DNA of 64,000 nucleotides from a virus. Lineage: Duplodnaviria > Heunggongvirae > Uroviricota > Caudoviricetes. The position numbers and the translations under genes were made by a program. Location: positions 1-64,000 of IMG/VR virus record IMGVR_UViG_3300036860_000563. One strand, 5' to 3'. Shown here one piece after another: positions 1 through 64,000 of the stretch. Below the pieces are notes generated by a model. The model was not told the origin of the DNA and did not search any database. It saw nothing but the letters and a program-made list of their open reading frames with translations. How positions within the stretch are numbered: the first letter of the stretch is position 1; each line of letters begins with the position of its first letter.

Positions 1-1218
1 TGGCGCGAACGAGGTTATTTGGTGAGATCAAGATCGTTCCGTCGTCCAACTGGGTGATGAGCTGCCGCTCGAGCTCGCGGTAGGCGCGCTCCTGCTTCGG
101 AACCAGCTCGACCCAGCGGGTCGCTCGTACGACCCTCGGTAGTTGGTCCAACACCAGCGCCTTGAGTGTGCGCCGGTAGCGCGGGTAGAAGACCCGGTAG
201 AACTCATCGCGTGTGGCTGGGTTGAGTCCGACGACGTCGAGACCACCGAACGCGTTCCACGACATGAGCCCGTACCTGTCGATAAAGCGAGACTTAGTGG
301 GGTACTCATCCGGCTGGGCAAAGTGCATGAGTGACCACAGGTCACCGACGTGGTTGGCGATCGGAGTTCCGGTGAGCAACCAGCGGCGCCGGACGGACGG
401 GTCGTGCCCCACGGCCCAGCAGGCGCGCGTCTGTTGACTCTTAGGTTCCTTGATCTTATGAGCCTCATCGAGTATGACGGTCTTAAACCCGAAGCCGTTG
501 AGCTCCTTCGCGTGCGTCTCACACCGTGACGTGGTGAGGCCTACCTCACCGTTGCGTGGGTCGCACTCACGGCAGCGCCTGAGCCTGATCGACCCGAACG
601 GCGCGAGCCGGGACAGCAGGCGCACCGCCTCGACGTTGATGATGACCAGTGCGGACGGGTCCAGCTTCGCCTGAGCGAGCAGCTTCCGCCGACCGGCCGC
701 ACCACCTCGGATGACGTACGGGGTCACCTCCGGTGACCACTTAGCGGCCTGGCGCTCCCACGCGAGCTTCGTGGAGTTGGGGCAGATCACGAGCGCGGGT
801 AGCGCGTCCACAACCTCGCTCAGCGCCGCGAGTGCTGTGATGGTCTTACCTAGGCCGAGTTCGTCACCGATCAGCGTGTTGCCGCTGACGCCGATGAACG
901 TGGCACCAACGCTCTGAAACGGGTGTAGGTTCGGTGCGAGTAGGGCGTCGTCGGCACAGGTGATCACCGTGCGCAGCTCGGTGGTAGGTTGAACCCGCTG
1001 GGTGAACTCGGCCCACGACCACAGGGTGAGTTGTTCACCGATCGTGACGTTAGCGCCGAACACACCACGCAGTTGTTGACACGCCACCCAGGTGAGCGGA
1101 ACGGTCCACACGCGCTCATCGGAGCTCCAGCGGGCACCCGGGATGAGCTTGATGAGCTCCTTCTCCGTCCACGCCGTCGCGACGGTTATGAGGTCACCGG
1201 CACGTTCAGCGTGAGCCA
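1..1218 (-). CDS. SNF2/Rad54-family DNA helicase, N-terminal part (gene continues beyond left edge)
   Basis: Reverse-strand frame reads VAHAERAGDL...GDELGLGKTITALAAL (Walker A), VILDEAHKIK (DEAH box), LLTGTPIANHVGDLWSLMHF (motif III). GTG start at 1218 is preceded by an in-frame TAA. No stop before position 1, so it is absent from the ORF table. Confidence 0.8.
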
Positions 1219-1461
1219 CTACACGTCGTTCTTACTCATAGTGTTCTTAACGATGATCAGGAGCTCGTTGAGACACGGTAAGCACAACCAAGTGGTCGTC
1301 CACGGTGTGGTCAGACGACGCCACCAACGTGGACGATCATCGCTGCGGTAGACACGATACTTGAAGTGCGCGTTCGCGTGAGCGTCACACCTATGATACT
1401 CACACTCGCACTCACGCTCACACTCACGCTTAAGAGCTCCGTGAGCGTTCGTCTTCATCTT
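1219..1461 (-). CDS. small Cys-rich hypothetical protein
   Basis: ORF whose TAG overlaps the helicase GTG (TAGTG). GGAG just upstream of ATG 1461. Contains a CTCACG/CTCACA repeat giving ECERECECE, and a CLPC motif. Confidence 0.35.
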   Translation of the reverse strand, partial: KMKTNAHGALKRECERECECEYHRCDAHANAHFKYRVYRSDDRPRWWRRLTTPWTTTWLCLPCLNELLIIVKNTMSKNDV

Positions 1462-1507
1462 CATCACTCCGATCTCTTCAACAACACACCGGTCACTCTC
1501 TGGGTCG

Positions 1508-1966
1508 CTACGAAGATTCTACTACACGGGTCAGCGAGTGGATGAAGCCGATCGGGTCTCGCTCTTGGTAGGCGAGCGCGACCTGCGCGGCCGCCTTGTT
1601 CATGTGATCTCCCGGTTTGGGCCGGTACCAGCCCAGGCGACGCAGCACGTCGTGTGACCCCGCGCGCGACGCCTCGGCGGCGCCACGAAGCGCGAACCAC
1701 GCACGGTGTTCACACGCGAGCCAGCGCATCACACCGATCACCTCAAGTGCGTCGTTCTGAGCGGTGCGTGGTCGTCCGGGTGCCTGGGTGAAGCGCTCCA
1801 CGGTCAGGGTGGCACCGGGGTACGCGATGAGCCACGACCTCACCCAGCCACACACGTGAAGTGAGGCACCGCTGAGCGCCGTGAACGCTCGCGCCTCGGG
1901 TAGGTAGAGCGCCGCGGCGGTCACCAGACCAGGATCCACACCAACGTACGCGGGAGGGCCGGTCAC
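1508..1966 (-). CDS. RuvC-like Holliday junction resolvase
   Basis: VTGPPAYVGVDPGLVTAAALYL matches the RuvC N-terminal G(I/V)DPG motif. C-terminal DHMNKAAAQVALAY. GTG start. Confidence 0.65.
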   Translation of the reverse strand: MTGPPAYVGVDPGLVTAAALYLPEARAFTALSGASLHVCGWVRSWLIAYPGATLTVERFTQAPGRPRTAQNDALEVIGVMRWLACEHRAWFALRGAAEASRAGSHDVLRRLGWYRPKPGDHMNKAAAQVALAYQERDPIGFIHSLTRVVESS

Positions 1967-1970
1967 GTCA

Positions 1971-3881
1971 TCACACCAACGTCTCAGTCGTGGAGATGTG
2001 GGAAGTTGACTCGTCGAAGACGTACGGGAGCTTAGCACCCCACGACTCACCGCGTGACACGGACGCGGTGATCGGAACGTTGAGTAGCTGATCGTCGTTC
2101 ATGATCTTACGAAGAGTGTGAGCGACGTCAGCGACGTGCTCACCGGGTACGTCCAGCAGCACCTCGTCGTGCACAGGTGCGAACATCCACTCATCGAGAC
2201 CCGCGCTGGCGAGCTCCACGAGCTTCATCTTAAAGATCTCACCAGCGCCGCACTGGATGATGAAGTTGACGAGCGCGTACTCCTTGCCCTCGTCGGCGAT
2301 GAGCCACCGCTGGGTGAACGGTGAGCGCACCCCACGCACACCACTACCGCGCGCCGCGCTTAGTGCGGTGTTGATCACGTCGCTCTGAAACCGTTGAACA
2401 CCCGGGAACCGCTGGTTCCACACACCGCGAAACGCGCGTGCGTTCTCGAGCGATATTCCGGCGGTCTGTGCGAACTTCGGTACGCCGGCGCCATATAGAG
2501 TAGCGTACGTGGCGTTCTTCGTTACCTGTCGCCGTGGATCGCTCTTAGTGATCGTGTCGTCATCATAGATCAGGCGCGCGAGGTTGACGAAGAAGTCACC
2601 ACCGTCGGTGAACGCCTTGATCATCGTGTGTTCATCCGCGACGTGAGCGAGTAGGCGAGCCTCGATCTGATCGAAGTCACACATCACGAGTGACCCACCC
2701 GCGTGACGAGTTGTGATCATGTTACGCACCACGTCACCGGGACGACTCGTGCCGAACCGTGGCAGGTTCTGCACGTTGGGACTGTCCATCGACATACGTG
2801 ACGTCCGCGCACCGAGTGTGTTGATGGACGGGTGAAGCAGGTCGTCCGCGTCGGCCTCCTCGACGTAGAACCGCAGGTAGGTCGACGCCATCTTCTGCAC
2901 CTGCCGACGCTGCAGCACAGCGCGCGCGAGCGGGTGATCGATCCCGTCGAGAACGTCGGCGTCGAGTGACTTTGCGCCCGACTTCGTCGCCTTGGAGAAC
3001 GTGAACCCGGCGTCTTCGAGGATCTCAATGATCGCAGTACTGGAGCCAGGTTTCACACCGTACTCCCGCCGACACCACTCTTCGACGCGTTCACAGTAGT
3101 CCTCGAACTCACGCAGCTTCTGCGTGGCGAGTGCTCGATCGACGTGCACACCGTAGCGCTCCATGCGCTCGGTGACCCAGAGGACGGCGCGCTCCAGGTC
3201 ATACGCCTTTGGTGCCTCTCGCTGGGTTATCGGGTAGTGGTGCTCGAAGAGCCTATACGTCAGCACCGGGTCCAGGGCGGCGTACGCCCAGTACGGCTGG
3301 TAGTCCAGCGGAACCGTAGCCCACGTCCACTTCGTGCCCGCGAGCTCGGTCTGCAGACCGGCGGCGGCGGCGTCGACGTGTCGCGTCGCCTGGTTCTTCA
3401 GTGCCATCGACATGTGAGGTTCGTTGATCCGTGACAACACCATGGTGTCATGCACCCGGTGACGCGGTAAACACACACCAGCGCGGTCGAGGAACGCCAT
3501 GTCAAAGGTGCTGTTGTGTAAGATCCAGTCACCCTGCCACGAGCGCACGAGCGACTCCATGATGCCACTCCACCGGTCCCACGAGAACGCGAAGCCACGC
3601 GCACCGTCGCCGACCTGCACGAGACGAAGTGTGTCTCGTTGCTTATTCAACCCGGTCGTCTCGGTGTCCAGTCCCAGCGCGTTCACCGGACGACGCTCGC
3701 CCAGCCATGAGTGAAGGGTGATGACGTCCTCGAGTGAGTTGACGAGGTGAAGCTTAACGTCACCGAGTGTCACGAGTTCACAGCTTCTTCCTCTTCCTCT
3801 TCCTCTTCCTCTTCCTCTTCCTCTTCCTCTTCCCACAGTGCCACACTGTGTCCGGTCATAGCACTGTGGAATGAGTGCCAC
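1971..3881 (-). CDS. polA: DNA polymerase I (family A) with 3'-5' exonuclease domain
   Basis: Exo motif LGLDTETTGLN. Polymerase motif B KNATYATLYGAG and motif C APVHDEVLLDVP. N-terminus uncertain: GTG 3881 includes (GR)9 encoded by (CTCTTC)n; alternative GTG at 3773 (VTLGDVKLHL). Neither has a good RBS. Confidence 0.85.
   Translation of the reverse strand: MALIPQCYDRTQCGTVGRGRGRGRGRGRGRGRSCELVTLGDVKLHLVNSLEDVITLHSWLGERRPVNALGLDTETTGLNKQRDTLRLVQVGDGARGFAFSWDRWSGIMESLVRSWQGDWILHNSTFDMAFLDRAGVCLPRHRVHDTMVLSRINEPHMSMALKNQATRHVDAAAAGLQTELAGTKWTWATVPLDYQPYWAYAALDPVLTYRLFEHHYPITQREAPKAYDLERAVLWVTERMERYGVHVDRALATQKLREFEDYCERVEEWCRREYGVKPGSSTAIIEILEDAGFTFSKATKSGAKSLDADVLDGIDHPLARAVLQRRQVQKMASTYLRFYVEEADADDLLHPSINTLGARTSRMSMDSPNVQNLPRFGTSRPGDVVRNMITTRHAGGSLVMCDFDQIEARLLAHVADEHTMIKAFTDGGDFFVNLARLIYDDDTITKSDPRRQVTKNATYATLYGAGVPKFAQTAGISLENARAFRGVWNQRFPGVQRFQSDVINTALSAARGSGVRGVRSPFTQRWLIADEGKEYALVNFIIQCGAGEIFKMKLVELASAGLDEWMFAPVHDEVLLDVPGEHVADVAHTLRKIMNDDQLLNVPITASVSRGESWGAKLPYVFDESTSHISTTETLV
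3785..3833. repeat. (CTCTTC)n hexanucleotide microsatellite, about 8-9 units
   Basis: Seen directly. Translates as (GR)n in the polA frame and as poly-Glu in overlapping ORF 3770..4015. Confidence 0.9.
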
Positions 3882-3900
3882 TCAGCTCGTGCGAGTGGCA
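3874..3900 (-). other. perfect 9-bp inverted-repeat hairpin (GTGCCACTC / GAGTGGCAC) between dCMP deaminase and polA
   Basis: Seen directly. A second small hairpin, CACAGTG-CCA-CACTGTG, sits at 3833..3849. Confidence 0.3.
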
Positions 3901-4002
3901 CCGAGAACACTGTGGTGATTTGACAACTCTCACATCGACCACGATATCTCGTTAAGATTGACGACAACAGCGGCGACCATGGTGCGTTGCTTCTCGTCGC
4001 AG

Positions 4003-4476
4003 TCACGACACGCACGTAACCTCCAGCTCGCAGTTGGTGAGAAGTTCGTATGATCTCTCCGGGTTACGATGAGTGCCGCGCTCACGTCGACGTACGACGA
4101 CACGTCGTAGGCCCGAGTTGGCGATGACCTTAGCACACCCGAAGCAGACGTCACTCGTGACGTAGATCGTACCGCCCTCACGCGCCGATCGATCACAGAC
4201 TGACAACCCGTTGAGCTCAGCGTGTGATGATGGGCAGTCTGTGTAGTCCGAGTTGAGCTTCTCATCACGGTTAGTTAACGCTGCTCGCTGACACCACGCA
4301 CGACACGGTAGGTTACTGTGCGTGAAACCCCTGGGTGGGCCGTTGTAGCCCGTCGCGACGATGCGGTTACTCACGTTCACGATGACAGCACCCACCTGGT
4401 CGCGAACACAGAGACTACGCCGTGCGACGACGTCAGCGACGTTGAGCCACGTCTCGTCCCACGACGAGCGCGTCAC
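4003..4476 (-). CDS. dCMP deaminase (deoxycytidylate deaminase zinc-binding fold)
   Basis: SHAELNGL (HxE zinc ligand) and DVCFGCAKVI (CxxC zinc ligands). Extra LPCRAWC Cys pair. Confidence 0.75.
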   Translation of the reverse strand: MTRSSWDETWLNVADVVARRSLCVRDQVGAVIVNVSNRIVATGYNGPPRGFTHSNLPCRAWCQRAALTNRDEKLNSDYTDCPSSHAELNGLSVCDRSAREGGTIYVTSDVCFGCAKVIANSGLRRVVVRRRERGTHRNPERSYELLTNCELEVTCVS

Positions 4477-4733
4477 GATGAGTCTCCGTCATCACGCGGC
4501 GTAGTCTTTGCACGACGCGGGCACGACGGACACGAACACACGCCCTCGGCGCACAACACGTACCCGACTCCCTCCCGGAACAGGTCACTGATTGTAATGT
4601 CACGCCGGTTCGCGATGTCACGTAGCGTGGCGGCTAGGCCGAACGGAAGTCGCACCGAGTGCACCGACCCGAGCATCTTAGGATCTACGGGTGTAGGACT
4701 TGGATCGTGACCGGGTTCGGTGAGCTCAGTCAT
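4473..4733 (-). CDS. ribbon-helix-helix (CopG/Arc-like) small DNA-binding protein with Cys-rich tail
   Basis: VRLPFGLAATLRDIANRRDITISDLFREGVGYVL resembles an RHH strand plus two helices. C-terminal CSCPSCP. ATG 4733 lies 2 nt after the ThyA-like stop. ATGA overlap with the downstream gene. Confidence 0.4.
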   Translation of the reverse strand: MTELTEPGHDPSPTPVDPKMLGSVHSVRLPFGLAATLRDIANRRDITISDLFREGVGYVLCAEGVCSCPSCPRRAKTTPRDDGDSS

Positions 4734-4735
4734 GG

Positions 4736-5572
4736 CTATGATGAAAGTTCCGTGAGTGGTGTGAGCTGATCGCGGTACCAACACTCACTCATAGTCATCG
4801 TGGGGATGTCAGAGTAGGGTAACGTCCGGGCGCGCATCATGATCGAGTGAAAGTTGTCCTCCACGCTTCCGAGACCACGCGGCTGCCACTCGGGTGGTCC
4901 AACCGCCGGGCGTAGCCACTCGACTCTCTCCACGTCTGCCTCGTAAATGTGTGTTGACCACGTGGTGTGACGATACGGGCCGGGTGATACACCCAGCGCG
5001 CGCGCCGCCGTCTGCTGGAGCTGAGTGAACTGAAACCAGTCGTAGGGGGACCCGAGCCAGACGTCCTGTGAGCGCATGGTGGTGCGTAGGTGCAACTGAT
5101 CGTTCTTGAGCTCGAAGTGGAGCGCCACGGTGCACGGGTAGTCACGGTGCCCCGGTAGGTTGTCCAACCACGGGTCCCACAGTGTGATGACGGCCTGCCG
5201 TGTCGCTGGGTCAGCGCGTAGCTTGTGGAGTGCGGCGGGCACCTGCAACCGAACCCGGTCACCGTACGCCCCGTAGAACCGCTGGGTGTCGGGTTCGAGA
5301 AACCGCTGAAAGTTTGGCGACGCGGTGATGAGTAACCGTGGGTCGCTAAACCCGCCGATGAGCTGCACCGCCTCCGCCGCCGCCACACGTCGGTTGACGT
5401 CACGACAGACGCCCAGTGGGAGTGATCGGCTAACGTCGTACATGATGACGGTCAGCTCACCTGCGTCCAGCGTCGGCAGGCCTCGCGGCGCGCGTCGTTC
5501 CCCGTGCTTGATGACGTAGTTCACGACATCGGCGTAGCCGACCACACCGTTCTCGATCTCGATGGTACTCAC
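4736..5572 (-). CDS. ThyA-family enzyme (thymidylate synthase / dNMP (hydroxy)methylase homolog) with Asp at the pyrimidine-specificity position
   Basis: Aligns to E. coli ThyA. GERRAPRGLPTL ~ dRTGTGTL. DPATRQAVITLWDP ~ DPDSRRIIVSAWNV. YPCTVALHFEL ~ APCHAFFQFYV (catalytic Cys). MRSQDVWLGSPYDWFQF ~ QRSCDVFLGLPFNIASY, where the ThyA N177 / T4 dCMP hydroxymethylase D179 equivalent is Asp. The Cys-to-Arg spacing (20) is conserved. Confidence 0.7.
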   Translation of the reverse strand: MSTIEIENGVVGYADVVNYVIKHGERRAPRGLPTLDAGELTVIMYDVSRSLPLGVCRDVNRRVAAAEAVQLIGGFSDPRLLITASPNFQRFLEPDTQRFYGAYGDRVRLQVPAALHKLRADPATRQAVITLWDPWLDNLPGHRDYPCTVALHFELKNDQLHLRTTMRSQDVWLGSPYDWFQFTQLQQTAARALGVSPGPYRHTTWSTHIYEADVERVEWLRPAVGPPEWQPRGLGSVEDNFHSIMMRARTLPYSDIPTMTMSECWYRDQLTPLTELSS

Positions 5573-5705
5573 GATGATGAGTCTCGTCGGTGCATTTCAC
5601 GCTTATTCTCGTACTTAGCCATCAACCATAGTGAACCGAGCGTCATCATCACGACACAAACACACGTGACGGAGAATATCCAAGCGAACAGCTGCTCGAG
5701 ACCGG

Positions 5706-6662
5706 TCACAGTGTTACCTCCGATGAGCGTGAACCGTGGAGTAAAGGTGTGGTGACTCCAGCCGCGTCGAGAAGCCGTGTGACGTACTCTCGTTGAGCGT
5801 GATGATGAAAGCGACGAGCGTGCTGCGGGTGCTCAACGCGACCGAACCCCACCAGCCCGGCGCTCGTCGCGGCGATCGCAGAGTTGTGACCCAGCGTCAC
5901 GGCCGGTGGGGCGCCGAGCGTCGTGTACGTAGCGCGTAGCTCGTCACCTGACAGCTCACACGCGTTGAGGACACCCACCCGCTGGACGTTCACATCGGCG
6001 CTCACCAGGGCGTCGAACAACCAGAGGCCGGACGTGCCGACAGCTGGGCCGAAGGGCCACGGTAACGCGCTCGCCGGGGTGTGGCCGGGGTTTCGGCGGT
6101 CGCCGAGTAGCAGTAAGCCGGGGTCGGGTGGACCGACGTAACTGGGCAGTGAGACCGGACGAGTCCTCTCCGCCAACCTTATGACGTCGACGGGGTCGTG
6201 GGGTTCGTCGGTCAGCAGGGTGAACCAGTGAGCGTGTGAGCGTGAACCACAGTACTCATCATATCGCAGCGCAACGTGTGCGAGCTGTTCGACGTCGATG
6301 AGATCATCACCACGCTCGACGAATCGGCCCAGGAGTGTCTCGGGTTGAGCTGTCACGTGAATGAACGTCGCACCGAGGGTACGTAGCACCAGCTCTACGT
6401 ACGCGGCCTGCCCCAGTGATAAGATCGATCTCTCGCGTAAGAGCGGACCGTAGATGAGCTCGCCCACGTGCCAACGATCCAACACGTGATGTCGTTCATC
6501 CCCGACCAGCGCACCCAGTGGTACGAGGTACTCACCCATCCCGGTGGCAGCGTGGGGTGGTGGACCCTTCTTCCAGTGGTGTGTGGTGCCGAGGTGTCGT
6601 ACCAGCTCGCGCGCGAGTGTCGTCTTACCCCCGCAGTCAGGCCCCTCTAGTACGATAATCAC
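5706..6662 (-). CDS. dNMP (thymidylate-kinase-like) kinase fused to a C-terminal uracil-DNA-glycosylase-superfamily-like domain
   Basis: N-terminal IIVLEGPDCGGKTTLAREL (P-loop) and LDRWHVGE (DR[YH] motif). C-terminal LGDRRNPGHTP...LPWPFGPAVGTSGLWLFDAL resembles UDG family 4/5 motif A (GEAPG..E..G.PFvG.AG.LL). TLGHNSAIA resembles motif B. Confidence 0.55.
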   Translation of the reverse strand: MIIVLEGPDCGGKTTLARELVRHLGTTHHWKKGPPPHAATGMGEYLVPLGALVGDERHHVLDRWHVGELIYGPLLRERSILSLGQAAYVELVLRTLGATFIHVTAQPETLLGRFVERGDDLIDVEQLAHVALRYDEYCGSRSHAHWFTLLTDEPHDPVDVIRLAERTRPVSLPSYVGPPDPGLLLLGDRRNPGHTPASALPWPFGPAVGTSGLWLFDALVSADVNVQRVGVLNACELSGDELRATYTTLGAPPAVTLGHNSAIAATSAGLVGFGRVEHPQHARRFHHHAQREYVTRLLDAAGVTTPLLHGSRSSEVTL

Positions 6663-6667
6663 GGTGA

Positions 6668-7048
6668 CTACACTACCACCGTTCGGGCAACCGGTGTGAA
6701 CGTGACGAGGGTGACGTCATGTGACCTAGCCCACGTCACGTCACTCTTCGTAGGTGCTGGCTTGGTGATGAAGTCGAGGACACGGCGCGCGTTGGGCCGG
6801 CCGAGGTGATGACGTCCACGCGCTCGTCGTAGCGCGTGACGCTGGAGCCGTGGACGCGCACCCCGACCGGTCGTGAACCGGCCGTCATCTTCATCGTGAG
6901 GACGCGCGTCACGTCGCTCGAGCTGATGATCACGGCGCGCGAGCACCGTGACGGCCAGCGACGCGGCGATGAACAGCACGAGACCGACCAGCACCGTCGA
7001 CCCGAAGAAGCCGAGCGCCAAGAAACCAAGACCACCGGCGAGTGTCAC
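6668..7048 (-). CDS. small membrane protein
   Basis: About 35 hydrophobic N-terminal residues (two TM-like segments), followed by an Arg-rich region. Confidence 0.35.
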   Translation of the reverse strand: MTLAGGLGFLALGFFGSTVLVGLVLFIAASLAVTVLARRDHQLERRDARPHDEDDGRFTTGRGARPRLQRHALRRARGRHHLGRPNARRVLDFITKPAPTKSDVTWARSHDVTLVTFTPVARTVVV

Positions 7049-7108
7049 AGCTTACCTACCTCTTCTCCTGCTTCTCTAAAGACCGTTCGGCGCTCTCTGA
7101 CGTCGTCA

Positions 7109-7837
7109 TCACCGCACGAGATCCAGCTCAGTCTGCACAGCGACAAGTCGATCCCACTTTTGCGCCTTCTCGGTGACCACGCCGTCGGCGCCCGCGGTGC
7201 TCTGCACGAGTTGAGCGAGCGTCACGAGCTCGGTCGTTAGCGTCACCAGGGTTGAGACGACGGTCTCGAGTGATGTGGCCACCGCGAGCACGCGCCGGCC
7301 CAGCTCGTGAGCGTTCTCGTCGGCGAGTTCCGGAACGGCGCCGTTGCTCGCGCTCGGTGTCGTCCGAGAAGCGCGTGATTCGTACCGAGTGCGTAGGTTA
7401 GGGAAGCGCTCGGTGTGCTTGCGGTACAGGACCGACACCTGTGAGCCCGTCCACAGGCCGCCACGAAGTGTACGTACACCGCGATCGTTCAGGTCGGAGG
7501 CCGCGAGTTCGTAGCGGTTGTGACGATCGAGGTGTCGGCACACGGCGCGGATCAGGGTGCGAAGTGTCTCGTCGGAGTAGGCCGGTCGTCGCTTGCCGAC
7601 GTAGTGAGCGAACATGTGCGACGTCACCGACTTGACGTTGGGAGCGACGTACTCGTAGTTCGGATGCTCGCACTCGAAGAGCTCGGTTTCGTCGGCGAGC
7701 AGCAGCTTCGTCACGTTCCGGTACGGTACCAGCTTACCGCCGTACTGGGGGTGTGGGTGAGGACCAACGGCTCGCTCACGCGCGATGATCTCGCGGCCGT
7801 CGGGGGTCATCTTCGTCGTCTTCATCACTCGTACCAC
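7109..7837 (-). CDS. hypothetical protein
   Basis: 242-aa ORF with high third-position GC. Helical, Thr/Leu-rich C-terminus. Confidence 0.45.
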   Translation of the reverse strand: MVRVMKTTKMTPDGREIIARERAVGPHPHPQYGGKLVPYRNVTKLLLADETELFECEHPNYEYVAPNVKSVTSHMFAHYVGKRRPAYSDETLRTLIRAVCRHLDRHNRYELAASDLNDRGVRTLRGGLWTGSQVSVLYRKHTERFPNLRTRYESRASRTTPSASNGAVPELADENAHELGRRVLAVATSLETVVSTLVTLTTELVTLAQLVQSTAGADGVVTEKAQKWDRLVAVQTELDLVR

Positions 7838-8109
7838 TCTCTGTGATCACTCTCTCGCCCAGCGGTTGGGTGAGACCTCTCGCCTCGCTACGCTGGATCA
7901 TACCAGGTACCTGCGCTAAAACCGTAGGTTACGTTGTGTGGACGACGACGCCCGGCGACCGCTTGTCAACTCGTCGGGAGTCGCCGCCGTCTCACCTTGT
8001 GGTACCGGTTCTTCACTCTTCCCCTCACAAGAAGCAAAGAACCACTCACTAGGTGTCCTCGCCGGGCTCGCCGCTGCACGACTCAAACAAGCTTAGACAC
8101 CTACGAGCG

Positions 8110-8183
8110 TAGCGGGAACCGGACTCGAACCGGTGACCTCTAGGTTATGAGCCTAGTGAGCTGCCGAGCTGCTCCACCCCGCG
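8110..8183 (-). tRNA. tRNA with CAT anticodon (Met or Ile2-type)
   Basis: Manual fold of the reverse strand: D-stem GAGC/GCTC, anticodon stem CTAGG/CCTAG with loop CTCATAA, variable loop AGGTC, T-arm ACCGG-TTCGAGT-CCGGT. Acceptor pairs 6/7 (position 1-72 is a C-U mismatch). Confidence 0.55.
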
Positions 8184-8191
8184 CTGAGTGC

Positions 8192-8246
8192 GAGTGATCC
8201 GGGTGGGTTGATGACTCTTGGGGAGGTCGCAACACCCGGATCACTC
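8192..8246 (-). terminator. 14-bp perfect stem-loop (GAGTGATCCGGGTG ... CACCCGGATCACTC, 27-nt loop) between ORF 8289..8678 and the tRNA
   Basis: Seen directly. No U-tract. Confidence 0.35.
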
Positions 8247-8288
8247 ACGAGAGTTATCCTACCAGGTCGGGGTGAAGGTAAGTTAGTT

Positions 8289-8678
8289 TCACACCGGCTG
8301 AGGGGATTGGTGGGACCGGTGTGAGTCGATGAACGTGTTGAGCGCGTTGATGAGCTCACCGAGCAGGTGATTTGTGACGTGCTGCTGGGCGACGAGCTCC
8401 GCCACGCCGTACATCACCGTGAGACGACCACCCCAGCGTTCGTTCGCGATCGCGAGCCGCACGTACGCGTCTCTGACGGCCGCGACGTCCGCCGCGACGT
8501 CCACCTCACGCTTCGTCGGTGGTGAAGCACGTCGGACCCGGTACGTGCGCCCGAGCTGGCGCTCCACGCGGTCACGGATCGGCCGTGACAGCCGTAGGAC
8601 GTCACCGCGGTTGGCCTCCGCGAACTTGATCGCCTCGAGCATGCGCTCCAGTGTGGAACCGTTGAGTGATACGCTCAC
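8289..8678 (-). CDS. hypothetical protein
   Basis: 129-aa ORF with high GC3. Confidence 0.4.
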   Translation of the reverse strand: MSVSLNGSTLERMLEAIKFAEANRGDVLRLSRPIRDRVERQLGRTYRVRRASPPTKREVDVAADVAAVRDAYVRLAIANERWGGRLTVMYGVAELVAQQHVTNHLLGELINALNTFIDSHRSHQSPQPV

Positions 8679-8683
8679 GTCGG

Positions 8684-8878
8684 TCAGTCCTCCACGTCGA
8701 GTACGTCGACGTTCACAACGTCGTACGACGTACGATCGTCGGCGAGTGAGTGTGGGTCGTGCACCCAGATCGTTCGACCTAGGAGTAGCTGCTCACCCAG
8801 CTCCTCCGTCACGCGGTGTGGGTTCTGCTCCCAGCCCTCCAGACGATCGAGGGTGATGCGTAGTGTGATCTTCATCAC
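8684..8878 (-). CDS. hypothetical protein
   Basis: 64-aa ORF. Its start overlaps the next gene as ATGA. Confidence 0.3.
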   Translation of the reverse strand: MMKITLRITLDRLEGWEQNPHRVTEELGEQLLLGRTIWVHDPHSLADDRTSYDVVNVDVLDVED

Positions 8879-9168
8879 TAGGTCACATCGCTTATGAAGT
8901 GACCGGGTGACGCGGGTGTAAACCGAATGGCCGCAGTTAGATCAACGCCACGGCGAGGTGCGTCGGTGCACATCTTGGCCCACGTCAGCGGGCCAACGTT
9001 CCGATCGTCGTACATGTTAGGTGTGAACCAGTGACGAGTTGGTTCGCCGAAGAGTACCATCGCAGCTACGTCATCTCGCACCACGACGGTGCTGTAGTTG
9101 TCTTCGGTCTCCGGCCAGTAGAGAACCGTGCCGTCGGGTGGCTCCGGTAGAGTGAGGTCATCGGTCAT
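8878..9168 (-). CDS. hypothetical protein
   Basis: 96-aa ORF. Confidence 0.35.
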   Translation of the reverse strand: MTDDLTLPEPPDGTVLYWPETEDNYSTVVVRDDVAAMVLFGEPTRHWFTPNMYDDRNVGPLTWAKMCTDAPRRGVDLTAAIRFTPASPGHFISDVT

Positions 9169-9781
9169 CGAACGTCTCCTCGGTGTTTACTCGCCGCTGG
9201 TGAAACGCCTCGGCGATCAGTAGCGCGACCGATCGTAGTGTCGTTGTGGTCGCGTGCTCGGCCTCCAACTCCCAGTGTTCTTGACCCGCGCGAAGGGCGT
9301 CGTCAACCGCGGTAGCCGTGATGGCCGCGGCGCGCACCATCTCCCGGGCTTCGACGGCCGCGAGCGCGGTCACGGTCGCTCGCACCAACCGGGACTCGTA
9401 CTCATCACGCACGAGTCGTCGTTCGTCCTCGACGCGCTGAGCGGCGAGTCGCTCCACGGCCGTGACGCGCGCCGCCTCCGTGACACTCTGATCCAGTTCG
9501 TAACCGGTCGCCCACGCGAACAGCGTCGCGAGGTTGACACAGGCGAGTGCCTCGACACGCTGTCGTCCCGTGGCATCAAAGTCGCCGTGCCACAGAGTGA
9601 CATGCTGCTCAACACTAGCGTCCGCCGAGCAGTCAGCCCCGGGCCAGAATCCCGCGTTGTCGAAGATCGTACCCTCGACGGTCACGCACAGCTCCTGCTC
9701 GTCGGGCTCGTGCCAGTTCGGGCGAACACCGAGCTCACGCGCGAGTTCGACCAGCTCAGCACGCCGGGTGATTCGTCTCAC
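9158..9781 (-). CDS. hypothetical protein
   Basis: 207-aa ORF, Ala/Glu-rich and helical. Confidence 0.4.
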   Translation of the reverse strand: MRRITRRAELVELARELGVRPNWHEPDEQELCVTVEGTIFDNAGFWPGADCSADASVEQHVTLWHGDFDATGRQRVEALACVNLATLFAWATGYELDQSVTEAARVTAVERLAAQRVEDERRLVRDEYESRLVRATVTALAAVEAREMVRAAAITATAVDDALRAGQEHWELEAEHATTTTLRSVALLIAEAFHQRRVNTEETFDDR

Positions 9782-9879
9782 TAGGTCGCTCCTATCTCTC
9801 GATCACTCTCTACCTCACGAGCTACATCATATCAAGTTAACGTGATGTCGGCAACAACGACGGCTACGACCACGTAAGA

Positions 9880-10731
9880 TCACTCATAAAAGTGATCCGG
9901 AAGACCAAACATGTCCGGGCTCTCAAGGATCATCGCGCCAATGTCAGTGTCCCGGTTGCTCTCGTTGCGCACGAACGGCTCGATCATCCGGCCACGGGGA
10001 TCGAAGTTGCTGAAGTACATGATGGACTTACGCTCGGGATCGTACTCCTCCGGCGAGCTGACTCGTAGGTTGCGTGCCTGGTGGAACAACGGCGGGATCT
10101 CCTCACCGGTCATCGCCGTCAGGATGCTGCCCGGCATGATGAACACCTCGTCCGAGGCCGGTGTCAACGATGTGATCACGTCGTTGTGAAAGATCTCCAA
10201 ACCCGGCGCGCTGGTCCAGATCACGGTGGCCACCACGCCGTCCTCGTGCCTGGTCTGCAGCAGCTCGCGCTCGGTCGGCGTGTGGAACGAGTTGAACTGA
10301 AGCACCGAGGTCGCCTCAAACGGCAACGCGGCAACACTCTCCACACCCTCGCCGTAGTACTCGCACAACTCGGCGACCAGGCGGGACATCAGCACGACGC
10401 AGACGTCGCGACGGTAGTCCTCCAGCGCGGTCAGCAACGGCCTGATCAGACCAAACTCTGGGATCGAGTAGGCCGACCTCACACCCCAGAAGAGAAAGGA
10501 GTCGTTGAGGTCCACGGCGTTGGGATCACCCGCGTGTGCGGCGCCCAGTGGCCGGTACCCGTTGTTCAACTTTGGCGATTGGTGCAGCGCTTGGCGCTCG
10601 GGATCGCGCTGGCTGAACTCCGTGGTCTGATCGTACAGCTCGGTGAGCAGGCGCGCCTGCCACGCGCCGAGCTGAACCCGGGCGAACCCCGCCACACGGA
10701 ACTGGGTCAACAGCGGCAACGCTACGCACAC
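9880..10731 (-). CDS. 2-oxoglutarate/Fe(II)-dependent oxygenase (isopenicillin-N-synthase-like fold)
   Basis: RHEDGVVATVIWTSAPGLEIF (HxD plus GLQV-like strand), FHQARN (distal His), RKSIMYFSNFD (Arg-x-Ser 2OG binding). Confidence 0.6.
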   Translation of the reverse strand: MCVALPLLTQFRVAGFARVQLGAWQARLLTELYDQTTEFSQRDPERQALHQSPKLNNGYRPLGAAHAGDPNAVDLNDSFLFWGVRSAYSIPEFGLIRPLLTALEDYRRDVCVVLMSRLVAELCEYYGEGVESVAALPFEATSVLQFNSFHTPTERELLQTRHEDGVVATVIWTSAPGLEIFHNDVITSLTPASDEVFIMPGSILTAMTGEEIPPLFHQARNLRVSSPEEYDPERKSIMYFSNFDPRGRMIEPFVRNESNRDTDIGAMILESPDMFGLPDHFYE

Positions 10732-11009
10732 CGTGAAGAACCCGTCGCGGGTGCGAGACGCGCTGTGTCGAGACCGGCGACGAACTCGGCGCTACGCAGA
10801 GTAAACTCAGCGCGAAGAGCGCGCCACTCTCGCCAGGCGAAGATGCCACCGTGATAGCCGTACCACGTGGTGATCGCGGTGCGACGCCGTGCGTCGTCGC
10901 GGAGCGCGCTCAGGTAGCGAGCGTTGACGACGGTGAGCTCGCCCAGCGCGTGGTAGTCGCGCTCACCCAGCGCCCGGTCATACGGTGCGTGGCACGAGTG
11001 TGTGGTCAC
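10722..11009 (-). CDS. hypothetical protein
   Basis: 95-aa ORF overlapping the oxygenase start by 10 nt. Confidence 0.25.
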   Translation of the reverse strand: MTTHSCHAPYDRALGERDYHALGELTVVNARYLSALRDDARRRTAITTWYGYHGGIFAWREWRALRAEFTLRSAEFVAGLDTARLAPATGSSRCA

Positions 11010-11503
11010 CCGACACCCGCCTCCAGCCAGCGATCATACGCGACGGACAACCCGTGATCACGCGCGGCGGCGAGCTCGATCGCCTCCACGGACGCGTCCG
11101 GCAGCACCGGACGTCGCTGCCGCCACTGGGTGAGCAGCTCCATCACCTTGAACGCTGTGTCGGCCCAGGCGACGCGCGCGAAGTCGATCTCATCGGGCAC
11201 GCGAGTGCGCCCGAGTGTGTGTACGAGGTACGTCGCGCGCTCGGACACGACGTCGTCAACCACACGGTAGATCGCCACCTCGAACCAGCGACACGCGCGG
11301 CAGCGCCAACCCGGGGGTGCGGTGTCACCCAGGTGCTGGTGCTCCCGCTGGTGGGATGACGCCTCACCGAGCAGGCTTCCCCGGAACGAGACGTTCTCCC
11401 CACCGCGTCCACGCACGGTGTACACTCGTGTGAGTGCGTCACCCTGTGTGGTGACCCCGGTGGGTGGGCCGACGTTGGCGGAGTCCGCCACCTCATCGAT
11501 CAC
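11006..11503 (-). CDS. hypothetical protein
   Basis: 165-aa ORF. Confidence 0.4.
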   Translation of the reverse strand: MIDEVADSANVGPPTGVTTQGDALTRVYTVRGRGGENVSFRGSLLGEASSHQREHQHLGDTAPPGWRCRACRWFEVAIYRVVDDVVSERATYLVHTLGRTRVPDEIDFARVAWADTAFKVMELLTQWRQRRPVLPDASVEAIELAAARDHGLSVAYDRWLEAGVG

Positions 11504-11555
11504 GGTGTTTTCCTCTCACTCGATCACTACTATCCGTGGGATCAATCTTACCAGG

Positions 11556-11582
11556 AGCGCCCACCAACGGGTGCGTTGGTGG
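11556..11582 (-). terminator. 10-bp perfect hairpin GCCCACCAAC-GGGTGC-GTTGGTGGGC just downstream of the bL12-like gene
   Basis: Seen directly. Confidence 0.4.
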
Positions 11583-11600
11583 GCCGCCTCATGATCTTAT

Positions 11601-12122
11601 CTACGTACGGTGTGAAGATGAGGGTTGAACGATCGCCGTCGCACCCTCGTTCGTGAGAGCACGATGTACACGGTTGGCCTCATCGAGGTCGGTGTGGGTG
11701 AGCACGTCGACGGGCGCGGACTCGACGAACTCCTTCGCATCGCGAATGCCGAGGGCGAGTAGTCGACGAATCGTCCGGATGATGGGCAGCTTGTTGGGGC
11801 CAACGTCGACGAGCCGAACCGTGAACTCGGTGGGCTCATCTTCCACGCTCAACTCGCCGACGGCATCACCAACCGCATCACCAGGTGGTGACACGAGACG
11901 TGCCGGCTCGGCTGTGACGTCGAACGTCTCCGCGAACCGACGATGAAACTCGGTCAGCTCGACGAGAGTGAGGCCCCCGAACGCTTCGAGTAGGTCAGAG
12001 ACACGACTCTCACCACTCTCACCACTCTCACCACTCTCACCACTCTCACCACTCTCACCACTCTCACCACTCTCACCACTCTCACCGCTCTGCTCCACGG
12101 GTCTTTGCCTCCTCACAACCAC
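11601..12122 (-). CDS. ribosomal protein bL12 (L7/L12)-like protein with an inserted (ESG)9 repeat
   Basis: C-terminal domain EFTVRLVDVGPNKLPIIRTIRRLLALGIRDAKEFVESAPVDVLTHTDLDEANRVHRALTNEGATAIV matches the L7/L12 CTD pattern (EFDV.L...G.NK..VIK.VR..TGLGLKEAK.LVE.AP). N-terminal-domain-like SDLLEAFGGLTLVELTEF. The ESG repeat is encoded by (CACCACTCT)9. Confidence 0.65.
   Translation of the reverse strand: MVVRRQRPVEQSGESGESGESGESGESGESGESGESGESRVSDLLEAFGGLTLVELTEFHRRFAETFDVTAEPARLVSPPGDAVGDAVGELSVEDEPTEFTVRLVDVGPNKLPIIRTIRRLLALGIRDAKEFVESAPVDVLTHTDLDEANRVHRALTNEGATAIVQPSSSHRT
12005..12089. repeat. (CACCACTCT)n 9-nt tandem repeat, about 9 units
   Basis: Seen directly. In frame as (ESG)n within the bL12-like gene. 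Confidence 0.9.
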
Positions 12123-13768
12123 GGCCAGTGTGCGTCACGACCGGCCTCTAAGAGTGGGATCAACGTGAACGCCGCGTCGGTGAGGCCACCGAAGGTGTGA
12201 CGGTTGTGACTACCCGCCGGCGCGTGACCGCGCTCGTAGCCCGCGAGGTTCCACGTGTAGAGTGGCGTCGTCGTGGGAACGACGGCGCTCACCTCGACGT
12301 GAGTGGCGTCCGCGGCGGCCTGCTCGTCGGTGATGATGATGACGCGATCGTGACCAGCGTGGTGTTGACGCAGCGCCGCGGCGGTCGCGGTGCCACCACC
12401 GAGGAAGAAGCCGTCACTCGCCCAGCGGGAGAGTGTCGTGAGTAACGACTCACCGTCCCGGAGTGCGAACGTCTTCGTGTGCGCGCCGTGTGCGTCGCCC
12501 CACACTCGGGCGGCCGACGAGAACGACACGAGGTCGGCGCTCTTCGCGCGACCGGCGAGCGCCGCGCCAAAGATCACCGCGACGTCCCAGCGCTTAAGTG
12601 TGCTGTTGTGCGAGAACTGCTCGTCCATCGAGGACGACGTGTCCACCAGGATGAGCGTCCTGCCGGTGAGCCGAGGAACGTTCGCGAGACAGTAGTTGAG
12701 CGCGCGCTCGAGCGGGTACGCCCAGCGGAGGCTGGGTGCCGCGCGGTGCGCCGCGAGAAGCCGGAGGGGAAGCTGCCGTGACCGCGCGACCTCGATCGGG
12801 TCGGCGAGCCTCGCTGCCACGGTCTGTGCGACCGCGTCTCGGACGCCCGCCTCGTCGAGGTTGCGCAGGTTACGTAGTAGTGCCATGTACCCCATCGAGG
12901 GCGCGAGTGCCTCCCACAGTAGGTTCTTCGGTAGCCGGTCGCCGGCTAGCGAGAGCACGTTCTCCCACGTCATACCCGCCGCGGCCAACGTCTCTACGTC
13001 GAGTAGCCCTGAGATACTGCTCTCTGCGACCAGCGAGCGCAGCTCAGCGTTGCGACGAACCGTCGTCAGCAGCTTGGGAACGGCGTTGTCGTGGCCGTGC
13101 CGCCGGTCCAGGGCGTACTTGAACAGCTCACCTTGCCACGGTGCGGTCGGACGTGGGTGAGTCAGCTCGACGACGTCCCCGAACCGAAACGCGTGTGATG
13201 TGGTGTCGTACTTGAGCAGCGCGCGCTCGGTGTAGAGTCGCCGAACGGCGTCGGTGACGCCACGCTTAACCGGCTGGGGTAGGTTCCGACCGTAGGACAC
13301 GACGTAGTACGCCAGCAGCTCACCCGGCTCGTCGGCGCGCCGCAACACCGCGTCGACGAGCGCCCGCGCCAGTCCCCTGTCGTCGGAGAGGCCCGGTACC
13401 TCGTAGGCCGGTACGGACCCGAGGTCAGGACGCTCGCGGCGCGCTCGGATGAACTCGACGGCCCCGACGAGCGGCGCGGAGCGAAGGTCGGCGTCGGCGC
13501 GGAGCCAGCGGAGAAGCTGGAACACCCACACCGGGTCGGTGACCGCGACGGCACGCACCAGCTCACGAAACCGTGTGTCTCGCCGGGACGCTGACTCGTA
13601 GAACGCATCCTCACCCACGAGGTTTGACACGGCGAGCAGGAACAGCTCACTCTTCTCGTCACGGGCGTAGCCGGGTGCGCCCTCGTGTGTGAGACCGCCG
13701 GGTGTAGCCTCGGTGGTGACCGGGCTGGTCGTCGCCGGACGGACGCCGAGAACGTTGAACTTAGTCAT
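12113..13768 (-). CDS. rsr: Ro60/Rsr ortholog (TROVE domain + vWA with MIDAS)
   Basis: Blocks matching human Ro60: ALLRNL (identical to Ro60 LTALLRNLG); RTLILVDTSSSMDEQ ~ RFLLAVDVSASMNQ (DxSxS MIDAS); GGGTA ~ GGTD; RVIIITDEQ ~ VFIVFTDNE; GGLTDAAFTLI ~ CGFDTGALDVI. Confidence 0.7.
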   Translation of the reverse strand: MTKFNVLGVRPATTSPVTTEATPGGLTHEGAPGYARDEKSELFLLAVSNLVGEDAFYESASRRDTRFRELVRAVAVTDPVWVFQLLRWLRADADLRSAPLVGAVEFIRARRERPDLGSVPAYEVPGLSDDRGLARALVDAVLRRADEPGELLAYYVVSYGRNLPQPVKRGVTDAVRRLYTERALLKYDTTSHAFRFGDVVELTHPRPTAPWQGELFKYALDRRHGHDNAVPKLLTTVRRNAELRSLVAESSISGLLDVETLAAAGMTWENVLSLAGDRLPKNLLWEALAPSMGYMALLRNLRNLDEAGVRDAVAQTVAARLADPIEVARSRQLPLRLLAAHRAAPSLRWAYPLERALNYCLANVPRLTGRTLILVDTSSSMDEQFSHNSTLKRWDVAVIFGAALAGRAKSADLVSFSSAARVWGDAHGAHTKTFALRDGESLLTTLSRWASDGFFLGGGTATAAALRQHHAGHDRVIIITDEQAAADATHVEVSAVVPTTTPLYTWNLAGYERGHAPAGSHNRHTFGGLTDAAFTLIPLLEAGRDAHWPWL

Positions 13769-14443
13769 AATAAGCAGCTCTACTTCCTGCCCGCGTAGAA
13801 GTCGTCACACGAAAACGTGCGACCCAGGGTGATCGGCGCACCGAGCGCGTGAGAACCCATACCTACGCTCTCACACCCGCACACTCGCTAGGTCGCACGT
13901 TCTCACATCGTGCTCCCCGAGGACGTGTCGTTCACGGCTTGTCACAAACCGGAGAAGTAACCGTGAACTTCGCACCGAGGAGATAAGACGAGGACAGTGA
14001 TGATCAACGTTGACCGTCATCGTCCCACTTCAGCTGATGCTCGTATCTCGTTGAGTTGACCGAGTTCAGGGTGACCAACGGTGTGATTTCAGCCAATTTG
14101 AAGTAACCGTCGGTCGGCGCACCGGTCAACCTATGACAACACTAACAGGATCTTGTCGAGCGTGCAAACTCGTACCCACCGAGTGGCCGTCTAACGACAC
14201 TTGATGATCACTTGGTGATCGTCCGGTGGTGTCACTGGGTGACACCCGCACGCCGGAGTGGTTGTAGATTCAAGGCAGTAGACGACGGTGGGCGCCCAGC
14301 CGCCAAGCCTAGGCGCCCACTCACACAACTAGATAAACAGGAGTAGCTGTGTTGGATCCTATCATCACCTACAGACGGGAGTTGCCACAGGTGCTTAAGC
14401 TAATAGTACCACAACCGCGCTACGTCCACGGTTGTGAGCTGCC
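13769..14443. promoter_or_regulatory. 670-bp divergent intergenic region between rsr and primase: several palindromes/hairpins, candidate location of a Y-RNA-like ncRNA
   Basis: No ORF with coding signature. Palindrome GGTGTCAC-TGG-GTGACACC at about 14227..14245. GC hairpin GGTGGGCGCC...GGCGCCCAC at about 14288..14320. Long-range 8-bp pairing GTTGACCG (14063) / CGGTCAAC (14133). Confidence 0.4.
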
Positions 14444-14468
14444 GTGACGACGGAGAAGATCACGGCAG
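14409..14468 (+). promoter_or_regulatory. two adjacent inverted repeats (CACAACCG/CGGTTGTG and GCTGCCGTGA/TCACGGCAGC) bracketing the primase GTG start
   Basis: Seen directly. The second 10-bp stem contains the start codon (14444). Confidence 0.4.
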
Positions 14469-17068
14469 CGCGTGGTTACACCGAGCGTGGTTGGTACGTG
14501 TTCGTACTCGGAACTGGTAAGACACCACTGCCGAACTGCGAGAACTGCCGGCCGGAGATCACCGGGCCTTACCACGATCGCACCAACTGCGCGTGTCTCA
14601 CGTGTCACGCGTTCTACGCGGCGACGCGTGACGTTGACCGACTCACCGAGATGATCGAGCATCACCCGCTCGGCATGCTCGCGGTCCGAACGGGTAACGT
14701 GAGTCGATTGCTCGTCGTGGACGCGGAGGCTACGAAGAGTGAACCAAACGGACCCACCGGTCTGGAGGTTCTCGACGCTTGGGAGTCGTGGACCAACGGT
14801 GTTACGCTGCCAGCGACGCTTCAGCAGCGCACCGGCGGCGGTGGGCTTCACGCGCTCTACCGACTACCGGTAAGTGCGCCCATCATACGCAGTCGGCGCG
14901 TCTTGCCCAGCGTTGACGTCAAGGCCGAGCACGGCTACGTGGCGGTGGGACCGGGCGGTGACGGCCGTCACTGGGTGGATGAGGTTACGCCGGTCGCCGA
15001 CGCACCGTCGGAGCTCATCGCGTGGCTCAGCACCCAGCGGAACGTAGTGTTGCGAGCCCACGGTGGTGAAGACACCACTCCGATCGACTACTCATTTGCC
15101 GTTGCCCGAACGCTGGACGTCATACCGGACGGCTGGCGTGAGGTGTTCACGCGTGACTTATCGTTCGTGCTTCGAAAGTCCGGTGTCTCACGTGAGCGCG
15201 CGACCGAGGTGCTGCGTGAGCGCTGGACGACGTTCGCCCAGCCACCCAACGCGCAGCACTACGTACCGTGGGAGCACGTCGAGTACAAGATCGAGCGTGA
15301 TTGGACCAACTTGTTGCCAGACACACCTAGCGGCGGCATGACCTGGGCGCAGAACATCATTGATGAGGCAGCACGACGACTTACAGCGAGCTCGGCATTG
15401 GTCCCTATAAACAGCTTAGTGAACGACGAAGAGATCGATGAAGAGATCGCGGGCAGTGGTGAGAGTGATGAGCCACCGGCGCTCACAACACCTCCGTTGG
15501 CCGTCGGAGAGCTGGACCCGGACCGGTGGTATGGCACCCATGACGACGGCACGGCCGCTCGGTTGGTGGCCGTCTGGGGTGACTGGTTCCGGGCCATCCC
15601 ACGACAACGTGGCGGCTACACCTGGCTGTACTACGACGGTGTCACCTGGCACCAGGACACACGCGAGCAGATCTGGCAGGCGGTCGCCGAGGTCGTTAGA
15701 CGACTGCCGGACGAGCTGCACGCCTGGGAAGCTCGGTGTGCCGCACTAACCGTGGAGGGCGTGCAAGACTGGCGAACGGCGGTGATCGGAGGCAACGGAC
15801 AGAACGCCGGTGAGTTTCAGGTCGTCGTCGCTCTTAGGAAGTACGGTGCGGCCTGCCGCGAAAACGCGCGAAAAGAGACGGGGGCCCGAGCGTTCGCGCG
15901 CCTGCGCGCGGTGGCAGAGGCGGACCTGGACGCTAACACACGGTACCTGGGGTTACCGGATGGTCGAGCGCTCGACGTGAGAGCTGTTCACGTAGGCTCA
16001 GACCGCTCCACGTGGTTGGTGCCGGCACGACCAGAGATGCTGCTGACCAAGCAACTCGGGTGTGCGTACGTCCCGGTAGACCAGACGTACCCGGGCACCT
16101 GCTACGAGTTCTCCAACTTCCGCCGGTACCTGGAGGGCGTGTTGCCGGACGCGAAGGTTCGAAGCACGCTGCAGGAGTTCGTCGGCTACGCGCTACTCGG
16201 TGAACCAAACGAGAAGATCGTAGTGCTGCTCCACGGCCCCCCGGACTCCGGCAAGACGGTGTTACTGGAGGTCCTAGAGGCACTCTTTGGCGACTACGGT
16301 GGCTGGACGGACGCGCAGGCCCTGGTCGCGGGTAAGGCTAAGTCTGCGCATCAAGAGTGGTTGAACAACATCCGTGGACTGCGACTGGTTTGCACCCCAG
16401 AGACCGCGCGTGGTGCGAAGATCGACGCCGCGTGGATGAAGTCGTACTCTGGTCGAGAGCCACAGACCACGCGAGGCGCGTACGGTGACACATCGGTCAC
16501 GTGGAAGCCGACCGGGATAATCTTCAACGCGTCGAACCACTACGTCGAATATGACGCGGATGACACCGCGGTGGCGGAACGAACCCAAGTTATCGAGTTT
16601 GAGCGGCAGTTTCTACGCGGTAATGATGAGCGTGATGATCAGTTGCCACAAAAGATCCAGGACGGTGAGCTACCCATCGTACTCAACTGGGCGCTGGACG
16701 GACTGCGCCGGCACGGCGAGCGCGGTGGCCTACTCATCGCCGATCGGATAGTCGAGTGGTCGAACCGTTACCGGATCGCGCAGGATACGACGGGACAGTT
16801 CATCGCGGACGCGAGAGAAGAGGGTTTCCTCGTCGAGGATGAGACCGGTGCCGTGTCGTCAGCGTTCGTAACGGTTAAGGTCGTCTACGAGCTGTACCTG
16901 TCGTGGTGCCGTGTGCAGTCGGTCCGGCACCCGCTCGGTCGCAACAGGTTCAACGCACACCTACGAACGGTCTACGGCTGGCGGGACGTTCGAAGTGGTG
17001 TGACACGCTGGCACGGCTGGACGTCACCGGTAACGAGCGCCGCCTCGGTTGTACTACTCCAGTGGTGA
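14444..17068 (+). CDS. bifunctional primase-polymerase (Prim-Pol) / D5-like SF3 helicase
   Basis: N-terminal prim-pol-like region with zinc motif CENC...CACLTC and LHALYRLP. Walker A VVLLHGPPDSGKT. Long C-terminal D5/helicase-like region. Confidence 0.8.
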   Translation: MTTEKITAARGYTERGWYVFVLGTGKTPLPNCENCRPEITGPYHDRTNCACLTCHAFYAATRDVDRLTEMIEHHPLGMLAVRTGNVSRLLVVDAEATKSEPNGPTGLEVLDAWESWTNGVTLPATLQQRTGGGGLHALYRLPVSAPIIRSRRVLPSVDVKAEHGYVAVGPGGDGRHWVDEVTPVADAPSELIAWLSTQRNVVLRAHGGEDTTPIDYSFAVARTLDVIPDGWREVFTRDLSFVLRKSGVSRERATEVLRERWTTFAQPPNAQHYVPWEHVEYKIERDWTNLLPDTPSGGMTWAQNIIDEAARRLTASSALVPINSLVNDEEIDEEIAGSGESDEPPALTTPPLAVGELDPDRWYGTHDDGTAARLVAVWGDWFRAIPRQRGGYTWLYYDGVTWHQDTREQIWQAVAEVVRRLPDELHAWEARCAALTVEGVQDWRTAVIGGNGQNAGEFQVVVALRKYGAACRENARKETGARAFARLRAVAEADLDANTRYLGLPDGRALDVRAVHVGSDRSTWLVPARPEMLLTKQLGCAYVPVDQTYPGTCYEFSNFRRYLEGVLPDAKVRSTLQEFVGYALLGEPNEKIVVLLHGPPDSGKTVLLEVLEALFGDYGGWTDAQALVAGKAKSAHQEWLNNIRGLRLVCTPETARGAKIDAAWMKSYSGREPQTTRGAYGDTSVTWKPTGIIFNASNHYVEYDADDTAVAERTQVIEFERQFLRGNDERDDQLPQKIQDGELPIVLNWALDGLRRHGERGGLLIADRIVEWSNRYRIAQDTTGQFIADAREEGFLVEDETGAVSSAFVTVKVVYELYLSWCRVQSVRHPLGRNRFNAHLRTVYGWRDVRSGVTRWHGWTSPVTSAASVVLLQW

Positions 17069-17087
17069 GTACAAACTGGTATAAATC

Positions 17088-17440
17088 CTGGCAATGATCT
17101 TGGCAGTTTCACCGTTGTTGATCTATATTGAAAGTGCCAAGGTCTCATATGGGATCATATCGTCTTGGCACTTTCACCTAGGATCTGGCAGTTTCAACGG
17201 CCCGAAAACTCCCAAACTGCCAAGAAAGTGCCAAGGCATCCTACATCATATTGATCTTCATTTAACCAGCTAGATCCTTTATACCAACTAAACTTAATCT
17301 TATTTTAAGTTATGATTGGCAGTTTGGCAGTTTCGCTAGGGTTGTTAGAGGTATAAGGAGGAGGAAATTGGGGATATTTATACCGATTTGTTCCCCACCC
17401 TTCCCTGGTGGTACTAAACTACTCTCAGAACTGCCAAAAT
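17088..17440. repeat. AT-rich iteron array: at least 9 copies of TTGGCA(G/C)TTTC in both orientations; putative replication origin
   Basis: Copies at about 17100, 17130 (rc), 17165, 17185, 17214 (rc), 17224 (rc), 17316, 17325, 17428 (rc). Local GC is far below the window average. Sits immediately downstream of the primase/helicase gene. Confidence 0.6.
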
Positions 17441-17452
17441 GAATCATCTTAA

Positions 17453-17866
17453 TTGATATCAAGAGTTAATGATAACGAAAGTGGTGTTGTACCGGCACCT
17501 ATCACCGGCCTGGACGGCATCCGGTGGGCACTCATGCCGACGAAGTACGCGGAGGCGACACTACGGTCATTCGGGCAGCTAGATCACGTAAATGAGTTCA
17601 TCGAGTGGCTCCGGGACCGCGACGTGCTCCAGGTCGTGGACATGTCCCAGATGCCGGTGTCACACTGCACCAAGGCGACGGAGCTGCACGAGTGGTACGC
17701 GCTCTGGGTTAAGAAGCACGGTGATAAGCAGGACAGGGCCGAGGCGCTCAACCTACGAGACTTCTGTGCGGCGCTACGCGACCGCGGCTGGGTGTCGCGG
17801 CAGAGCGCGGGGACGCGCTGGGTAGGAACTCGGCTCACGCAGGTCCCGGGAATCTGGTCACTTTAA
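17453..17866 (+). CDS. hypothetical protein
   Basis: TTG-start ORF (alternative ATG at 17534). Confidence 0.4.
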   Translation: MISRVNDNESGVVPAPITGLDGIRWALMPTKYAEATLRSFGQLDHVNEFIEWLRDRDVLQVVDMSQMPVSHCTKATELHEWYALWVKKHGDKQDRAEALNLRDFCAALRDRGWVSRQSAGTRWVGTRLTQVPGIWSL

Positions 17867-18314
17867 GTCACCCCACTGACCAGCGACGAGTAATGATTCA
17901 GTAATACTGGTTGGGTAAACTGGGTGCCAAATGAGAGTACAGATCACTGACATCACTATGTGATGGACTACTACTAGCTTAGTTTGTACTTAGTTTGTAC
18001 CTTATTGTAAGTAGAGAGTATAGGGGGATTTGGGGAGAGTTACCAGCTAGATGACTTGCCCGTGAACGATTGTAACCTTGTACCCACTAGTCGTGAAAGC
18101 TCGCGCGAGCGTCTGCGCGACGTGCGCGTCTGAGGAGGCTGGGGAAACTTTTCGGAGCCAGGTGCTTACAGGGTACAAAGTGGAGTTAATGACACAGAAT
18201 CACGTAGTTGAGGACCTCACGTCGCCCGGGCCTCTCAACACGGCGAGCACGACAGCCTAACGCACGAGTGCGTGAACTTTGTGGAATTAGCACACATGTG
18301 AAGAACTGTCGCCC

Positions 18315-19280
18315 GTGCCCGGTGCACGTAGTATGATTGTGTTTGTGCCACAGGTTACGCGGAGACACGTCGAGGAGGGTGTCGTCGGGGCGGAGCGAGC
18401 CGCGACGCTGAGCGACGCGCAGCGACGCGGCCTGCGCCACGCGACGAACCGCTGGGCGACCGGTCCCCGTGAACTGGCGCTCGGGGCCGTGCTCTCACGG
18501 CTGGGCACACCGCGAAAGCTGCGAGGCATGGGCCTAGGTCACGGTGGTCTCGTCCGCTGGGTCACGGACCCGGACGGAGCTCGCTGGCCCGCGTTCACGG
18601 TCGCCGAGCTGATGGCGAACGGGATCAAGGGACCGCGTTGTCCGGAGCGACGCCGCCGGGCCCGGGGAACACCGTGGTGTCACAACCTGGCGGGTGCGCG
18701 AACGGATCACCTGGGAGTGGGGCGTTGTCGTTCGCACAGTGGCAACCGGTCGAGCATGAGGGCGGAAGGTGCCTGGGTCATGTCACACGCGTTCTCTCAA
18801 GAATTCAACTGCTCTCCCTGGGAGGGACTTCTCTGGGCGGTCCGCGTCGCCGCCGGGAAGCTCGCGTACTGCGAGCGGGTGATCGGCACGGCGACGTCGG
18901 ACCTCCAGCTGGAGGGCCGGCTCGCTCGTAACGAGGCGGGTGTCCAGGTGGATCCCGACACGGGCGAGCCGCTGGGCGTCGGTGGCCTGCGTGACCTGTC
19001 GTTCTGGGTCGCGAAGTCCGAGCTGTGGCACGAGCGACTCGCGCGAGTGAGCAAGCTCGCGGTGGACGCGGGTGTGGCCGAGCGCGTCGTCGAGGCGCAG
19101 ATCCTGCAGGTGCAGCTCATGACGCGACCCGTCGAGGCGGCACTCGCCGCGCTGGATCTTACGGTCGAGCAGGAGAGTGTCGCGCGTCACGCGCTTCGAA
19201 CGGAGCTGCTGGCGATCGAGGCCGAGCGCGTGGGAGTCATCGTCGGGTCGTCGCCGGACGAGTGGAGTGAGACGTCGTGA
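18315..19280 (+). CDS. hypothetical protein with a Cys/His cluster
   Basis: High GC3 across the ORF. PRCPERRRRARGTPWCHNLAGARTDHLGVGRCRSH. Preceded by a 450-bp low-GC non-coding stretch containing the TTAGTTTGTAC x2 direct repeat. Confidence 0.4.
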   Translation: MPGARSMIVFVPQVTRRHVEEGVVGAERAATLSDAQRRGLRHATNRWATGPRELALGAVLSRLGTPRKLRGMGLGHGGLVRWVTDPDGARWPAFTVAELMANGIKGPRCPERRRRARGTPWCHNLAGARTDHLGVGRCRSHSGNRSSMRAEGAWVMSHAFSQEFNCSPWEGLLWAVRVAAGKLAYCERVIGTATSDLQLEGRLARNEAGVQVDPDTGEPLGVGGLRDLSFWVAKSELWHERLARVSKLAVDAGVAERVVEAQILQVQLMTRPVEAALAALDLTVEQESVARHALRTELLAIEAERVGVIVGSSPDEWSETS

Positions 19281-19537
19281 CCGCCGGCGCCCGCTCGAGG
19301 CACGCCGGCCGGCCCGCCAACTCACCCTCGACCGCCGTAGGGCCGGCCCTAGCCTCCTGGAGCGGCCTCGGTGGCGTAGCATGCTAAAACCTGTCGGTGG
19401 CGGCGGGTCGCTCGACTAGCTGGGTGGTAGCGCCGTCGATAAGATCTTGATCGGTGGTGTACATTCGTCACACTCGCTGGTATAGTAAGAGGTAGCGGAA
19501 GTGACGGTAGGAGTGATCGAACGACGCAGGAGGACGA

Positions 19538-20512
19538 GTGGTCAGGGTTGATGAGATCTTAGAGCTGCAGGCGGACCTCCACGCTTGGCTGGGTGATGAG
19601 ACGTTCCGCTCGGTCATTGAGAAGATCATGCAGCAGCGCACCCGGCTGAGCGACCGGGGGCTGCGGAACCTCTCACAGGCCGTGAGACGTCACGCGCGCG
19701 ACGGCTACGCGTACCACGTGGCGCCGGGCATGTCACCACTGGTCGAGACCGCGGCGGCGACGCTACCGGGCACCACGACGTTTCGACTCAACATGTGTCC
19801 CACGCTCGCGGGGGTCGTCCGGTTCGTAGAACCACTGCCGATCACGGACGTCCGGGGCAACGTCATGCTCGTGCACCTCATGACGTGGGGACCGGCCGGG
19901 GTGCGTCGTAGTGGTGACAGTGGTGAGCAGCCGGGGGTGCTCATCTCACTCTGGAACGACCTCAACGCGCTGCCGGACCACTACGGTCGTGAGATCTTAA
20001 CCCAGTACGGTAAGCGGGTGAGGCAGGTGTTGGGCCGGTGGTCGTTCATCGGGTGTGAGATACTCTACGAGGGCTTGCGCGTCGGACCGTGGCTCATCAC
20101 ACCCGGTCGTGACTCACTTCCGGCCCACCTCGCGGGAGAACTACGACCGTTCACCAACGTGCTGCGGTACTTCGCGGCACTGCTCGAGCTGCTCGACCAG
20201 ACCATCGTGATGACACGCACCGAGCGAGCGAACGTACACACGCGCCGCGTTCTCCGTGAGCGTAAGCTACGAGACGTCGCGGCGCGTGACGTCACCGTCA
20301 TCACACTACGTCGCGCGTACGACGAGCTGGGCACGCATCACAGCGGTGGCCGTGAGTACTCGTGCCGCTGGTTAGTCCGGGGCTTCTGGCGTGATCAGCG
20401 GGTTGGCCCAGGTCGCGCGGAGGTAAGACGCACGTGGGTCACCGGTCACGTCAAGGGACCCGCCGACCAACCGTTCCGCGTTCTCAAGAAGATCTACAAG
20501 CTGAGTCGGTAG
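19538..20512 (+). CDS. hypothetical protein
   Basis: GTG start with AGGAGG upstream. 324 aa. Confidence 0.55.
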   Translation: MVRVDEILELQADLHAWLGDETFRSVIEKIMQQRTRLSDRGLRNLSQAVRRHARDGYAYHVAPGMSPLVETAAATLPGTTTFRLNMCPTLAGVVRFVEPLPITDVRGNVMLVHLMTWGPAGVRRSGDSGEQPGVLISLWNDLNALPDHYGREILTQYGKRVRQVLGRWSFIGCEILYEGLRVGPWLITPGRDSLPAHLAGELRPFTNVLRYFAALLELLDQTIVMTRTERANVHTRRVLRERKLRDVAARDVTVITLRRAYDELGTHHSGGREYSCRWLVRGFWRDQRVGPGRAEVRRTWVTGHVKGPADQPFRVLKKIYKLSR

Positions 20513-20598
20513 GAGTGCGTTGTCGACGGTTCGTTCGGCAGCACCGAGCGACCGTTGCGGGCGCTCAGACGGAGCTGGAGCGGTCGTAGTGGCTCGGT

Positions 20599-20916
20599 GT
20601 GTTGCAAACCGTCGGTGACGACTCGTCAACCCACCGACTGGGTGAGAGGGAGGATGATGTGAGGGCACACGGTCGCGTGTCGACGTACACCAACGGGGGT
20701 TGTCGCTGCCTCGCCTGCACCGAAGCGAACACCGCTCGCGTTCGACGAGCCCAGCTTAAGCGCGCCGAGCGGCTCATCGTGAATCCTCAACTCGTTGTTC
20801 ACGGCCGTGCGTCGACGTACACCAACTGGGGTTGTCGTTGTAGACCGTGCACCGATGCGAACACCGCTTCGAGCCTAGTTTATAAGCGTAGTCGACGAGC
20901 TGCGGCCGGTGCGTGA
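20599..20916 (+). CDS. small protein with tandemly duplicated HGR(V/A)STYTN(G/W)GCRCxxCT(E/D)ANTA motif (putative zinc/DNA-binding)
   Basis: Two roughly 22-aa copies are visible in the translation. Confidence 0.45.
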   Translation: MLQTVGDDSSTHRLGEREDDVRAHGRVSTYTNGGCRCLACTEANTARVRRAQLKRAERLIVNPQLVVHGRASTYTNWGCRCRPCTDANTASSLVYKRSRRAAAGA

Positions 20917-20935
20917 CGAGAACGATGGGAGTAAC

Positions 20936-21391
20936 GTGAGGTACGTCGAGGCGCCTCATCCACTGTACGACGTGCGCGAGCGAGCGCTGTTTCTCGCCGG
21001 TGGCATCACCAACTGTGTTGACTGGCAGAGTGACGTGGTGACGTGGCTGCGCGACCAGCGCATCACAGTGCTGAACCCACGGCGGCCGAACTTCGACGTC
21101 GGGAACCGGGCCGCGGCGTACGCCCAGGTTGCGTGGGAGCATCGTCACCTGCGACTCGCCGACGTCATCCTGTTCTGGTTCCCGGCGTCGGGCGACGTCG
21201 CGCAGCCGATCGCGCTCTACGAGCTCGGCTACTGGGTTAACTCCAGTAAGCAACTCGCGGTGGGAGCGCACCCGGACTACGTGCGACGATACGACGTAGA
21301 GCTGCAAGTTAAGCTCACGCGGCCGGCGCAGGTGATTCACGGTGACCTCATGAACACGGTGGCGGACGCCGTCGAGCTGCTAAAGTGGTGA
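20936..21391 (+). CDS. nucleoside 2-deoxyribosyltransferase / DNPH1(Rcl)-like enzyme
   Basis: ALFLAGGITNCVDWQ and IALYELGYWVNSSKQLAV fit the family's YLAG and E.G.A...K motifs. GGGAG RBS before GTG 20936 (the ORF opens at 20909). Confidence 0.55.
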   Translation: MRYVEAPHPLYDVRERALFLAGGITNCVDWQSDVVTWLRDQRITVLNPRRPNFDVGNRAAAYAQVAWEHRHLRLADVILFWFPASGDVAQPIALYELGYWVNSSKQLAVGAHPDYVRRYDVELQVKLTRPAQVIHGDLMNTVADAVELLKW

Positions 21392-21576
21392 TAAAGAGCG
21401 TGAGAGCGGAGCCGGTACGCTGTGAGGCGTGTCACCGCGTGAACGTCTCGTGTGAGAAGAAGCTCGTCAATGGTAACATGATGTGGTTGTGCCGAGACGC
21501 GCGTGACTGCCGGGTTCACTGGACGGCTCTACGTGTTGCGCCGCGCGGCTCTCGACGAGATCGGAACCGCGGGTGA
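21385..21576 (+). CDS. zinc-ribbon small protein
   Basis: CEACHRVNVSC...C...C. GTGA overlap. Confidence 0.4.
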   Translation: MVIKSVRAEPVRCEACHRVNVSCEKKLVNGNMMWLCRDARDCRVHWTALRVAPRGSRRDRNRG

Positions 21577-21773
21577 GTAGCCCATGCCCGTTCTGCGATC
21601 GGGATTGCGAGGCCTGTGGCTACCCCATCGACGGGGGATGGGAGCACGAGACTCGCCACTTCACCAACGTACTCACCTGCACAGTTCGACGCGTTACCCG
21701 CCCGCTAGTCGAGATCGTCCCGCTCTTCTTCGCACACGCCCAACACCGCTCGACCAAGGAGACTGCTGAATGA
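21573..21773 (+). CDS. zinc-ribbon small protein
   Basis: CPFCDRDCEAC. GTGA overlap. Confidence 0.4.
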   Translation: MSSPCPFCDRDCEACGYPIDGGWEHETRHFTNVLTCTVRRVTRPLVEIVPLFFAHAQHRSTKETAE

Positions 21774-22069
21774 CCGAGGATCACCAAGATTATCTTCAGG
21801 TAACGACGAGTGATCGTGGCCTCGACCAGCTCCCGCCGATCCTCGGCTCGTACGGTGATCGGTTGACCGGTAGCTCGGTGAGGGTGTACGAGTCGAGTTC
21901 GGCGCGGGGGCCGCACGTCTGGCTGTGTGCCGAGGCGCCGGTGGACCTGAACAGGCCGGACGGGCTAAAGGTGGAGGCGTCGGTTCATCTCACGGAGGAG
22001 AACGCCTGGCACCTCGCCGAACAGATCATGTACCTGGTGCGCAACCACTACCAAAGGGACGGCCCGTAA
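21770..22069 (+). CDS. hypothetical protein
   Basis: AAGGAG RBS. ATGA overlap. Confidence 0.5.
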   Translation: MTEDHQDYLQVTTSDRGLDQLPPILGSYGDRLTGSSVRVYESSSARGPHVWLCAEAPVDLNRPDGLKVEASVHLTEENAWHLAEQIMYLVRNHYQRDGP

Positions 22070-22455
22070 TGCGAGCACGGCGTGCCCAGCGGCGCTGGCA
22101 GCTACCCGACATCAGGGGAACCGCTTTGTTCGCTGTGCTGAGCGCGAGCACGTGTTGCGTCTTGATCACCCGATCTCGAGGAGTCGACTCAGCCGTGATC
22201 AGCATTGAACCCACACTGTGCGTGATCGACGCCACCCTGTCCGCGGTGCAGCCCGAGCGTCTGCCCTTCGGCATGTGCGTCTACCCCGACACCCCGCGTG
22301 CCCGGCGTACGCCGCCGGCTGGTCGACCACCGCGTCCCGGTGATCTCGACCCGGCGTACGGCGAGGCGCTCGCCGCGAGACTTGCCCGTGTGGTTGATCG
22401 GCTGGCCGCCGAGTGGTGCCCTCGCCGCGACCGCAGCGATGGCCGTCATGGCTGA
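22068..22455 (+). CDS. hypothetical protein
   Basis: TAATG overlap with the previous gene. The ORF table shows the longer 21925 frame opening inside the upstream gene. Confidence 0.4.
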
Positions 22456-22603
22456 CCGCGCGCGTTGTTCGGAGTGCTCAGGCGAGTTCGTCCTGAAGAA
22501 GGACGGCACCCCGCGCTGGCACAACGGCGACACCTTTGTGAACGGCTGGCGGCAGACGTGCACGGGCGTCGGGAAGCCGCCCGCGTTAATCGAGAAGGAG
22601 TGA
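22449..22603 (+). CDS. small zinc-ribbon protein (CSECSGEF...C)
   Basis: ATGGCTGA start/stop overlap. Confidence 0.35.
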
Positions 22604-22608
22604 AAACG

Positions 22609-22800
22609 TTGAGAGTTACCACGGTGACGCTGGCCGCGATCGCCAAGAAGGTGAGCGAGCTGGAGCGTGTCGGCGCCGACGTTCCGGAGCTACGGGTTCA
22701 CGGCTACCGGGTCACACTGGAGCGGCAGGACAGTCAGCGGGACGGTCTGATCATCTGGATCACCGGCATCGAACCACTGAGCACCCAACCAGCGTCGTGA
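22609..22800 (+). CDS. hypothetical small protein
   Basis: TTG start with AAGGAG 8 nt upstream. Confidence 0.35.
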   Translation: MRVTTVTLAAIAKKVSELERVGADVPELRVHGYRVTLERQDSQRDGLIIWITGIEPLSTQPAS

Positions 22801-23285
22801 CCGACTTTTCCGACGCTGACATTGGCCGACTGGCGAGCGTGTTGCACGCCGACATGTGTGGCTGGAACTGCCCGGGTCATGGCGCTATGCAGCCGATTCA
22901 GGACGCCACGTACCGCTCGGCCGCCACCGCCGCGCTGCGACACCTCGCTAAGACCGGCCGGCTCGTTCCAGAGGGCGCGGAGACCCTACGTCAAGTGGAT
23001 CACGGCGGTGCTGACCAAAAGGTGACTGTAACTGGCCAACCGCGTCTTGGCGACAGGGTACGGGTTCGGTGTGGTGCGACTGGCCGCTACCTCACCAACG
23101 GACTGGCGTTGTACGTCTCCGTGCAGGACAACGAGCTCGGCATTGATGAGATCAACTCTGACGGAGTGGCGCCACACCCGACGTTGTCGGTGCCGACCGA
23201 CGACGAACTACGTGGTGCGCTCGCCGGGTTGATCACTATGAACGTAAGACGTGAGAGTTCATCGAGGAGGCGACGTGAAGATTGA
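22797..23285 (+). CDS. hypothetical protein
   Basis: GTGA overlap at the start. Confidence 0.4.
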   Translation: MTDFSDADIGRLASVLHADMCGWNCPGHGAMQPIQDATYRSAATAALRHLAKTGRLVPEGAETLRQVDHGGADQKVTVTGQPRLGDRVRVRCGATGRYLTNGLALYVSVQDNELGIDEINSDGVAPHPTLSVPTDDELRGALAGLITMNVRRESSSRRRRED

Positions 23286-23868
23286 ACTCACCACCGTCGG
23301 CCCAACGCTTCATCGAGGAGGCGACGTGAAGATTGAAGATATGACGTGGTCAAGGTCAAGTGAACTTATGTTATCACCGTCGACGCTCCACGCCGTGCAG
23401 GTTGAGGCGATGCGCGCGCACTTGAAGCACGGTGATCGATCGTTGCTCAACCCGACGATGCTGGCGGTCGAGAAGCTGGCCGCACTCGTCGAGGAGGTCG
23501 GCGAGGTGGGTCGCGCGCTGACCTATGACCAGGACCACTCCGAGGGACTGATCAGGGAGCTGATCCAGGTGGCTAGCGTCGCACTGTCCTGGGTTGAGTC
23601 ACTCACGGTGACGCTCGCTCGCGGAGAGCTGGCCGAGAGCGACGTGAGCACGTCACCGGCCGTGGCCGTAGCGGGTGACCGGCCGGTCGCGGGCGACGGT
23701 CACACCTACTCTTCCGCGGACGGGGTGGACATCACACGTCCCACGGTGTGTCCCTGCGGTCACTCAACGATCGATCACATCGGTACTCGGACCGGCGCCC
23801 AGGTGCGGACGGTGTGTGCGATCAGTGGATGTGAGTGCTTCGGTACCTCGTGGCACTCCGACCGGTGA
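23275..23868 (+). CDS. MazG-like nucleoside triphosphate pyrophosphohydrolase (all-alpha NTP-PPase)
   Basis: LAVEKLAALVEEVGEVGRAL...EGLIRELIQVASVALSWV fits the MazG helical EExxE core. Two possible GTG starts (23275, 23326), each inside a 29-bp exact direct repeat carrying a GAGGAGG RBS. C-terminal Cys/His cluster CPCGHSTIDH...CAISGCEC. Confidence 0.6.
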   Translation: MKIELTTVGPTLHRGGDVKIEDMTWSRSSELMLSPSTLHAVQVEAMRAHLKHGDRSLLNPTMLAVEKLAALVEEVGEVGRALTYDQDHSEGLIRELIQVASVALSWVESLTVTLARGELAESDVSTSPAVAVAGDRPVAGDGHTYSSADGVDITRPTVCPCGHSTIDHIGTRTGAQVRTVCAISGCECFGTSWHSDR

Positions 23869-23952
23869 AGCGTCTAGAGTTGTGTTGTGAACAGAAGAGC
23901 GTTGCTCAGTGGCGTGTTTACGGCCGTTACGTCACCGTTGATCGGAGGAGAT

Positions 23953-24609
23953 GTGGGACAACCTACCGCGCTGCCGTCGGTCGCGCAGGACACGTCACTC
24001 GTGGGCGTCAACGAGACCGCCGAGAACGCGGCGGTCCTGCGCGTGGGACGAGTGACTGGGTACACGGGTGGTGTCATCACCGTTGCGATCTCGGGTTCGG
24101 ACGTGCTCGCCAACGCGGCGTACCTGACCCGGTACAACCCAACGGTAGGTGATCTCGTCGTGGTGTTGAGGTCGGGAGCGTCGTGGGTGGTGCTGGACAG
24201 CTTTGCCACAACGCCCGGGCGGTTCGTGCCCGTGTCAGGCACCGTAGCGACGTACGAGAGCACGGCGTCGGTGTCGTTCACCAACCTCACCACCGTCGGC
24301 CCAACGCTGTCCGACGTGGTGATCGGATCGTCGGGTCGTCTCCTACTGTTCATCTCTGCACTCATCAACATCATCGGTGCGAGTGATGGGCAGATGGGGG
24401 TGGACATCACCGGTGCCACCGTGTTGCCGGCGACGTTCCAGCGGGTGTTCGGGTTCGCCGGTCCGGCGGGATCGGGAGTCGAGGGCACGCGACTGCACCT
24501 GCTCGAGGGGCTCAACCCCGGCCCCACGACGTTCGTCGCAAAGTACGCCTCACTGTCGGGAGTCAGCGTCGACTTCGCACGACGTAACCTCACCGCCGTC
24601 GTCTTGTGA
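23953..24609 (+). CDS. Gly/Thr/Val-rich hypothetical protein
   Basis: AGGAGG RBS before GTG 23953. The ORF opens at 23887 with an RRALL stretch that is probably not translated. Confidence 0.4.
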   Translation: MGQPTALPSVAQDTSLVGVNETAENAAVLRVGRVTGYTGGVITVAISGSDVLANAAYLTRYNPTVGDLVVVLRSGASWVVLDSFATTPGRFVPVSGTVATYESTASVSFTNLTTVGPTLSDVVIGSSGRLLLFISALINIIGASDGQMGVDITGATVLPATFQRVFGFAGPAGSGVEGTRLHLLEGLNPGPTTFVAKYASLSGVSVDFARRNLTAVVL

Positions 24610-24732
24610 GAGAAAAAGTGAGTGATGATCGTCGTATGGCCAACATAAAGTATGATATAGTTATGATGTAGTAACGCTAAGACGTAAGTGATCTAAGCGA
24701 GAGGTGAGAGTGATGCGACGAGAAGGTGCGTC

Positions 24733-25860
24733 ATGGTGATGACGACACTCGCTGACGTTCTCGATCCGCACGCGCTTCGGCGCGCGCTGACGAGTGGACA
24801 CGTCCGCGCCCAAGCTCACCCCGAGCTACCCTACACGATCTTGAACTACACCGAGCGAGCGGCGTATGACGTCGCCTGGAATGACGTCACGTTGTCGTGT
24901 CGTGGTCTGATCTACGATCACAGCACGGACGTGGTGCTCGCGCGACCGTTTCGGAAGTTCTTCAACTACGGACAGCTCTTCAGCCACGGACAGTCTAGCG
25001 GACCGATCCTCGACCTCGACTCCGCGGCGGTGGTCACGGACAAGGCGGACGGTAGCCTGGGCATCTTATACCCAACACCGGACGACTGGGCGATCGCGAC
25101 CCGTGGTTCGTTCACGAGCGACCAGGCGGTGCACGCCACCGAGGTCCTGCGGTCACGGTACGCCACGTTCGAACCGCCGCCCGGGCTGACCGTCCTGGTG
25201 GAGATCGTGTACCCGGGCAACCGGATCGTGCTGAACTACGGCGACCTGGACGACCTGATCCTGCTCGGCGCGGTGGACATCGCCACAGGTCGCTCATTCG
25301 ATCCTGGCGTCTTGATGGGTTGGCCCGGACCGGTAACCGAGGTCTTCTCCTACGCCACCCTGGCACAAGCGCTGGTGGCTCCGCCACGACCGAACGCGGA
25401 GGGGCTCGTGGTGCACCTATCCCACAGTGATAACCGGGTGAAGTTTAAGCAGGAGGACTACGTCGCGCTACACCGCATCGTCACCGGGCTCAACGCTCGC
25501 ACGGTGTGGCGGCACGTCGTCAGTGGTGAGCCGCTCGGTGAACTAATCACTCCGCTGCCCGACGAGTTTCACCCGTGGGTGCGCGCTGTCACCGCCGAGC
25601 TCACCGCTCGCGTCGAGCGACAGCGCGCCGAGCTGGTGCGGGCGTACGACGACGTGCTGTGGGAGCTGTCGCAGCTGACGAAGACGGCAGAGGACTGGAC
25701 GCGTAAGGACTTCGCGCTCCACGTAGCGTCCCACCCTCACCGCTGGGCGATGTTTATGCTACTAGATCGGCGTGACATCTGCCCAACACTGTGGCAGCGC
25801 GCTCAACCCGAGGCGTCGTGGACGCCGTCCGGACGCACCTACTCGGAGGACACAGCGTGA
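24733..25860 (+). CDS. ATP-dependent RNA ligase
   Basis: Nucleotidyltransferase motif I VVTDKADGSLGIL (KxDG), motif IV EGLVVH, motif V RVKFKQ. GAGAAGG RBS. Confidence 0.65.
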   Translation: MVMTTLADVLDPHALRRALTSGHVRAQAHPELPYTILNYTERAAYDVAWNDVTLSCRGLIYDHSTDVVLARPFRKFFNYGQLFSHGQSSGPILDLDSAAVVTDKADGSLGILYPTPDDWAIATRGSFTSDQAVHATEVLRSRYATFEPPPGLTVLVEIVYPGNRIVLNYGDLDDLILLGAVDIATGRSFDPGVLMGWPGPVTEVFSYATLAQALVAPPRPNAEGLVVHLSHSDNRVKFKQEDYVALHRIVTGLNARTVWRHVVSGEPLGELITPLPDEFHPWVRAVTAELTARVERQRAELVRAYDDVLWELSQLTKTAEDWTRKDFALHVASHPHRWAMFMLLDRRDICPTLWQRAQPEASWTPSGRTYSEDTA

Positions 25861-25918
25861 ACATGTTCTTCTTCATCGGCTTTGTGGTGGGACTACCGGT
25901 CTTCTACGTGATCGCTCG

Positions 25919-27055
25919 ATGGATCATGAGACGATGATGGACCTGTCGGGTGCGAGTCTTCAGGTGCTGCTCACCGTACACACGAACCTGCGCAACGGCC
26001 TGAGTCGCGTCGCTGAGACGCTGGACGACGGCACGTTTCACGTCGTTGGAGCGCACGGTGAGGCGTCACCGGCCCAGTTTGGTCAGCTCATTCTCATCCT
26101 ACTCAGAGAGATCAACGCCGAGCTCTATCGGAGAACGGAAGCCCTCATGCCGACGCTGACGATCACCCGCGGCCTGCCCGCCTGCGGCAAGACGACCTGG
26201 GCTCGGGCCTGGGTGGCGCGTGACCCGACCCACCGGGCCAGGGTGAACCGGGACGACCTGCGCGCCATGGTCCACGACGGGGTGTGGCTCGGGCAGGACA
26301 CCGAGAAGCAGATCGTCGCCGGCCGCGACGCCACGATCCGGGCACTGCTACGGCGCGGGGTCGACGTGGTGTGCGACGACACCAACCTGCCGCAGCGAAC
26401 CGCCCGGGACCTGCGCCGCCTCGCCGTTGTGGCCGGTGCCGAGTTCCTGGTGGTTGACTTGAGCGACGTGCCGGTCGGCGAGTGCGTGCGCCGCGACGCC
26501 GTCCGTGACCGGCCGGTCGGCGAGTCGGTGATCCGGGACATGTGGAACCGGCACGTGCGTGGCCGGCCGCGTCCGCTGCCGCTCGCCGACGAGCCGCAGG
26601 ACGGGGGCGACCAGCCGGTGCCCTACGTTCCGCCGCCGGGCGCACCCAGCGCGGTGCTCGTCGACGTCGACGGCACAGTGGCGCTGATGGCCGCCCGGTC
26701 GCCGTACGACGAGACGCGCGTGCGCGAGGATCGTCCCAACCTGCCGGTGATCGCTGTGGTGAACGCACTCTACGACGCCGGCCACGCCGTGGTGTTCTGC
26801 TCGGGCCGCACCGAGGGCTGCCGCGTCGAGACCGAACGCTGGCTCTGTGAGCACGTGATGGCGCCGGTCACCGCTCTTCACATGCGCGCCGTTGGCGACA
26901 CTCGCAGAGACGCGATCGTGAAGCTGGAGCTGTTCGACCGCCACATCCGCGACGCGTACCGCGTGGTGTGCGTCCTCGACGACCGCGACCAGGTCGTAGA
27001 GATGTGGCGTGCGCTGGGCCTGACGGCGCTGCAGGTGGCACCCGGCGACTTCTAG
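25919..27055 (+). CDS. polynucleotide kinase-phosphatase (P-loop kinase + DxDxT phosphatase)
   Basis: TRGLPACGKTTWA (P-loop); VLVDVDGTVA (DxDGT); VCVLDDRDQVV (HAD motif IV). The catalytic core probably starts at ATG 26147. 25919..26146 is in the same frame with no stop, so the N-terminal limit is uncertain. Confidence 0.7.
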   Translation: MDHETMMDLSGASLQVLLTVHTNLRNGLSRVAETLDDGTFHVVGAHGEASPAQFGQLILILLREINAELYRRTEALMPTLTITRGLPACGKTTWARAWVARDPTHRARVNRDDLRAMVHDGVWLGQDTEKQIVAGRDATIRALLRRGVDVVCDDTNLPQRTARDLRRLAVVAGAEFLVVDLSDVPVGECVRRDAVRDRPVGESVIRDMWNRHVRGRPRPLPLADEPQDGGDQPVPYVPPPGAPSAVLVDVDGTVALMAARSPYDETRVREDRPNLPVIAVVNALYDAGHAVVFCSGRTEGCRVETERWLCEHVMAPVTALHMRAVGDTRRDAIVKLELFDRHIRDAYRVVCVLDDRDQVVEMWRALGLTALQVAPGDF

Positions 27056-27062
27056 GAGACGT

Positions 27063-27434
<372 letters not shown>

Positions 27435-27634
27435 GTGAAGAACGTGAGTGACGAGATGAAGGTGCTCGTGGGGTTGGTGCTGATCGTCGTAGCGGCCGTG
27501 AGCCTGTGGTGGGTGTTCACACACGTGGCGGCCGGACCGGCGCTTCCACCCACCCCGCGCGTGACGTCATCGCAGTGATGACGTCGATAACGTTAATGAT
27601 GATCTTGTTTCTCTACGAGCAATTCACCTCTTCT

Positions 27635-27643
27635 TGGTAGAAT
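27635..27643 (+). promoter_or_regulatory. extended -10-like promoter element TGGTAGAAT
   Basis: TGn + TAGAAT, about 60 nt upstream of the NADAR gene. Shares GGTAGAATC with the element at 33218. Followed by a (GAGAAGAG)4 repeat. Confidence 0.3.
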
Positions 27644-27700
27644 CGTAGCAGAGCGAGTGAAGAGGAGAAGAGGAGAAGAGGAGAAGAGGTGAGTGATGTG

Positions 27701-28162
27701 ATGATCATCGATCGGTTCACCGGTGAGTACCGGCTCCTCAGCAACTTTAGCCCACACTCGGTCACACTGAGTGATGACGGGATCGAGTACCCGACGCTGG
27801 AACACGCCTTCCAGGCCGTGAGAACGCACGACGCCGGTGAGCGTGCGTTGATCCGCGAGACGCTGTCTCCCACGCGGGCTAGAAAACTAGGGCAGTTCGT
27901 GGAGCTACGGCCTAGGTGGGACGAGACCCGGTACGCCGTCATGTTGGAGCTCGTGCGCCTGAAGTTCATCACCCACCCGGACGCGCTCACGGGGCTGCTC
28001 GCCACCGGGGACGCGACGCTCATCGCGGGTAACGACTGGCACGACAACGTCTGGGGTAACTGCACGTGCCTTCGGCGTGTGTGCGCCGCACCCGGGAGCA
28101 ACGTGCTCGGCCGGACGCTGATGAAGGTGCGTGGTGAACTCCGTGCCGCGACGAGAGTGTGA
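27701..28162 (+). CDS. NADAR-family (YbiA-like / DUF1768) ADP-ribose-processing enzyme
   Basis: FTGEYRLLSNFSP (F.G.Y..LSNF), YPTLEHAFQA, ...DNVWGNC fit the NADAR signature. Confidence 0.7.
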   Translation: MIIDRFTGEYRLLSNFSPHSVTLSDDGIEYPTLEHAFQAVRTHDAGERALIRETLSPTRARKLGQFVELRPRWDETRYAVMLELVRLKFITHPDALTGLLATGDATLIAGNDWHDNVWGNCTCLRRVCAAPGSNVLGRTLMKVRGELRAATRV

Positions 28163-28424
28163 CGGAAGTAGTGGCTCGCGTTGAGTGGAACGTGTTCGTG
28201 CAAGGTGTGAAGTTAGGGGGTCTTGACGTTGACGATTGAGCGTGTCATCCTGCTGGTTGTGTTCGGCGCGCTGGGCGTGGGGCTCGTGCTCTACGTCCTC
28301 AGCGTTGGACGTGGACGTGGGCGTCGTAGGTGACGTCACACACGCCACAGCTCATATCACCTCACCTGATATGATAAGAGTAAGAGACAGCTAAGAAAAC
28401 TCATCGACAGGAGATGATGATCGA

Positions 28425-28715
28425 GTGCTCAAGAACTTGGGTGCGTGGAAGCGCGTGTCGTTCGTACTCGTAGTTCTCGCACTGGCCGTCACAATCGGTG
28501 GCTGCGGTAAGATGCGTGAGAAGGTCAAGGACGCACCGATGAATGACCAGCTGGACAACACCGGTGTCGCGACGCGAGTCGTGATGCCGGACGGCTACTC
28601 GAACGTGGCCACTAAGTGCGATCACGGTAACCGGATCTACGTGGCGTTTCACGGAGACTCGCCCTACACCGCGATCGCGATCGTACCCGGTGACCCAACT
28701 TGTCCTAAGAACTAG
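28425..28715 (+). CDS. small secreted lipoprotein
   Basis: Signal peptide KRVSFVLVVLALAVTIGGC with lipobox-like IGG|C. AGGAG RBS, GTG start. Preceded by a TGATATGAT -10-like element at about 28367. Confidence 0.45.
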   Translation: MLKNLGAWKRVSFVLVVLALAVTIGGCGKMREKVKDAPMNDQLDNTGVATRVVMPDGYSNVATKCDHGNRIYVAFHGDSPYTAIAIVPGDPTCPKN

Positions 28716-28741
28716 GTGAGAGAAGGAGAGGCACGAGAGTC

Positions 28742-29746
28742 GTGGACGGAACGTTCATCGGCACGATCGTGTTCGGGGTGCTCACGCTCGTGGGAGTCGT
28801 CGTGTGGCTTGCCACGCGGGTGACCAACCCACGACCACACTCTGATCAGTATGACACACTCTCCGGTCACCGCCGAGCGGTAGCAGCGTGGGAGCTGCGC
28901 GGTACCGCGCGACGAGCCGCCCGCTGGACGGTCATCGCGCTCGGTGGGTGCACGGTGTTACTCTTCACGCTGTCGTGCTTCACGCGCGTCGGTACCAACC
29001 AGATCGGGATCATGAACTCGTTCGGGCGACCCGTGGACGCGCTGTCCAACGGCGTGCACCCGAAGTCGCCGTGGGAGACGAAGGTCGAGTTTGACGCGTC
29101 GCGGCAGTTCCTGCGCTTCCAGGAGCGCGGCAACGGCAAGGAGACGCACAGCGAGAAGGTGTTCCCGGCCTTCAAGGTTCGCATCGCGAACAACGCGGGC
29201 GCGGAGGTCTGGGGCGTCGTGACGTGGCAGATGCGCGCCGACACCCCGGAGGAGAAGTTGCAGGCGGTGCAGCTGTACCGGCAGTACCGCACGTTCGAGC
29301 GACTGAACGACAACTACGTCGCACAGTCGACGCAGGCCGTGCTGCTCGCGACGTTCGCGGACGTCAACCCGCTGGTGCCGGACAAGAACCCATCGTTCGC
29401 GGAGCTGTCCGTGACGACGGAGCGGCACCTGCGCGAGCTCGTCGGCGCGCAGCTGGACGTCATCTCGGTGCAGCTCACGTTCGTGGACTACGATGATAAG
29501 ACGGACGATGCGATTAAGTCTGTGCAGGCGCAGATCGCGAAGACCGCCGAGGAGACCCAGCGACAGAAGACCAACGAGGCGGCGGCTCGCGCCGCAGCCG
29601 CGCTGGGTAGCACCGCGCAGGGACCACCGCCCAGCGAGGCGGTGCTCATCAACAAGTGTCTGGACATCGCACAGGCACTGGGTAAGGAACCCGGCTACTG
29701 CTTCATCCGAGGTGCCACTCCGATCATCGGGCGCTCACCGCAGTAG
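28742..29746 (+). CDS. SPFH/band-7 (stomatin/prohibitin-like) membrane protein
   Basis: Two N-terminal TM segments, then a band-7-like core (IMNSFGRPVDAL...HPKSPWETKVEFD...FKVRIANNAGAEVWGVVTWQMR), then a coiled-coil/Ala-rich tail. Confidence 0.5.
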   Translation: MDGTFIGTIVFGVLTLVGVVVWLATRVTNPRPHSDQYDTLSGHRRAVAAWELRGTARRAARWTVIALGGCTVLLFTLSCFTRVGTNQIGIMNSFGRPVDALSNGVHPKSPWETKVEFDASRQFLRFQERGNGKETHSEKVFPAFKVRIANNAGAEVWGVVTWQMRADTPEEKLQAVQLYRQYRTFERLNDNYVAQSTQAVLLATFADVNPLVPDKNPSFAELSVTTERHLRELVGAQLDVISVQLTFVDYDDKTDDAIKSVQAQIAKTAEETQRQKTNEAAARAAAALGSTAQGPPPSEAVLINKCLDIAQALGKEPGYCFIRGATPIIGRSPQ

Positions 29747-29774
29747 GGTTCACTCGCGCTACGTTGACCGATGA

Positions 29775-30491
29775 GTGACGAGGAGAGTGACGCCCGTGAA
29801 CACGGTGCTGCTGAATGGGATCGTCGGGTCGACCGCGTACAACTTAGCGGACTCTGACTCGGACGTGGACAGACTCGGGATCTTCGCCGTTGACACGGTG
29901 GAGCTGCACGGGTTGAGGCGTCCGGTTGAGAGCATCGTTAGGACGCATCCGGATCGCACGCTTCACGAGGTGGGTAAGTGGTGTCGACTCGCACTTAACG
30001 GTAACCCCACCGTGATGGAGCTCGTGTGGTTACCGCGTGACCTGTACGAGGAGAGCACCGAGCTCGGCGAGGAACTCATCGCGTTACGTGGCGAGTTCTT
30101 GAGTGCGAGTCGCGTGCGAGACGCGTACCTGGGCTACGCCACCCAGCAGTTCTACAAGCTTCAGGCGCGCGGTGATGGGTCGTTCTCTGCCGACACGCGT
30201 AAGCGTATGGCGAAGCACGCACGACACCTACTTCGGCTGCTCGAGCAGGGCGTCGAGCTGCACCGGACCGGCACGTTGACGATCCGGCTCTCACCAGAAG
30301 TCGCCGCCGCGGTGCGCGAGTTCGGCGACCGGGTCGCGACCGGTGACGTGGAGGAAGCGCGTGTAAAGCTCTCACTGTTCGAGGAGGTGTTCCGCACGGT
30401 GTCGACGCCACTGCCCGCTGAGCCCAACGTCGAGCGCGTGGAGCGCTGGCTGCGTGAGGTGCGACGACAACACTACGCTTCTGAGAAGTAA
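29775..30491 (+). CDS. minimal pol-beta-superfamily nucleotidyltransferase
   Basis: LLNGIVGSTAYNLADSDSDVDRLGIF is the GS-x9-DxD NTase signature. Alternative GTG starts at 29787 and 29796. Confidence 0.55.
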   Translation: MTRRVTPVNTVLLNGIVGSTAYNLADSDSDVDRLGIFAVDTVELHGLRRPVESIVRTHPDRTLHEVGKWCRLALNGNPTVMELVWLPRDLYEESTELGEELIALRGEFLSASRVRDAYLGYATQQFYKLQARGDGSFSADTRKRMAKHARHLLRLLEQGVELHRTGTLTIRLSPEVAAAVREFGDRVATGDVEEARVKLSLFEEVFRTVSTPLPAEPNVERVERWLREVRRQHYASEK

Positions 30492-30558
30492 GTTCACGCA
30501 CGAACGAACCCGGTGAGGAAGTACCGTGTTGCAGAAGATACCACGTCGAAGCTCGAGT

Positions 30559-30951
30559 ATGCGACCGTTGATGATCGTCATGTTGATCATCGCACCGCTG
30601 GTCATGACGGTGATGTGGTTCGGTCCTAGGATCAACGGTCGGGTTCCGTTCACCGGTGGGCCCGGCCGGATCTTAGTGTCGGTGGTGTTCGCTCCGACGA
30701 CTCGTCAGCTGTCCGTTCACGTTGAAGAGTTCGTCGACGACGTCAAGGTAGTTGATGATAAGACGAAAGAGTCCCCCTGGGCGATGGCCCAGGTCATCTA
30801 CCCGGGTCAAGTTGTGCGACTGGAGGCGACGCAGGTTGAGTCGGGCGTCCTCACGTGCCGGATCGCTCACTGGAACGGCACGGTGATAGACACCCAGACA
30901 CGAACCGCGTACGGAACGGTCGCCTGCTCGACGTCGAGGAAAAAGACGTGA
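30559..30951 (+). CDS. membrane-anchored/secreted hypothetical protein
   Basis: Hydrophobic N-terminus MRPLMIVMLIIAPLVMTVMWF. Confidence 0.4.
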   Translation: MRPLMIVMLIIAPLVMTVMWFGPRINGRVPFTGGPGRILVSVVFAPTTRQLSVHVEEFVDDVKVVDDKTKESPWAMAQVIYPGQVVRLEATQVESGVLTCRIAHWNGTVIDTQTRTAYGTVACSTSRKKT

Positions 30952-31550
30952 CGGTGTGGTTCACCGCCGACCTGCACCTTGGGCACGCGCGCATCATTGA
31001 GCTGTGTAACCGGCCGTTCGCGTCCGTCGCTGAGATGAACGAGACGATCATCGAGCGCTGGAACGCCGTCGTAGCGCGCACGGACATGGTGTTCGTGCTC
31101 GGTGATGTGGCACTCGGCCGGCTCTCAGAGACGCTACCGCTGGTCAGACGACTGCACGGCCGGAAGTGCCTGGTACCGGGTAACCACGACCGGTGCTGGT
31201 CTGGTCACGACCGGGTGAGCCCGGCTGACCTGCGACGCTACACCGACGTCGGCTTCGTGGTGCTGCCCGGGCACACGTTTCACCGTGGTCTGGACGCCCA
31301 GCTGTGTCACTTCCCGGCGACGGTGGACGTCACATCCAGCGCTCACGGTGATGATCGTTTCGCGGCGTTTAGACCCGTGATACGCCCCGGAAAGTGGCTC
31401 GTGCACGGTCACGTGCACAACCGCTGGCGGGTGAGTGATGATCAGGTGAACGTCGGCGTGGATGTGTGGGACTTCACACCCGTCTCGATCGAGACGCTAC
31501 GTGTCATACGCTCTGGGATGATCGCTTGGGAAGACGCGAGTGAGTGCTGA
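30948..31550 (+). CDS. calcineurin-like metallophosphoesterase
   Basis: WFTADLHLGH (DxH), VLGDVALG (GD), PGNHD (GNHD/E), VHGHVH. GTGA overlap. GAGGA RBS. Confidence 0.65.
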   Translation: MTVWFTADLHLGHARIIELCNRPFASVAEMNETIIERWNAVVARTDMVFVLGDVALGRLSETLPLVRRLHGRKCLVPGNHDRCWSGHDRVSPADLRRYTDVGFVVLPGHTFHRGLDAQLCHFPATVDVTSSAHGDDRFAAFRPVIRPGKWLVHGHVHNRWRVSDDQVNVGVDVWDFTPVSIETLRVIRSGMIAWEDASEC

Positions 31551-31628
31551 TCGTGACGATGACACGCGGTGCAATACGATGATAAACACTCACGGCGTAC
31601 GAGTGATCGGAGAGACGGAGGAGAGAAC

Positions 31629-32015
31629 GTGAGTGACACCACGGTCAACTGGACGCTCCTCAACTCGCTCGCGGCGCGACCGCACAGGCACGACGGCGCG
31701 CCGCACCGAGGGTACCGCAGAGTCGTTCAGCACCTGCTGGACGTGGCCGGTGTACCGGACGGCGTCGGTGTGGACACGCGCGTCGACGCGCGGGTGTACC
31801 TGCTACTCGTCGAGGTTCTTAAGCTGCGAGAGACGCTCGGCCGACTCAGGGACCGGCACTCACGTGAGACCGGTCCGGCGGGAACGGTGGGTGTTTACTG
31901 CACCGAGTGTGACGCTCGCTGGCCGTGCAGCACGCGTCGTCTGGTCGACGGAACGTACGTCGAGGACGACGGAACGTACGTCGAGGACGACACGCCGGAA
32001 GTTGACACGCGGTGA
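31629..32015 (+). CDS. hypothetical protein with a C-terminal 21-bp tandem duplication (GTYVEDD x2)
   Basis: GGAGGAG RBS before GTG. Confidence 0.4.
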   Translation: MSDTTVNWTLLNSLAARPHRHDGAPHRGYRRVVQHLLDVAGVPDGVGVDTRVDARVYLLLVEVLKLRETLGRLRDRHSRETGPAGTVGVYCTECDARWPCSTRRLVDGTYVEDDGTYVEDDTPEVDTR

Positions 32016-32311
32016 GGTACCGGCCGTGGCTGCCCGCACCGGTCGTCGTGCCTAGCTGCCCACTCTGCTGGCAGGGTGACGAGTACGTCGTCGGAGCGTG
32101 GTTCCCCGACCCGGTGTTCACGCCACTCGCGGTGGACGGTGCGCGACAGCTCAGCGTTCGAGGTGAGGTGCCGGAGCTCGTCGCTTATCGACTGCGCTGT
32201 GGTCACGACGTTCAAGTGACCGAGTACGAGCTGTGCGAGACGCGCGTCACGGGGCGCGTGACTCACCGACTCCAACCCGTGCGTGATGACGACGATGAGG
32301 TAGAGAGGTGA
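32012..32311 (+). CDS. Cys-containing small protein (putative zinc ribbon)
   Basis: GTGA overlap. CPLC...C...C. Confidence 0.4.
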   Translation: MRYRPWLPAPVVVPSCPLCWQGDEYVVGAWFPDPVFTPLAVDGARQLSVRGEVPELVAYRLRCGHDVQVTEYELCETRVTGRVTHRLQPVRDDDDEVER

Positions 32312-32318
32312 ACAACCG

Positions 32319-33112
32319 GTGAACCCACTTCAGGGTGATGATGATCACGTCACGTGGGTCAAGGTACTGCTAGCTCTCGGGTTGGTGGTGCTGTTCGTAG
32401 GCACCTGCGTGGGTTGCCTAGCGTGGCTCTCGGGTCTCGGCTGACGGGAGAAGAGTGAGATGAACAACGGACGGACTAGGTTCGGTGACGTCATCGCGTT
32501 CGTGGTGGCCGTCATCGCGGTTGTGATCGCGGTTTTAGTGATCTTCGGTGCGCTCGACGGCCTCGGCGGTGGTGGGTGATGCGAGGCGTTCTCGGCCTCC
32601 TGGTGCTGCTGGCCGGCCTGGGTGTTGGTGTTGGTACTACCTGGGCGGTTCTCTCTCCGCTAGCTCTCCCAAGGAGCGCCCGAAGGTGGCACCACCGGGT
32701 GTCAACGGGGTGGCAGATCACGCGACGAAGGGTGGTGATGACGCCGCTAGCTGGCTGACGACGTTGACGCCCAACACGTGGAAGATCATCATTATCGCCG
32801 TCATCGCTCTTGTGATCTTATGGGCGTGGCGGTCGTTCCCGGCGTTCAAGTGGATGATCATCGGATGCGGGCTCGCGGCGCTCGTGTTTCTCGTGTTCAT
32901 AGCGTGAGCTGGCGATGATGAGTGAGGATAAGCGTGCGGCGATCGGCGTTCTGATCGGTGTGATGATGATCGTACTCGCGCTCGTAGGCATCATCTACGA
33001 GCGAAGAGATCGTAAGTAAGCAAAGAGGAAGGGGAAGAGTTAGCGTGAGCGACGTACAGGTAGAGTGGGGAGTGACTCTCTCACTCATCGCGATGAGCGT
33101 AGGACTGGTGTG
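32319..33112 (+). other. cluster of at least 5 tiny predicted single-TM peptides (22-60 aa) immediately upstream of terminase
   Basis: Examples: 32319..32444 VNPLQGDDDHVTWVKVLLALGLVVLFVGTCVGCLAWLSGLG; 32460..32579 MNNGRTRFGDVIAFVVAVIAVVIAVLVIFGALDGLGGGG; 32577..32907 region with KIIIIAVIALVILWAW and MIIGCGLAALVFLVFIA; 32916..33020 MMSEDKRAAIGVLIGVMMIVLALVGIIYERRDRK. Confidence 0.35.
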
Positions 33113-33219
33113 ATCGCTGCTGTCGGCGCTGTTCGGCGGTAAGTCTAAGAGGTAGGACGTACTCACCGTGTAGATGTGACGTGGTGCGCTGTGATACGTT
33201 GTGATACGGTGTGGTGCGG

Positions 33220-33225
33220 TAGAAT
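33220..33225 (+). promoter_or_regulatory. TAGAAT -10-like hexamer 6 nt upstream of the terminase ATG (leaderless-type arrangement), preceded by a GTGATACG(T/G)T x2 direct repeat
   Basis: Seen directly. Confidence 0.3.
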
Positions 33226-33231
33226 CAACGC

Positions 33232-34740
33232 ATGATGGGGTTGGGTGAGAGCGCGTCACTCGAGCGCACGCTCGCGGACGCGCTCGACCCGCCCGAACTA
33301 CGCTGGCGACGCGACCCGGTGGCGTGGGCCATCGAGCGCGCGCGGGTGGAGTTGTGGTCCAAGCAGCGTGAGATTCTCGAGTCCGTCCGGGACAACGCCA
33401 ACACGGCGGTGCGCTCGGCTCACTCCTCGGGGAAGAGCTGGCTCGCGTCCCTACTCACGTGCTGGTGGGTGGACGTTCACCCGGCGGGTCAGGCGCGCGT
33501 CATCACGACGGCACCGACGTCGAAGCAGGTCGACGCCGTGCTCTGGTACGAGATCAACCGGATGCACGCGCGGCTTGGATTACGTGGTCGTACGAACATG
33601 TCGGAGTGGTTTCTCGGTGACCGGATGCTCGTCGCGCTGGGTCGTAAGCCGCCGGACCACGTGGAGGCCGCGTTTCAGGGTTTACACGCGCGGTTCTTGC
33701 TTGCGATCCTAGACGAGGCATATGGCATCCCAAAGCACCTGTGGGACGAGGCCTCGACGTTGGCCAGCAACGAACACGGACGGGTGCTCGCGATCGGTAA
33801 CCCGGACGGACCCGGTGAGTTTGAAGAGAACTGCAAGGCCGGCTCCGGCTGGAACGTCATTCACATTGGGTACGCGGACACACCTAACTTCACGGGTGAG
33901 CCGGTGTCACGTGAGCTCGGTGAGTTGCTCGTGTCGCGCCGTTGGGTGGACGAGCGCCGGCACAAGTGGGGCGCTCACTCCGCGCTCTTTCAATCGAAGG
34001 TGGAGGGTAACTTTCCCAGCGGTGGTGACCCGTACGCCGTCATGCAGCATGACTGGGTGACGCGGTGCCGGCACCTGGAGCTACCCAGTGGTGAGCCGGT
34101 CGAGGCGGGCATCGACGTCGCGGCCGGTGGTGATCGAACCGTCATCCGGGAGCGACGCGGTGCGCGCGCCGGTCGTGAGGAATCGTTCCAGGACAACGAC
34201 CCGATGCGCACGGTGGGTCGACTCGTCGAAAAGATCGTTGAGTGGGAGATCCAGCGTGTGAAGATCGACGTGACGGGTCTCGGCTGGGGCATCTACGGCC
34301 GAGTCCGTGAACTGTCGTCCCGACACAACCCAGCGGGAGAGACGACACACTCGGCGGAGGTGATCGACGTCAACTTCGGCGCCGGACCACCGCCCGGCTA
34401 CGCGAAGAAGTTCCTCAACATGCGCGCCTACCTGTGGTGGGAGGTCGGGCGTGAGCTGTCGCGCCTCGGTCTCTGGGACCTCACCGAGGTGGATGACGAC
34501 ACGGTTCACGAGCTCACAACGCCGCGCTATCAGATCCTCGACTCGTACGGAAAGATTAAGATTGAGTCGAAGGACCACGTCATCAAGCGGCTCGGTCTCT
34601 CACCGGACCGCGCGGAGGCGCTCATCCTGGCGTTCTACGACGCTCGGACGACGGCCCGGGTCATCGGGTGGGCACACATGGCGAGCGCCGACCTGCTCCG
34701 GGACACGTCGCCCAGCGACAACGTGGCGGCGTACGAGTGA
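33232..34740 (+). CDS. terminase large subunit
   Basis: Walker A AVRSAHSSGKSW. Walker B-like LLAILDEAYGIP. C-terminal nuclease-like region with acidic residues (GIDVAAGGDRTV, KIDVTGLGWG). Confidence 0.8.
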   Translation: MMGLGESASLERTLADALDPPELRWRRDPVAWAIERARVELWSKQREILESVRDNANTAVRSAHSSGKSWLASLLTCWWVDVHPAGQARVITTAPTSKQVDAVLWYEINRMHARLGLRGRTNMSEWFLGDRMLVALGRKPPDHVEAAFQGLHARFLLAILDEAYGIPKHLWDEASTLASNEHGRVLAIGNPDGPGEFEENCKAGSGWNVIHIGYADTPNFTGEPVSRELGELLVSRRWVDERRHKWGAHSALFQSKVEGNFPSGGDPYAVMQHDWVTRCRHLELPSGEPVEAGIDVAAGGDRTVIRERRGARAGREESFQDNDPMRTVGRLVEKIVEWEIQRVKIDVTGLGWGIYGRVRELSSRHNPAGETTHSAEVIDVNFGAGPPPGYAKKFLNMRAYLWWEVGRELSRLGLWDLTEVDDDTVHELTTPRYQILDSYGKIKIESKDHVIKRLGLSPDRAEALILAFYDARTTARVIGWAHMASADLLRDTSPSDNVAAYE

Positions 34741-34955
34741 GAACGCCGCGGCTCGTGTCGCCGTGGGAGCGTCACTGTGGTTGCCCAACGTGTCACGTCC
34801 GGCCCGGCGAGCGCTGTGTCACGACCCGGCCGGTGCACTTACCGCCCTGGCGTGAGAGTGATCTCCGGTACGTCGGCACGCCGACGACGGCTCACCAGGC
34901 GCGCTACCGCCTCTGGTGCCACCTGTGGGGGCGTGATCTCTGCGAGCTGGCCTAA
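34738..34955 (+). CDS. small Cys/His-rich protein
   Basis: HCGCPTCH...C. GTGA overlap with the terminase stop. Confidence 0.35.
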
Positions 34956-35006
34956 GAAGATCTTAAGACTCGGCGTTGTAGGGCATCATTAATCCTGATA
35001 TGATTA

Positions 35007-35098
35007 ACTAGCTGGGGGTCGGAGAGGGAGGAATACCCGAAGGGCTTCGCGCCCTCCAGGCGGAATCAAGCTGCCTGGACCGCCTCAGCTCCAAAAAT
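35007..35098 (+). ncRNA. candidate structured small RNA (three internal hairpins closed by a terminal 8-bp helix; 3' end ...GCUCCA then AAAAUU)
   Basis: Preceded by a TGATATGAT -10-like element at about 34996..35004. No ORF. Terminal helix AGCTGGGG/CCTCAGCT is followed by CCA. Internal hairpins CGAAG-GG-CTTCG and CCAGGCG...TGCCTGG. Confidence 0.3.
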
Positions 35099-35166
35099 TA
35101 GTCATTTCAAACGAGAAGAGGGTATCGGCTTTCCGAGGATCACACACGTAGAGAAAGACGAAGGTC

Positions 35167-35433
35167 ATGGCGACGATTGAGGAATCTTCGTGCCCTGCGT
35201 GCGGCGCCGCCGACACGCTTCAGCTCGACCAGGCACTTGAGACTCAGCCGATCGGCTCGTTCTCGCTCGCCGGTGCTCAGATGAAGTTCTCCGCCCGGTC
35301 CCGGCCGCGGCTGACTTGCTCGGTGTGCACACTCGACCTGCTCGGTGAGTATGACCAGGACGGCCGGCACGTCACGTTCGACTCTCCGAAGGAGGTCACG
35401 GATGATCGTTCGCGTGGTGTACGTCCGCTGTGA
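35167..35433 (+). CDS. zinc-ribbon protein
   Basis: CPAC...CSVC. GAAGG RBS. Confidence 0.45.
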   Translation: MATIEESSCPACGAADTLQLDQALETQPIGSFSLAGAQMKFSARSRPRLTCSVCTLDLLGEYDQDGRHVTFDSPKEVTDDRSRGVRPL

Positions 35434-35614
35434 TGGGTGCGGGCAACCGTGCGGCAATGCTGATGATCTACGGGTCACGGCGGCCGAGGCCCGACAACTC
35501 GCGCGCCGACGGGGTTGGGTTCGACAGCCCCGTGACGTTACCTCGCAGCGCCCGGCAGGAGCCGACTGGTGTCCGGCGTGTGCGTTAATGGTTGATTCGG
35601 GGCTCTTGGTGTGA
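35417..35614 (+). CDS. zinc-ribbon protein
   Basis: CDGCGQPC...CPAC. AAGGAGG RBS. ATGA overlap. Confidence 0.45.
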   Translation: MYVRCDGCGQPCGNADDLRVTAAEARQLARRRGWVRQPRDVTSQRPAGADWCPACALMVDSGLLV

Positions 35615-35666
35615 TCAACGTGCCTAGCGCGGCCGTGGACGACGTCGGTTGCACGTTTGCATCACA

Positions 35667-35677
35667 TGTGATATAGT
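35667..35677 (+). promoter_or_regulatory. extended -10-like element TGTGATATAGT about 60 nt upstream of the tRNA cluster
   Basis: The 12-mer ATGTGATATAGT recurs at 37438..37449. TGATAT(A/G)(A/G)T-type elements also occur at about 24654, 28367, 34996 and 37890. Confidence 0.35.
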
Positions 35678-35737
35678 TCTACTTAAGAACGAGAACAGAG
35701 GGCGCCGGGTGGACGACGGGTGTCGGTCGGCGTTCGA

Positions 35738-35807
35738 GGGATGATAGCTTAACGGGAAAAGCCCGGGTCGCTCCCGGCGTACGCTGGTTCGAGGCCAGCT
35801 CATCCCA
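35738..35807 (+). tRNA. tRNA-like element with perfect acceptor, D- and T-arms but a non-canonical anticodon arm (CGC at the anticodon position)
   Basis: Manual fold: acceptor GGGATGA/TCATCCC + A73; D-stem GCTT/AAGC; T-arm GCTGG-TTCGAGG-CCAGC; variable loop CGTAC. Anticodon arm is either CCGGG-TCGCT-CCCGG (5-nt loop) or a 4-bp stem with loop GTCGCTC. Confidence 0.45.
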
Positions 35808-35951
35808 CGAGAGACACTCGTCCTAGGAGTGAGCGTCACTCGAGGATGTGAGTGGCGGAGGAAGTGGAGCCGGTTGGACCGTCCGGCGCGCGACACACCG
35901 GTACGATCGCTTGGTCAGCGAGGGACTACCGGTACCCGATCTCACATCCGA

Positions 35952-36023
35952 ACCTACGTAGCTCAACGGACAGAGCACCGGTCTACGAAGCCGGTGGTGG
36001 AGGTTCGACTCCTCTCGTAGGTA
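35952..36023 (+). tRNA. tRNA-Arg (anticodon ACG)
   Basis: Manual fold: acceptor ACCTACG/CGTAGGT; D-stem GCTC/GAGC; anticodon stem CCGGT/GCCGG with loop CTACGAA; T-arm GGAGG-TTCGACT-CCTCT; discriminator A. Confidence 0.7.
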
Positions 36024-36039
36024 CGAAGATCTTGATAGG

Positions 36040-36213
36040 ATGACTTCTATGATGACGAACGAAGATCGCATGACGCTGGTGCTCAGCGTGATCTACGAGG
36101 GTCCGATCGACTCGGACGAGCAGGTGACGGACGCCGCCCGGAAGATCGTAGCTGCGTGGGAGAACGACGTCACGGAGCTCCAGACGGTGACGACGAACAG
36201 TGCGTCCCCGTGA
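36040..36213 (+). CDS. small hypothetical protein
   Basis: 57-aa ORF directly after tRNA-Arg. GTGA overlap with the next gene. Confidence 0.3.
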   Translation: MTSMMTNEDRMTLVLSVIYEGPIDSDEQVTDAARKIVAAWENDVTELQTVTTNSASP

Positions 36214-36893
36214 TCGAGCGCGCGTTCGGGCGCAGGCCACAGTTCGATGAGAGGTCTCGTCTCTTCAACGTACGATCGCTCGCCGACCAACTGACACCAC
36301 GCTCGTACACGTGGCGCGTGCCGGAGCACCTGGACCAGGGTAGCGAGGGCTCGTGTGTTGGCTTCGGCTTCGCGCACGAGCTGGCGGCCCAGCCCGTCTC
36401 CGTGAAGAACGTCACCACTCGCACCGCACATGAGATCTACTGGAGCGCGCAGCACGATGACCCGTGGCCGGGTGGTGCCTACCCCGGCGCGTCACCGCTC
36501 TACGAGGGCACGTCGGTGCTCGCCGGTGCGACGGCGCTGCGCGCACTCGGTCACTACCGTGAGTACCGCTGGGCGTTCTCCGAACCGGACGTCGCGGTCG
36601 TCGTGGGACGTCACGGACCGGTGGTGATCGGCGTCAACTGGTACACCGGCATGATGAGCACCGACGCGAGTGGCTTCATTAGGCCGACGGGCGTCATCGA
36701 GGGTGGTCACTGCACCCTACTTCACGGGATCAGCTTGCGCGGTGACCGGTACTCGGTGTGGCAGAGCTGGGGGTCGGACTGGGGCCTCGGTGGCCGGGCG
36801 TTCATCTGGCGTGAGGACCTCGCTCGTCTACTAGCCGAGGACGGTGACGCGTGCGTGCCGGTTCGAAAGAAGCTGCCGGTGGTGACGGTGTAG
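36210..36893 (+). CDS. papain-like (C1 family) cysteine peptidase
   Basis: QGSEGSCVGFGFAHEL (oxyanion Gln + catalytic Cys; compare QGxCGSCWAF), IEGGHCTLLHG (catalytic His region), SVWQSWGSDWGLGG (compare NSWGxxWG). Confidence 0.6.
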   Translation: MIERAFGRRPQFDERSRLFNVRSLADQLTPRSYTWRVPEHLDQGSEGSCVGFGFAHELAAQPVSVKNVTTRTAHEIYWSAQHDDPWPGGAYPGASPLYEGTSVLAGATALRALGHYREYRWAFSEPDVAVVVGRHGPVVIGVNWYTGMMSTDASGFIRPTGVIEGGHCTLLHGISLRGDRYSVWQSWGSDWGLGGRAFIWREDLARLLAEDGDACVPVRKKLPVVTV

Positions 36894-36961
36894 TTGGTGA
36901 TGACACCGCAGCTACGCACGTCACCCCACGCACCACGAGCCTGCCGTGTGTCGTCCACCGG

Positions 36962-37207
36962 GTGCACCGTCCTCGGCCGCGAAGCAACGACGTGCATCAC
37001 GTCTGGCCCCTCGCGGCCGGCGGTCCCGACGTGTTGGAAAATCGTGTGATCATCTGCCCGACGGGTCACCGCAACGTCCACCAGCTGCTGGACGCGTACC
37101 GGCGACTGCTCGGCACGCCTCCCTGGGTGGTGCGCCGGCGCTACTCTGCCGGTGAACGTCGTCTCGCTGCGCTCGGGTACGCGAGACTCACGCGTGGTTC
37201 ACTCTAG
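36962..37207 (+). CDS. HNH endonuclease
   Basis: DVHHVWPLAAGGPDVLENRVIICPTGHRNVH is the H-N-H motif. N-terminal boundary uncertain: the ORF opens at 36851 inside the peptidase gene. Confidence 0.55.
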   Translation: MHRPRPRSNDVHHVWPLAAGGPDVLENRVIICPTGHRNVHQLLDAYRRLLGTPPWVVRRRYSAGERRLAALGYARLTRGSL

Positions 37208-37488
37208 AGGTCATTGTCTCGAGAGAAAAGGTGAGGGAAGAGTTTTTGATGCCCCGCTGGATGCTCAAGTTGTGCTTCACTGGTCGGCGTGTTAAAGGAG
37301 AGAGGATGGTCCGATGGACGCTAAGATCATTATAATGCTGGTGTGCTTTGGACTCGCCGCTCTGTTCATCAGTGTCGCGTTCTGGGGCAATGATGACGAC
37401 AGCTAACTCTTCGTTGGTGGTTGCACGACGTACAGTAATGTGATATAGTCGACGTAGAAGTGATCGAGTGACGAGGGAGTGATCAAGG

Positions 37489-37830
37489 ATGGTCAAGAAC
37501 CAGTTCGGGGACGGTCTCGTCTACGTAGGTGATGAGGATGAGTTCTCCGTCTACGAGATGTTCATGCGAGACCGGGTCGTCATGCGCGTCTCGGTGCGTA
37601 ACACAGACCTGGCGATCCGTGTGAACCGCCCGGACACCGGTGCCGGCTTCGAGCTGAAGACACACGCGCACACGGCGCTACACTCGTACCAGGTTGGCCC
37701 GGAGCCGGTCGACGTTGAGGTGCGGGAGCACGTCGACTCCGCTCACTTGCAGTATGTGATCTACGGTAAGCTACCGTGGCTACTCGCCGACCTGTACGTG
37801 CCGATGACGACGGCTGAGTACCCTGAGTAA
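37489..37830 (+). CDS. hypothetical protein
   Basis: Good RBS. Preceded by the ATGTGATATAGT element. Confidence 0.5.
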   Translation: MVKNQFGDGLVYVGDEDEFSVYEMFMRDRVVMRVSVRNTDLAIRVNRPDTGAGFELKTHAHTALHSYQVGPEPVDVEVREHVDSAHLQYVIYGKLPWLLADLYVPMTTAEYPE

Positions 37831-37852
37831 GATCTCACACACGAGGTGTGAA

Positions 37853-37886
37853 GTCACAGCACCGTGTTGTTGCACGGTGTTGTGAC
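37853..37886 (+). terminator. 14-bp near-perfect hairpin GTCACAGCACCGTG-TTGTTG-CACGGTGTTGTGAC after gene 37489..37830
   Basis: Seen directly. Immediately followed by a TGATATAAT element. Confidence 0.4.
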
Positions 37887-37889
37887 TTA

Positions 37890-37898
37890 TGATATAAT
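37890..37898 (+). promoter_or_regulatory. extended -10 promoter element TGATATAAT
   Basis: TGnTATAAT consensus, upstream of gene 37936. Confidence 0.4.
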
Positions 37899-37935
37899 AG
37901 AACTAGAAGAGATCGAGAGATAAGGAGTGATCAAC

Positions 37936-38514
37936 ATGTGGGTTATGACGTCATTTGGTATCTTGATGCCGGGTCTTCGACCACCACACACCGTGCCCGC
38001 GGGCGATGAGCGCTTACTTCAGGTTCGAGCGCGTCGACGTCGAGATCTTGAGATCTTGCGCGTTGAGTACATGCCGACTCTCGGTGAGATCATCTCGCTG
38101 CCACACACCGACTATGAGTACCGGGCGTACTGCACGCACGAGCAGTGGGCCGCGGCACTCGCTAAGATCGCGCTGGACATCGACTACGTGAAGTTCAAGG
38201 AGACGACCGAGTCGAAGTACCACGATCGTAAGCTTCACGACATGTACCTGGCGCTGTGGAGTAAGATCTTTTCGTCACTGTCCACCCAGCGGCACCAGGA
38301 TGAGTACTGGCGACCAATCACTCGTCGGCGTCAACCGGTCCTAAGCGACCTGGTGGGCACCGTCACGCGCGTAGGTGATGACGGTGACCTAGACGGTCGC
38401 TACGCGGAGATCACGGTGATCCGTGACGCACACGGTCGGATCGATCACACGTGGTGTGAACACGGCGACTCACGAAACGCTAAGCGTCGTTGTCAGCGTC
38501 GCAACGCGCGGTGA
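37936..38514 (+). CDS. hypothetical protein
   Basis: AAGGAG RBS. Confidence 0.5.
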   Translation: MWVMTSFGILMPGLRPPHTVPAGDERLLQVRARRRRDLEILRVEYMPTLGEIISLPHTDYEYRAYCTHEQWAAALAKIALDIDYVKFKETTESKYHDRKLHDMYLALWSKIFSSLSTQRHQDEYWRPITRRRQPVLSDLVGTVTRVGDDGDLDGRYAEITVIRDAHGRIDHTWCEHGDSRNAKRRCQRRNAR

Positions 38515-38562
38515 GACGACAGCATTGGTACGATCTAGCTCTGAGAGACGGAGGTGAGAAGA

Positions 38563-38784
38563 GTGAACCGTGAGAAGGCGCTCAACCTCGTGCGCACGAT
38601 CATCTCAACGCATCGCAACGCGCTCGGTGCCGGTGATGAGCGCGCCGCCGAGGCGCTGCGCAACGCCGAGCAGGACATTCGTGGTCTCGTCGAAGAGATC
38701 TTTGACGAGTGTGAGTTTAAGTTTGACCGACACGTCGATGACGCCATCGACGTTGCCAACGTCGATGAAGGTGAGAAGGCATGA
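38563..38784 (+). CDS. hypothetical small acidic protein
   Basis: GGAGGTGAG RBS. GTG start. Confidence 0.4.
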   Translation: MNREKALNLVRTIISTHRNALGAGDERAAEALRNAEQDIRGLVEEIFDECEFKFDRHVDDAIDVANVDEGEKA

Positions 38785-38805
38785 GCTATGACATCTAGAT
38801 GAGGA

Positions 38806-39000
38806 GTGGTCAGAGTGAACAACGACAAGGAGCTCTACGAGGCACTCGGTGCGATCGCCGACGCGCTCGTACCGGTGTACCGGGGTGAGTTCGCGATACT
38901 CGTCCGGAAGCTCGCGCACGGATCGTACGGTGACGCAGACCGGTACCATGAGATCGTCACCATTGTGCGCCGCTGGCTACGCGACGCCGGTTACGAGTGA
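38806..39000 (+). CDS. hypothetical protein
   Basis: GAGGAG RBS. Confidence 0.4.
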   Translation: MVRVNNDKELYEALGAIADALVPVYRGEFAILVRKLAHGSYGDADRYHEIVTIVRRWLRDAGYE

Positions 39001-39009
39001 TCGGAGGAG

Positions 39010-39198
39010 ATGAGAGTGACGCGAAAGAAGGCTAAGCGACTGCGCTCGGGGCAGCACGTCAGCGTGGCGGGACGAACACTCACGGTAGCGATCACCAAGC
39101 TCGTGCACGACGAGAAACTAGGTGAGCTGGTCGAGGTTCGCTTCATCGACGGCACCGTCATCAGGCGAGCACCTCACGCGCTGCTGGATGTGATCTAG
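39010..39198 (+). CDS. hypothetical basic protein
   Basis: GGAGGAG RBS. Confidence 0.4.
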   Translation: MRVTRKKAKRLRSGQHVSVAGRTLTVAITKLVHDEKLGELVEVRFIDGTVIRRAPHALLDVI

Positions 39199-39462
39199 GT
39201 GAATGAGACCAACGAGACCCACGAGACCCACGAGGTTGACGAGATCGACGAGATCGAGCGCGTCGTGCGCGCACACCCAGCGACCATCATCTTTCAGGAC
39301 CACCTCATCGAGGAACTGCGTAAGATCGATCATCGGTGCGTGCGGACGTACGACGGGTACGGGCGGTGTGTCCGCGTGACGCACACCGACGACGTCCGGT
39401 GCGTGACGGACGACGGGACCCCCTGGCCCGCGTGGGCTGCGAGTATGACGACGAAGGTGTGA
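39199..39462 (+). CDS. hypothetical protein with N-terminal NETNETHETHEVDEIDEIE repeat and 4 Cys
   Basis: 9-bp tandem repeats at 39202..39258. Confidence 0.4.
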   Translation: MNETNETHETHEVDEIDEIERVVRAHPATIIFQDHLIEELRKIDHRCVRTYDGYGRCVRVTHTDDVRCVTDDGTPWPAWAASMTTKV

Positions 39463-39639
39463 TGTGAGAATCAGTGAGGTCTGGGCCGCGATGAAGGCGC
39501 GCGGACGTGTGCCCACCGCGAAGGACGTGGGCTCACGTAACAAGGGTGTTAGGCGCGTGTGGCGTGACAGGCTACGAGTAGACGCTCTGTGCCGGCGTGA
39601 CCAGGTTCTCCCGAGTCGAGCACTCCGGAGGTCACAACC

Positions 39640-40128
39640 GTGACGTTGACCGTCACGTGGGTTGCCGCGTGGATCACGTTTAGCATAACTGTTATCATCG
39701 CCGCGTGGCGAGTCGACCAACTACTAGCCAACTACGTACGCGCGCACACGCCGAGCGCCGATGAACGTGACGTCGCGATCACGGAGCGACGTAACGCGGC
39801 TGAACTCACGCGACTTACACTCGCCGAGACGGCGGAGTTGCGACGCGCTGAGCTGCTCGTGAAGATCGCCGAGGCGCGCGACGTCGAGGCAGGAGTGAGC
39901 GCACTCGCCGCGGACCGGTTAGCCGGTCAACGTGAGATCCTCACGGCGTGGGTAGCGGCGGAGCGTGAGCTCGCGGTGGAGACGGTTCGTAAGAATCATG
40001 ACGCTCGACTGCGCACGGAGGATGTGCTCGACAAGTATGAGCGCTACATGCAGACGACACATAATCGTGGTGCATCATACATGACATTCGATGACTTCAC
40101 CAACACGTTGAGTGACTATGAGGTGTAA
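39640..40128 (+). CDS. membrane-anchored coiled-coil protein
   Basis: N-terminal TM helix WVAAWITFSITVIIAAW. GTGA overlap. Confidence 0.45.
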   Translation: MTLTVTWVAAWITFSITVIIAAWRVDQLLANYVRAHTPSADERDVAITERRNAAELTRLTLAETAELRRAELLVKIAEARDVEAGVSALAADRLAGQREILTAWVAAERELAVETVRKNHDARLRTEDVLDKYERYMQTTHNRGASYMTFDDFTNTLSDYEV

Positions 40129-40130
40129 CG

Positions 40131-40694
40131 GTGACTACGATAGATCGGTGCGTGCGCTACCTGACGAGTGGCACCGACTGGGTGAGTGAACTTCGCGGCC
40201 TGCAGATGTTTGAGCTACTGCGCAGGCAAAATACGATGGCCCGACTGTCGACCGGTGCGAAGCACGGTTACGTTCACATCGGCAACTTGATCGATCGTGC
40301 ACCGTGCTCGGACGAACTGTGGTTCATACTCATGCCCGGAAGCTCAGACGTCGTGGACGTGATCGAGTGGCGTGACGCGCAGGACAGCATGCCTACGATC
40401 GTAGACGTACACGCCGACGTCCTACGTCTCGTGCACAACCCGAGTGACGACATGATTCGACATGGTCACAGCGTCACGGCGGACGCGTGGGAGTGGTGGT
40501 CCGACCCAGAGCGGCAGGAAACACTCACTCGTTCACTACGCGCCGCCGACGTCATCACAACGTCGTACGCCGAGCTGGTGCTGCCACTGCGTGCGTACAA
40601 CGAGAACGTAGTGCACCTGCCGGACGTGCAACCCGACTCGGCGAGTGAGTTCCTCGTCGGGTGGAGCGTCGCACTGGGCCTACTGACGCGGTGA
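40131..40694 (+). CDS. hypothetical protein
   Basis: GAGGTG RBS. Confidence 0.45.
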   Translation: MTTIDRCVRYLTSGTDWVSELRGLQMFELLRRQNTMARLSTGAKHGYVHIGNLIDRAPCSDELWFILMPGSSDVVDVIEWRDAQDSMPTIVDVHADVLRLVHNPSDDMIRHGHSVTADAWEWWSDPERQETLTRSLRAADVITTSYAELVLPLRAYNENVVHLPDVQPDSASEFLVGWSVALGLLTR

Positions 40695-41176
40695 GCGTGG
40701 TCATTCGCCGTGGAATCACTCGCACCGTCCTGCTGACCAGACGGTACGCGGTGAAGGTGCCGAGCCTACGTCGTCACGGCGATGGGTTGACCGGGCTGCT
40801 GTGGTCCGTCTCCCGCGGGATCCTGGCGAACCAGAGTGAGGCCGAGTGGTGGCGGAACGGTCAACCCAGCGTGCGGCGATACCTGTGTCCGGTGCTGCAC
40901 TCGTGGCTCGGGGGTGTCGTCAACGTCTACCCACGGTGCGCGTCATACGTCGACACCGGGCACGGTCACTGGAACGACGTAGCTCACCGATGGGAGCGAC
41001 CCGCGGAGCTGGCCGAGGCCGAGTTCCTGCCGGGTGACCTAAAGCCGGACAACCTGGGTTACCTGGCCGGGAAGTTGGTGGTTCTCGACTACGACATGAA
41101 CTGGAACGGCTGCCCACACGATCGCTCAGGTGTGCCGAACCGGTTCGTAGCCGACGACCTCGGTGAGAGTGCCTGA
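40690..41176 (+). CDS. minimal protein-kinase-like protein
   Basis: RRYAVKVP (VAIK-like Lys), HGDLKPDNLGYL (HRDLKPxN-type catalytic loop), VVLDYD (DFG-like). Confidence 0.5.
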
Positions 41177-41214
41177 AGTGATCGAGTGATCATCAACCTG
41201 GTACCGTAGCTCTC

Positions 41215-41589
41215 GTGCCACTCTGGCTACTCATCGTGCTGGCGTCACTCGCCACCTACCGGGTGACGCGGTTCATCGCCACGGATGAGTTTCCGCTCGT
41301 GGCGGAGCCACGTGACGCGTTCGTCAACCGCTGGGCGACCAAACCCAACCCACAGACGCGGGTGGAGAAGCGCGTGGCGCTGGGTGGACAACGCACCAAC
41401 CTGCTCATGCGCTCCGTCGCGTACCTCTGGGAGTGTGAGTGGTGCCTCGGTGTCTGGGTGAGTGGTGGCGTGACGTACGGGACGTGGCGACTGACGACGC
41501 TCGGCGCCCAGCCGGTGTGGATCGGCGCGCTGGTGTGGCTCACCGCCGCGGCCGTGACCGGCATGATAGCCCAGCGTGAGCCGCACTAG
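41215..41589 (+). CDS. membrane protein
   Basis: Several hydrophobic segments. CEWC motif. Confidence 0.4.
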   Translation: MPLWLLIVLASLATYRVTRFIATDEFPLVAEPRDAFVNRWATKPNPQTRVEKRVALGGQRTNLLMRSVAYLWECEWCLGVWVSGGVTYGTWRLTTLGAQPVWIGALVWLTAAAVTGMIAQREPH

Positions 41590-41608
41590 CCGACTGTGAG
41601 GAGCGCCC

Positions 41609-41818
41609 GTGGACCCAGCTGACCTGGTGAACCGGTTCACGTACCACCCACCACAGCCCGAGCAGATTAAGATCTACGAGGCGATCCGGCGCTCGACGCT
41701 GGCACTCGCACTTGAGATCAACCAGTTCGTGCCGGACTCACGCGAGAAGAGTCTCGCGCTGACTCACCTCGAAGATGTCGTCTACTGCGCCAACGCGGCG
41801 GTGGCGCGTCACGCATAG
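41609..41818 (+). CDS. hypothetical protein
   Basis: GAGGAG RBS. GTG start. Confidence 0.4.
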   Translation: MDPADLVNRFTYHPPQPEQIKIYEAIRRSTLALALEINQFVPDSREKSLALTHLEDVVYCANAAVARHA

Positions 41819-41829
41819 GGCGGTGCCCG

Positions 41830-44541
41830 GTGGCAGATCGACGACGTGATGTCGCTCACCTCATCGTGCCACACGGTGAGCTTTCACACGGTGCGAACGG
41901 TCACACACTTATCACAGCCACGGTCGGTAGTAGCGTCTCACCGATCAACGCGGCCGCCCAGCGGTTGGTTCCGATCGACACGTACCGTGCCCAGTACACC
42001 CAGCCGTGGCAGGACGAGGCCTGGGAATTCTACGCGTCGCTTGGAGAACTTAACCAGGGCGTTGAGTGGTTTGGTGAGGCGGTCTCACGTGTGCGACTAC
42101 TCGCCGCCGAGGTCACCCCCGGCGGGGATGAACCGAGGGTGCTGGACACCGGCCCGGCCGTCGACCTCGTCCAGCGGCTCTGCGGTGGCACGGACGGGCA
42201 GTCTCAGCTGCTCCGATCACTGGGTGTTCAGCTCTCGATACCGGGAGAGTGTTACTTCGTCGGCCGCGACGTGGGGCAGCTGAGCTCACTCGACACCACG
42301 TCGTTGGACGCCGAGCCCGACGAGGACGGTCGTGTCTGGACCGTTCAGCCGACGAACACGGTGCGGCAATCACAGCGTGGCGTCTGGCGGACGCTAGGTC
42401 GTCGCAATCGTACCGATACCCGGCGCGGCTGGGACCTACAGGTCGATGAGGCGGTGTGGGTACCACTGCCCGCCGAGACCCTCATCACTCGCGTCTGGGA
42501 CCGTGATGAGCGCTCTCCGTGGCTGGCCGCGTCACCCGCGCGGGCGGCGCTACCCATCATGCGTGAGATCGACATGTACAACCGGTACGTCATCGCGACG
42601 CTCATCTCACGTGTGGCGTCCAATGGCATCTTGCTGATCCCGGACGAGGTGACGCTACCCGTCAACCCCAACTACGAGACGGCCGCCGACCCGTTCATGG
42701 CCGAGCTGATCGACGTCATGCGCGCCGCGATCAAGAACCCCGGTTCACCGGCGTCCGCGGCACCGGTGCCACTCCGAGTGCGCTCCGAGTACATCGAACG
42801 GTTCCGACACCTCACGTTCGCGACGCCGTTTGACGACAAGATCTTTCAGGCACGCGCCGACGCGATCAAGCGACTCGCCACGACGCTCAACCTGCCGACC
42901 GAGGTTCTAACCGGTCTGGGTTCCGTAAATCATTGGTGCGGAGATGACTCCACGCAAGCATACGTGCGTGATCGTGGCTGGGTGAGCCAGCGAGAACTTA
43001 ACGTCGGTGACGTGATTCTTACCCTCAACCACGAGACCGGGCTGTCCGAGTGGCAACCCGTGCTTGACATCTACCGAGCTGACGTTACCGACGAACAGAT
43101 GCTGGCACTTACTAGCCGGTTTCACTCATCGGTGTCGACGATGGGTCACCGCTGGCCCGTCGTCACGTCGACGGGCTACGACTGGCGCACATCACAGACG
43201 CTCGAGGCGAGTGATCGACTCGTGCTCGCCGTTCCTCACACCGACCTACCGACGACGATGAAGTACAGCGATGAGTTCGTCGAGCTCGTCGCGTGGATGA
43301 CGACGGATGGCTCGATTCGTCGGTGGCAACCTAAGTATAAAGGATCACTCCAGGCCGCCGTCCACCAGTCACATCGTGCTCATCCTGGGCGAGTGGCGGA
43401 GATCAGGCGAGTGCTCACCGCACTGTACGGACCGGCGAGCGTGCACCCGCACGGGTGTGAACGAGCCACCGAGCCTCGCTGGCGTGAGCACCGGTACGAG
43501 TCGTACGGCATGACGACGTGGGTGCTCAACCGAGTCGCTGCCGAGTCGCTCACCGAGGTGATGAATGTTCCTGAGAAGATCGTTACGCGTGACTTTATCT
43601 ACTCACTGACGCGGGCGCAGCTCGACCTGTTCATCAACTCGTACGCGGCCGGTGATGGACGTCAGGGGCCTACCGGCAGCGTGATAAGCTCGCAGCGAGA
43701 CGCCCGCCGACTCGACGCACTCGAGCTCGCGGCGACGCTCGCCGGTTACGTGACGTCGCGTGGGGTCGGTACCGACGGTGGTTTTAAGACCGGGCCGATC
43801 ACCACTCAACGCGTTGTGCACCCGGACAACCAGAACGTACGTGGTGGGCGGTGTAGCGTGGGCGTTGGGAGCGTGACGTCGTACACGGGTGTTGTGTGGT
43901 GTCCCACGACGAAGAACGGTACGTGGTTCGCTCAGCACAACGGTAAGACGTTCTTCACCGGCAACAGCGCGTGGGCACTCAACGAGGACGGCATCAAGAT
44001 TCACATCTCACCCAAGGTTGAGATCATGACGCGGTGCCTCACCGTCGGCTACCTGCACCCGATGCTGCGAGCGCTGGGTGAGCCGACGACCACCGCGGCG
44101 GGTAACCGGATCATCATGTGGTACGACACGTCCGAGCTCACCCAGCGACCCGACCGGTCCCCGCTGGCCGTCCAGCTTCGGGAGATGCTGGTCATCAACG
44201 ACACCGCCGCACGGCGTGAGTCGGGTTTTGACGAGGCGGACGCTCCGACGGATGATGAGCTCGAGAAGATGATCCTCGAGAAGCTCGCCGTTAACCCACA
44301 GACGGCGACGGCTGCGCTGAAGGAGCTCACCGGGCTCAACATCGCCGAGCCGCCGCCCACGGTCCCGGTGGTCGGCACCCCGTCACAGCCCAGCGGCCCA
44401 GCTGGCGACGCGGGTGACGGAACCTCCGTGGAGTCGGCACCTCCGGTGTCGACCACCGGACCACCTAAGACGCGCGACGCACCGCCGCCGGCACCCGACG
44501 AGGGAGCCAACGCGGTCACGACCGGTAGCCGTGGTAACTAG
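41830..44541 (+). CDS. portal protein interrupted by an intein
   Basis: Lies immediately upstream of the MuF-like gene. Portal-like N-terminal region (YTQPWQDEAWEFYASLGEL). Hint + LAGLIDADG insertion. Pro/Gly/Ala-rich C-terminal tail. Confidence 0.6.
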   Translation: MADRRRDVAHLIVPHGELSHGANGHTLITATVGSSVSPINAAAQRLVPIDTYRAQYTQPWQDEAWEFYASLGELNQGVEWFGEAVSRVRLLAAEVTPGGDEPRVLDTGPAVDLVQRLCGGTDGQSQLLRSLGVQLSIPGECYFVGRDVGQLSSLDTTSLDAEPDEDGRVWTVQPTNTVRQSQRGVWRTLGRRNRTDTRRGWDLQVDEAVWVPLPAETLITRVWDRDERSPWLAASPARAALPIMREIDMYNRYVIATLISRVASNGILLIPDEVTLPVNPNYETAADPFMAELIDVMRAAIKNPGSPASAAPVPLRVRSEYIERFRHLTFATPFDDKIFQARADAIKRLATTLNLPTEVLTGLGSVNHWCGDDSTQAYVRDRGWVSQRELNVGDVILTLNHETGLSEWQPVLDIYRADVTDEQMLALTSRFHSSVSTMGHRWPVVTSTGYDWRTSQTLEASDRLVLAVPHTDLPTTMKYSDEFVELVAWMTTDGSIRRWQPKYKGSLQAAVHQSHRAHPGRVAEIRRVLTALYGPASVHPHGCERATEPRWREHRYESYGMTTWVLNRVAAESLTEVMNVPEKIVTRDFIYSLTRAQLDLFINSYAAGDGRQGPTGSVISSQRDARRLDALELAATLAGYVTSRGVGTDGGFKTGPITTQRVVHPDNQNVRGGRCSVGVGSVTSYTGVVWCPTTKNGTWFAQHNGKTFFTGNSAWALNEDGIKIHISPKVEIMTRCLTVGYLHPMLRALGEPTTTAAGNRIIMWYDTSELTQRPDRSPLAVQLREMLVINDTAARRESGFDEADAPTDDELEKMILEKLAVNPQTATAALKELTGLNIAEPPPTVPVVGTPSQPSGPAGDAGDGTSVESAPPVSTTGPPKTRDAPPPAPDEGANAVTTGSRGN
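42937..43965 (+). mobile_element. intein (Hint domain + LAGLIDADG homing endonuclease) inside the portal gene
   Basis: N-terminal Cys block CGDDSTQAYV...NVGDVILTLNHETG. LAGLIDADG-like motifs LVAWMTTDGSI and LFINSYAAGDGRQG. C-terminal block VVWCPTTKNGTWFAQHNGKTFFTGN|S. The C-terminal junction is ambiguous: HN at 43936..43941 is followed by Gly. Confidence 0.6.
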
Positions 44542-44543
44542 CC

Positions 44544-47500
44544 GTGGTACGCGTCCCGAGGTGGTCAGAGGATGAACTGGAGCGCCGCTCCGGCCAGCTA
44601 GCGGCGCTCATCCGGCGTGCCTGGCGCGCCGTCGCGCGCGTCGTCGCCGGCGACATCGGCCGGCGGAGACCGATGAGCGACGTCACACCTGACCTCATGC
44701 ACCACAATCGCGTCGCGTTCGCGTGGCACGTCGAGCTCGAGGATCAGGTTCTCGCGTACGTCGCGCGAACGTACGAGGACGCCGCGGCCGATGTGCTCAT
44801 CCCACTGGGTGATGCGGTCGCAAACCTAGCGCCACTGGGACCGGAACCCGCGCACCGACACCTCGCACTCGCGCGCAACCGACTGCGCGACGTCGCCGAT
44901 GACGTCTGGGTGATCGTGCGAGAGCAGCTCGTCCTGGGCAGCCAGGCGGGTGAGTCGACCCAGCAGCTCGCGCTCCGCGTTCAGAACGTCACGGGCATCT
45001 CCGACGCCCGGGCGTTCACGATCGCGCGGACGGAGGTGCACGCGGCCCACGAGGCCGGCGCGCACGACCAGGCGCTCTGGGTCGACCCAGACGGTAAGAA
45101 GGAGTGGCTCGCCACCGCGGACGACCGCACGCGTGAGTCACACCGCGTGGCAAGTGGGCAGACCGTCGCGCTGACGAAGTCGTTCAGCGTGGGAGAGGGC
45201 ACACTTCGCTACCCGGGCGACCCACTGGGCGACCCCGGTGAGACGATCAACTGCCGGTGCAGCACCGCGTTTCACATATCACTTGATATGATAGGCCCTG
45301 TGAGTGATCAGAGTGATCAGAGTGACCAGAGTGATCAGAGTGACGTTCACACCGTGACGGCCGGCGCGTGGAAGCCGCAGCAGCACCCGCGCGGGGCGGA
45401 CGGTAAGTTCATCGAGGCCGGCGCGATCAAGAACTTCTTGAGCGCGAAGAAGCCAACGTTTGATCACGCAGCGTCCGCTATAGCCGAGCTCAACCAGCAG
45501 AAGTGGAGCAAGCTTACCGACGAGCAGCGTCAACGCTTTGCGAGTGTCGTCGCCGCCTGGCCCGACGACAACATACTCAAAAAGAAGATCACTAAGCTCT
45601 CGCAGGTACCGGAGCCGGCGACGTCAAGCTCGCCACCAGGTGACTTCTCTCATCTTAAGAAGGTCGGCGCACAGCGGGGCTCCAACCCCGGTGGGATCTT
45701 CGAGGGGCCGGACGGGCAGCGCTACTACGTTAAGAAGGCGAAGACGCCGCAGCACGCGGCCAACGAGCGAGCGGCCGCGCAGCTGTACGAACTCGCCGGG
45801 ATCGACGTGCCTCAAGTCACACAGGGTGAGGGCGCACCGGGGCTCGGTGCTGGGTTGCAGACGCGCACGAAGCTCGTACCAGGCGCGCAGACCGATCTTA
45901 AGAAGAAGCTGCACGACCCGGCCTACGTAGCCGTGCTGCGCGAGGGTTTCGTCGTGGACGCGTGGCTCGCCAACTGGGACGTGGCGGGTCTGACGTACGA
46001 CAACGTCGTCACCGATGAGTACGGTGACCCGTGGCGGATCGACGTCGGGGGCGCGCTACTCTACCGTGCGATGGGCGCGCCGAAGGGTGTGGCGTTCGGT
46101 GATGAGGTGACCGAGCTCGACACGCTTCGTGATCCGGCGAAGAACCCGCAGGCGGCGTCCATCTTCGCGGGTATGACCGACGCCGAGCTGCGCGAGTCCG
46201 CGAAGCGCGTCGTTTCGATCACACCAGAGCAGATCGACCAAGTGATCACACAGGCGGGTTTACCGGCGTCCGTGGCGGAGACGCTCAAGAAGCGCCGCGA
46301 GTACATCATGAAGATGTACCCACCGATCTCCTGGGTCTCACCGGACGAGGTGCCCGCGGCGACCGAGCCTCACACGCCGGTCCCGGCGAAGCTGAAGAAG
46401 CTCACACCCTCCACGAAGAAGGTTGTACCTGCGACAATCTACAAGTCGCACGACGTGGGTGACGTCGTCGCGATCGACGAGCACAGCTCGATGCGGATCC
46501 GCTGGACGAGCGCGGGTTACACGCTCGACGTCAGCGATGACGATGGGGCCACCTGGACCCTAAAGACGAAGCTCACGAAGAGTCAGGCGTACCAGTCACT
46601 CAAGAGTAACACGATGTGGCGAGAACCGACTCTCGACGTCGTCGCTGGTCCGGAGGTAACGCCACCGGCGCCAACACCGGTGAAACCGCCTGTGACGACG
46701 AAGTTGGTGCCGAAACCAGAGTCGAAACCAGAGTCGAAACCGAAACCGAAACCGAAACCAGAGCAGCTCAGCGATGGCACCAACTACGAATCGGATGACG
46801 TACCGAACTGGCAGGACGTCATCGATCCAGATGTTCTTAACGCGCTGTCACCGGGCACGGTCATCGCCGTCTCGACCGACGGCAACTACCGACTCGTGAA
46901 GGCGCCGGGCGGTAACCTCATACTTGACATGCAAAAGCTTAGTGACGCTGGGTGGCTGCCGTGGGGAGGTATCTACACTCCTAACTATGATGACGGTGAC
47001 GAGCTCTTCGCCGAAGAACTCTCGCACTACGCGTCCGCGTGGGTGAAACCTAACTCACCACTAGGCCAACAGCTGTTAGATAAGAGTGACAAATTACCGA
47101 CGTTACCCGCACCGGTGGAAGACTTTCATTACTGGGTTGAGAAGTTGGTGCCACCATCACCCCCACCGGTTGAGCTCGCCGGTGTGTCCGGCACCAACAT
47201 CACACTTCACGAGTACAAGGACCTAGTTAACGTCGCGCTGAGCTCACCGGGCACGACCGTCGCGAAGACACCGGTGGGTGATGTACTACGGTCATCGAGT
47301 AGCGGGCACCTCATCTGGTACCACGCCGGTGACGAGCCCACCTCCGAGCAGTTGAACAAGCTCAAAGCGATTCAGTTGATGCGCAGTCCTACCGCTGGCT
47401 GGGTGATCGACGCTCAACTACTCGCGCAATCGTCTCACCCAAGTGTAGTTGACCTGGACTATGAACCGGATGACACACCCAACTGGGAAGAGATTCAGCA

Positions 47501-50042
47501 CCCAGCGGTTGACCCACCAACGGGTACCGTGCTCGCTGTCTCTACTGATGGTGAGTACATTCTCGTGTCGGAAGCACCGTTCGGTGACTTTATCGTAAAA
47601 CGTAAAGTTAACGGAGAGTGGTCGGACGTTAGTAGTTACGCACCTGAGGAGCTCAACGCGCTCGGTTGGTCCATTGATCACGCGCTTGAGTCGTACTCGT
47701 CTGCGTGGGTGACTCCCAGCTCTCCGTTAGGCCAGCGACTGCTCGAGAACGCACCGCCGCCGTCGCCGCAGTTACTACCACCGTCACCACCATCATCGGT
47801 GGGTGGCCAACCACTCGTTGGGTGGACCAGTGAGGACGTCGTCGAAGATTGGACGTTCCCGGACGCTAAGACTTGGCAACCAGGTGATGTCATCGCGCTA
47901 GCGGTGAGTGGCACAGGTCGGATCGTCGCACGTGATGATCCAATCTACGTGTACGCACTTCAACGTTGGTCTAACGGTGCGTGGAAGGATGAGTACTACG
48001 AGGAGAAGGGTGGGCTTCTTAAGTATCACACCCCCTCCTTCATCGACGATGGGGTGTGGGTGGTGCCACACCCGGGCATTAAGATTAACACGGACGAGCA
48101 GCTCACCACGCAGTCATCGGTCGTCACTCCGTCCGGTACCGTCGTCGACGTCACGCAGGTGCCAACCGCGACGCAGGTTGCGATGAAGAAGCACCTGAAG
48201 AAGCTCGGTGTTGGTTACTGGTCTAAGCCAGAGAAGATCTGGGAGGCTGTCAAGGAGCTGCAGAGTTCGTACGTTGGTACGAATGATGAGCAGCTCACAC
48301 CACTGCAGGTGCTGCAGTCGCTGGACGTGCAGACAAAGACGAAGGAACCGTCACCCTTTGAGACGAAGGTGACGAAGTGGCTCAGCACCGAGGCTGGGCA
48401 GGCGTACCTAGCGAAGCAGTACGAACCATCGCCATCACCGACGAGTGCGATCGAAACGTTTCTCGCACAGAAGACTAAGACACTTGGTTACCTCGACGAT
48501 GCGGTGTTTGATCTCACGCAAGAGAAGTGGGACGCGCTCACAGTTGATGATCAGCAGCAGTTCCTGGTCGCCGTCGACGCCGTTGTGGACCAGGATGACT
48601 CAAACGCGATCAAAGAGAAGATCGTTGGGTTGATGACTGGGTCGTGGTCAACGCCGACGACGTCGACGTCGACACCGTTGCCCGGGTTGCCCGGTTATCC
48701 AACCGTGAACTCCAACGTCAACGTGCCGTACACTCTAAAGAACAACCCCGCGACGACCGGAAATGAGATCTTCGCGCAGCTTCAGCACGCAGCAGACGGG
48801 CAAGTGCTCGCGTACGGTAACTCAGGAGCGTTCAAGTATCGGTTCGTAGTCGTTGAGACCGACGGTGTTAAGGGTGTCACTGTAGAGTCTTACAGCGTGG
48901 GTACGTGGCACACGTGGACCGGCTCGTGGGCGACGTCATTCTCGACGATGCCAGCTTTTGCTAAGTACGGTCTCACTAATCTCGTAACCGCCAAGAACGC
49001 AAAGATCGTTAATACAAAGAAGTCGAAGACGACGACGACGACGAAGACGACGACTAGGGCCAAGGCTGAGGCTGAGGTCGAGGTGGTTACACCACTGCCC
49101 ACCGCGGGTAAGCTCAACCTGGGCAGTGGTGACATCGAGCACCTCACCGACGAGAAGAAGGCGAAGCTCTACGCCGAGTTTAAGAAGCAACCTGCGACGT
49201 ACCTCAGCTCACCACCGGAGGACATCTACGCCGCACTGAGCACCATCGCCGACACGTACGGTATGAGCACCCTGCAGCTGCTGCGCGTCATCGACGACGT
49301 TGGTGCTAAGAAGGTCAACAAGACCGACGAGCACCTCTTTGAGCAGACCATCATTAAGTGGCTCGGCACACCTAAGGGTCACGCGGTTGTGACCGGCCAG
49401 CCGATCCCAAAGCCGCCCGCGCCACTACTGAGCGCGGGTGTCGACCCAACGAAGATTCCGACGTTCGAGGAGTCGTCGAAGTACTCGTACGGTGTCATCT
49501 TCATGGGTAAGCCGATCGACGAGTTCTGGGCCGAGGCCGTCGCGGCGCACGGTGAGTGGACCGACGATCAGAAGAAGGGCCTGCGCGCGTACACCGGTGG
49601 CATCTACTACTCGATCAACTCATACCTGTTCGGTAAGATCGAGACGATCAGCTCCACGAACTCAAAGGCGATGCACCAGGTGCAGCTCGGCATGCGATCG
49701 TCCACTCGTCCACTACTACTGCACCGGGGCGTCGGTTACAACGCTCTGGGTGTTCACAGTCACGAGCAGCTGGAGAAGCTCGTCGGCCAGACGCGCGTGC
49801 AGGAGGGCTTTGGCTCCACCAGCGTGGGTGGTCACGCCGCGTTCTCAGGACAGATGACGTTGGAGGTCGAGGCACCACCTGGTACTCCGATGGCGTGGGT
49901 GCAACCGATCTCACACTACAAAAGTGAGAACGAAATGGTGCTCGCCGCCGGTCTTCACTACCGGATCGTCAGCGTGAAGAAGGTGGGGTATCGGAGCGTG
50001 GTGCGCGTCCGGGTCGTACCACCGCCGAAGGAGACGAAGTGA
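44544..50042 (+). CDS. giant MuF-like (Mu F / SPP1 gp7) minor capsid protein with an internal kinase-like domain, tandemly duplicated modules and a C-terminal ADP-ribosyltransferase domain
   Basis: MuF motif DDRTRESHRVASGQTV...GETINCRCS. ART motifs LRAYTGGIYYSINSYL, LLLHRGVGY (Arg), GFGSTSV (STS), SENEMVL (ExE). Internal duplicated about-150-aa modules (YESDDVPNWQDV...WVKPNSPLGQQLL / YEPDDTPNWEEI...WVTPSSPLGQRLL). Confidence 0.75.
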   Translation: MVRVPRWSEDELERRSGQLAALIRRAWRAVARVVAGDIGRRRPMSDVTPDLMHHNRVAFAWHVELEDQVLAYVARTYEDAAADVLIPLGDAVANLAPLGPEPAHRHLALARNRLRDVADDVWVIVREQLVLGSQAGESTQQLALRVQNVTGISDARAFTIARTEVHAAHEAGAHDQALWVDPDGKKEWLATADDRTRESHRVASGQTVALTKSFSVGEGTLRYPGDPLGDPGETINCRCSTAFHISLDMIGPVSDQSDQSDQSDQSDVHTVTAGAWKPQQHPRGADGKFIEAGAIKNFLSAKKPTFDHAASAIAELNQQKWSKLTDEQRQRFASVVAAWPDDNILKKKITKLSQVPEPATSSSPPGDFSHLKKVGAQRGSNPGGIFEGPDGQRYYVKKAKTPQHAANERAAAQLYELAGIDVPQVTQGEGAPGLGAGLQTRTKLVPGAQTDLKKKLHDPAYVAVLREGFVVDAWLANWDVAGLTYDNVVTDEYGDPWRIDVGGALLYRAMGAPKGVAFGDEVTELDTLRDPAKNPQAASIFAGMTDAELRESAKRVVSITPEQIDQVITQAGLPASVAETLKKRREYIMKMYPPISWVSPDEVPAATEPHTPVPAKLKKLTPSTKKVVPATIYKSHDVGDVVAIDEHSSMRIRWTSAGYTLDVSDDDGATWTLKTKLTKSQAYQSLKSNTMWREPTLDVVAGPEVTPPAPTPVKPPVTTKLVPKPESKPESKPKPKPKPEQLSDGTNYESDDVPNWQDVIDPDVLNALSPGTVIAVSTDGNYRLVKAPGGNLILDMQKLSDAGWLPWGGIYTPNYDDGDELFAEELSHYASAWVKPNSPLGQQLLDKSDKLPTLPAPVEDFHYWVEKLVPPSPPPVELAGVSGTNITLHEYKDLVNVALSSPGTTVAKTPVGDVLRSSSSGHLIWYHAGDEPTSEQLNKLKAIQLMRSPTAGWVIDAQLLAQSSHPSVVDLDYEPDDTPNWEEIQHPAVDPPTGTVLAVSTDGEYILVSEAPFGDFIVKRKVNGEWSDVSSYAPEELNALGWSIDHALESYSSAWVTPSSPLGQRLLENAPPPSPQLLPPSPPSSVGGQPLVGWTSEDVVEDWTFPDAKTWQPGDVIALAVSGTGRIVARDDPIYVYALQRWSNGAWKDEYYEEKGGLLKYHTPSFIDDGVWVVPHPGIKINTDEQLTTQSSVVTPSGTVVDVTQVPTATQVAMKKHLKKLGVGYWSKPEKIWEAVKELQSSYVGTNDEQLTPLQVLQSLDVQTKTKEPSPFETKVTKWLSTEAGQAYLAKQYEPSPSPTSAIETFLAQKTKTLGYLDDAVFDLTQEKWDALTVDDQQQFLVAVDAVVDQDDSNAIKEKIVGLMTGSWSTPTTSTSTPLPGLPGYPTVNSNVNVPYTLKNNPATTGNEIFAQLQHAADGQVLAYGNSGAFKYRFVVVETDGVKGVTVESYSVGTWHTWTGSWATSFSTMPAFAKYGLTNLVTAKNAKIVNTKKSKTTTTTKTTTRAKAEAEVEVVTPLPTAGKLNLGSGDIEHLTDEKKAKLYAEFKKQPATYLSSPPEDIYAALSTIADTYGMSTLQLLRVIDDVGAKKVNKTDEHLFEQTIIKWLGTPKGHAVVTGQPIPKPPAPLLSAGVDPTKIPTFEESSKYSYGVIFMGKPIDEFWAEAVAAHGEWTDDQKKGLRAYTGGIYYSINSYLFGKIETISSTNSKAMHQVQLGMRSSTRPLLLHRGVGYNALGVHSHEQLEKLVGQTRVQEGFGSTSVGGHAAFSGQMTLEVEAPPGTPMAWVQPISHYKSENEMVLAAGLHYRIVSVKKVGYRSVVRVRVVPPPKETK

Positions 50043-53000
50043 GCGCGCTCGAGGACGACATTGGCTTCACACTCACCACCGTCGTTGAGATGCCACGCGG
50101 TCTGACCACGGACGAGGCACACCGGTTTCTCGCCACAGGTGAGTTGCTAACCGACGTGAATGTCGAGCTGACGTTAGCGACCACGGAGGTAGGTCCCACG
50201 GTGGCGCGGAGAGCACCGAGTGCGAGTGAGGTGCGAGCGTGGCTCGCGGGTGTGGCACCAGCGATCACGGCCGGAGGGTCCAGCGCTAACGTACGTCACG
50301 AGAAGTACGTTGGTGAACTAGGTGATGATGACCAGACGGGTGAACACGCAGGCCGATGGTGTGAGTCAGCTGAGCTGGTTAAACCGGTTGAACTGGCTAA
50401 AACTGGTACAAAATTGGTGCCGGTAACCTCCTCCGAGACGCCCGAACCGTCACCGGCCGTAGTCGAACCAACGGTGAAATCAGTGATGGATGTGACGCAT
50501 ACCGGAGCTATGATCGCATTAAGGCCCGCCGACGTCGACGCCCAGCGACTCGCCATTGACGGCGGTGAGGAACCGAACGAGCTGCACTGCACGCTCTACT
50601 ACCTGGGAGACGCCACCAACTTCTCCGAGGACGCGCGTGCGCAACTCATCGACCTCGTGCGTGAGTACGTGTACGACTCACCCACGCTCACGGTGGATGG
50701 CTTTGCGATCTCCATGTTCAACCCACCGGGTACCGAGCGAGTTGACGATGACATGGAGCGTGAGCCGTGCGTCGTGCTGGGCCTGTCCGGGTCCGCGTTG
50801 ACGTCGGTGCACGACGCCGTCGCGACCGCCATCGAGGACCACGGTGTCGACCTACCGGAGCAGCACTCACCCTGGGTTCCGCACATCACACTCGTCTACA
50901 CCGATGACGCGGACCTGAGTGCGTTCACCGAGAAGACCGGACCGGTGACACTTGATACGGTGTGCGTGTACTTCGGTGATGACCGATACGAGATTCCACT
51001 GGACGAGAGTAGTGACGATGACGATGACGACGAGCAAACGACGGGTGACGCTGCGTACGACGTTGAGCTGAGTGACGCGGGTGAGCTGATCGTACCGAAC
51101 GTGCTGCTCGACTGGCGAGCGTGGGTGACGCTCGAGAGAGAACGTGACGTCAACCTACCGAGTGGGCCCGGTCACCAGCTTCGGGACTACTGGGTTCACG
51201 GTCCCGGCGCACTGAAGATCAGGTGGAACACGGAGGGTGACGGCACGCGGTGCATCCGGTACCTTCGTAAGTACGTGAAGGATCCGGGTGGCCTGTGCCA
51301 AGAGTATCACCGACTCGCGACCGGTAAGAGCATGCACCCACACCCGGGACGAGTCACCGAGTCCAGCGACACCGTAACACTGAGTGACACCTCGTTGTAC
51401 GGTAGACCTAACGCCGAGGGAGGTGCTGACGTGCCCTGGCACGTTGAGAAGCGTGGTGATGAGTTCTGCGTCGTGAAGGACGCCGATGACAGTGTGGCTG
51501 GGTGTCACAACCTACGAACAGACGCGATCAACCAGCTGCGCGCGCTCTACGCGAGTGAACCAGATGTGGCCGCCGACGCGCGCGTCGTAGGTGACTGCCC
51601 ACCGGGACATCATCGTATGCCCAGCGGTGAGTGCATGGCCGACGAGGACATGACGTCACCAACACCAACGTCAACACCGGCAGTAGGCCCGAGTGGCGCG
51701 TACGAGCTCGACCCGGCCGCGACGATCGCACCGTGGGAGGGTGTGCTGACCCTGGAGGGTGTCGAGTCCGGTGACGGTCGAATGTTCGCCGCCGGTTCAC
51801 TGTCGTGGGACACAACGCCGAGTGACGGTCTACCGCTGATGTGGCAGAAGGAGACGAGTCACGGTGGTCAGGGTGACGTCTCGGTGCGAGTTGGTAGCGT
51901 TCAGGAGGTGTGGCGTGAGCCCGACCCGGGTGGACGCGCCGACGTTAACATGATCAGGGGTCGGGGCGTCTTCGACCTGCGCAACCCGGACGGCCACGAG
52001 GCCCACCGACGCATGTGGGACGGCTTCATGTCCGGCAACTCGGTGGACGTGGACTCGGTGAAGGACGCGAGCGTCGAGGTCGTCTACCCAGCGACGGTAA
52101 CGGAGAGTGGTAGCGCGAGTTCTCAGGTGTTCGGCACGCCCGAGCTCACGGTGTTTCACCGTGGACGCATCCGCGGCACGACGCTCGTCGAGTTTCCAGC
52201 GTTCACCGAGGCGCGGCTGCACCTCATCAACCCGGTGACGGCGAGCGCCGAAGAGTCCGGTGACGATGACGTGACGAGCGCAGAGACGGCGACGACGACT
52301 CTCACCGGCTCCAGCACCGGTGCGACCGAGGTGCACGTCGCGGCGTCATCAGACGCGTCGTGGGACGCCGGTGCCAACGAGACCAGGCTACCGTCGCCGT
52401 TACCACTGAGCGTCGCTAAGAAGATGTTCGCGTACGTGGACACGTCGCAGGTCGAGAACGGTCACGTACCGAAGAGTGCGGGTAAGCTGCCCCACCACGA
52501 GGTGAGCGTGACCGGTGCTCCGGGGGCGGCCAACCTCACCGGTGTGTCGGCCGCGATCGGCGCGCTGCACGGCGCGCGAACGCCGGTGAGCGTTCCGAGT
52601 GGAGCGCGTCACGCGATCTACGAGCACCTCGCGGCTCACCTGCGTGCCGCTGGGCGTGAGCCACCGCCGTTCTCACTCGTGGCTGAGCGAACGCAGACCC
52701 TCGTGGCGGCGACCAGCGTCATTCAGATCTCGGACACACCGCCACGTGAGTGGTTCGCCGAGCCGGTCGACGTGCCGGCGCACGGTGCGCTGACCGTCAC
52801 CGCCGAGGGCCGTGTGTACGGCTACCTCGCACCGCTCAACGTACGTCACCGTTCGTTCTCCGGGCGCAACCAACTCGTACCGTTTAAGAACGTCGACTAC
52901 GACCGGTTCATGGGTGGTGAGACGATCGTCGCGGACGGCGGGCGTGTGACGACCGGCCCGATCACGATGAACTGTGGCCACCTACCACCGGTTCCGGGTT

Positions 53001-53479
53001 TCGACGCGTTGGACGCGCAGGAGCACTACGACAACTCGTGCTCGGTGGTGGCGGCGGTGCGAGTTGGTGAGAACCAGACCGGTGTCTGGGTGGCCGGCGC
53101 GCTGCTGCCCGACGTCACACCGGCGCAGGTCACACGTATGATGACGTGCCGGCTGTCCGGTGACTGGAGACCGCACCTGGACCGGTTCGGTTGGCGTGAG
53201 CTCACCGCCGCGCTGCTGGTGCCCGTGCCCGGCTTTCCGATGGCGCGCGTCGCACCTAGCGTCTCCGTCGATGACGGTCAGCTCGTCGCGGCCGCCGTCC
53301 CACTTGAGTTTCTCGGTGGTGAACCGCAAGTTAACTTGCGACTCACCGTCGACGCGCTACGTGCGGAGACGTCGTCGCTACGCAGGACGTTGGTGCAGGT
53401 CCTCGCGCGCCGGGTAGGACGTGATCCTCGATCACGCGCCGATCAACTACGCGCGCGCGTGCACGAGAGTGAGGGGTGA
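50039..53479 (+). CDS. capsid maturation (prohead) protease with an N-terminal 2H-phosphoesterase (LigT-like) domain and a large C-terminal extension
   Basis: 2H motifs HCTLYYLG and HITLVYT (two HxTx). HK97-type protease region GDGRMFAAGSL...LPLMWQKETSH...GFMSGNSVDVD. Poly-Asp linker SDDDDDDEQ. Confidence 0.6.
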   Translation: MSALEDDIGFTLTTVVEMPRGLTTDEAHRFLATGELLTDVNVELTLATTEVGPTVARRAPSASEVRAWLAGVAPAITAGGSSANVRHEKYVGELGDDDQTGEHAGRWCESAELVKPVELAKTGTKLVPVTSSETPEPSPAVVEPTVKSVMDVTHTGAMIALRPADVDAQRLAIDGGEEPNELHCTLYYLGDATNFSEDARAQLIDLVREYVYDSPTLTVDGFAISMFNPPGTERVDDDMEREPCVVLGLSGSALTSVHDAVATAIEDHGVDLPEQHSPWVPHITLVYTDDADLSAFTEKTGPVTLDTVCVYFGDDRYEIPLDESSDDDDDDEQTTGDAAYDVELSDAGELIVPNVLLDWRAWVTLERERDVNLPSGPGHQLRDYWVHGPGALKIRWNTEGDGTRCIRYLRKYVKDPGGLCQEYHRLATGKSMHPHPGRVTESSDTVTLSDTSLYGRPNAEGGADVPWHVEKRGDEFCVVKDADDSVAGCHNLRTDAINQLRALYASEPDVAADARVVGDCPPGHHRMPSGECMADEDMTSPTPTSTPAVGPSGAYELDPAATIAPWEGVLTLEGVESGDGRMFAAGSLSWDTTPSDGLPLMWQKETSHGGQGDVSVRVGSVQEVWREPDPGGRADVNMIRGRGVFDLRNPDGHEAHRRMWDGFMSGNSVDVDSVKDASVEVVYPATVTESGSASSQVFGTPELTVFHRGRIRGTTLVEFPAFTEARLHLINPVTASAEESGDDDVTSAETATTTLTGSSTGATEVHVAASSDASWDAGANETRLPSPLPLSVAKKMFAYVDTSQVENGHVPKSAGKLPHHEVSVTGAPGAANLTGVSAAIGALHGARTPVSVPSGARHAIYEHLAAHLRAAGREPPPFSLVAERTQTLVAATSVIQISDTPPREWFAEPVDVPAHGALTVTAEGRVYGYLAPLNVRHRSFSGRNQLVPFKNVDYDRFMGGETIVADGGRVTTGPITMNCGHLPPVPGFDALDAQEHYDNSCSVVAAVRVGENQTGVWVAGALLPDVTPAQVTRMMTCRLSGDWRPHLDRFGWRELTAALLVPVPGFPMARVAPSVSVDDGQLVAAAVPLEFLGGEPQVNLRLTVDALRAETSSLRRTLVQVLARRVGRDPRSRADQLRARVHESEG

Positions 53480-53738
53480 ACCCAGTGCCGTGCCCCTGCC
53501 GGGAGAGAAGTCACGACGAGGCGAGAACCTCAGTACAGCTCGACGCTTCTGTGGAGTCAACGTCGACGTCGAGCGACACCACCGATCAACCGACCGAGGC
53601 GACGTTAGCGCGCTGAACTCGCTCGAATAAATCTCAACGTGTCACCGTGCGTTGTTGCATCATGTGACATTGCACCGTAGTATGGTACTTGGGCCGCACG
53701 TCAACGTTGAAGTCCACACCGATGAGTGAGGTAACCCA

Positions 53739-55469
53739 GTGGACGAGAACGAGGCTGTGGTCTTTCCTCAGAACCTCTCAGCGCTCTCCGTCGAGACGCT
53801 CTCCACGCTGGAGACGCAGGCACTCACGGAGTTCGACGCGCTCTCCGACCCCCAGACCGACATCGATGACACCGGCGTTCAGCGACTGGTGGTGCTCGCC
53901 GACGGCATCGAGGCCGTGAAGACCGAGCTCACCGGTCGGCGTGCCACCCAGCAGGAACGTCTGGTAACCGCCGCGAGTCAACGTGATCGCGTTCAGCGCA
54001 TGCGCACGGTGGAGCTGATGACCGCCGAGACGCCCGTGACCCCGGTCGTCGTGGACGACGAGCCCGAGACCGGTACACCCACCGAACCCGTGGTGTCAGA
54101 TGTCGCGCCGGTGGCCACACCAACGATCACACCGAGCGCCGAGTCGCCGCGCCGGCGCGCGTCACTCGCCGTCGCGCAGGCACGCGCACCCCACGTGCCG
54201 AGTGGAGTGAACGGCCCAGCGATGCACATCACGGCCGCGGCACCGACGTCCGGGGTGCAGATCGGAGCCCAGTTCGCCGACGTGGACGCGCTGGTCTCCG
54301 CGGTGCAGAGTCACGCGCGCAGCCTGATCACCACACGGGGCACACCGAGCTTCCTCACCGTCGCGACCATCGCGAACGAGTACGAGGAGGTCGTCGACGG
54401 CGGTGATCGGACGTCCCTCCAGGACTTCGAGTACATGGCACGGCGACTGCGCACACCCGAGGTACTCGATGCACTCGTCGCCGGCGGTGGCTGGTGCTCA
54501 CCGTCCGAGATCAGGTACAACTTCTTCAACGTCGCGTGTCAGGACGGCATGGTCGACCTGCCAACGTTCGGCGTGAAGCGTGGCGGCGTGCAGGTACCGA
54601 TCTCACCCTCGCTGGCCGACGTGTTCACCGGTACGTTCACCAACGCCACCAACCCCTGGCTGTGGACCGAGGCCGACGACATTCTCACCGTCACCGGTGT
54701 GCCGAACAAGCCGGTCGTCCGGGTACCGTGTGCGGGCTTCGTCGACCGGCGACTCGAGTGCTATGGCATCGCTCTCACCGCGGGCAACCTGACCGACAAC
54801 GCGTGGCCCGAGGCGACGCGCAACTTCCTCTCGCTGCTGATGTCGGCGCACTTCCACGCGTCCAACCAGCGGTACCTGCAGACGATGGCCGCGCTGTCCA
54901 GCTCGATCGTGAGCGTCACCGGCGGCGTCGGTACCGCGATCTCGGCGGACCTGCCGGACGCCGTCGCGATCGCGGCGAACGACTACCGGGTGCGCTACGG
55001 CATGTGTGAGAACGACGTCCTCGAGGTCATCCTCCCCCGCTGGGTGAGGGACGCCATCCGTGGTGACCTGTCACGACGCTCCGGTGACGCGACGTACCTG
55101 ATGATGACGGACGCGCAGGTCAACGCGCTGTTCACCGCTCGCAACGTCCGGGTGCAGTTCGTGATGGACTGGCAGGTACGCTCGGCGGGTCAGTTCGGCG
55201 GCACCACGCCGCTGACGGCCTGGCCGTCCACGGTCGACTTCATGATCTACGCCGCCGGGACGTTCATGCTCGGCAACGGCCTGACGCTCGATCTGGGTGT
55301 CGTCCGGGACAGCGTGCTCAACGCCGAGAACGATCACACAGCCGCGTGGACGGAAGAGTGTCACCTCATCACGCGCGTCGGCAACGAGTCACGGCAGTAC
55401 CGCGTGCCGGTCTGCGTCGGTGGCAAGACCGGTGGTACGTTCACCAGCTGCTTCACGATCGCCGGCTGA
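53739..55469 (+). CDS. major capsid protein (HK97 fold) with N-terminal delta/scaffolding-like domain
   Basis: C-terminal AAGTFMLGNGLTLDLGVVRDSVLNAENDHTAAWTEECHLITRVG aligns with HK97 gp5 AAGTFTVGGFDMASQVWDRMDATVEVSREDRDNFVKNMLTILCEERLALA. Coiled-coil then Pro-rich N-terminal region. Confidence 0.6.
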   Translation: MDENEAVVFPQNLSALSVETLSTLETQALTEFDALSDPQTDIDDTGVQRLVVLADGIEAVKTELTGRRATQQERLVTAASQRDRVQRMRTVELMTAETPVTPVVVDDEPETGTPTEPVVSDVAPVATPTITPSAESPRRRASLAVAQARAPHVPSGVNGPAMHITAAAPTSGVQIGAQFADVDALVSAVQSHARSLITTRGTPSFLTVATIANEYEEVVDGGDRTSLQDFEYMARRLRTPEVLDALVAGGGWCSPSEIRYNFFNVACQDGMVDLPTFGVKRGGVQVPISPSLADVFTGTFTNATNPWLWTEADDILTVTGVPNKPVVRVPCAGFVDRRLECYGIALTAGNLTDNAWPEATRNFLSLLMSAHFHASNQRYLQTMAALSSSIVSVTGGVGTAISADLPDAVAIAANDYRVRYGMCENDVLEVILPRWVRDAIRGDLSRRSGDATYLMMTDAQVNALFTARNVRVQFVMDWQVRSAGQFGGTTPLTAWPSTVDFMIYAAGTFMLGNGLTLDLGVVRDSVLNAENDHTAAWTEECHLITRVGNESRQYRVPVCVGGKTGGTFTSCFTIAG

Positions 55470-55527
55470 GTCGGGTAAGTGATCGTTCTTACCCAGGCTC
55501 ACGGTAGACGGAGGGAGGTGAACGCTG

Positions 55528-56448
55528 GTGCCTAACGCGCGACAACCACGCCGGTCCGTCGAGTCGCCAACGTTCACCCCTCTTCCGTACGGGTTGCTGT
55601 CGACGCTCACGCCCGAACTACGCTCACCGGCCGATCCCCACTGGCAGGCGGGTGTCACCTACGAGCCACTGTGTGGTGGTAGTGGTACGACGTTTGAGGA
55701 GTGCTTCTCCGTCACCGGAGTGGGGTTCGCGCCACCGACGGCGTCAAAGGTGGACACCGGTGGCCTCGACCGACGCGGTGCGACCGCGTTCACCGTCTAC
55801 GACCGCGTCGACTGCAGCGCGCCTGGGTTCTGGGAGCGCGCCGAGGAGGTCGTCGGCGAGCTGCTCACCGAGACCGAGCAGTGGCAGGTGGAGCGGACGT
55901 TCTGGACCGGCGTCGCGGGTGGTCAGACCGTCGTCTTTCCACACCTAGCGGCCAACGCGCCGGTGCTCGACGAGTCGGGCATTGTGCTGCAGACCGCGGC
56001 GGTGACGGTGACCGGTGCTGCACTCGACGTCGTCGAGGGACTCGGGCGCCTCGAGTCCACGGTGGCGGACTGCTACTCCGGCGTGGCGGTCATTCACGTA
56101 CCACGCACACTCGCACCCGCGCTCGCCAACGCGCAGCTGCTGGTGCGGGACGGCACGCGCTACCGAACGCACAACGGCAACCTGGTGGTGCTGGGAGCGG
56201 GTTACCGCGGGACGGCACCGGACGGCTCAACGCCCAGCGGTTCCGCGTGGGTCTACGCCACCGGGGCGATGTTCATCTACCGTGGTCGTCCGGTCATACT
56301 ACCGATCCGAGACTCGGTCGACCGCGCCGAAAACACGATCAACGCGATCGCCGAACGTACGTACGTCATCGGCTGGGACTGCTGTCACGTAGGAGTTAAC
56401 CTCTCCACCGGCGGGATCATCACAGGCGCCGTCAACGGCGCGAGCTAG
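55528..56448 (+). CDS. virion structural protein (hypothetical)
   Basis: Position in the head/tail module. 306 aa. Confidence 0.4.
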   Translation: MPNARQPRRSVESPTFTPLPYGLLSTLTPELRSPADPHWQAGVTYEPLCGGSGTTFEECFSVTGVGFAPPTASKVDTGGLDRRGATAFTVYDRVDCSAPGFWERAEEVVGELLTETEQWQVERTFWTGVAGGQTVVFPHLAANAPVLDESGIVLQTAAVTVTGAALDVVEGLGRLESTVADCYSGVAVIHVPRTLAPALANAQLLVRDGTRYRTHNGNLVVLGAGYRGTAPDGSTPSGSAWVYATGAMFIYRGRPVILPIRDSVDRAENTINAIAERTYVIGWDCCHVGVNLSTGGIITGAVNGAS

Positions 56449-56457
56449 GAGTGTGAC

Positions 56458-57120
56458 ATGGTAGCCCAGTGCGCGTCCGCCATCCAAGCGAGGGTGGCGC
56501 GACTCATCAAGCTGGACGTCTGTGGTAACCCGGTCACCGGAGCGGGCAGCGCCGTCGTCGTCACAGACGGCTTCGTCAGCATCCAGCCGTCGCCGCAGTA
56601 CCTCGACGGCGAGGAGCACCAGCAGCGCAAGGCCAACGGCTCACTCTGCCTCTACCAGAAGGACCCGTCCGAGCTGACGCGTGTCGAGCTCACAGTCAAC
56701 TGGTGTGTGATGGACCCGGACGCGATTGTGATCGTCACCGGGGAGCGACTACTCGCCAACGCGGGTGTGACTGGCACGGGTGTCGCGCTGGGCGAGGGCC
56801 AGCTGACGGCACACTTCTCACTCGAGGTGTGGCAACCCATCGTCGGGGCGGGAGCGTGTGACACGTCTGGCCTGCAGCGTTTCCTCTACTGGGCGTTCCC
56901 CAACGTCACCAACACCAAGGTCAACCAGTTCACGTTCGAGAACGCACCGCTGCAGTTTACCACACAGTCGGAGACGATGGCCGTGGGCTCACTGTGGGGT
57001 GACGGTCCGGGCAGCGCCGGCCCCTGGGCGCCCGTGTTTCAGACCGGTGAGCACTTCATGTTCAACATCACAACCGTCGCGCTACCGACCGCGACGTGCG
57101 GAGCTGTGCTACTCTCGTGA
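56458..57120 (+). CDS. virion structural protein (hypothetical)
   Basis: 220 aa, beta-rich composition. Confidence 0.4.
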   Translation: MVAQCASAIQARVARLIKLDVCGNPVTGAGSAVVVTDGFVSIQPSPQYLDGEEHQQRKANGSLCLYQKDPSELTRVELTVNWCVMDPDAIVIVTGERLLANAGVTGTGVALGEGQLTAHFSLEVWQPIVGAGACDTSGLQRFLYWAFPNVTNTKVNQFTFENAPLQFTTQSETMAVGSLWGDGPGSAGPWAPVFQTGEHFMFNITTVALPTATCGAVLLS

Positions 57121-57134
57121 GGTGGTGACGTCGT

Positions 57135-57509
57135 GTGGTAGCCGTTGGTTACACAGCGACGCCACGTCGTGAACAGATCTGGTCACGTGACGGTGTCGTC
57201 ACCGTGGTAGCGAGTCCGCTACGCTGGTACAACCGAACCGGTGGCACACGCACGATTCACGGTGCGTGGGTCGCGGCCGGAACGGCGCCGACCGGCGCGG
57301 ACATCATCGTGGACCTAAACAAGAACGGTGTGACGCTGTTCACGGTGCAGGCCAACCGACCGCGTGTGCTCGTCGGCACGAACGGTGGAGCGCTCGCGAC
57401 ACCCGCTGTGACGACGTTCGCGGACGGTGACTACCTGACGGTGGACGTGGACCAGGTTGGCAGCGGCGTCGCCGGTGCTGACGTCACCGTCGGGGTGCTG
57501 GTGAGCTGA
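57135..57509 (+). CDS. virion structural protein (hypothetical, Gly/Val-rich)
   Basis: 124 aa. Confidence 0.4.
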   Translation: MVAVGYTATPRREQIWSRDGVVTVVASPLRWYNRTGGTRTIHGAWVAAGTAPTGADIIVDLNKNGVTLFTVQANRPRVLVGTNGGALATPAVTTFADGDYLTVDVDQVGSGVAGADVTVGVLVS

Positions 57510-57533
57510 GAACTGAGAGCGTGGTGAACTGAG

Positions 57534-57851
57534 GTGGGAGTCTTCGCGCTGGCGACCGAGTGTCGCTGGGAGTGTCCCAACTGCGCACTCACGCAGGTGA
57601 CGCACGAGGCGACGCCGCACACTCGCTTTCACTCGTGTCGTGGGCTGCGCGGGCTCACCGCACCTATGATCCCAGCGGGTACACGCTGTCGCGTGAGTGC
57701 GATCGAGCGCGAGGACTACGTCCGACGAGAACACGTACAGCGTGACGGAGAGAATCGTCCCATTATGTCGGTGGTGACGACGCGAGACGACGGACGAGAC
57801 TGTGCGGTGCTCGCACCACTGATCGTAGTGCAAAGGAGTGAGTGCGCGTGA
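57534..57851 (+). CDS. Cys-containing hypothetical protein
   Basis: CRWECPNC motif. Confidence 0.35.
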   Translation: MGVFALATECRWECPNCALTQVTHEATPHTRFHSCRGLRGLTAPMIPAGTRCRVSAIEREDYVRREHVQRDGENRPIMSVVTTRDDGRDCAVLAPLIVVQRSECA

Positions 57852-58159
57852 GCTCTGAGGCTGGGCTAGAGGGTCTCGACGCGGTGGTGCGTGTTGATGA
57901 TCCCGCTGTTCGACTGCGGCAGACCGAGGCCACGGTTGAGTACTACGAGCGTGAACACACTCACGCACGAGACATGATCGAGCGACTCGAGCGTAAGCAG
58001 GTCGAGTGGCGAGCGCGCTGCGAGGCGTTCACAGCCGAGGTCGAGCGAGAGCTCGCGGCGGCACACACCGAAGAGTCACTCGCGGCGCAACGGGTCGTGG
58101 ACACTCGCGCACTTCACACGCAACTCACGGAGGAGGTGGCCGCCGGTGGCCTGGGCTGA
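57842..58159 (+). CDS. coiled-coil hypothetical protein
   Basis: 105 aa, Glu/Arg/Ala-rich. Confidence 0.35.
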   Translation: MRVSSEAGLEGLDAVVRVDDPAVRLRQTEATVEYYEREHTHARDMIERLERKQVEWRARCEAFTAEVERELAAAHTEESLAAQRVVDTRALHTQLTEEVAAGGLG

Positions 58160-58616
58160 CAGCCGGATGTTCCGTTCACTCGTCGCGGACGTCTTCGACA
58201 ACACGGCGGCGCTTGACTTTGGCACGGACTCGTTCAAGGTCGCGCTCTACAACAACACGATCACACCGGACAACGACGTAACGTCCGCCAACAGCGCGTA
58301 CAACGTGGGACAGTGGGCCACCGCACAGGAGCAGTTTCAGGCGGGACAGTGGGCACAGGGTGGTGTCGCGCTCACCGGGCAGACGCTCAACTCGGGTACC
58401 GCCGACGTGGTGTTCTTCGACGCCAACGACACGGCGTCCGGCAGCGCGGCGACTCTGGCCAACGTCTACGGCTGCCTGGTCTACGACGACACCATCGCCT
58501 CACCGGTGGCGGACCAGGGTGCGACGTACAACTACTTTGGTGGCACCAACTCGGTGACCAACGGGACGTTTACCGTCGTCTGGCACGTGAACGGCATCTG
58601 GCGAGGGACTCTCTAA
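58146..58616 (+). CDS. virion structural protein (hypothetical)
   Basis: 156 aa, Thr/Asn/Gly-rich. Confidence 0.4.
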   Translation: MAWADSRMFRSLVADVFDNTAALDFGTDSFKVALYNNTITPDNDVTSANSAYNVGQWATAQEQFQAGQWAQGGVALTGQTLNSGTADVVFFDANDTASGSAATLANVYGCLVYDDTIASPVADQGATYNYFGGTNSVTNGTFTVVWHVNGIWRGTL

Positions 58617-58633
58617 GAGCGAGGAGAACGGCA

Positions 58634-58966
58634 GTGAGCTGCGGTGACACCACGATCGCCTGGGTGCCGACCCTGGGTGCCGCGTCCTGGTCGGGTGACG
58701 TCAGTCCGGTCAACAGGTCGTTCTCGGTGGTGTTTACCTCAGCACTGGCCGCCGCGGTCACCGTCATCAACAACGTGCCGCACCTGGGCACCTGGTCGCA
58801 CAACGGCACCGAGTTCCGCTGGACGGCCGCGCTGGAGGGCTTCACCTGGAACTTCGTCGTACTGGCCGAGGGGTGTGATGACCTCGGCAGCGTCACCGGC
58901 GCCAGCGGCACCGCCACGGACGGCAACGCCAACCGGTACGACGCCGACATGACTCGGAACCTGTAG
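58634..58966 (+). CDS. hypothetical protein
   Basis: GAGGAG RBS before GTG. The ORF table shows a longer frame opening at 58313. Confidence 0.4.
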   Translation: MSCGDTTIAWVPTLGAASWSGDVSPVNRSFSVVFTSALAAAVTVINNVPHLGTWSHNGTEFRWTAALEGFTWNFVVLAEGCDDLGSVTGASGTATDGNANRYDADMTRNL

Positions 58967-59191
58967 GCAGGAGACCGTCATGGGACTGAGCACCGACAAC
59001 TTCGTCCAGCCACCCAAGGTCGTGACCTTTAACGGTACGGCCGGGTTTTGGCCCACTGTCCACAACACCGTCGGTTGTGCTGTGGGTTCGCCCGAGGTCA
59101 TCACAATCCACCGATGACTGCACACGGTAACGGGCAGTTGCGGCCGGGGCCTTGATCCTCGACGCGACAACGATGTAGGGAAGGGTGTCGC

Positions 59192-61411
59192 ATGACGACC
59201 GGACTAACCGTCGATAACATCATTCAAAGCAAAGTAGGCAGCTTCGAGTCGACCAGCGGTACGGCAACGCTGGACGCCGGTACGACAGCCGGCAACACCG
59301 TGTGCATCATCGCAGCGATTCGCGGTGATGGTCCCGATACTGGGAACTCGTGGACCATCGCGTTGCCCACCGGGTTCACCCAGGCAGAGGGTCAAGGGGG
59401 TACGTTCCAGAACTACGGCGCGATCTACGCGTTCATCAAGCCTAGTGCGAGCGCGGATGAGACGGCTTGGACCCTGGCGGTTACGGGTAGTGGTGCGCAG
59501 CTCGTCGAGTGGGTCGCGTTTGAGATGACCAACATCGACTGCGACTGGACCGACAAGATCTACTTGCATGCCATCAACACCGGTGCCATCTCGGCTGCCG
59601 CCACGCGATCGACGGGTAGCACCAGCGTGTCGGAGACAATGAGCGGGCTGGCCGTCGCAGCGTTCTGGGCAGTGAGCCCTGACACCACTGTGCCAACGTT
59701 CACTAACTACACCAACGACTTCTTTGAGGTGGCAAGCACGTCAGCGAGCAACTCACCGCGAGCGTGTGCGCTGTCCGTCGTCGCGAAGCAGCAGCGAGTC
59801 CTGCAAACGGTGGAGTGTACCGCAACGATGTCGCCGGACGCTATCACGACAGCGTTCGTGCTCGTGTTTACCGGACTGGATTCTCAACACGCTACGAACG
59901 TGAACGCGTGCTTTGGTGCGGAAGTCGGTACGGCCCAGTCAATCACCGCAGGTGGCGGTGGCGGACTCTCCAGCGGAACACCGATCTGGGACGGCGTCGC
60001 TGGCTCGCCGGCCGTCGTGACGAACAGCCCACGAAGCGGTAACTACTGCCTGGAGTTGTCGTCCGTTGCGTCTGCGGAGAACCTGACGTGGCTGCGAAGT
60101 GATCTGCCGGTGGGTAACCTTGGTGTCGCGGCCGCGCCGGTGCCGGTCGCGGTGGAGCGGTTCCACGTCTACTTCCCGACGGCGCTACCGGTGGTGGACG
60201 TAGACCTGGCGTCCGTAGAAGTCGGGTCACTGGCCAACGGCCTGGTGATCCGGTTCGTAGCGGCCAGCTCGAAGATCGGGGTGAAGATCGGCAGCGGTAC
60301 AGAGGTGCTCTCCGACGCTGTGGTGGTAGCGAACAAGTGGATCGGGATCGACTACTTCTACGATCCTCGAACAACGACGCACACCTGTGCATGGCAGGTT
60401 GACTACGACGCGACCCCCGGTGACGCGACCGAACCTGTGGCGCAATCACCGGCCAGCGCGTCTGGCATGACCGCCGGAAGCGTTACGGTGATTCGGAAGG
60501 GTTGGACAGGTACGACCATTACCGCGACCGTTCGCTACGACGACATCGTCTTTACCCGATTCCGCAAGGCCTACCCCATCGGCGACGTGCGGATCGTACC
60601 ACTGAAGGTCGACCCTGCGGGTACACCCGCCGTGAAGAGTGACCTGGGTGGGGCTGGTACGGAGTCCAACTTCAAGGTGTTCTCCAACAACGGTACCATG
60701 GCGACGTGGAGCGCGACCGGCACCCGTACCGCACTGGATGACATCCCGCCAACGATCGGCGGCAGCTCCGACGGTCTCGCGCAGGTCGCCGTATCTATGA
60801 CGGACTACGTCGAAGTACCCATGGAGACGTACGCACTAGCACCCAACTTCGTGGCGGTAGGTGGACGCTGGTACTGGTGGGGCTGGGCCGCGAGCGCGAA
60901 CCCGGCGAACATTCGGTTCAAGGCCGGCGACGGTGTTACCGACTTCTTTAGCGTTGGCTCTGGTACCGACAACGGCTTCGACGACACGAGCCAGCAGTGT
61001 GTTGCGTGCATGCACAACGCGACGAGCAACCAGAACGTAGCTTACCAACTGACGCAGGCCAAGCTCGACGCTCTCGTCGCCACATTCGGCCGGTCAGGTG
61101 ACGCCAACCCGGACTGCGGTGTTCACGCCGTTCTCTTCGAGTTGGTTCTCAAGCCCGCAGTGGTCGTGGGCGTACTCGAGTCCGAGGGTGGTGCCTTCAA
61201 GGTGTACAGCCGGATGGATGGACTGTCGGGCGCAGTCGTAAGCTACCTGGTCACCACACCGGCAGGTGTGCGTGGTGCGACCTTCTACTGGACGATCAAC
61301 GGTGTCGACGGCAGTCAGTACGTTGGGCCCAACACTACGTGGGAGAAGAACGTAGGCGCGGTCGACCTCAGTGCGGTGACGTACGTCGCACTAGCGTCGG
61401 ATCCAACGTAG
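59192..61411 (+). CDS. large tail / receptor-binding-like structural protein
   Basis: 739 aa, Gly/Thr/Ala-rich. Confidence 0.45.
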   Translation: MTTGLTVDNIIQSKVGSFESTSGTATLDAGTTAGNTVCIIAAIRGDGPDTGNSWTIALPTGFTQAEGQGGTFQNYGAIYAFIKPSASADETAWTLAVTGSGAQLVEWVAFEMTNIDCDWTDKIYLHAINTGAISAAATRSTGSTSVSETMSGLAVAAFWAVSPDTTVPTFTNYTNDFFEVASTSASNSPRACALSVVAKQQRVLQTVECTATMSPDAITTAFVLVFTGLDSQHATNVNACFGAEVGTAQSITAGGGGGLSSGTPIWDGVAGSPAVVTNSPRSGNYCLELSSVASAENLTWLRSDLPVGNLGVAAAPVPVAVERFHVYFPTALPVVDVDLASVEVGSLANGLVIRFVAASSKIGVKIGSGTEVLSDAVVVANKWIGIDYFYDPRTTTHTCAWQVDYDATPGDATEPVAQSPASASGMTAGSVTVIRKGWTGTTITATVRYDDIVFTRFRKAYPIGDVRIVPLKVDPAGTPAVKSDLGGAGTESNFKVFSNNGTMATWSATGTRTALDDIPPTIGGSSDGLAQVAVSMTDYVEVPMETYALAPNFVAVGGRWYWWGWAASANPANIRFKAGDGVTDFFSVGSGTDNGFDDTSQQCVACMHNATSNQNVAYQLTQAKLDALVATFGRSGDANPDCGVHAVLFELVLKPAVVVGVLESEGGAFKVYSRMDGLSGAVVSYLVTTPAGVRGATFYWTINGVDGSQYVGPNTTWEKNVGAVDLSAVTYVALASDPT

Positions 61412-61422
61412 GAGTACGTCCA

Positions 61423-62139
61423 GTGGCTATGCCGCTAGTGGTAGGAGTCGGCACCGGTGCGAGTGGCGCCGGTGCCGTTACTCCTGCGTTTCCCGCAAGT
61501 TACTCCGCAGTCGACTTTCACGTTGCTGTCACCCTCTGTGAGTGTGACACCACTGACACAATTACGCCACCCTCTGGGTGGGCGCAGATCGATGCCGCGA
61601 ACGTCGCTTCCGGTACTACGACGAAGCTCACAGCGTTGTGGAAGCGCCTCGTAGCAGGTGACACCGCGCCACAGATCGCTGACGCCGGTAATCACATCAT
61701 GGCCCGGATGATGATCGTTAGTGGGTGTGTTGCTACCGGGAACCCGTGGAACGTAGAACTGATAGCGACCGAGTTAACAGCAGACACCACTGTGTCGTGC
61801 CCAGCCGTCACCACCACCGCTCCAAACTGCCTGATCCTGAACGCCTTCTCGACGGGTCAAGATATCGCCTCCAACGCCGGCGCTACCGGTTGGGCTAACG
61901 CCAGCCTCGCTAATGTGGTAGAGTGGATGGACGACTGGACGGCATCCGGCACCGGTGGTGGCTTCTCACTGGCCACCGGCGAGCTGGCGATCGCCGGGAG
62001 CACCGGCAACACCACGGCGACGCTGTCGCTGACCGCTAACTTCAAGGGCCTGGTCACGATCGCGCTGAAGGGCGCCGTTGATGTCGCGGCACCACCGGCA
62101 CGTCGTGATCGTGACATGGGCACGTTGCTTCAACTGTGA
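61423..62139 (+). CDS. structural protein (hypothetical)
   Basis: GGAG RBS before GTG 61423 (the ORF opens at 61339). Confidence 0.4.
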   Translation: MAMPLVVGVGTGASGAGAVTPAFPASYSAVDFHVAVTLCECDTTDTITPPSGWAQIDAANVASGTTTKLTALWKRLVAGDTAPQIADAGNHIMARMMIVSGCVATGNPWNVELIATELTADTTVSCPAVTTTAPNCLILNAFSTGQDIASNAGATGWANASLANVVEWMDDWTASGTGGGFSLATGELAIAGSTGNTTATLSLTANFKGLVTIALKGAVDVAAPPARRDRDMGTLLQL

Positions 62140-62154
62140 GGAGAGTGAGTCACC

Positions 62155-62637
62155 GTGGCAGCCCAGCGAGGAGTCTACACCGTCAGCTTTGCGGCGTCAT
62201 CGTTCACCAGTGCCAACGGTGACTACGACTTCTTCGAGTTAACGCCGGTTGATGACCGCCCGATTGAGATCGTAGCCATCTTCGTCGGCAATAAGAGTGA
62301 GGTGGGCGACGTACAGGAGGAGTTCATCGAGTACTCCATCGTCACCGACAACGCGACGACCGGTAACGGCGCCGCCACAACACCACGTCCGTTGGACGCA
62401 CGCGACGGCGCCGCCGGGTTTACCGCCGAGACCGTTGCGTCCACCACCGCGACGACCGGTACCGAGATCTTCTTACACCAGGACACGTTCAACATTCGAT
62501 CGGGTCTGCAGATCGTCTTTCCCGAGATCATGCGACCTAAGTGTGATCAAGGTGACACGATGATGTGTGTTCGCATGGAGCAGGGTCTCGCTGATGATGC
62601 GAGTATCGCGGGCACGATCTACGTTCGTGAGCTGTAG
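62155..62637 (+). CDS. structural protein (hypothetical)
   Basis: GTG start. GGAG RBS. Confidence 0.4.
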   Translation: MAAQRGVYTVSFAASSFTSANGDYDFFELTPVDDRPIEIVAIFVGNKSEVGDVQEEFIEYSIVTDNATTGNGAATTPRPLDARDGAAGFTAETVASTTATTGTEIFLHQDTFNIRSGLQIVFPEIMRPKCDQGDTMMCVRMEQGLADDASIAGTIYVREL

Positions 62638-62681
62638 TCAGGGGACCAGCAACTGACTAGGAGCTAGGAGTCAACGCCTAG

Positions 62682-64000
62682 TGCCGCTACCACTGTTTGG
62701 ACCGGACCCAACCTTCACCGTGGTGCGCCACCGGCGAAGGTTGATCATCAGTGCGCCCGGTGGCACGTACTGTGGTTCACGCGTCTGGAACGGCTCGGCC
62801 GGATTTGACGAGATCATCAACATAACTCCGGGTGGTACGAGTGGTCTCGACGGTGGCCCCATCACCGTCGCCGCGATCTGGCGGCCCGAGTCGACGCACT
62901 CCGGAACGCTCATCAAGGCGGAAGATTCGGCGAACAACGGTGTGTGGACACTGGTCGTCGACGTCGACGGCAAGTACTACACGCTCGCCGGTAGCACCGG
63001 GTTCTCGTCGTACGTGGTGGGAGACTGGCAGTTCATCGCGTATACGAAGGCGTCGGGTAGTGCGGCGATACGCTGGCACTTTAAGAACCTCACCACAGGT
63101 GGTGCGTGGAGTCACACCAACGGCGACACCGTCGGTGACGGCACCGGACCGGTTGACGAGATTCGCCTGGGTGGTGGCTTCGGCCGGCTCGACGGCAAGA
63201 TGTCCGTGCTCGGCGTCTGGTCGTCAGCACTGTCCGACAGTGACCTAGAGAACGTCGTCGGCGTTACGTCACTGCAGGCCTGGCTGGACTCCGGTCCGGC
63301 GGCGCTGTGGCCGTTCAACCAGTCCAGCAGCTCCGACCCGGTGCTCGACCTGACCACCGGTAACGCCGACCAGACCAGCGTCACCGGCACCGCGCCGGTC
63401 ACCGACACCGACGTGTCACCCAGCTGGTCGTGTGCACTCACCGCCGGCACGAACGTCAACGCCGGTGTCGCCACCGCTACGATCGTCGCCAACGGCGCGG
63501 TCACCGCGATCGCACCGCAGGCGGGCTCGGCCGCCACGACGTTAGCGCCCAGCGCACCGAGCGCCCGGGTGCAGCCGAACGCGGGCAGCGCCGCCCTCAC
63601 CGTCGTGGCCAACCCCGCGACGACGACGGTTCAACCGACGAGCGGAAGCGCCGGCGCGGCGCTGATCGGCAACGGAGTCGCGGCGACGGTGGCGCCGAGC
63701 GCGGGCAGCGCGTCCGTGACGTTCACGGCGAACGACGCGACGGTGACCGTCGGGTCCACGACGAACGCCAACGCCGGCGTCGCAGCTCTCACACTCGTCG
63801 CCAACGGAGTCACGGCCACGGTGGCGTCGTCAGCGCAGGCCGCGGCCGGCACGCTGACGGCGGGTGTCGCCAGCGCGAGCGTCAACGCGAGCGCTGGGCT
63901 CACGGGTGCCACACTCATGGCCAACGCGGCGACCACGCGCGTCTCACCAGCGTCACAGTTGACGTCCGTCACACTCACCGCGCTCGGTGCGACGACCGGT
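62682..64000 (+). CDS. tail-fibre-like protein with lectin-like N-terminal region and tandem Ala/Thr/Val-rich repeats; runs past the right edge
   Basis: AGGAG RBS before GTG 62682. Open frame to the end of the window, so it is absent from the ORF table. The minus-strand ORFs 63112..63612 and 63631..63978 are antisense to it. Confidence 0.5.

Follow-up and report, generated by a model that had tools for sequence, protein, structure and literature searches.

Short tandem repeats of unusual density in an uncultivated, actinobacteria-type phage and their probable origin by slipped-strand expansion

The 64,000-nucleotide stretch analysed here (the window), which belongs to an uncultivated, actinobacteria-type phage, carries short tandem repeats at an unusual density. 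They are probably best explained by slipped-strand expansion that was retained only where it was harmless: the mechanism is known and ordinary, the density is unusual, and nothing points to a switching function. The arrays listed in a preliminary description of the sequence were all found, by TRF and in the sequence itself, at or a few bases from the positions given there (Table 1). The count of 24 Asp codons for (GAT) held, while the hexamer (TCTTCC) and (CACCACTCT), both counted as nine, have 8 and 10 copies, respectively. Two arrays, at 1398-1430 and 49024-49054, had been absent from that list.

Table 1. Tandem arrays of the window and two of the proteins that carry them
Feature	Position	Strand	Context or basis
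Imperfect hexamers GAGTGY/GAGCGT, about 5 units, RECERECECE	1398..1430	-	About codons 10-20 of a 79-aa ORF
(TCTTCC)8, (GGAAGA)8 on the coding strand	3786..3833	-	Purine-only, 5' leader of DNA polymerase I
Phage ribosomal protein bL12 homologue	11601-12098	-	Pfam PF00542
(CACCACTCT)10, coding strand (AGTGGTGAG)10, (SGE)10 at codons 4-33	12002..12091	-	N-terminal extension of the bL12 homologue
(GAT)22.7, 24-residue poly-Asp near the C-terminus	27351..27418	+	ORFan 27063-27434; IMG start 27234
(GAAGAGGA)3.9, period 8, non-coding	27659..27689	+	TRF; takes up most of the NADAR-domain gene's leader
Perfect 21-bp duplication x2.2, GTYVEDD x2	31946..31991	+	128-aa ORF 31629-32015
Degenerate 9-nt array, NET NET HET HE VDE IDE IE (NETNETHETHEVDEIDEIE)	39202..39258	+	Codons 2-20 of an 87-aa ORF 39199-39462
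MuF virion protein, 1832 aa	44544..50042	+	Pfam, homologues and invariant residues, AF2, Foldseek
(GAGTGATCA)4.7, SDQ x4, MuF residues 254-267	45302..45343	+	Spacer right behind the MuF domain
(CGAAACCAGAGT)2.6 (12-mer) then (CGAAAC)4.2 (6-mer), peptide KPESKPESKPKPKPKPE, MuF residues about 723-739	46711..46759	+	
ACG/AAG triplet array, T5KT3, MuF residues about 1494-1504	49024..49054	+	Before the C-terminal ADP-ribosyltransferase region

The tandem-repeat scan of the window and of relatives, which the preliminary description had proposed as a check, revealed an excess over both shuffles and relatives. Twelve TRF loci with a score of at least 50 were detected in the window, against a mean of 0.6-0.75 and a maximum of 3 in its shuffles (100 each by dinucleotide and by triplet). 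Of short-period arrays, defined by a period of at most 12, at least 3.5 copies and at least 85% match, the window has 7 and the shuffles have about 0. Family-level relatives, whose polymerases are 57-63% identical to that of the phage, displayed 7 such arrays in their structural-module loci (about 1.33 Mb) and 6 in their replication-module loci (0.31 Mb). The density in the window (7) is thus to be compared with 0.35-1.2 per 64 kb across 1.6 Mb of relatives, an excess of roughly 6-20 times, about fifteen.

Two of the ten arrays are located in leaders, five no more than about 35 codons from the start or end of a protein and three inside the MuF protein. The term 'linkers' used previously is apt for the three MuF arrays only; the remaining five in coding sequence are N- or C-terminal. 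A terminal or inter-domain location fits the coding arrays; disorder was modelled for two of the MuF arrays, and the terminal ones were judged on position alone. Eight arrays consist of in-frame units, with a period divisible by 3 and an ORF supported as coding, and TRF and frame analysis gave them periods of 3, 6, 9, 12 or 21. Reading frames run uninterrupted across every one of them. The earlier statement that all arrays preserve the reading frame fails for the two non-coding ones: the NADAR leader array, whose 8-nt period is the only one that is no multiple of 3, and (TCTTCC)8, which precedes the true start of DNA polymerase. Among the repeat loci of the relatives, 117 of 131 also have periods divisible by 3.

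The protein carrying the three internal arrays starts immediately downstream of the portal gene (41830-44541). Its N-terminal part matches the MuF family PF04233 at residues 125-241 (53.2 bits, cut-off 29.6) and its C-terminal part the ADP-ribosyltransferase toxin family PF03496 at residues 1671-1814 (53.7 bits, cut-off 23.4), with a helical module, a kinase-like fold at about 363-592 and repeated beta modules in between. Sequence comparison of the middle segments with the PDB gave no match; the kinase-like module was identified by fold search, the AF2 model and Foldseek pointing to a predicted CtkA/Rio/HipA-like fold. By tblastn, the middle region is mosaic among relatives. As in MuF polymorphic toxins, the MuF head domain is N-terminal, a variable toxin domain C-terminal and the portal gene adjoining. 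Unlike in those, the phage protein reaches 1832 aa and comprises an extra kinase fold and repeated beta modules joined by low-complexity spacers.

The AF2 model spans two of the three arrays. Both the SDQ array (residues 1-49 of the modelled segment) and the PESK/PK array (residues 455-527) fall in segments with pLDDT below 50, and the kinase-like core between them exceeds 90. The KPESKPESKPKPKPKPE tract forms a Pro/Lys/Glu spacer behind this module. Identical copies of the SDQ array were recovered in two other contigs, and of the PESK/PK and T5KT3 arrays in one each.

The (SGE)10 array extends a gene with similarity to bL12. The C-terminal domain PF00542 was detected with 53.4 bits (cut-off 25.9), and the dimerisation domain PF16320, which begins directly after the array, with 22.2 bits, just under the cut-off of 25. 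The sole bL12 homologue found (P0008, 53% identical) starts where the array ends and lacks the extension, which suggests that (SGE)10 is a lineage-specific insertion; the contig of P0008 is an unrelated temperate phage, and no closer sister lineage was present. The gene has no in-frame start codon downstream of the array, so that bL12 can be translated only through it. The array is identical in JGI 3300036861. A TROVE/Ro60-like gene adjoins the bL12 gene; at Rfam gathering thresholds only tRNAs were detected, with no Y RNA beside the TROVE gene.

The two leader arrays were examined together with their start sites. The (GGAAGA)8 array, identical in a second assembly, ends 10 nt before the polymerase start GTG 3773 (spacer 3783-3774). 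Polymerases of relatives begin 1-4 codons ahead of the conserved L-D/G-D-V-x-L-H-L-V motif, and IMG calls a product of 600 aa. The possibility that (GR)8 forms the N-terminus of the polymerase was ruled out by the homologue starts, the call of IMG and codon usage, as the array read as GR codons has a GC3 of 0 and codon shares of 0.11/0.04. A 29-codon upstream ORF may read the array as poly-Glu; the 81-aa ORF of IMG, based on this poly-Glu reading, was rejected as it displays no GC3 coding signal. The 3' end of the NADAR leader array merges into GAGGTGA, a Shine-Dalgarno match, before ATG 27701, the start of the NADAR-domain gene (153 aa) according to IMG. A -10-like GTAGAATC is located upstream of this array at 27637. 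Consensus scanning around both leader arrays identified no sigma-70-type -35/-10 pair and no terminator, and neither array can therefore be placed in a promoter spacer. In both leaders the array lies ahead of the final Shine-Dalgarno-to-start spacing, which is unchanged; both arrays are predicted to be single-stranded, with AGGAG or GAGGA motifs in their sequence. Purine-rich leaders of 13-18 nt are common across the phage genome and are plausible seeds of the two arrays.

The remaining arrays are found in small ORFs. Twenty units of the GAT tract make up its pure core, and the part of the poly-Asp ORFan ahead of the tract has a GC3 of 0.72; a deep protein search with the poly-Asp protein produced no homologues. 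RECERECECE belongs to a Cys-rich ORF (1219-1458, minus strand) that is also an IMG gene call. The GTYVEDD duplication stops 8 residues (TPEVDTR plus stop) short of the C-terminus and is identical in three other contigs, as is the NET array in two Logan contigs; the degenerate 9-mers of the latter span 39205-39257.

Codon make-up gives an indication of age. The near-perfect arrays rely on disfavoured codons (shares of 0.22 for GAT, 0.13 for AGT and 0.08 for AAA, the Lys codon of the PESK/PK array), and their GC3 is 0.05-0.47 against 0.77 for the genome. In those with high copy number, such rare codons suggest recent expansion. Degenerate arrays use preferred codons, which makes an older origin probable for the NET array.

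Comparison with JGI 3300036861, a second assembly of this same phage, over 31,281 bp showed no substitutions and a single 6-bp indel, by which the longest microsatellite is two GAT units longer there (26 Asp codons, against 24 in the window). Nine of the ten arrays show no difference in any second assembly that includes them. Whether copy number is the main difference between isolates had been put forward as a check: the GAT tract is indeed the sole difference in 31.3 kb, but the remaining arrays compared are identical, and the comparison includes two assemblies, that is, only about two independent samples. Across these samples array instability may rise with length, given that the GAT tract alone is variable; the GAT difference could also be a short-read assembly error. 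Megablast of the 44-50 kb region against GenBank phages gave no match and the best portal match reached 34% amino-acid identity, indicating that the phage has no annotated close relative. For the major head protein, the best full-length match among IMG/VR and JGI metagenome contigs had 58% identity (short, partial ones reached up to 74%), too distant for a comparison of copy numbers. No tblastn matches were obtained in any of the relatives' loci for bL12, TROVE, the poly-Asp protein, NADAR, the ORF with the 21-bp duplication or the NET ORF.

Taken together, these data favour a scenario in which slipped-strand mispairing during phage DNA replication would generate the arrays and survival would be confined to sites where a change of length costs little. 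Such tolerated sites would be purine-rich Shine-Dalgarno leaders (2), protein ends (5) and the disordered spacers of the MuF-kinase-ADP-ribosyltransferase protein (3). The arrays would then look systematically in-frame because of purifying selection against frameshifts in coding sequence. The hydrophilic tracts (SGE, D, SDQ, PESK/PK, T/K) would have no role beyond that of flexible or extended spacers and tails, most arrays presumably being near-neutral, and the lineage would be unusually slippage-prone or slippage-tolerant. The slippage-prone linker expansion proposed earlier is thus retained in its first part, as head-to-tail near-perfect units, disfavoured codons and the two extra GAT units all point to slippage; its linker part applies to the three MuF arrays.

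A different reading, considered unlikely as a whole, holds that the tracts are functional low-complexity modules under selection, slippage being merely their origin. The poly-Asp tract could mimic DNA or a polyanion, the PESK/PK array could act as a rigid TonB-like spacer, (SGE)10 could modify the ribosomal stalk protein, and the purine arrays could be unstructured multi-Shine-Dalgarno standby sites which boost translation. Such roles would agree with arrays that are intact and identical across samples, with the obligate translation of bL12 through its array, with the predicted single-stranded state and AGGAG or GAGGA motifs of the leaders and with the genome-wide use of purine-rich leaders. 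Some 50% of the arrays are found in translation-start regions or beside them, which may reflect function rather than mere tolerance, this excess being suggestive only. The TonB-type rigid spacer has the form (Glu-Pro)n-(Lys-Pro)n, and by analogy KPESKPESKPKPKPKPE, with its PK/PE composition, alternates Pro and charged residues and separates two modules within a large protein; it is, however, much shorter, belongs to a phage virion protein and has a coding sequence of perfect DNA repeats built from rare codons. Rare codons and perfect units favour a very recent origin over long maintenance. Moreover, the bL12 homologue does without the extension, the poly-Asp protein has no homologues on which conservation could be assessed, and relatives possess the same gene modules but not such arrays.

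It was also considered that replication is slippage-prone and that some arrays are used as copy-number 'tuning knobs'. The purine arrays joined to the Shine-Dalgarno regions of polymerase and NADAR would be adjustable ribosome standby sites, poly-Asp and (SGE)10 functional tails that can be adjusted rapidly, and the length polymorphism an adaptive and heritable source of variation in expression and protein within the phage population. This combination is judged quite improbable.

The contingency mechanism suggested in the preliminary description, i.e. selected hypermutable sites at which copy changes switch or tune expression or protein function and so create adaptive heterogeneity, is very improbable. 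As in the contingency loci of Haemophilus, Neisseria and Campylobacter (PMC6321876, PMC5084427), the repeats are slippage-prone, one array is variable and two are located in 5' leaders. These two abut the Shine-Dalgarno sequence and start of polymerase and NADAR, where ribosome loading could change, the copy number of one array is the sole difference in 31 kb, and the array density is peculiar to the phage lineage. Against it, and unlike in the bacterial loci, the coding arrays are frame-neutral and a change of copy number cannot act as an on/off switch for a gene, all their periods being divisible by 3. None of the ten arrays would toggle a frame or a promoter: the leaders keep their final Shine-Dalgarno-to-start spacing, and none lies in a promoter spacer according to the consensus scan. 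The constancy of nine of the ten arrays in every second assembly covering them argues in the same direction. Finally, no array is located in a tail-fibre, receptor-binding or restriction-modification gene or in another surface or host-interaction gene; the loci concerned are the polymerase leader, bL12, the NADAR leader, the MuF spacers and small ORFans.

An artefact of short-read metagenome assembly creating arrays or copy numbers is hardly credible: Logan k=31 contigs stop inside the three longest arrays compared (12057, 27392, 27660) and the GAT count is unequal between assemblies, but the 6-mer x8 and the 9-mer x10 are identical to the base in two separate JGI assemblies, the shorter arrays are identical in Logan contigs of two runs, and frames are open through all coding arrays.

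The slippage reading agrees with what has been described for in-frame VNTR and low-complexity regions of prokaryotes and phages (PMC6821194, PMC6426759), where intragenic units are divisible by 3, slippage is the origin, tri- and hexanucleotides are over-represented, and hydrophilic disordered tracts are located at termini and between domains. The density and length observed here are unusual in comparison: the highest trinucleotide iteration in a survey of mycobacteriophage SSRs was 9 (PMC6426759), against 20 units in the GAT core, and half of 102 phage proteomes were without any low-complexity region (PMC6821194). D, E, S, K and T abound in the tracts of this phage, in contrast to the surveyed phage regions with their high content of Ala, Gly and Pro.

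Should the density prove to be a real trait of the lineage, the phage would offer a convenient natural system for the birth and decay of microsatellites in a virus whose likely hosts, Actinobacteria, are not known to possess MutS/MutL mismatch repair. It would also allow testing whether repeat expansions beside Shine-Dalgarno sites tune translation. On the practical side, k-mer assemblies break at the arrays and gene callers are led astray by them, as illustrated by the spurious (GR)8 N-terminus of the polymerase, and they could be used as VNTR strain markers.

The more unusual biology resides in the genes that host the arrays, namely a phage bL12 with a Ro60-like neighbour, and a MuF protein that combines kinase-like and ADP-ribosyltransferase modules. 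The cultivated phages described with a virus-encoded bL12 by Mizuno et al. 2019 (PMC6375957) infect proteobacteria. The phage gene resembles theirs in its bL12 C-terminal and dimerisation domains, and differs in its actinophage-like genome, its TROVE/Ro60-like neighbour and its 30-residue (SGE)10 extension.

The short tandem arrays named in the preliminary description were all recovered by TRF at the positions reported for them or within a few bases, together with two absent from it (the T/K array and the RECERECECE array at 1398-1430). The window holds 12 TRF loci scoring at least 50, compared with a mean of 0.6-0.75 and a maximum of 3 in a control of 100 dinucleotide and 100 triplet shuffles. 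Seven arrays belong to the short-period class (period of at most 12, at least 3.5 copies, at least 85% match), against about 0 in the shuffles. In loci of family-level relatives, seven such arrays were counted in ~1.33 Mb of structural modules, i.e. ~0.35 per 64 kb (eight in 1.35 Mb when L081, a contig of the same phage as the window, is included), and six in 0.31 Mb of replication modules (~1.2 per 64 kb). Since the counts exceed those of both the shuffles and the relatives' loci, the enrichment, roughly 6-20 fold, is real and lineage-specific. Two surveys in the literature agree with this: of 102 phage proteomes, half were without any low-complexity region (PMC6821194), and the highest trinucleotide iteration among mycobacteriophages was 9 (PMC6426759), in contrast to the pure (GAT)20 core found here. 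The phenomenon is of a known kind (VNTR/microsatellite low-complexity tracts); its density is unusual for a phage. Relatives poor in arrays have polymerases 57-63% identical to that of the window. Actinobacteria are not known to encode MutS/MutL, but these relatives are also of high G+C, and a host background lacking MutS/MutL is presumably common to them.

The window (63% G+C) carries tailed-phage genes (portal, MuF-family head protein, protease-like fusion protein, major head protein, large terminase) as well as genes for DNA polymerase I, primase and polynucleotide kinase, located on the minus strand before ~13.8 kb and on the plus strand after 14.4 kb. Because megablast gave no match among GenBank phages, the portal shares no more than 34-35% identity with those of Gordonia, Arthrobacter and Streptomyces phages, and the closest full-length major head proteins (IMG/VR and JGI metagenomes) are only 57-58% identical, the window belongs, judged by its sequence, to an uncultivated actinophage-type lineage.

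To place the arrays, we compared them with reading frames and homologues, with the GC3 signal and with gene calls from public sources. The claim that all of them preserve the reading frame holds for the eight coding arrays, every period of which is divisible by 3, but not for two arrays that are non-coding. Likewise, the term linker suits the three inter-domain arrays of the MuF protein, whereas the other five lie at protein termini.

Tandem arrays and further features of the window
Feature	Position (strand)	Setting
(TCTTCC)8; coding strand (GGAAGA)8	3786-3833	Non-coding, polymerase leader
(GAAGAGGA)3.9, 8-nt period	27659-27689	Non-coding, NADAR gene leader
RECERECECE		N-terminal, ~codons 10-20 of 79-aa Cys-rich ORF
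(SGE)10	12002-12091	N-terminal, codons 4-33 of 165-aa ORF
NET/HET/VDE/IDE	39202-39258	N-terminal, codons 2-20 of 87-aa ORF
Poly-Asp(24), GAT tract	27351-27418	C-terminal, only four more positions (ERE + stop)
GTYVEDD x2, 21-bp duplication	31946-31991	C-terminal, 8 residues (TPEVDTR + stop) from end of 128-aa ORF
SDQ	45302-45343	MuF protein, inter-domain
PESK/PK	46711-46759	MuF protein, inter-domain
T/K	49024-49054	MuF protein, inter-domain
MuF protein, 1832 aa	44544-50042 (+)	
GTAGAATC octamer	1515-1522 (-), 27637-27644 (+), 33219-33226 (+)	All three oriented as the gene whose start they precede
Purine-only leaders of Shine-Dalgarno type, 13-18 nt	28718-28731, 33022-33039, 37294-37306, 17355-17367	
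29-codon upstream ORF, MTGHSVALW-E16-AVNS	3770-3859 (-)	TGA stop overlaps polymerase GTG start (GTGA)
Hairpins and CACAGTG copies	3835-3905 (-)	Just upstream of polymerase leader array
Thymidylate synthase and dCMP deaminase	4003-5572	
TROVE/Ro60-like gene and bL12 homologue	11601-13768 (-)	bL12 directly downstream of TROVE
RNA-repair-like or nucleotide-modification set	25772-30491, 8109-8183, 35738-36024	Locus group with three tRNAs
69-aa ORF	41609-41818 (+)	Directly before portal gene
1146-aa ORF	50039-53479 (+)	

The protein that carries (SGE)10 is homologous to ribosomal protein bL12 (PF00542, 53.4 bits), and its dimerisation domain begins immediately after the array. No in-frame start codon is present in the ORF downstream of the array, which must therefore be translated. 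The only homologue detected (53% identical) has the N-terminus MSDQLIERF, aligning with ...RVSDLLEAF of the window protein directly after the array; because it starts just there, the SGE extension appears to be specific to this lineage. The gene for this homologue lies on a contig of an unrelated temperate actinophage, a location suggestive of horizontal transfer. The bL12 gene of the window encodes both the C-terminal and the dimerisation domain, and GGAGG lies between the TROVE stop and the bL12 start; no Y-RNA-like RNA near the TROVE gene was detected at Rfam gathering thresholds.

In the MuF protein, residues 125-241 form the MuF domain and residues 1671-1814 an ADP-ribosyltransferase toxin domain. 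For the stretch that separates the SDQ array from the PESK/PK array, 24 database homologues were obtained, and their alignment shows invariant Gly-loop, Lys and Glu residues and the motifs DAWLANWD and RIDxGG. On other contigs, the partners of this kinase-like module are ADP-ribosyltransferase, NUDIX or 2'-5' RNA-ligase domains. In the AlphaFold model computed from the homologue alignment, the core (pLDDT above 90) gave Foldseek matches to H. pylori CtkA, Rio2, HipT and eukaryotic-type protein kinases. As pLDDT is below 50 in modelled residues 1-49 and 455-527, which hold SDQ x4 and PESK/PK, respectively, beside this folded core, both arrays are predicted spacers of a multi-effector virion protein built like beads on a string. 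Two enzymatic modules are predicted, a CtkA/Rio/HipA-like protein-kinase fold (~residues 363-592) and the C-terminal ADP-ribosyltransferase; internally repeated modules of roughly 120 aa each are also present.

Upstream of the 8-nt array, no start codon was found in any open frame. The array continues into GAGGTGA, a Shine-Dalgarno match 8-9 nt ahead of ATG 27701, the IMG start of the NADAR-domain gene. The -10-like octamer GTAGAATC (TAGAAT element) lies ~15 nt upstream; judged from its position, most of a leader of roughly 50 nt would consist of the array. The octamer also precedes a small ORF and the terminase ATG, in the latter case by 5 nt (caacg), a spacing that suggests a leaderless mRNA; the pattern is only suggestive because three matches were reached in 5 of 100 shuffles.

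The in-frame reading of (TCTTCC)8 fails, and the (GR)8 polymerase N-terminus given by the longest ORF was discarded on three grounds. In 13 relatives the polymerase starts 1-4 codons before a conserved L-D/G-D-V-x-L-H-L-V motif, several of them with a stop codon just upstream; in the window, GTG 3773 corresponds to this start. The IMG call, a 600-aa product, starts at the same codon. Read as GR, the array would use codons with shares of 0.11 and 0.04 and have a GC3 of 0, against 0.77 for the genome. IMG also calls ORFs of 81 and 29 aa in which the array is read as poly-Glu; the former was rejected for lack of coding signal (GC1/2/3 = 0.50/0.60/0.55), and the latter is a possible upstream ORF. 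Purine-rich leaders of 13-18 nt are common in this genome, and both leader arrays, predicted to be unpaired, look like expansions of such sequence. Purine runs are no more numerous in total than in a mononucleotide shuffle (8 vs 8.4), but their placement upstream of starts is consistent. Ahead of the polymerase leader array, two strong hairpins (z = -2.9), GTGCCACT-n11-AGTGGCAC and a CACAGTG-based stem, occur with three CACAGTG copies, which could be the deaminase operon terminator or a regulatory element.

The perfect high-copy arrays are built of avoided codons (GAT 0.22, AGT 0.13, AAA 0.08) and the degenerate ones (NET/HET, GTYVEDD, T/K) of preferred codons, a pattern that fits recent slippage expansion followed by slow decay and amelioration. 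Copy number was compared in same-phage contigs recovered by exact-protein look-ups. JGI 3300036861 (31,281 bp compared) showed no substitution and one indel relative to the window; Logan SRR11742948 (48.1 kb) and SRR11742962 (22.9 kb) showed no differences. The indel, of 6 bp, lies within the GAT tract (26 Asp codons vs 24 in the window). The (GGAAGA)8, (SGE)10, 8-nt and 21-bp arrays are unchanged in the JGI contig, as are the 21-bp, NET, SDQ, PESK/PK and T/K arrays in the Logan contigs. The Logan contigs (k=31) break within the 9-mer array (12057), the GAT tract (27392) and the 8-mer array (27660), which are the three arrays of at least 31 nt with observed contig ends; such breaks reflect the assembler and are no sign of heterogeneity. 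The contigs of JGI 3300036861 and SRR11742962 break off at an identical position (38496/7), which makes a common origin in one sample probable, with a shared coverage gap as the alternative; about two independent samples would therefore stand behind the comparison. For the check suggested, whether repeat copy number is the main difference between isolates, the result is a weak positive: repeat length is the sole difference seen, but concerns the longest microsatellite only, as length-dependent slippage predicts.

The best-supported account, which we consider likely, is ordinary slipped-strand expansion filtered by selection. Slipped-strand mispairing would expand the repeats, and the arrays left after selection would be those in leaders, in disordered spacers and at protein termini; inside genes, only in-frame unit sizes would remain. 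The slippage already put forward is supported by the near-perfect arrays of rare codons and by the lone copy-number change; overall, the preliminary observation was confirmed in part and its interpretation supported in part. Some arrays may be functional, the leader arrays as ribosome standby sites and others as acidic tail, PK spacer or bL12 extension. The contingency mechanism also proposed is not supported, since frame toggling is impossible for any coding array, promoter spacers hold no array, and the genes involved are without host-recognition or restriction function.

What was seen in passing in the array-bearing genes is arguably of more note than the repeats. The RNA-repair-like set comprises a polynucleotide kinase/phosphatase, the NADAR-domain protein, a Band_7 protein, an RlaP nucleotidyltransferase and a metallophosphatase, and the tRNAs are Met-CAT, Ala-CGC and Arg-ACG. 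The 69-aa ORF, preceded by that of a DUF1360 protein, has a precomputed match to PF24729 (Acb2/Tad1 hairpin); this family has been linked to anti-CBASS/anti-Thoeris sponge proteins. In the 1146-aa ORF, a 2'-5' RNA-ligase-like region is found at residues ~150-340, and the C-terminal part matches head-maturation protease and portal-associated PHROGs.

Follow-up and report, generated by a model that had tools for sequence, protein, structure and literature searches.

The window, a stretch of 64,000 nucleotides of DNA, derives from an uncultured actinobacterial phage and carries a block of head genes in the order portal, MuF-ADP-ribosyltransferase, 2H-protease gene and capsid proteins. A gene for an Acb2/Tad1-type nucleotide sponge lies directly upstream of the portal gene, so that the phage already has one predicted counter-measure to nucleotide signalling, and a TROVE/Ro-like protein is also encoded. 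A near-identity nucleotide search with the 2H-protease gene against 50,697 phage genomes gave no match, and the phage thus has no close cultured relative. The genes that bear on the analysis are as follows.

24733-25860, T4-type RNA ligase
25772-27055, Pnkp, with a HAD phosphatase domain (E = 3e-54)
41830..44541, + strand, portal protein (PHROG 776, E = 3e-102)
44544..50042, + strand, MuF minor-head protein fused to an ADP-ribosyltransferase, 1832 aa (Phage_Mu_F, ADPrib_exo_Tox)
50039..53479, + strand, predicted head-assembly polyprotein with 2H phosphoesterase and protease domains, 1146 aa (118 homologues)
53739..55469, + strand, major capsid protein (PHROG 777, E = 1e-118)
55528..56448, + strand, second capsid protein, pentamer type (PHROG 779, E = 1e-47)

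The MuF protein matched the Pfam families Phage_Mu_F (E = 5.7e-14) and ADPrib_exo_Tox (E = 2.2e-14). Its transferase part has R1729, STS at 1758-1760 and ExE at 1795-1797 (numbered from the motif starts), and it is predicted to be a second head-delivered enzyme. In the Gordonia phage Inspectinfecti the relative of the major capsid protein is annotated "major capsid hexamer protein" and the gene at the position of the second capsid gene "major capsid pentamer protein". The long N-terminal region of the major capsid protein is likely to be removed on maturation.

The gene at 50039-53479 is one unbroken frame, whose GTG start overlaps the upstream stop TGA (GTGA) and is preceded, 5 nt upstream, by an AAGGAG ribosome-binding site at 50028-50033. 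The JGI gene model is shorter (989 aa) and starts at M158. As the sole form this was ruled out by the conservation of the N-terminus together with the strong ribosome-binding site; five other proteins begin with a counterpart of the first ~90 aa and the long form is therefore real. An internal start may be used in addition to the GTG. A sequence search of the PDB with the whole protein returned only a chance match to GADD45. The parts of the protein can be listed as follows.

50039..50314, + strand, N-terminal conserved module, residues 1-92 (also at the N-termini of P0002, P0004, P0074, P0099 and P0103)
50486..51013, + strand, 2H phosphoesterase domain, residues 150-325 (PF13563, PHROG 2659, AlphaFold, Foldseek)
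50585..50596, + strand, first HxTx motif, H183-C-T185-L (aligns with the first HxT of PH0099, TT0787 and LigT)
50882..50893, + strand, second HxTx motif, H282-I-T284-L (aligns with the second HxT of solved LigT-like enzymes)
51131..51358, + strand, small conserved domain, residues 365-440 (PHROG 6439, E = 2.8e-18)
51401..51568, + strand, small conserved domain, residues 455-510 (PHROG 3684, E = 2.7e-4)
51701..52243, + strand, protease-like domain 1, residues 555-735, HK97 gp4 / T4 gp21 type (candidate catalytic His608 and Ser668)
52331..52678, + strand, middle domain, residues 765-880 (confident mixed alpha/beta model)
52721..53308, + strand, protease-like domain 2, residues 895-1090 (common to actinophage "capsid maturation protease" genes)
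53309..53479, + strand, basic C-terminal tail, residues 1091-1146, candidate capsid-targeting segment (11 Lys/Arg in 56 aa)

The initial annotation had recognised two HxTx motifs in this protein, and both are present (HCTLYYLG at 183-190 and HITLVYT at 282-288, with a His-His spacing of 99 aa). Its assignment of the region to the 2H superfamily was borne out by matches to Pfam PF13563 (E = 2.8e-6; score 27.9 bits, cut-off 27) and PHROG 2659 (E = 1.3e-22), by the alignment of the motifs and by an AlphaFold model with a pLDDT of 91.8. One H-x-T/S-x motif is found in each half of the domain, and the model has a two-lobed alpha+beta fold with each HxT on a central strand, the motif His residues opening model strands 40-47 and 138-143. 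When the model was compared with the PDB using Foldseek the best 50 matches were all 2H enzymes, headed by E. coli LigT (E = 1.5e-6). Across 48 homologues H183, T185 and H282 are unchanged; T284 is replaced by Cys or Ala in some homologues. As judged from sequence and modelled fold, residues 150-325 are a real, intact 2H phosphoesterase domain, and the match is far beyond chance.

Within the superfamily, both HxT motifs of the family profile align with those of solved LigT-like enzymes. The ThpR equivalog model TIGR02258 gave 19.1 bits, below its curated threshold of 65.7, and the domain appears to be LigT-like but not an ortholog of ThpR/LigT. It also falls outside the Acb1 family (profile E = 0.19-0.96; query-normalised TM 0.40-0.50), the query-normalised TM to Acb1 in Foldseek being lower than those to LigT, CPDase and Usb1. 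Both by sequence and by fold the domain is closer to LigT-like enzymes than to Acb1.

That the closest solved relatives are LigT-like by profile (PH0099, E = 1e-4; TT0787; LigT) and by fold speaks for a role in RNA repair, in which a LigT/ThpR-type 2',3'-cyclic phosphodiesterase would heal the ends that host anticodon nucleases or toxins leave in tRNA or mRNA and would work with the phage ligase and Pnkp, delivery in the virion being optional. The T4-type RNA ligase, Pnkp and TROVE/Ro-like protein of this phage are consistent with such a role. We nevertheless consider it quite unlikely. It is weakened because the RNA ligase and Pnkp are encoded separately, ~24 kb off in another gene block; the HAD phosphatase domain of Pnkp already gives end-healing, the shortfall against the ThpR model counts against it, and the 2H domains of polyvalent proteins are reported by Iyer et al. 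never to associate with RNA ligases. The domain might alternatively be an offensive RNase that is delivered to the host, trims its RNAs in the manner of Usb1 and leaves 2',3'-cyclic ends in the course of host takeover, a parallel to the MuF-fused BECR RNase domains. Human Usb1 gave the top query-normalised TM values in the Foldseek list (0.60-0.61), this role is the first of two proposed by Iyer et al. 2017 and the adjoining ADP-ribosyltransferase suggests a host-modifying toolkit. However, identity to Usb1 is just 8-10%, the family profile recovers no Usb1 sequence and no feature of the 2H domain suggests RNA specificity, all of which makes an RNase role rather improbable as well.

The three sequence motifs from which an HK97-type prohead protease core had been proposed are also present (GDGRMFAAGSL at 578-588, LPLMWQKETSH at 598-608 and GNSVDVD at 666-672). 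In weak hhalign alignments Ser668 of domain 1 pairs with Ser114 of HK97 gp4 (E = 2.3e-4, probability 45%) and with Ser140 of T4 gp21 (E = 2.6e-3), while gp4 H65 is placed three to four residues off H608. S668 is invariant and a His is found in the preceding loop in 77/77 sequences, and the core is structurally similar to the assemblin-like capsid protease fold of T4 gp21 and the herpesvirus proteases. Against this, Pfam searches at E <= 10 gave no match for five domain-1 and three domain-2 sequences apart from a weak S77 signal (E = 0.006) in one homologue, the family model PF04586 (MEROPS S78) was not matched, nor was any S78 or S77 model at curated thresholds, and a PDB search with the long alignment A2 gave no protease matches. 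The assignment of residues 555-735 as a protease is supported, more weakly than that of the 2H domain.

What had been described as a further 400-aa extension is present, but it holds a domain that the description had overlooked and that is common to >1,100 actinophage genes, many of them annotated as capsid maturation protease. With tblastn 1164 phage records matched, mostly across residues 904-1128, and PHROG 18402 "head maturation protease" matched domain 2 at E = 3e-48. H937, H981 and S1040 are unchanged in 91 sequences, and because the extension carries this invariant His/His/Ser set of its own the protein has two protease-like domains. No sequence similarity was found between domain 2 and gp4 or gp21, and hhalign of domain 1 against domain 2 gave only a 19-column match (E = 0.019) at a shared C-terminal strand. 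In the model the succession of strand-His loop, hairpin, helix and strand-Ser is shared by both domains; from this order and the conserved His and Ser we infer that they are homologous.

The middle domain between them gave no family match, but six of its residues (W775, H819, H820, Y861, H863, H867) are unchanged across 40 sequences. The domain at residues 365-440 is found in many homologues and is also free-standing, with tblastn matches to small genes of Gordonia and Nocardia phages. That at residues 455-510 is followed by the motif CPPGHHxMPxGEC and recurs in homologues, its position among the other domains being variable. In several homologues the sequence (V/I)GRD-x-x-x-R is followed by an Arg-rich stretch. 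The C-terminus of HK97 gp4 targets it to the capsid, and by analogy the basic tail is a candidate capsid-targeting segment.

Among the 118 homologues the 2H domain is joined to MuF, to ClpP-type and Mu-I-type proteases and to a portal, and is accompanied by ADP-ribosyltransferase, GNAT and Nudix domains. MuF, 2H and both protease domains occur in a single chain in P0033, P0035 and P0053, from Streptomyces prophages. About 12 homologues have both protease domains without 2H, and enzyme cargoes other than 2H are found at the equivalent position in homologues. An unbiased search with the 2H profile returned at least 750 cluster representatives at E <= 1e-30 (clusters at 50% identity). The best 150 included 131 new proteins with a median length of ~700 aa, only 10/131 being <300 aa; protease domains were found in 33/131, MuF in 23/131 and ADP-ribosyltransferase in 11/131. 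Many members of the clade come from actinobacterial prophages, those of Streptomyces included. The clade is large, most of its members form part of long multidomain proteins, and these sequences indicate that head proteins carry the 2H domain as an exchangeable cargo. As in polyvalent proteins, several effector-type domains are found on one chain, among head genes, on a predicted head-incorporated carrier.

The company of ADP-ribosyltransferases, which share a polypeptide with 2H in ~10/118 homologues and in 11/131 of the new proteins and are encoded next to it in the window, could mean that the 2H enzyme processes a phosphodiester derived from ADP-ribose which the co-delivered transferase makes or uses, such as ADP-ribose 1'',2''-cyclic phosphate or a nucleic-acid end bearing ADP-ribose. 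Appr>p is a substrate of the 2H CPDases of plants and yeast, and 1fsi and 1jh6 are among the fold matches. Such a partnership is highly improbable, however, as the transferase is of the Alt/VIP2 protein-modifying type and not the Appr>p-making KptA/Tpt1, and the co-occurrence of two common cargoes may be coincidence.

A candidate cleavage motif, [LIVMF][TV]A[AGS], appears to mark the borders of the 2H domain, being present in 53% of the windows that immediately precede it and in 27% of those that immediately follow it, as against 7.2% of random ones, and a sequence resembling it lies at the predicted maturation junction of the capsid protein. The motif is also found where the 2H domain is the extreme N-terminus of a protein, and may be part of the domain and not a cleavage site. 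In the 1146-aa protein no copy lies beside the 2H domain, the nearest being at 76-79 and 733-736, which makes the release of a free 2H fragment from this protein uncertain.

The reading that we favour, tentatively and with somewhat less than even confidence, is that the gene encodes a head-assembly polyprotein carrying a 2H enzyme as cargo, which is packaged in the capsid and reaches the host with the DNA, host nucleotide messengers being the substrate that we prefer. The C-terminal half, with two serine-protease-like domains and the basic tail, would carry the protein into the procapsid in the fashion of a prohead protease. The protease would then cleave the capsid protein as well as linkers within the polyprotein itself and so release a folded, catalytically intact LigT-like 2H phosphoesterase, which would exceed the size of the capsid pores and be retained in the head. 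It would enter the next host with the DNA, together with the ADP-ribosyltransferase on the neighbouring MuF protein, and would there hydrolyse 2',3'-cyclic, 2'-5' or 3'-5' phosphodiester bonds, in our preferred reading those of nucleotide second messengers of host defence, e.g. CBASS and type III CRISPR, or alternatively those of cleaved or cyclic-ended RNA. A capsid location and ejection of the enzyme are plausible and fit the position among head genes, the MuF-ADP-ribosyltransferase neighbour and the cargoes at the equivalent position in homologues.

The prohead proteases of HK97 and T4 autodigest and the fragments exit the capsid, and cargo attached to the protease could, by analogy, share that fate. 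The 2H domain would in that case act late in the producing cell, or be degraded or expelled with the protease fragments, the fusion providing late co-expression; the lack of the candidate cleavage motif on both flanks of 2H in the 1146-aa protein is in keeping with this. Co-expression alone, however, is hard-pressed to account for the recurrence of 2H on MuF, portal and three protease types, and late timing would be wrong for an anti-defence enzyme unless it were carried to the next cell. SPP1 gp7, a MuF protein, remains in the virion, and where MuF and protease form a single chain the MuF part must survive processing to do so. That the 2H enzyme is never delivered is on balance unlikely.

If the delivered cargo that we favour does travel in the capsid, it would act ahead of host nucleotide-signalled defence. 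We know of no anti-CBASS or anti-CRISPR nuclease with such a timing advantage. In a stronger form, which we hold to be doubtful, capsids would be preloaded with a nuclease that destroys cyclic-oligonucleotide signals of CBASS or type III CRISPR as soon as infection starts, ahead of phage gene expression, the protease being the loading vehicle, with one domain processing the capsid protein and the other freeing the cargo. Were this true, no anti-signalling enzyme would have been delivered in a virion before it, and the capsid protease would provide a "cargo slot" of general use with exchangeable contents. The processing of head polyproteins in actinophages could also be approached through the tandem protease domains and the boundary motif. 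A search of actinophage papers found neither virion proteomics nor discussion of 2H-protease fusions.

Roles for 2H domains in head-packaged "polyvalent" proteins were already proposed by Iyer et al. in 2017 and 2022, who put forward packaging and ejection for 2H fused to MuF and portal (PMC5512222, PMC9503650). The carriers of 2H named in the available portions of these papers are MuF and portal, a capsid-processing peptidase being mentioned only as a carrier of Nudix. The protein described here shares with those systems, all of them computational predictions, the 2H clade, the head-gene context and the predicted logic of packaging and injection, but here the MuF-ADP-ribosyltransferase is a separate upstream gene and 2H is on the protease polyprotein. 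Going by the sequences, the 2H-protease arrangement is widespread and was previously predicted computationally, so that the interpretation, although plausible, is not new; the gene in the window adds a member to a described class and no new principle.

The nearest cultured counterparts are "head maturation protease" gp18 of Zipp and "RNA ligase" gp19 of Inspectinfecti, from Gordonia phages isolated by SEA-PHAGES. Both also have 2H and a C-terminal protease-type domain, are encoded between MuF and capsid genes and are 31-35% identical to the 1146-aa protein over a third of it. They differ in a reversed order, with a protease-type domain first and 2H in mid-protein, in the lack of the HK97-type first protease domain and in their C-terminal repeats. 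YorkOnyx is a further cultured Gordonia phage that has the fusion. Because these cultured phages carry the family, the 2017 prediction is directly testable with existing isolates.

The best fold and profile matches to the 2H domain are RNA 2',3'-cyclic phosphodiesterases of the LigT/ThpR family (LigT, 5ldm, of E. coli; PH0099, 1vdx, of P. horikoshii; TT0787, 1iuh, of T. thermophilus). They are alike in size and can be aligned at the N-terminal strand and at both HxT motifs, but identity is 14-16% and TM only 0.53-0.57, and they are free-standing whereas the 2H domain here is embedded in a 1146-aa structural polyprotein. Acb1 of T4 and FBB1 (Hobbs et al. 2022, PMC9117128) is likewise phage-encoded, has the 2H fold and acts on nucleotide immune signals, and its structures 7t26, 7t27 and 9q2y are among the fold matches. 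It is, however, free-standing, unlike the embedded domain, and compact at ~150 aa, with a lid at its C-terminus, and virion packaging is nowhere mentioned in that paper. Set beside the prohead proteases HK97 gp4, T4 gp21 and herpesvirus assemblin, the polyprotein has a candidate catalytic Ser that aligns weakly (with gp4 and gp21) and a gene position between portal/MuF and capsid, but it differs from them in its two tandem protease-like domains and ~550 aa of N-terminal cargo. T4 Alt and the internal proteins, and the ejection proteins of the giant phage SPN3US, are reported to enter the head, to be processed there by the prohead protease and to pass into the host with the DNA, and SPN3US is a precedent for ejection proteins processed in this way. 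Those proteins are either targeted by a short N-terminal peptide or separate from the protease, whereas in the present polyprotein protease and cargo form one covalent chain.

The gene at 50039-53479 on the plus strand forms one unbroken frame of 1146 codons. Its GTG start shares bases with the stop of the preceding gene (GTGA), AAGGAG, 5 nt 5' of it, provides a ribosome-binding site, and the first ~90 residues of the product were found again as the start of several other proteins; for these reasons the 1146-aa long form is judged from the sequence to be the real one, and the public JGI gene call has a later start at M158. The initial annotation described the product as a 2H phosphoesterase fused to an HK97-type prohead protease with a further 400-aa extension, and every motif that it quoted was found in place.

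Features of the 1146-aa protein
Residues 183-190, motif HCTLYYLG
Residues 282-288, motif HITLVYT
Residues 578-588, motif GDGRMFAAGSL
Residues 598-608, motif LPLMWQKETSH
Residues 666-672, motif GNSVDVD
Residues 765-880 (52331-52678, plus strand), middle domain of confident fold between the two protease-like domains
Residues 1091-1146, basic tail at the C-terminal end

Residues ~150-325 matched Pfam PF13563 (2'-5' RNA ligase superfamily) with E = 2.8e-6, slightly over the curated cut-off, and PHROG 2659 with E = 1.3e-22. Alignment of 48 diverse homologous segments revealed that H183, T185, N228, H282 and D306 were invariant, and that position 284, Thr in this protein, can be Cys or Ala in relatives of the Streptomyces type. 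The AlphaFold model of the domain (pLDDT 91.8, pTM 0.85) was compared with the PDB using Foldseek and the best 50 matches were 2H enzymes without exception, headed by E. coli LigT/ThpR (E = 1.5e-6, TM 0.56) and including bacterial and archaeal CPDases, Usb1, AKAP18, a plant CPDase, rotavirus VP3 and a poxvirus cGAMP phosphodiesterase. A profile of the family also recovered solved LigT-like proteins by sequence, both HxT motifs aligning with theirs. The family matches, invariant residues, fold and profile alignment together argue that the domain is an intact 2H phosphoesterase of the LigT-like kind, which bears out the original assignment. It is not a ThpR ortholog, since the score with the ThpR equivalog model was 19.1 bits where 65.7 is the cut-off. 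Nor does it belong with Acb1, a confirmed 2H-fold enzyme (PMC9117128), which was found by structure at lower coverage (TM 0.40-0.50) and was not significant against the family profile (E = 0.19-0.96). Use of the domain as an offensive RNase is considered improbable.

The protease part was less straightforward. No Pfam match was obtained for residues 555-735, permissive threshold included, but when a profile of 77 homologous segments was compared with HK97 gp4, 122 columns aligned (E = 2.3e-4), and T4 gp21 could be aligned as well (E = 2.6e-3). Ser668 fell on the catalytic serines gp4 Ser114 and gp21 Ser140; Ser668 and Asp672 were invariant and a His in the loop before was present in 77/77 sequences. 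The profile alignments and the conserved residues support an HK97-type core, if more weakly than the 2H assignment is supported. The 400-aa extension is not filler; it consists of three parts. The first, the middle domain, has an invariant Trp (W775), His-His (H819-H820) and a YxHxxxH motif (Y861, H863, H867); it matched neither a family nor a structure, and was kept in ~40 of 118 homologues, with a short linker in its place in all the others. The second, at residues 895-1090, is a protease-like domain that is common to 1,164 sequenced actinophages, many of the genes sharing it being annotated 'capsid maturation protease'. H937, H981 and S1040 were invariant in 91 sequences, and in the model the elements appear in the same order as in the first protease-like domain (strand then His loop, hairpin, helix, Ser-first strand). 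The basic tail completes the protein.

The 118 homologues came from a search with the whole 1146-aa product, and their sequences indicate a 2H module that is both optional and mobile: ~12 had both protease domains and no 2H module, and in ~20 the module was present but these protease domains were not. It was otherwise joined to MuF, ClpP-type or Mu-I-type proteases, portal, ADP-ribosyltransferase, GNAT and Nudix, and in Streptomyces prophage proteins 2H, MuF and both protease domains occurred on a single chain. An unbiased 2H-profile search of 1.84 billion cluster representatives gave 5,023 matches, 750 of them with E <= 1e-30. The best 150 included 131 new proteins with a median length of ~700 aa (10/131 were <300 aa), which carried protease domains (33/131), MuF (23/131) or ADP-ribosyltransferase (11/131). 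Two short linear motifs, F(D/N)PxQPRDxxG(R/K)W and HGTHNQxSHG, recurred between the domains of related head polyproteins (homologous proteins P0004, P0007-P0010, P0012, P0013 and P0070), and a weaker form was seen at about residue 275 of the window's MuF protein (AWKPQQHPRGADGKF).

The 2H-protease fusion is already present in three cultured Gordonia phages, with a domain order unlike that of the window's protein.

Fusions in cultured Gordonia phages
Zipp (L006) 4974-8027, gp18, annotated "head maturation protease"
Inspectinfecti (L001) 7905-10667, gp19, annotated "RNA ligase"
YorkOnyx gp17, annotated "head maturation protease"

Zipp gp18 and Inspectinfecti gp19 are related, the query matching both, and their differing names each cover one domain out of two; for a 2H phosphoesterase the name "RNA ligase" is wrong. 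The window itself belongs to a metagenomic contig of 94 kb and has phage replication genes, and a near-identity nucleotide search of the gene against 50,697 phage genomes found no close cultured relative.

Within the window the gene lies in a head gene block, in the order terminase, portal, MuF-ADP-ribosyltransferase, the fusion gene, capsid genes and tail protein.

Other genes of the window
12113-13768, minus strand, TROVE (Ro60-like) protein, 551 aa, E = 3e-17
Within 24733-27055, plus strand, T4-type RNA ligase 1-like protein (PF09511, E = 3e-9), overlapping the Pnkp gene
Within 24733-27055, plus strand, polynucleotide kinase-phosphatase (Pnkp; AAA_33 kinase and HAD_PNKP, E = 3e-54)
33232-34740, large terminase
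41609-41818, plus strand, Acb2/Tad1-type hairpin ORF, 69 aa (PF24729, E = 5e-18, 65 bits where the cut-off is 27; PHROG 1454)
41830-44541, portal
44544-50042, plus strand, MuF-ADP-ribosyltransferase, 1832 aa, with R, STS and ExE motifs
53739-55469, plus strand, major capsid protein (PHROG 777)
55528-56448, plus strand, second capsid protein, pentamer-type (PHROG 779)
56458-57120, major tail protein

The 69-aa ORF, adjoining the portal gene on its 5' side inside the late gene block, is likely to encode a cyclic-nucleotide sponge of the anti-CBASS/anti-Thoeris type. The MuF protein ends in the ADP-ribosyltransferase. Its other features are an SDQ x4 repeat, a stretch rich in PK/PE and a pair of long repeats inside the chain, "DDVPNWQDVI...AWVKPNSPLGQQLL" and "DDTPNWEEIQ...AWVTPSSPLGQRLL"; family searches matched nothing over ~1,300 of its residues. 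Its gene directly precedes that of the fusion. Action of the 2H domain as a partner of the ADP-ribosyltransferase is rated as most improbable. The RNA ligase and Pnkp form a repair pair in the same genome, ~24 kb distant from the 2H gene, and a role of the 2H domain in RNA repair is accordingly rated as improbable. The tandem capsid genes have counterparts in Inspectinfecti that are annotated separately as hexamer and pentamer major capsid proteins. The TROVE protein also has a weak von Willebrand A domain; by its sequence it is a phage-encoded Ro-like protein that binds RNA.

A candidate cleavage motif, [LIVMF][TV]A[AGS], occurred within the 20 residues that precede the 2H domain in 98/185 homologues and directly downstream in 60/222, against a background of 7.2% in windows placed at random in these proteins. 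Two cautions apply to its reading as a cleavage site: the counted homologues are not independent of each other, and the motif was found too where the 2H domain is the extreme N-terminus. A similar sequence is at the predicted maturation junction of the capsid protein encoded at 53739-55469 (HITAA/APTSG, HITAA being residues 164-168), where it aligned to ILTAS and IVAGA of two cultured phages. The enrichment and the junction sequence fit a candidate site at domain borders that the actinophage head protease would recognise. In the window's protein the motif is absent beside the 2H domain, the nearest copies being at 76-79, 733-736 and 888-891, and that the domain is not delivered at all is an unlikely but realistic alternative. 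In the preferred scheme of packaging and delivery, the C-terminal half would carry the whole protein into the procapsid, proteolysis would release the cargo and the head would retain the folded 2H domain. This would then pass with the DNA into the next cell, the ADP-ribosyltransferase alongside, and there hydrolyse the nucleotides that signal defence or, as the alternative, cyclic-ended RNA. The analysis establishes what the domains are, that their catalytic residues are intact, where the gene lies and that the fusion recurs in modular form, whereas the scheme from encapsidation on is inferred at each step.

The fusion is confirmed, whereas its interpretation in the initial annotation is partly supported and is not new, because it corresponds to an existing computational prediction. 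The part of Iyer et al. 2017 (PMC5512222) that deals with the 2H domains of phage "polyvalent proteins", a whole section, noted fusions to MuF and portal, proposed packaging and injection, and suggested a Usb1-like RNase or the degradation of 2'-5' oligoadenylate or other defence nucleotides. The corresponding part of Iyer et al. 2022 (PMC9503650) repeated the proposal and also mentioned fusions of Nudix domains to the capsid-processing serine peptidase. No experimental test of any member of the 2H head-polyprotein family was found in the literature; the family is large, testing is now easy in cultured Gordonia phages, and a specialist would not be surprised by the finding. The fusion belongs to a class already described computationally, and differs from the cases in those parts of Iyer et al. 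in that the 2H carrier is a protease polyprotein, where theirs were MuF or portal, and in having two tandem protease domains.
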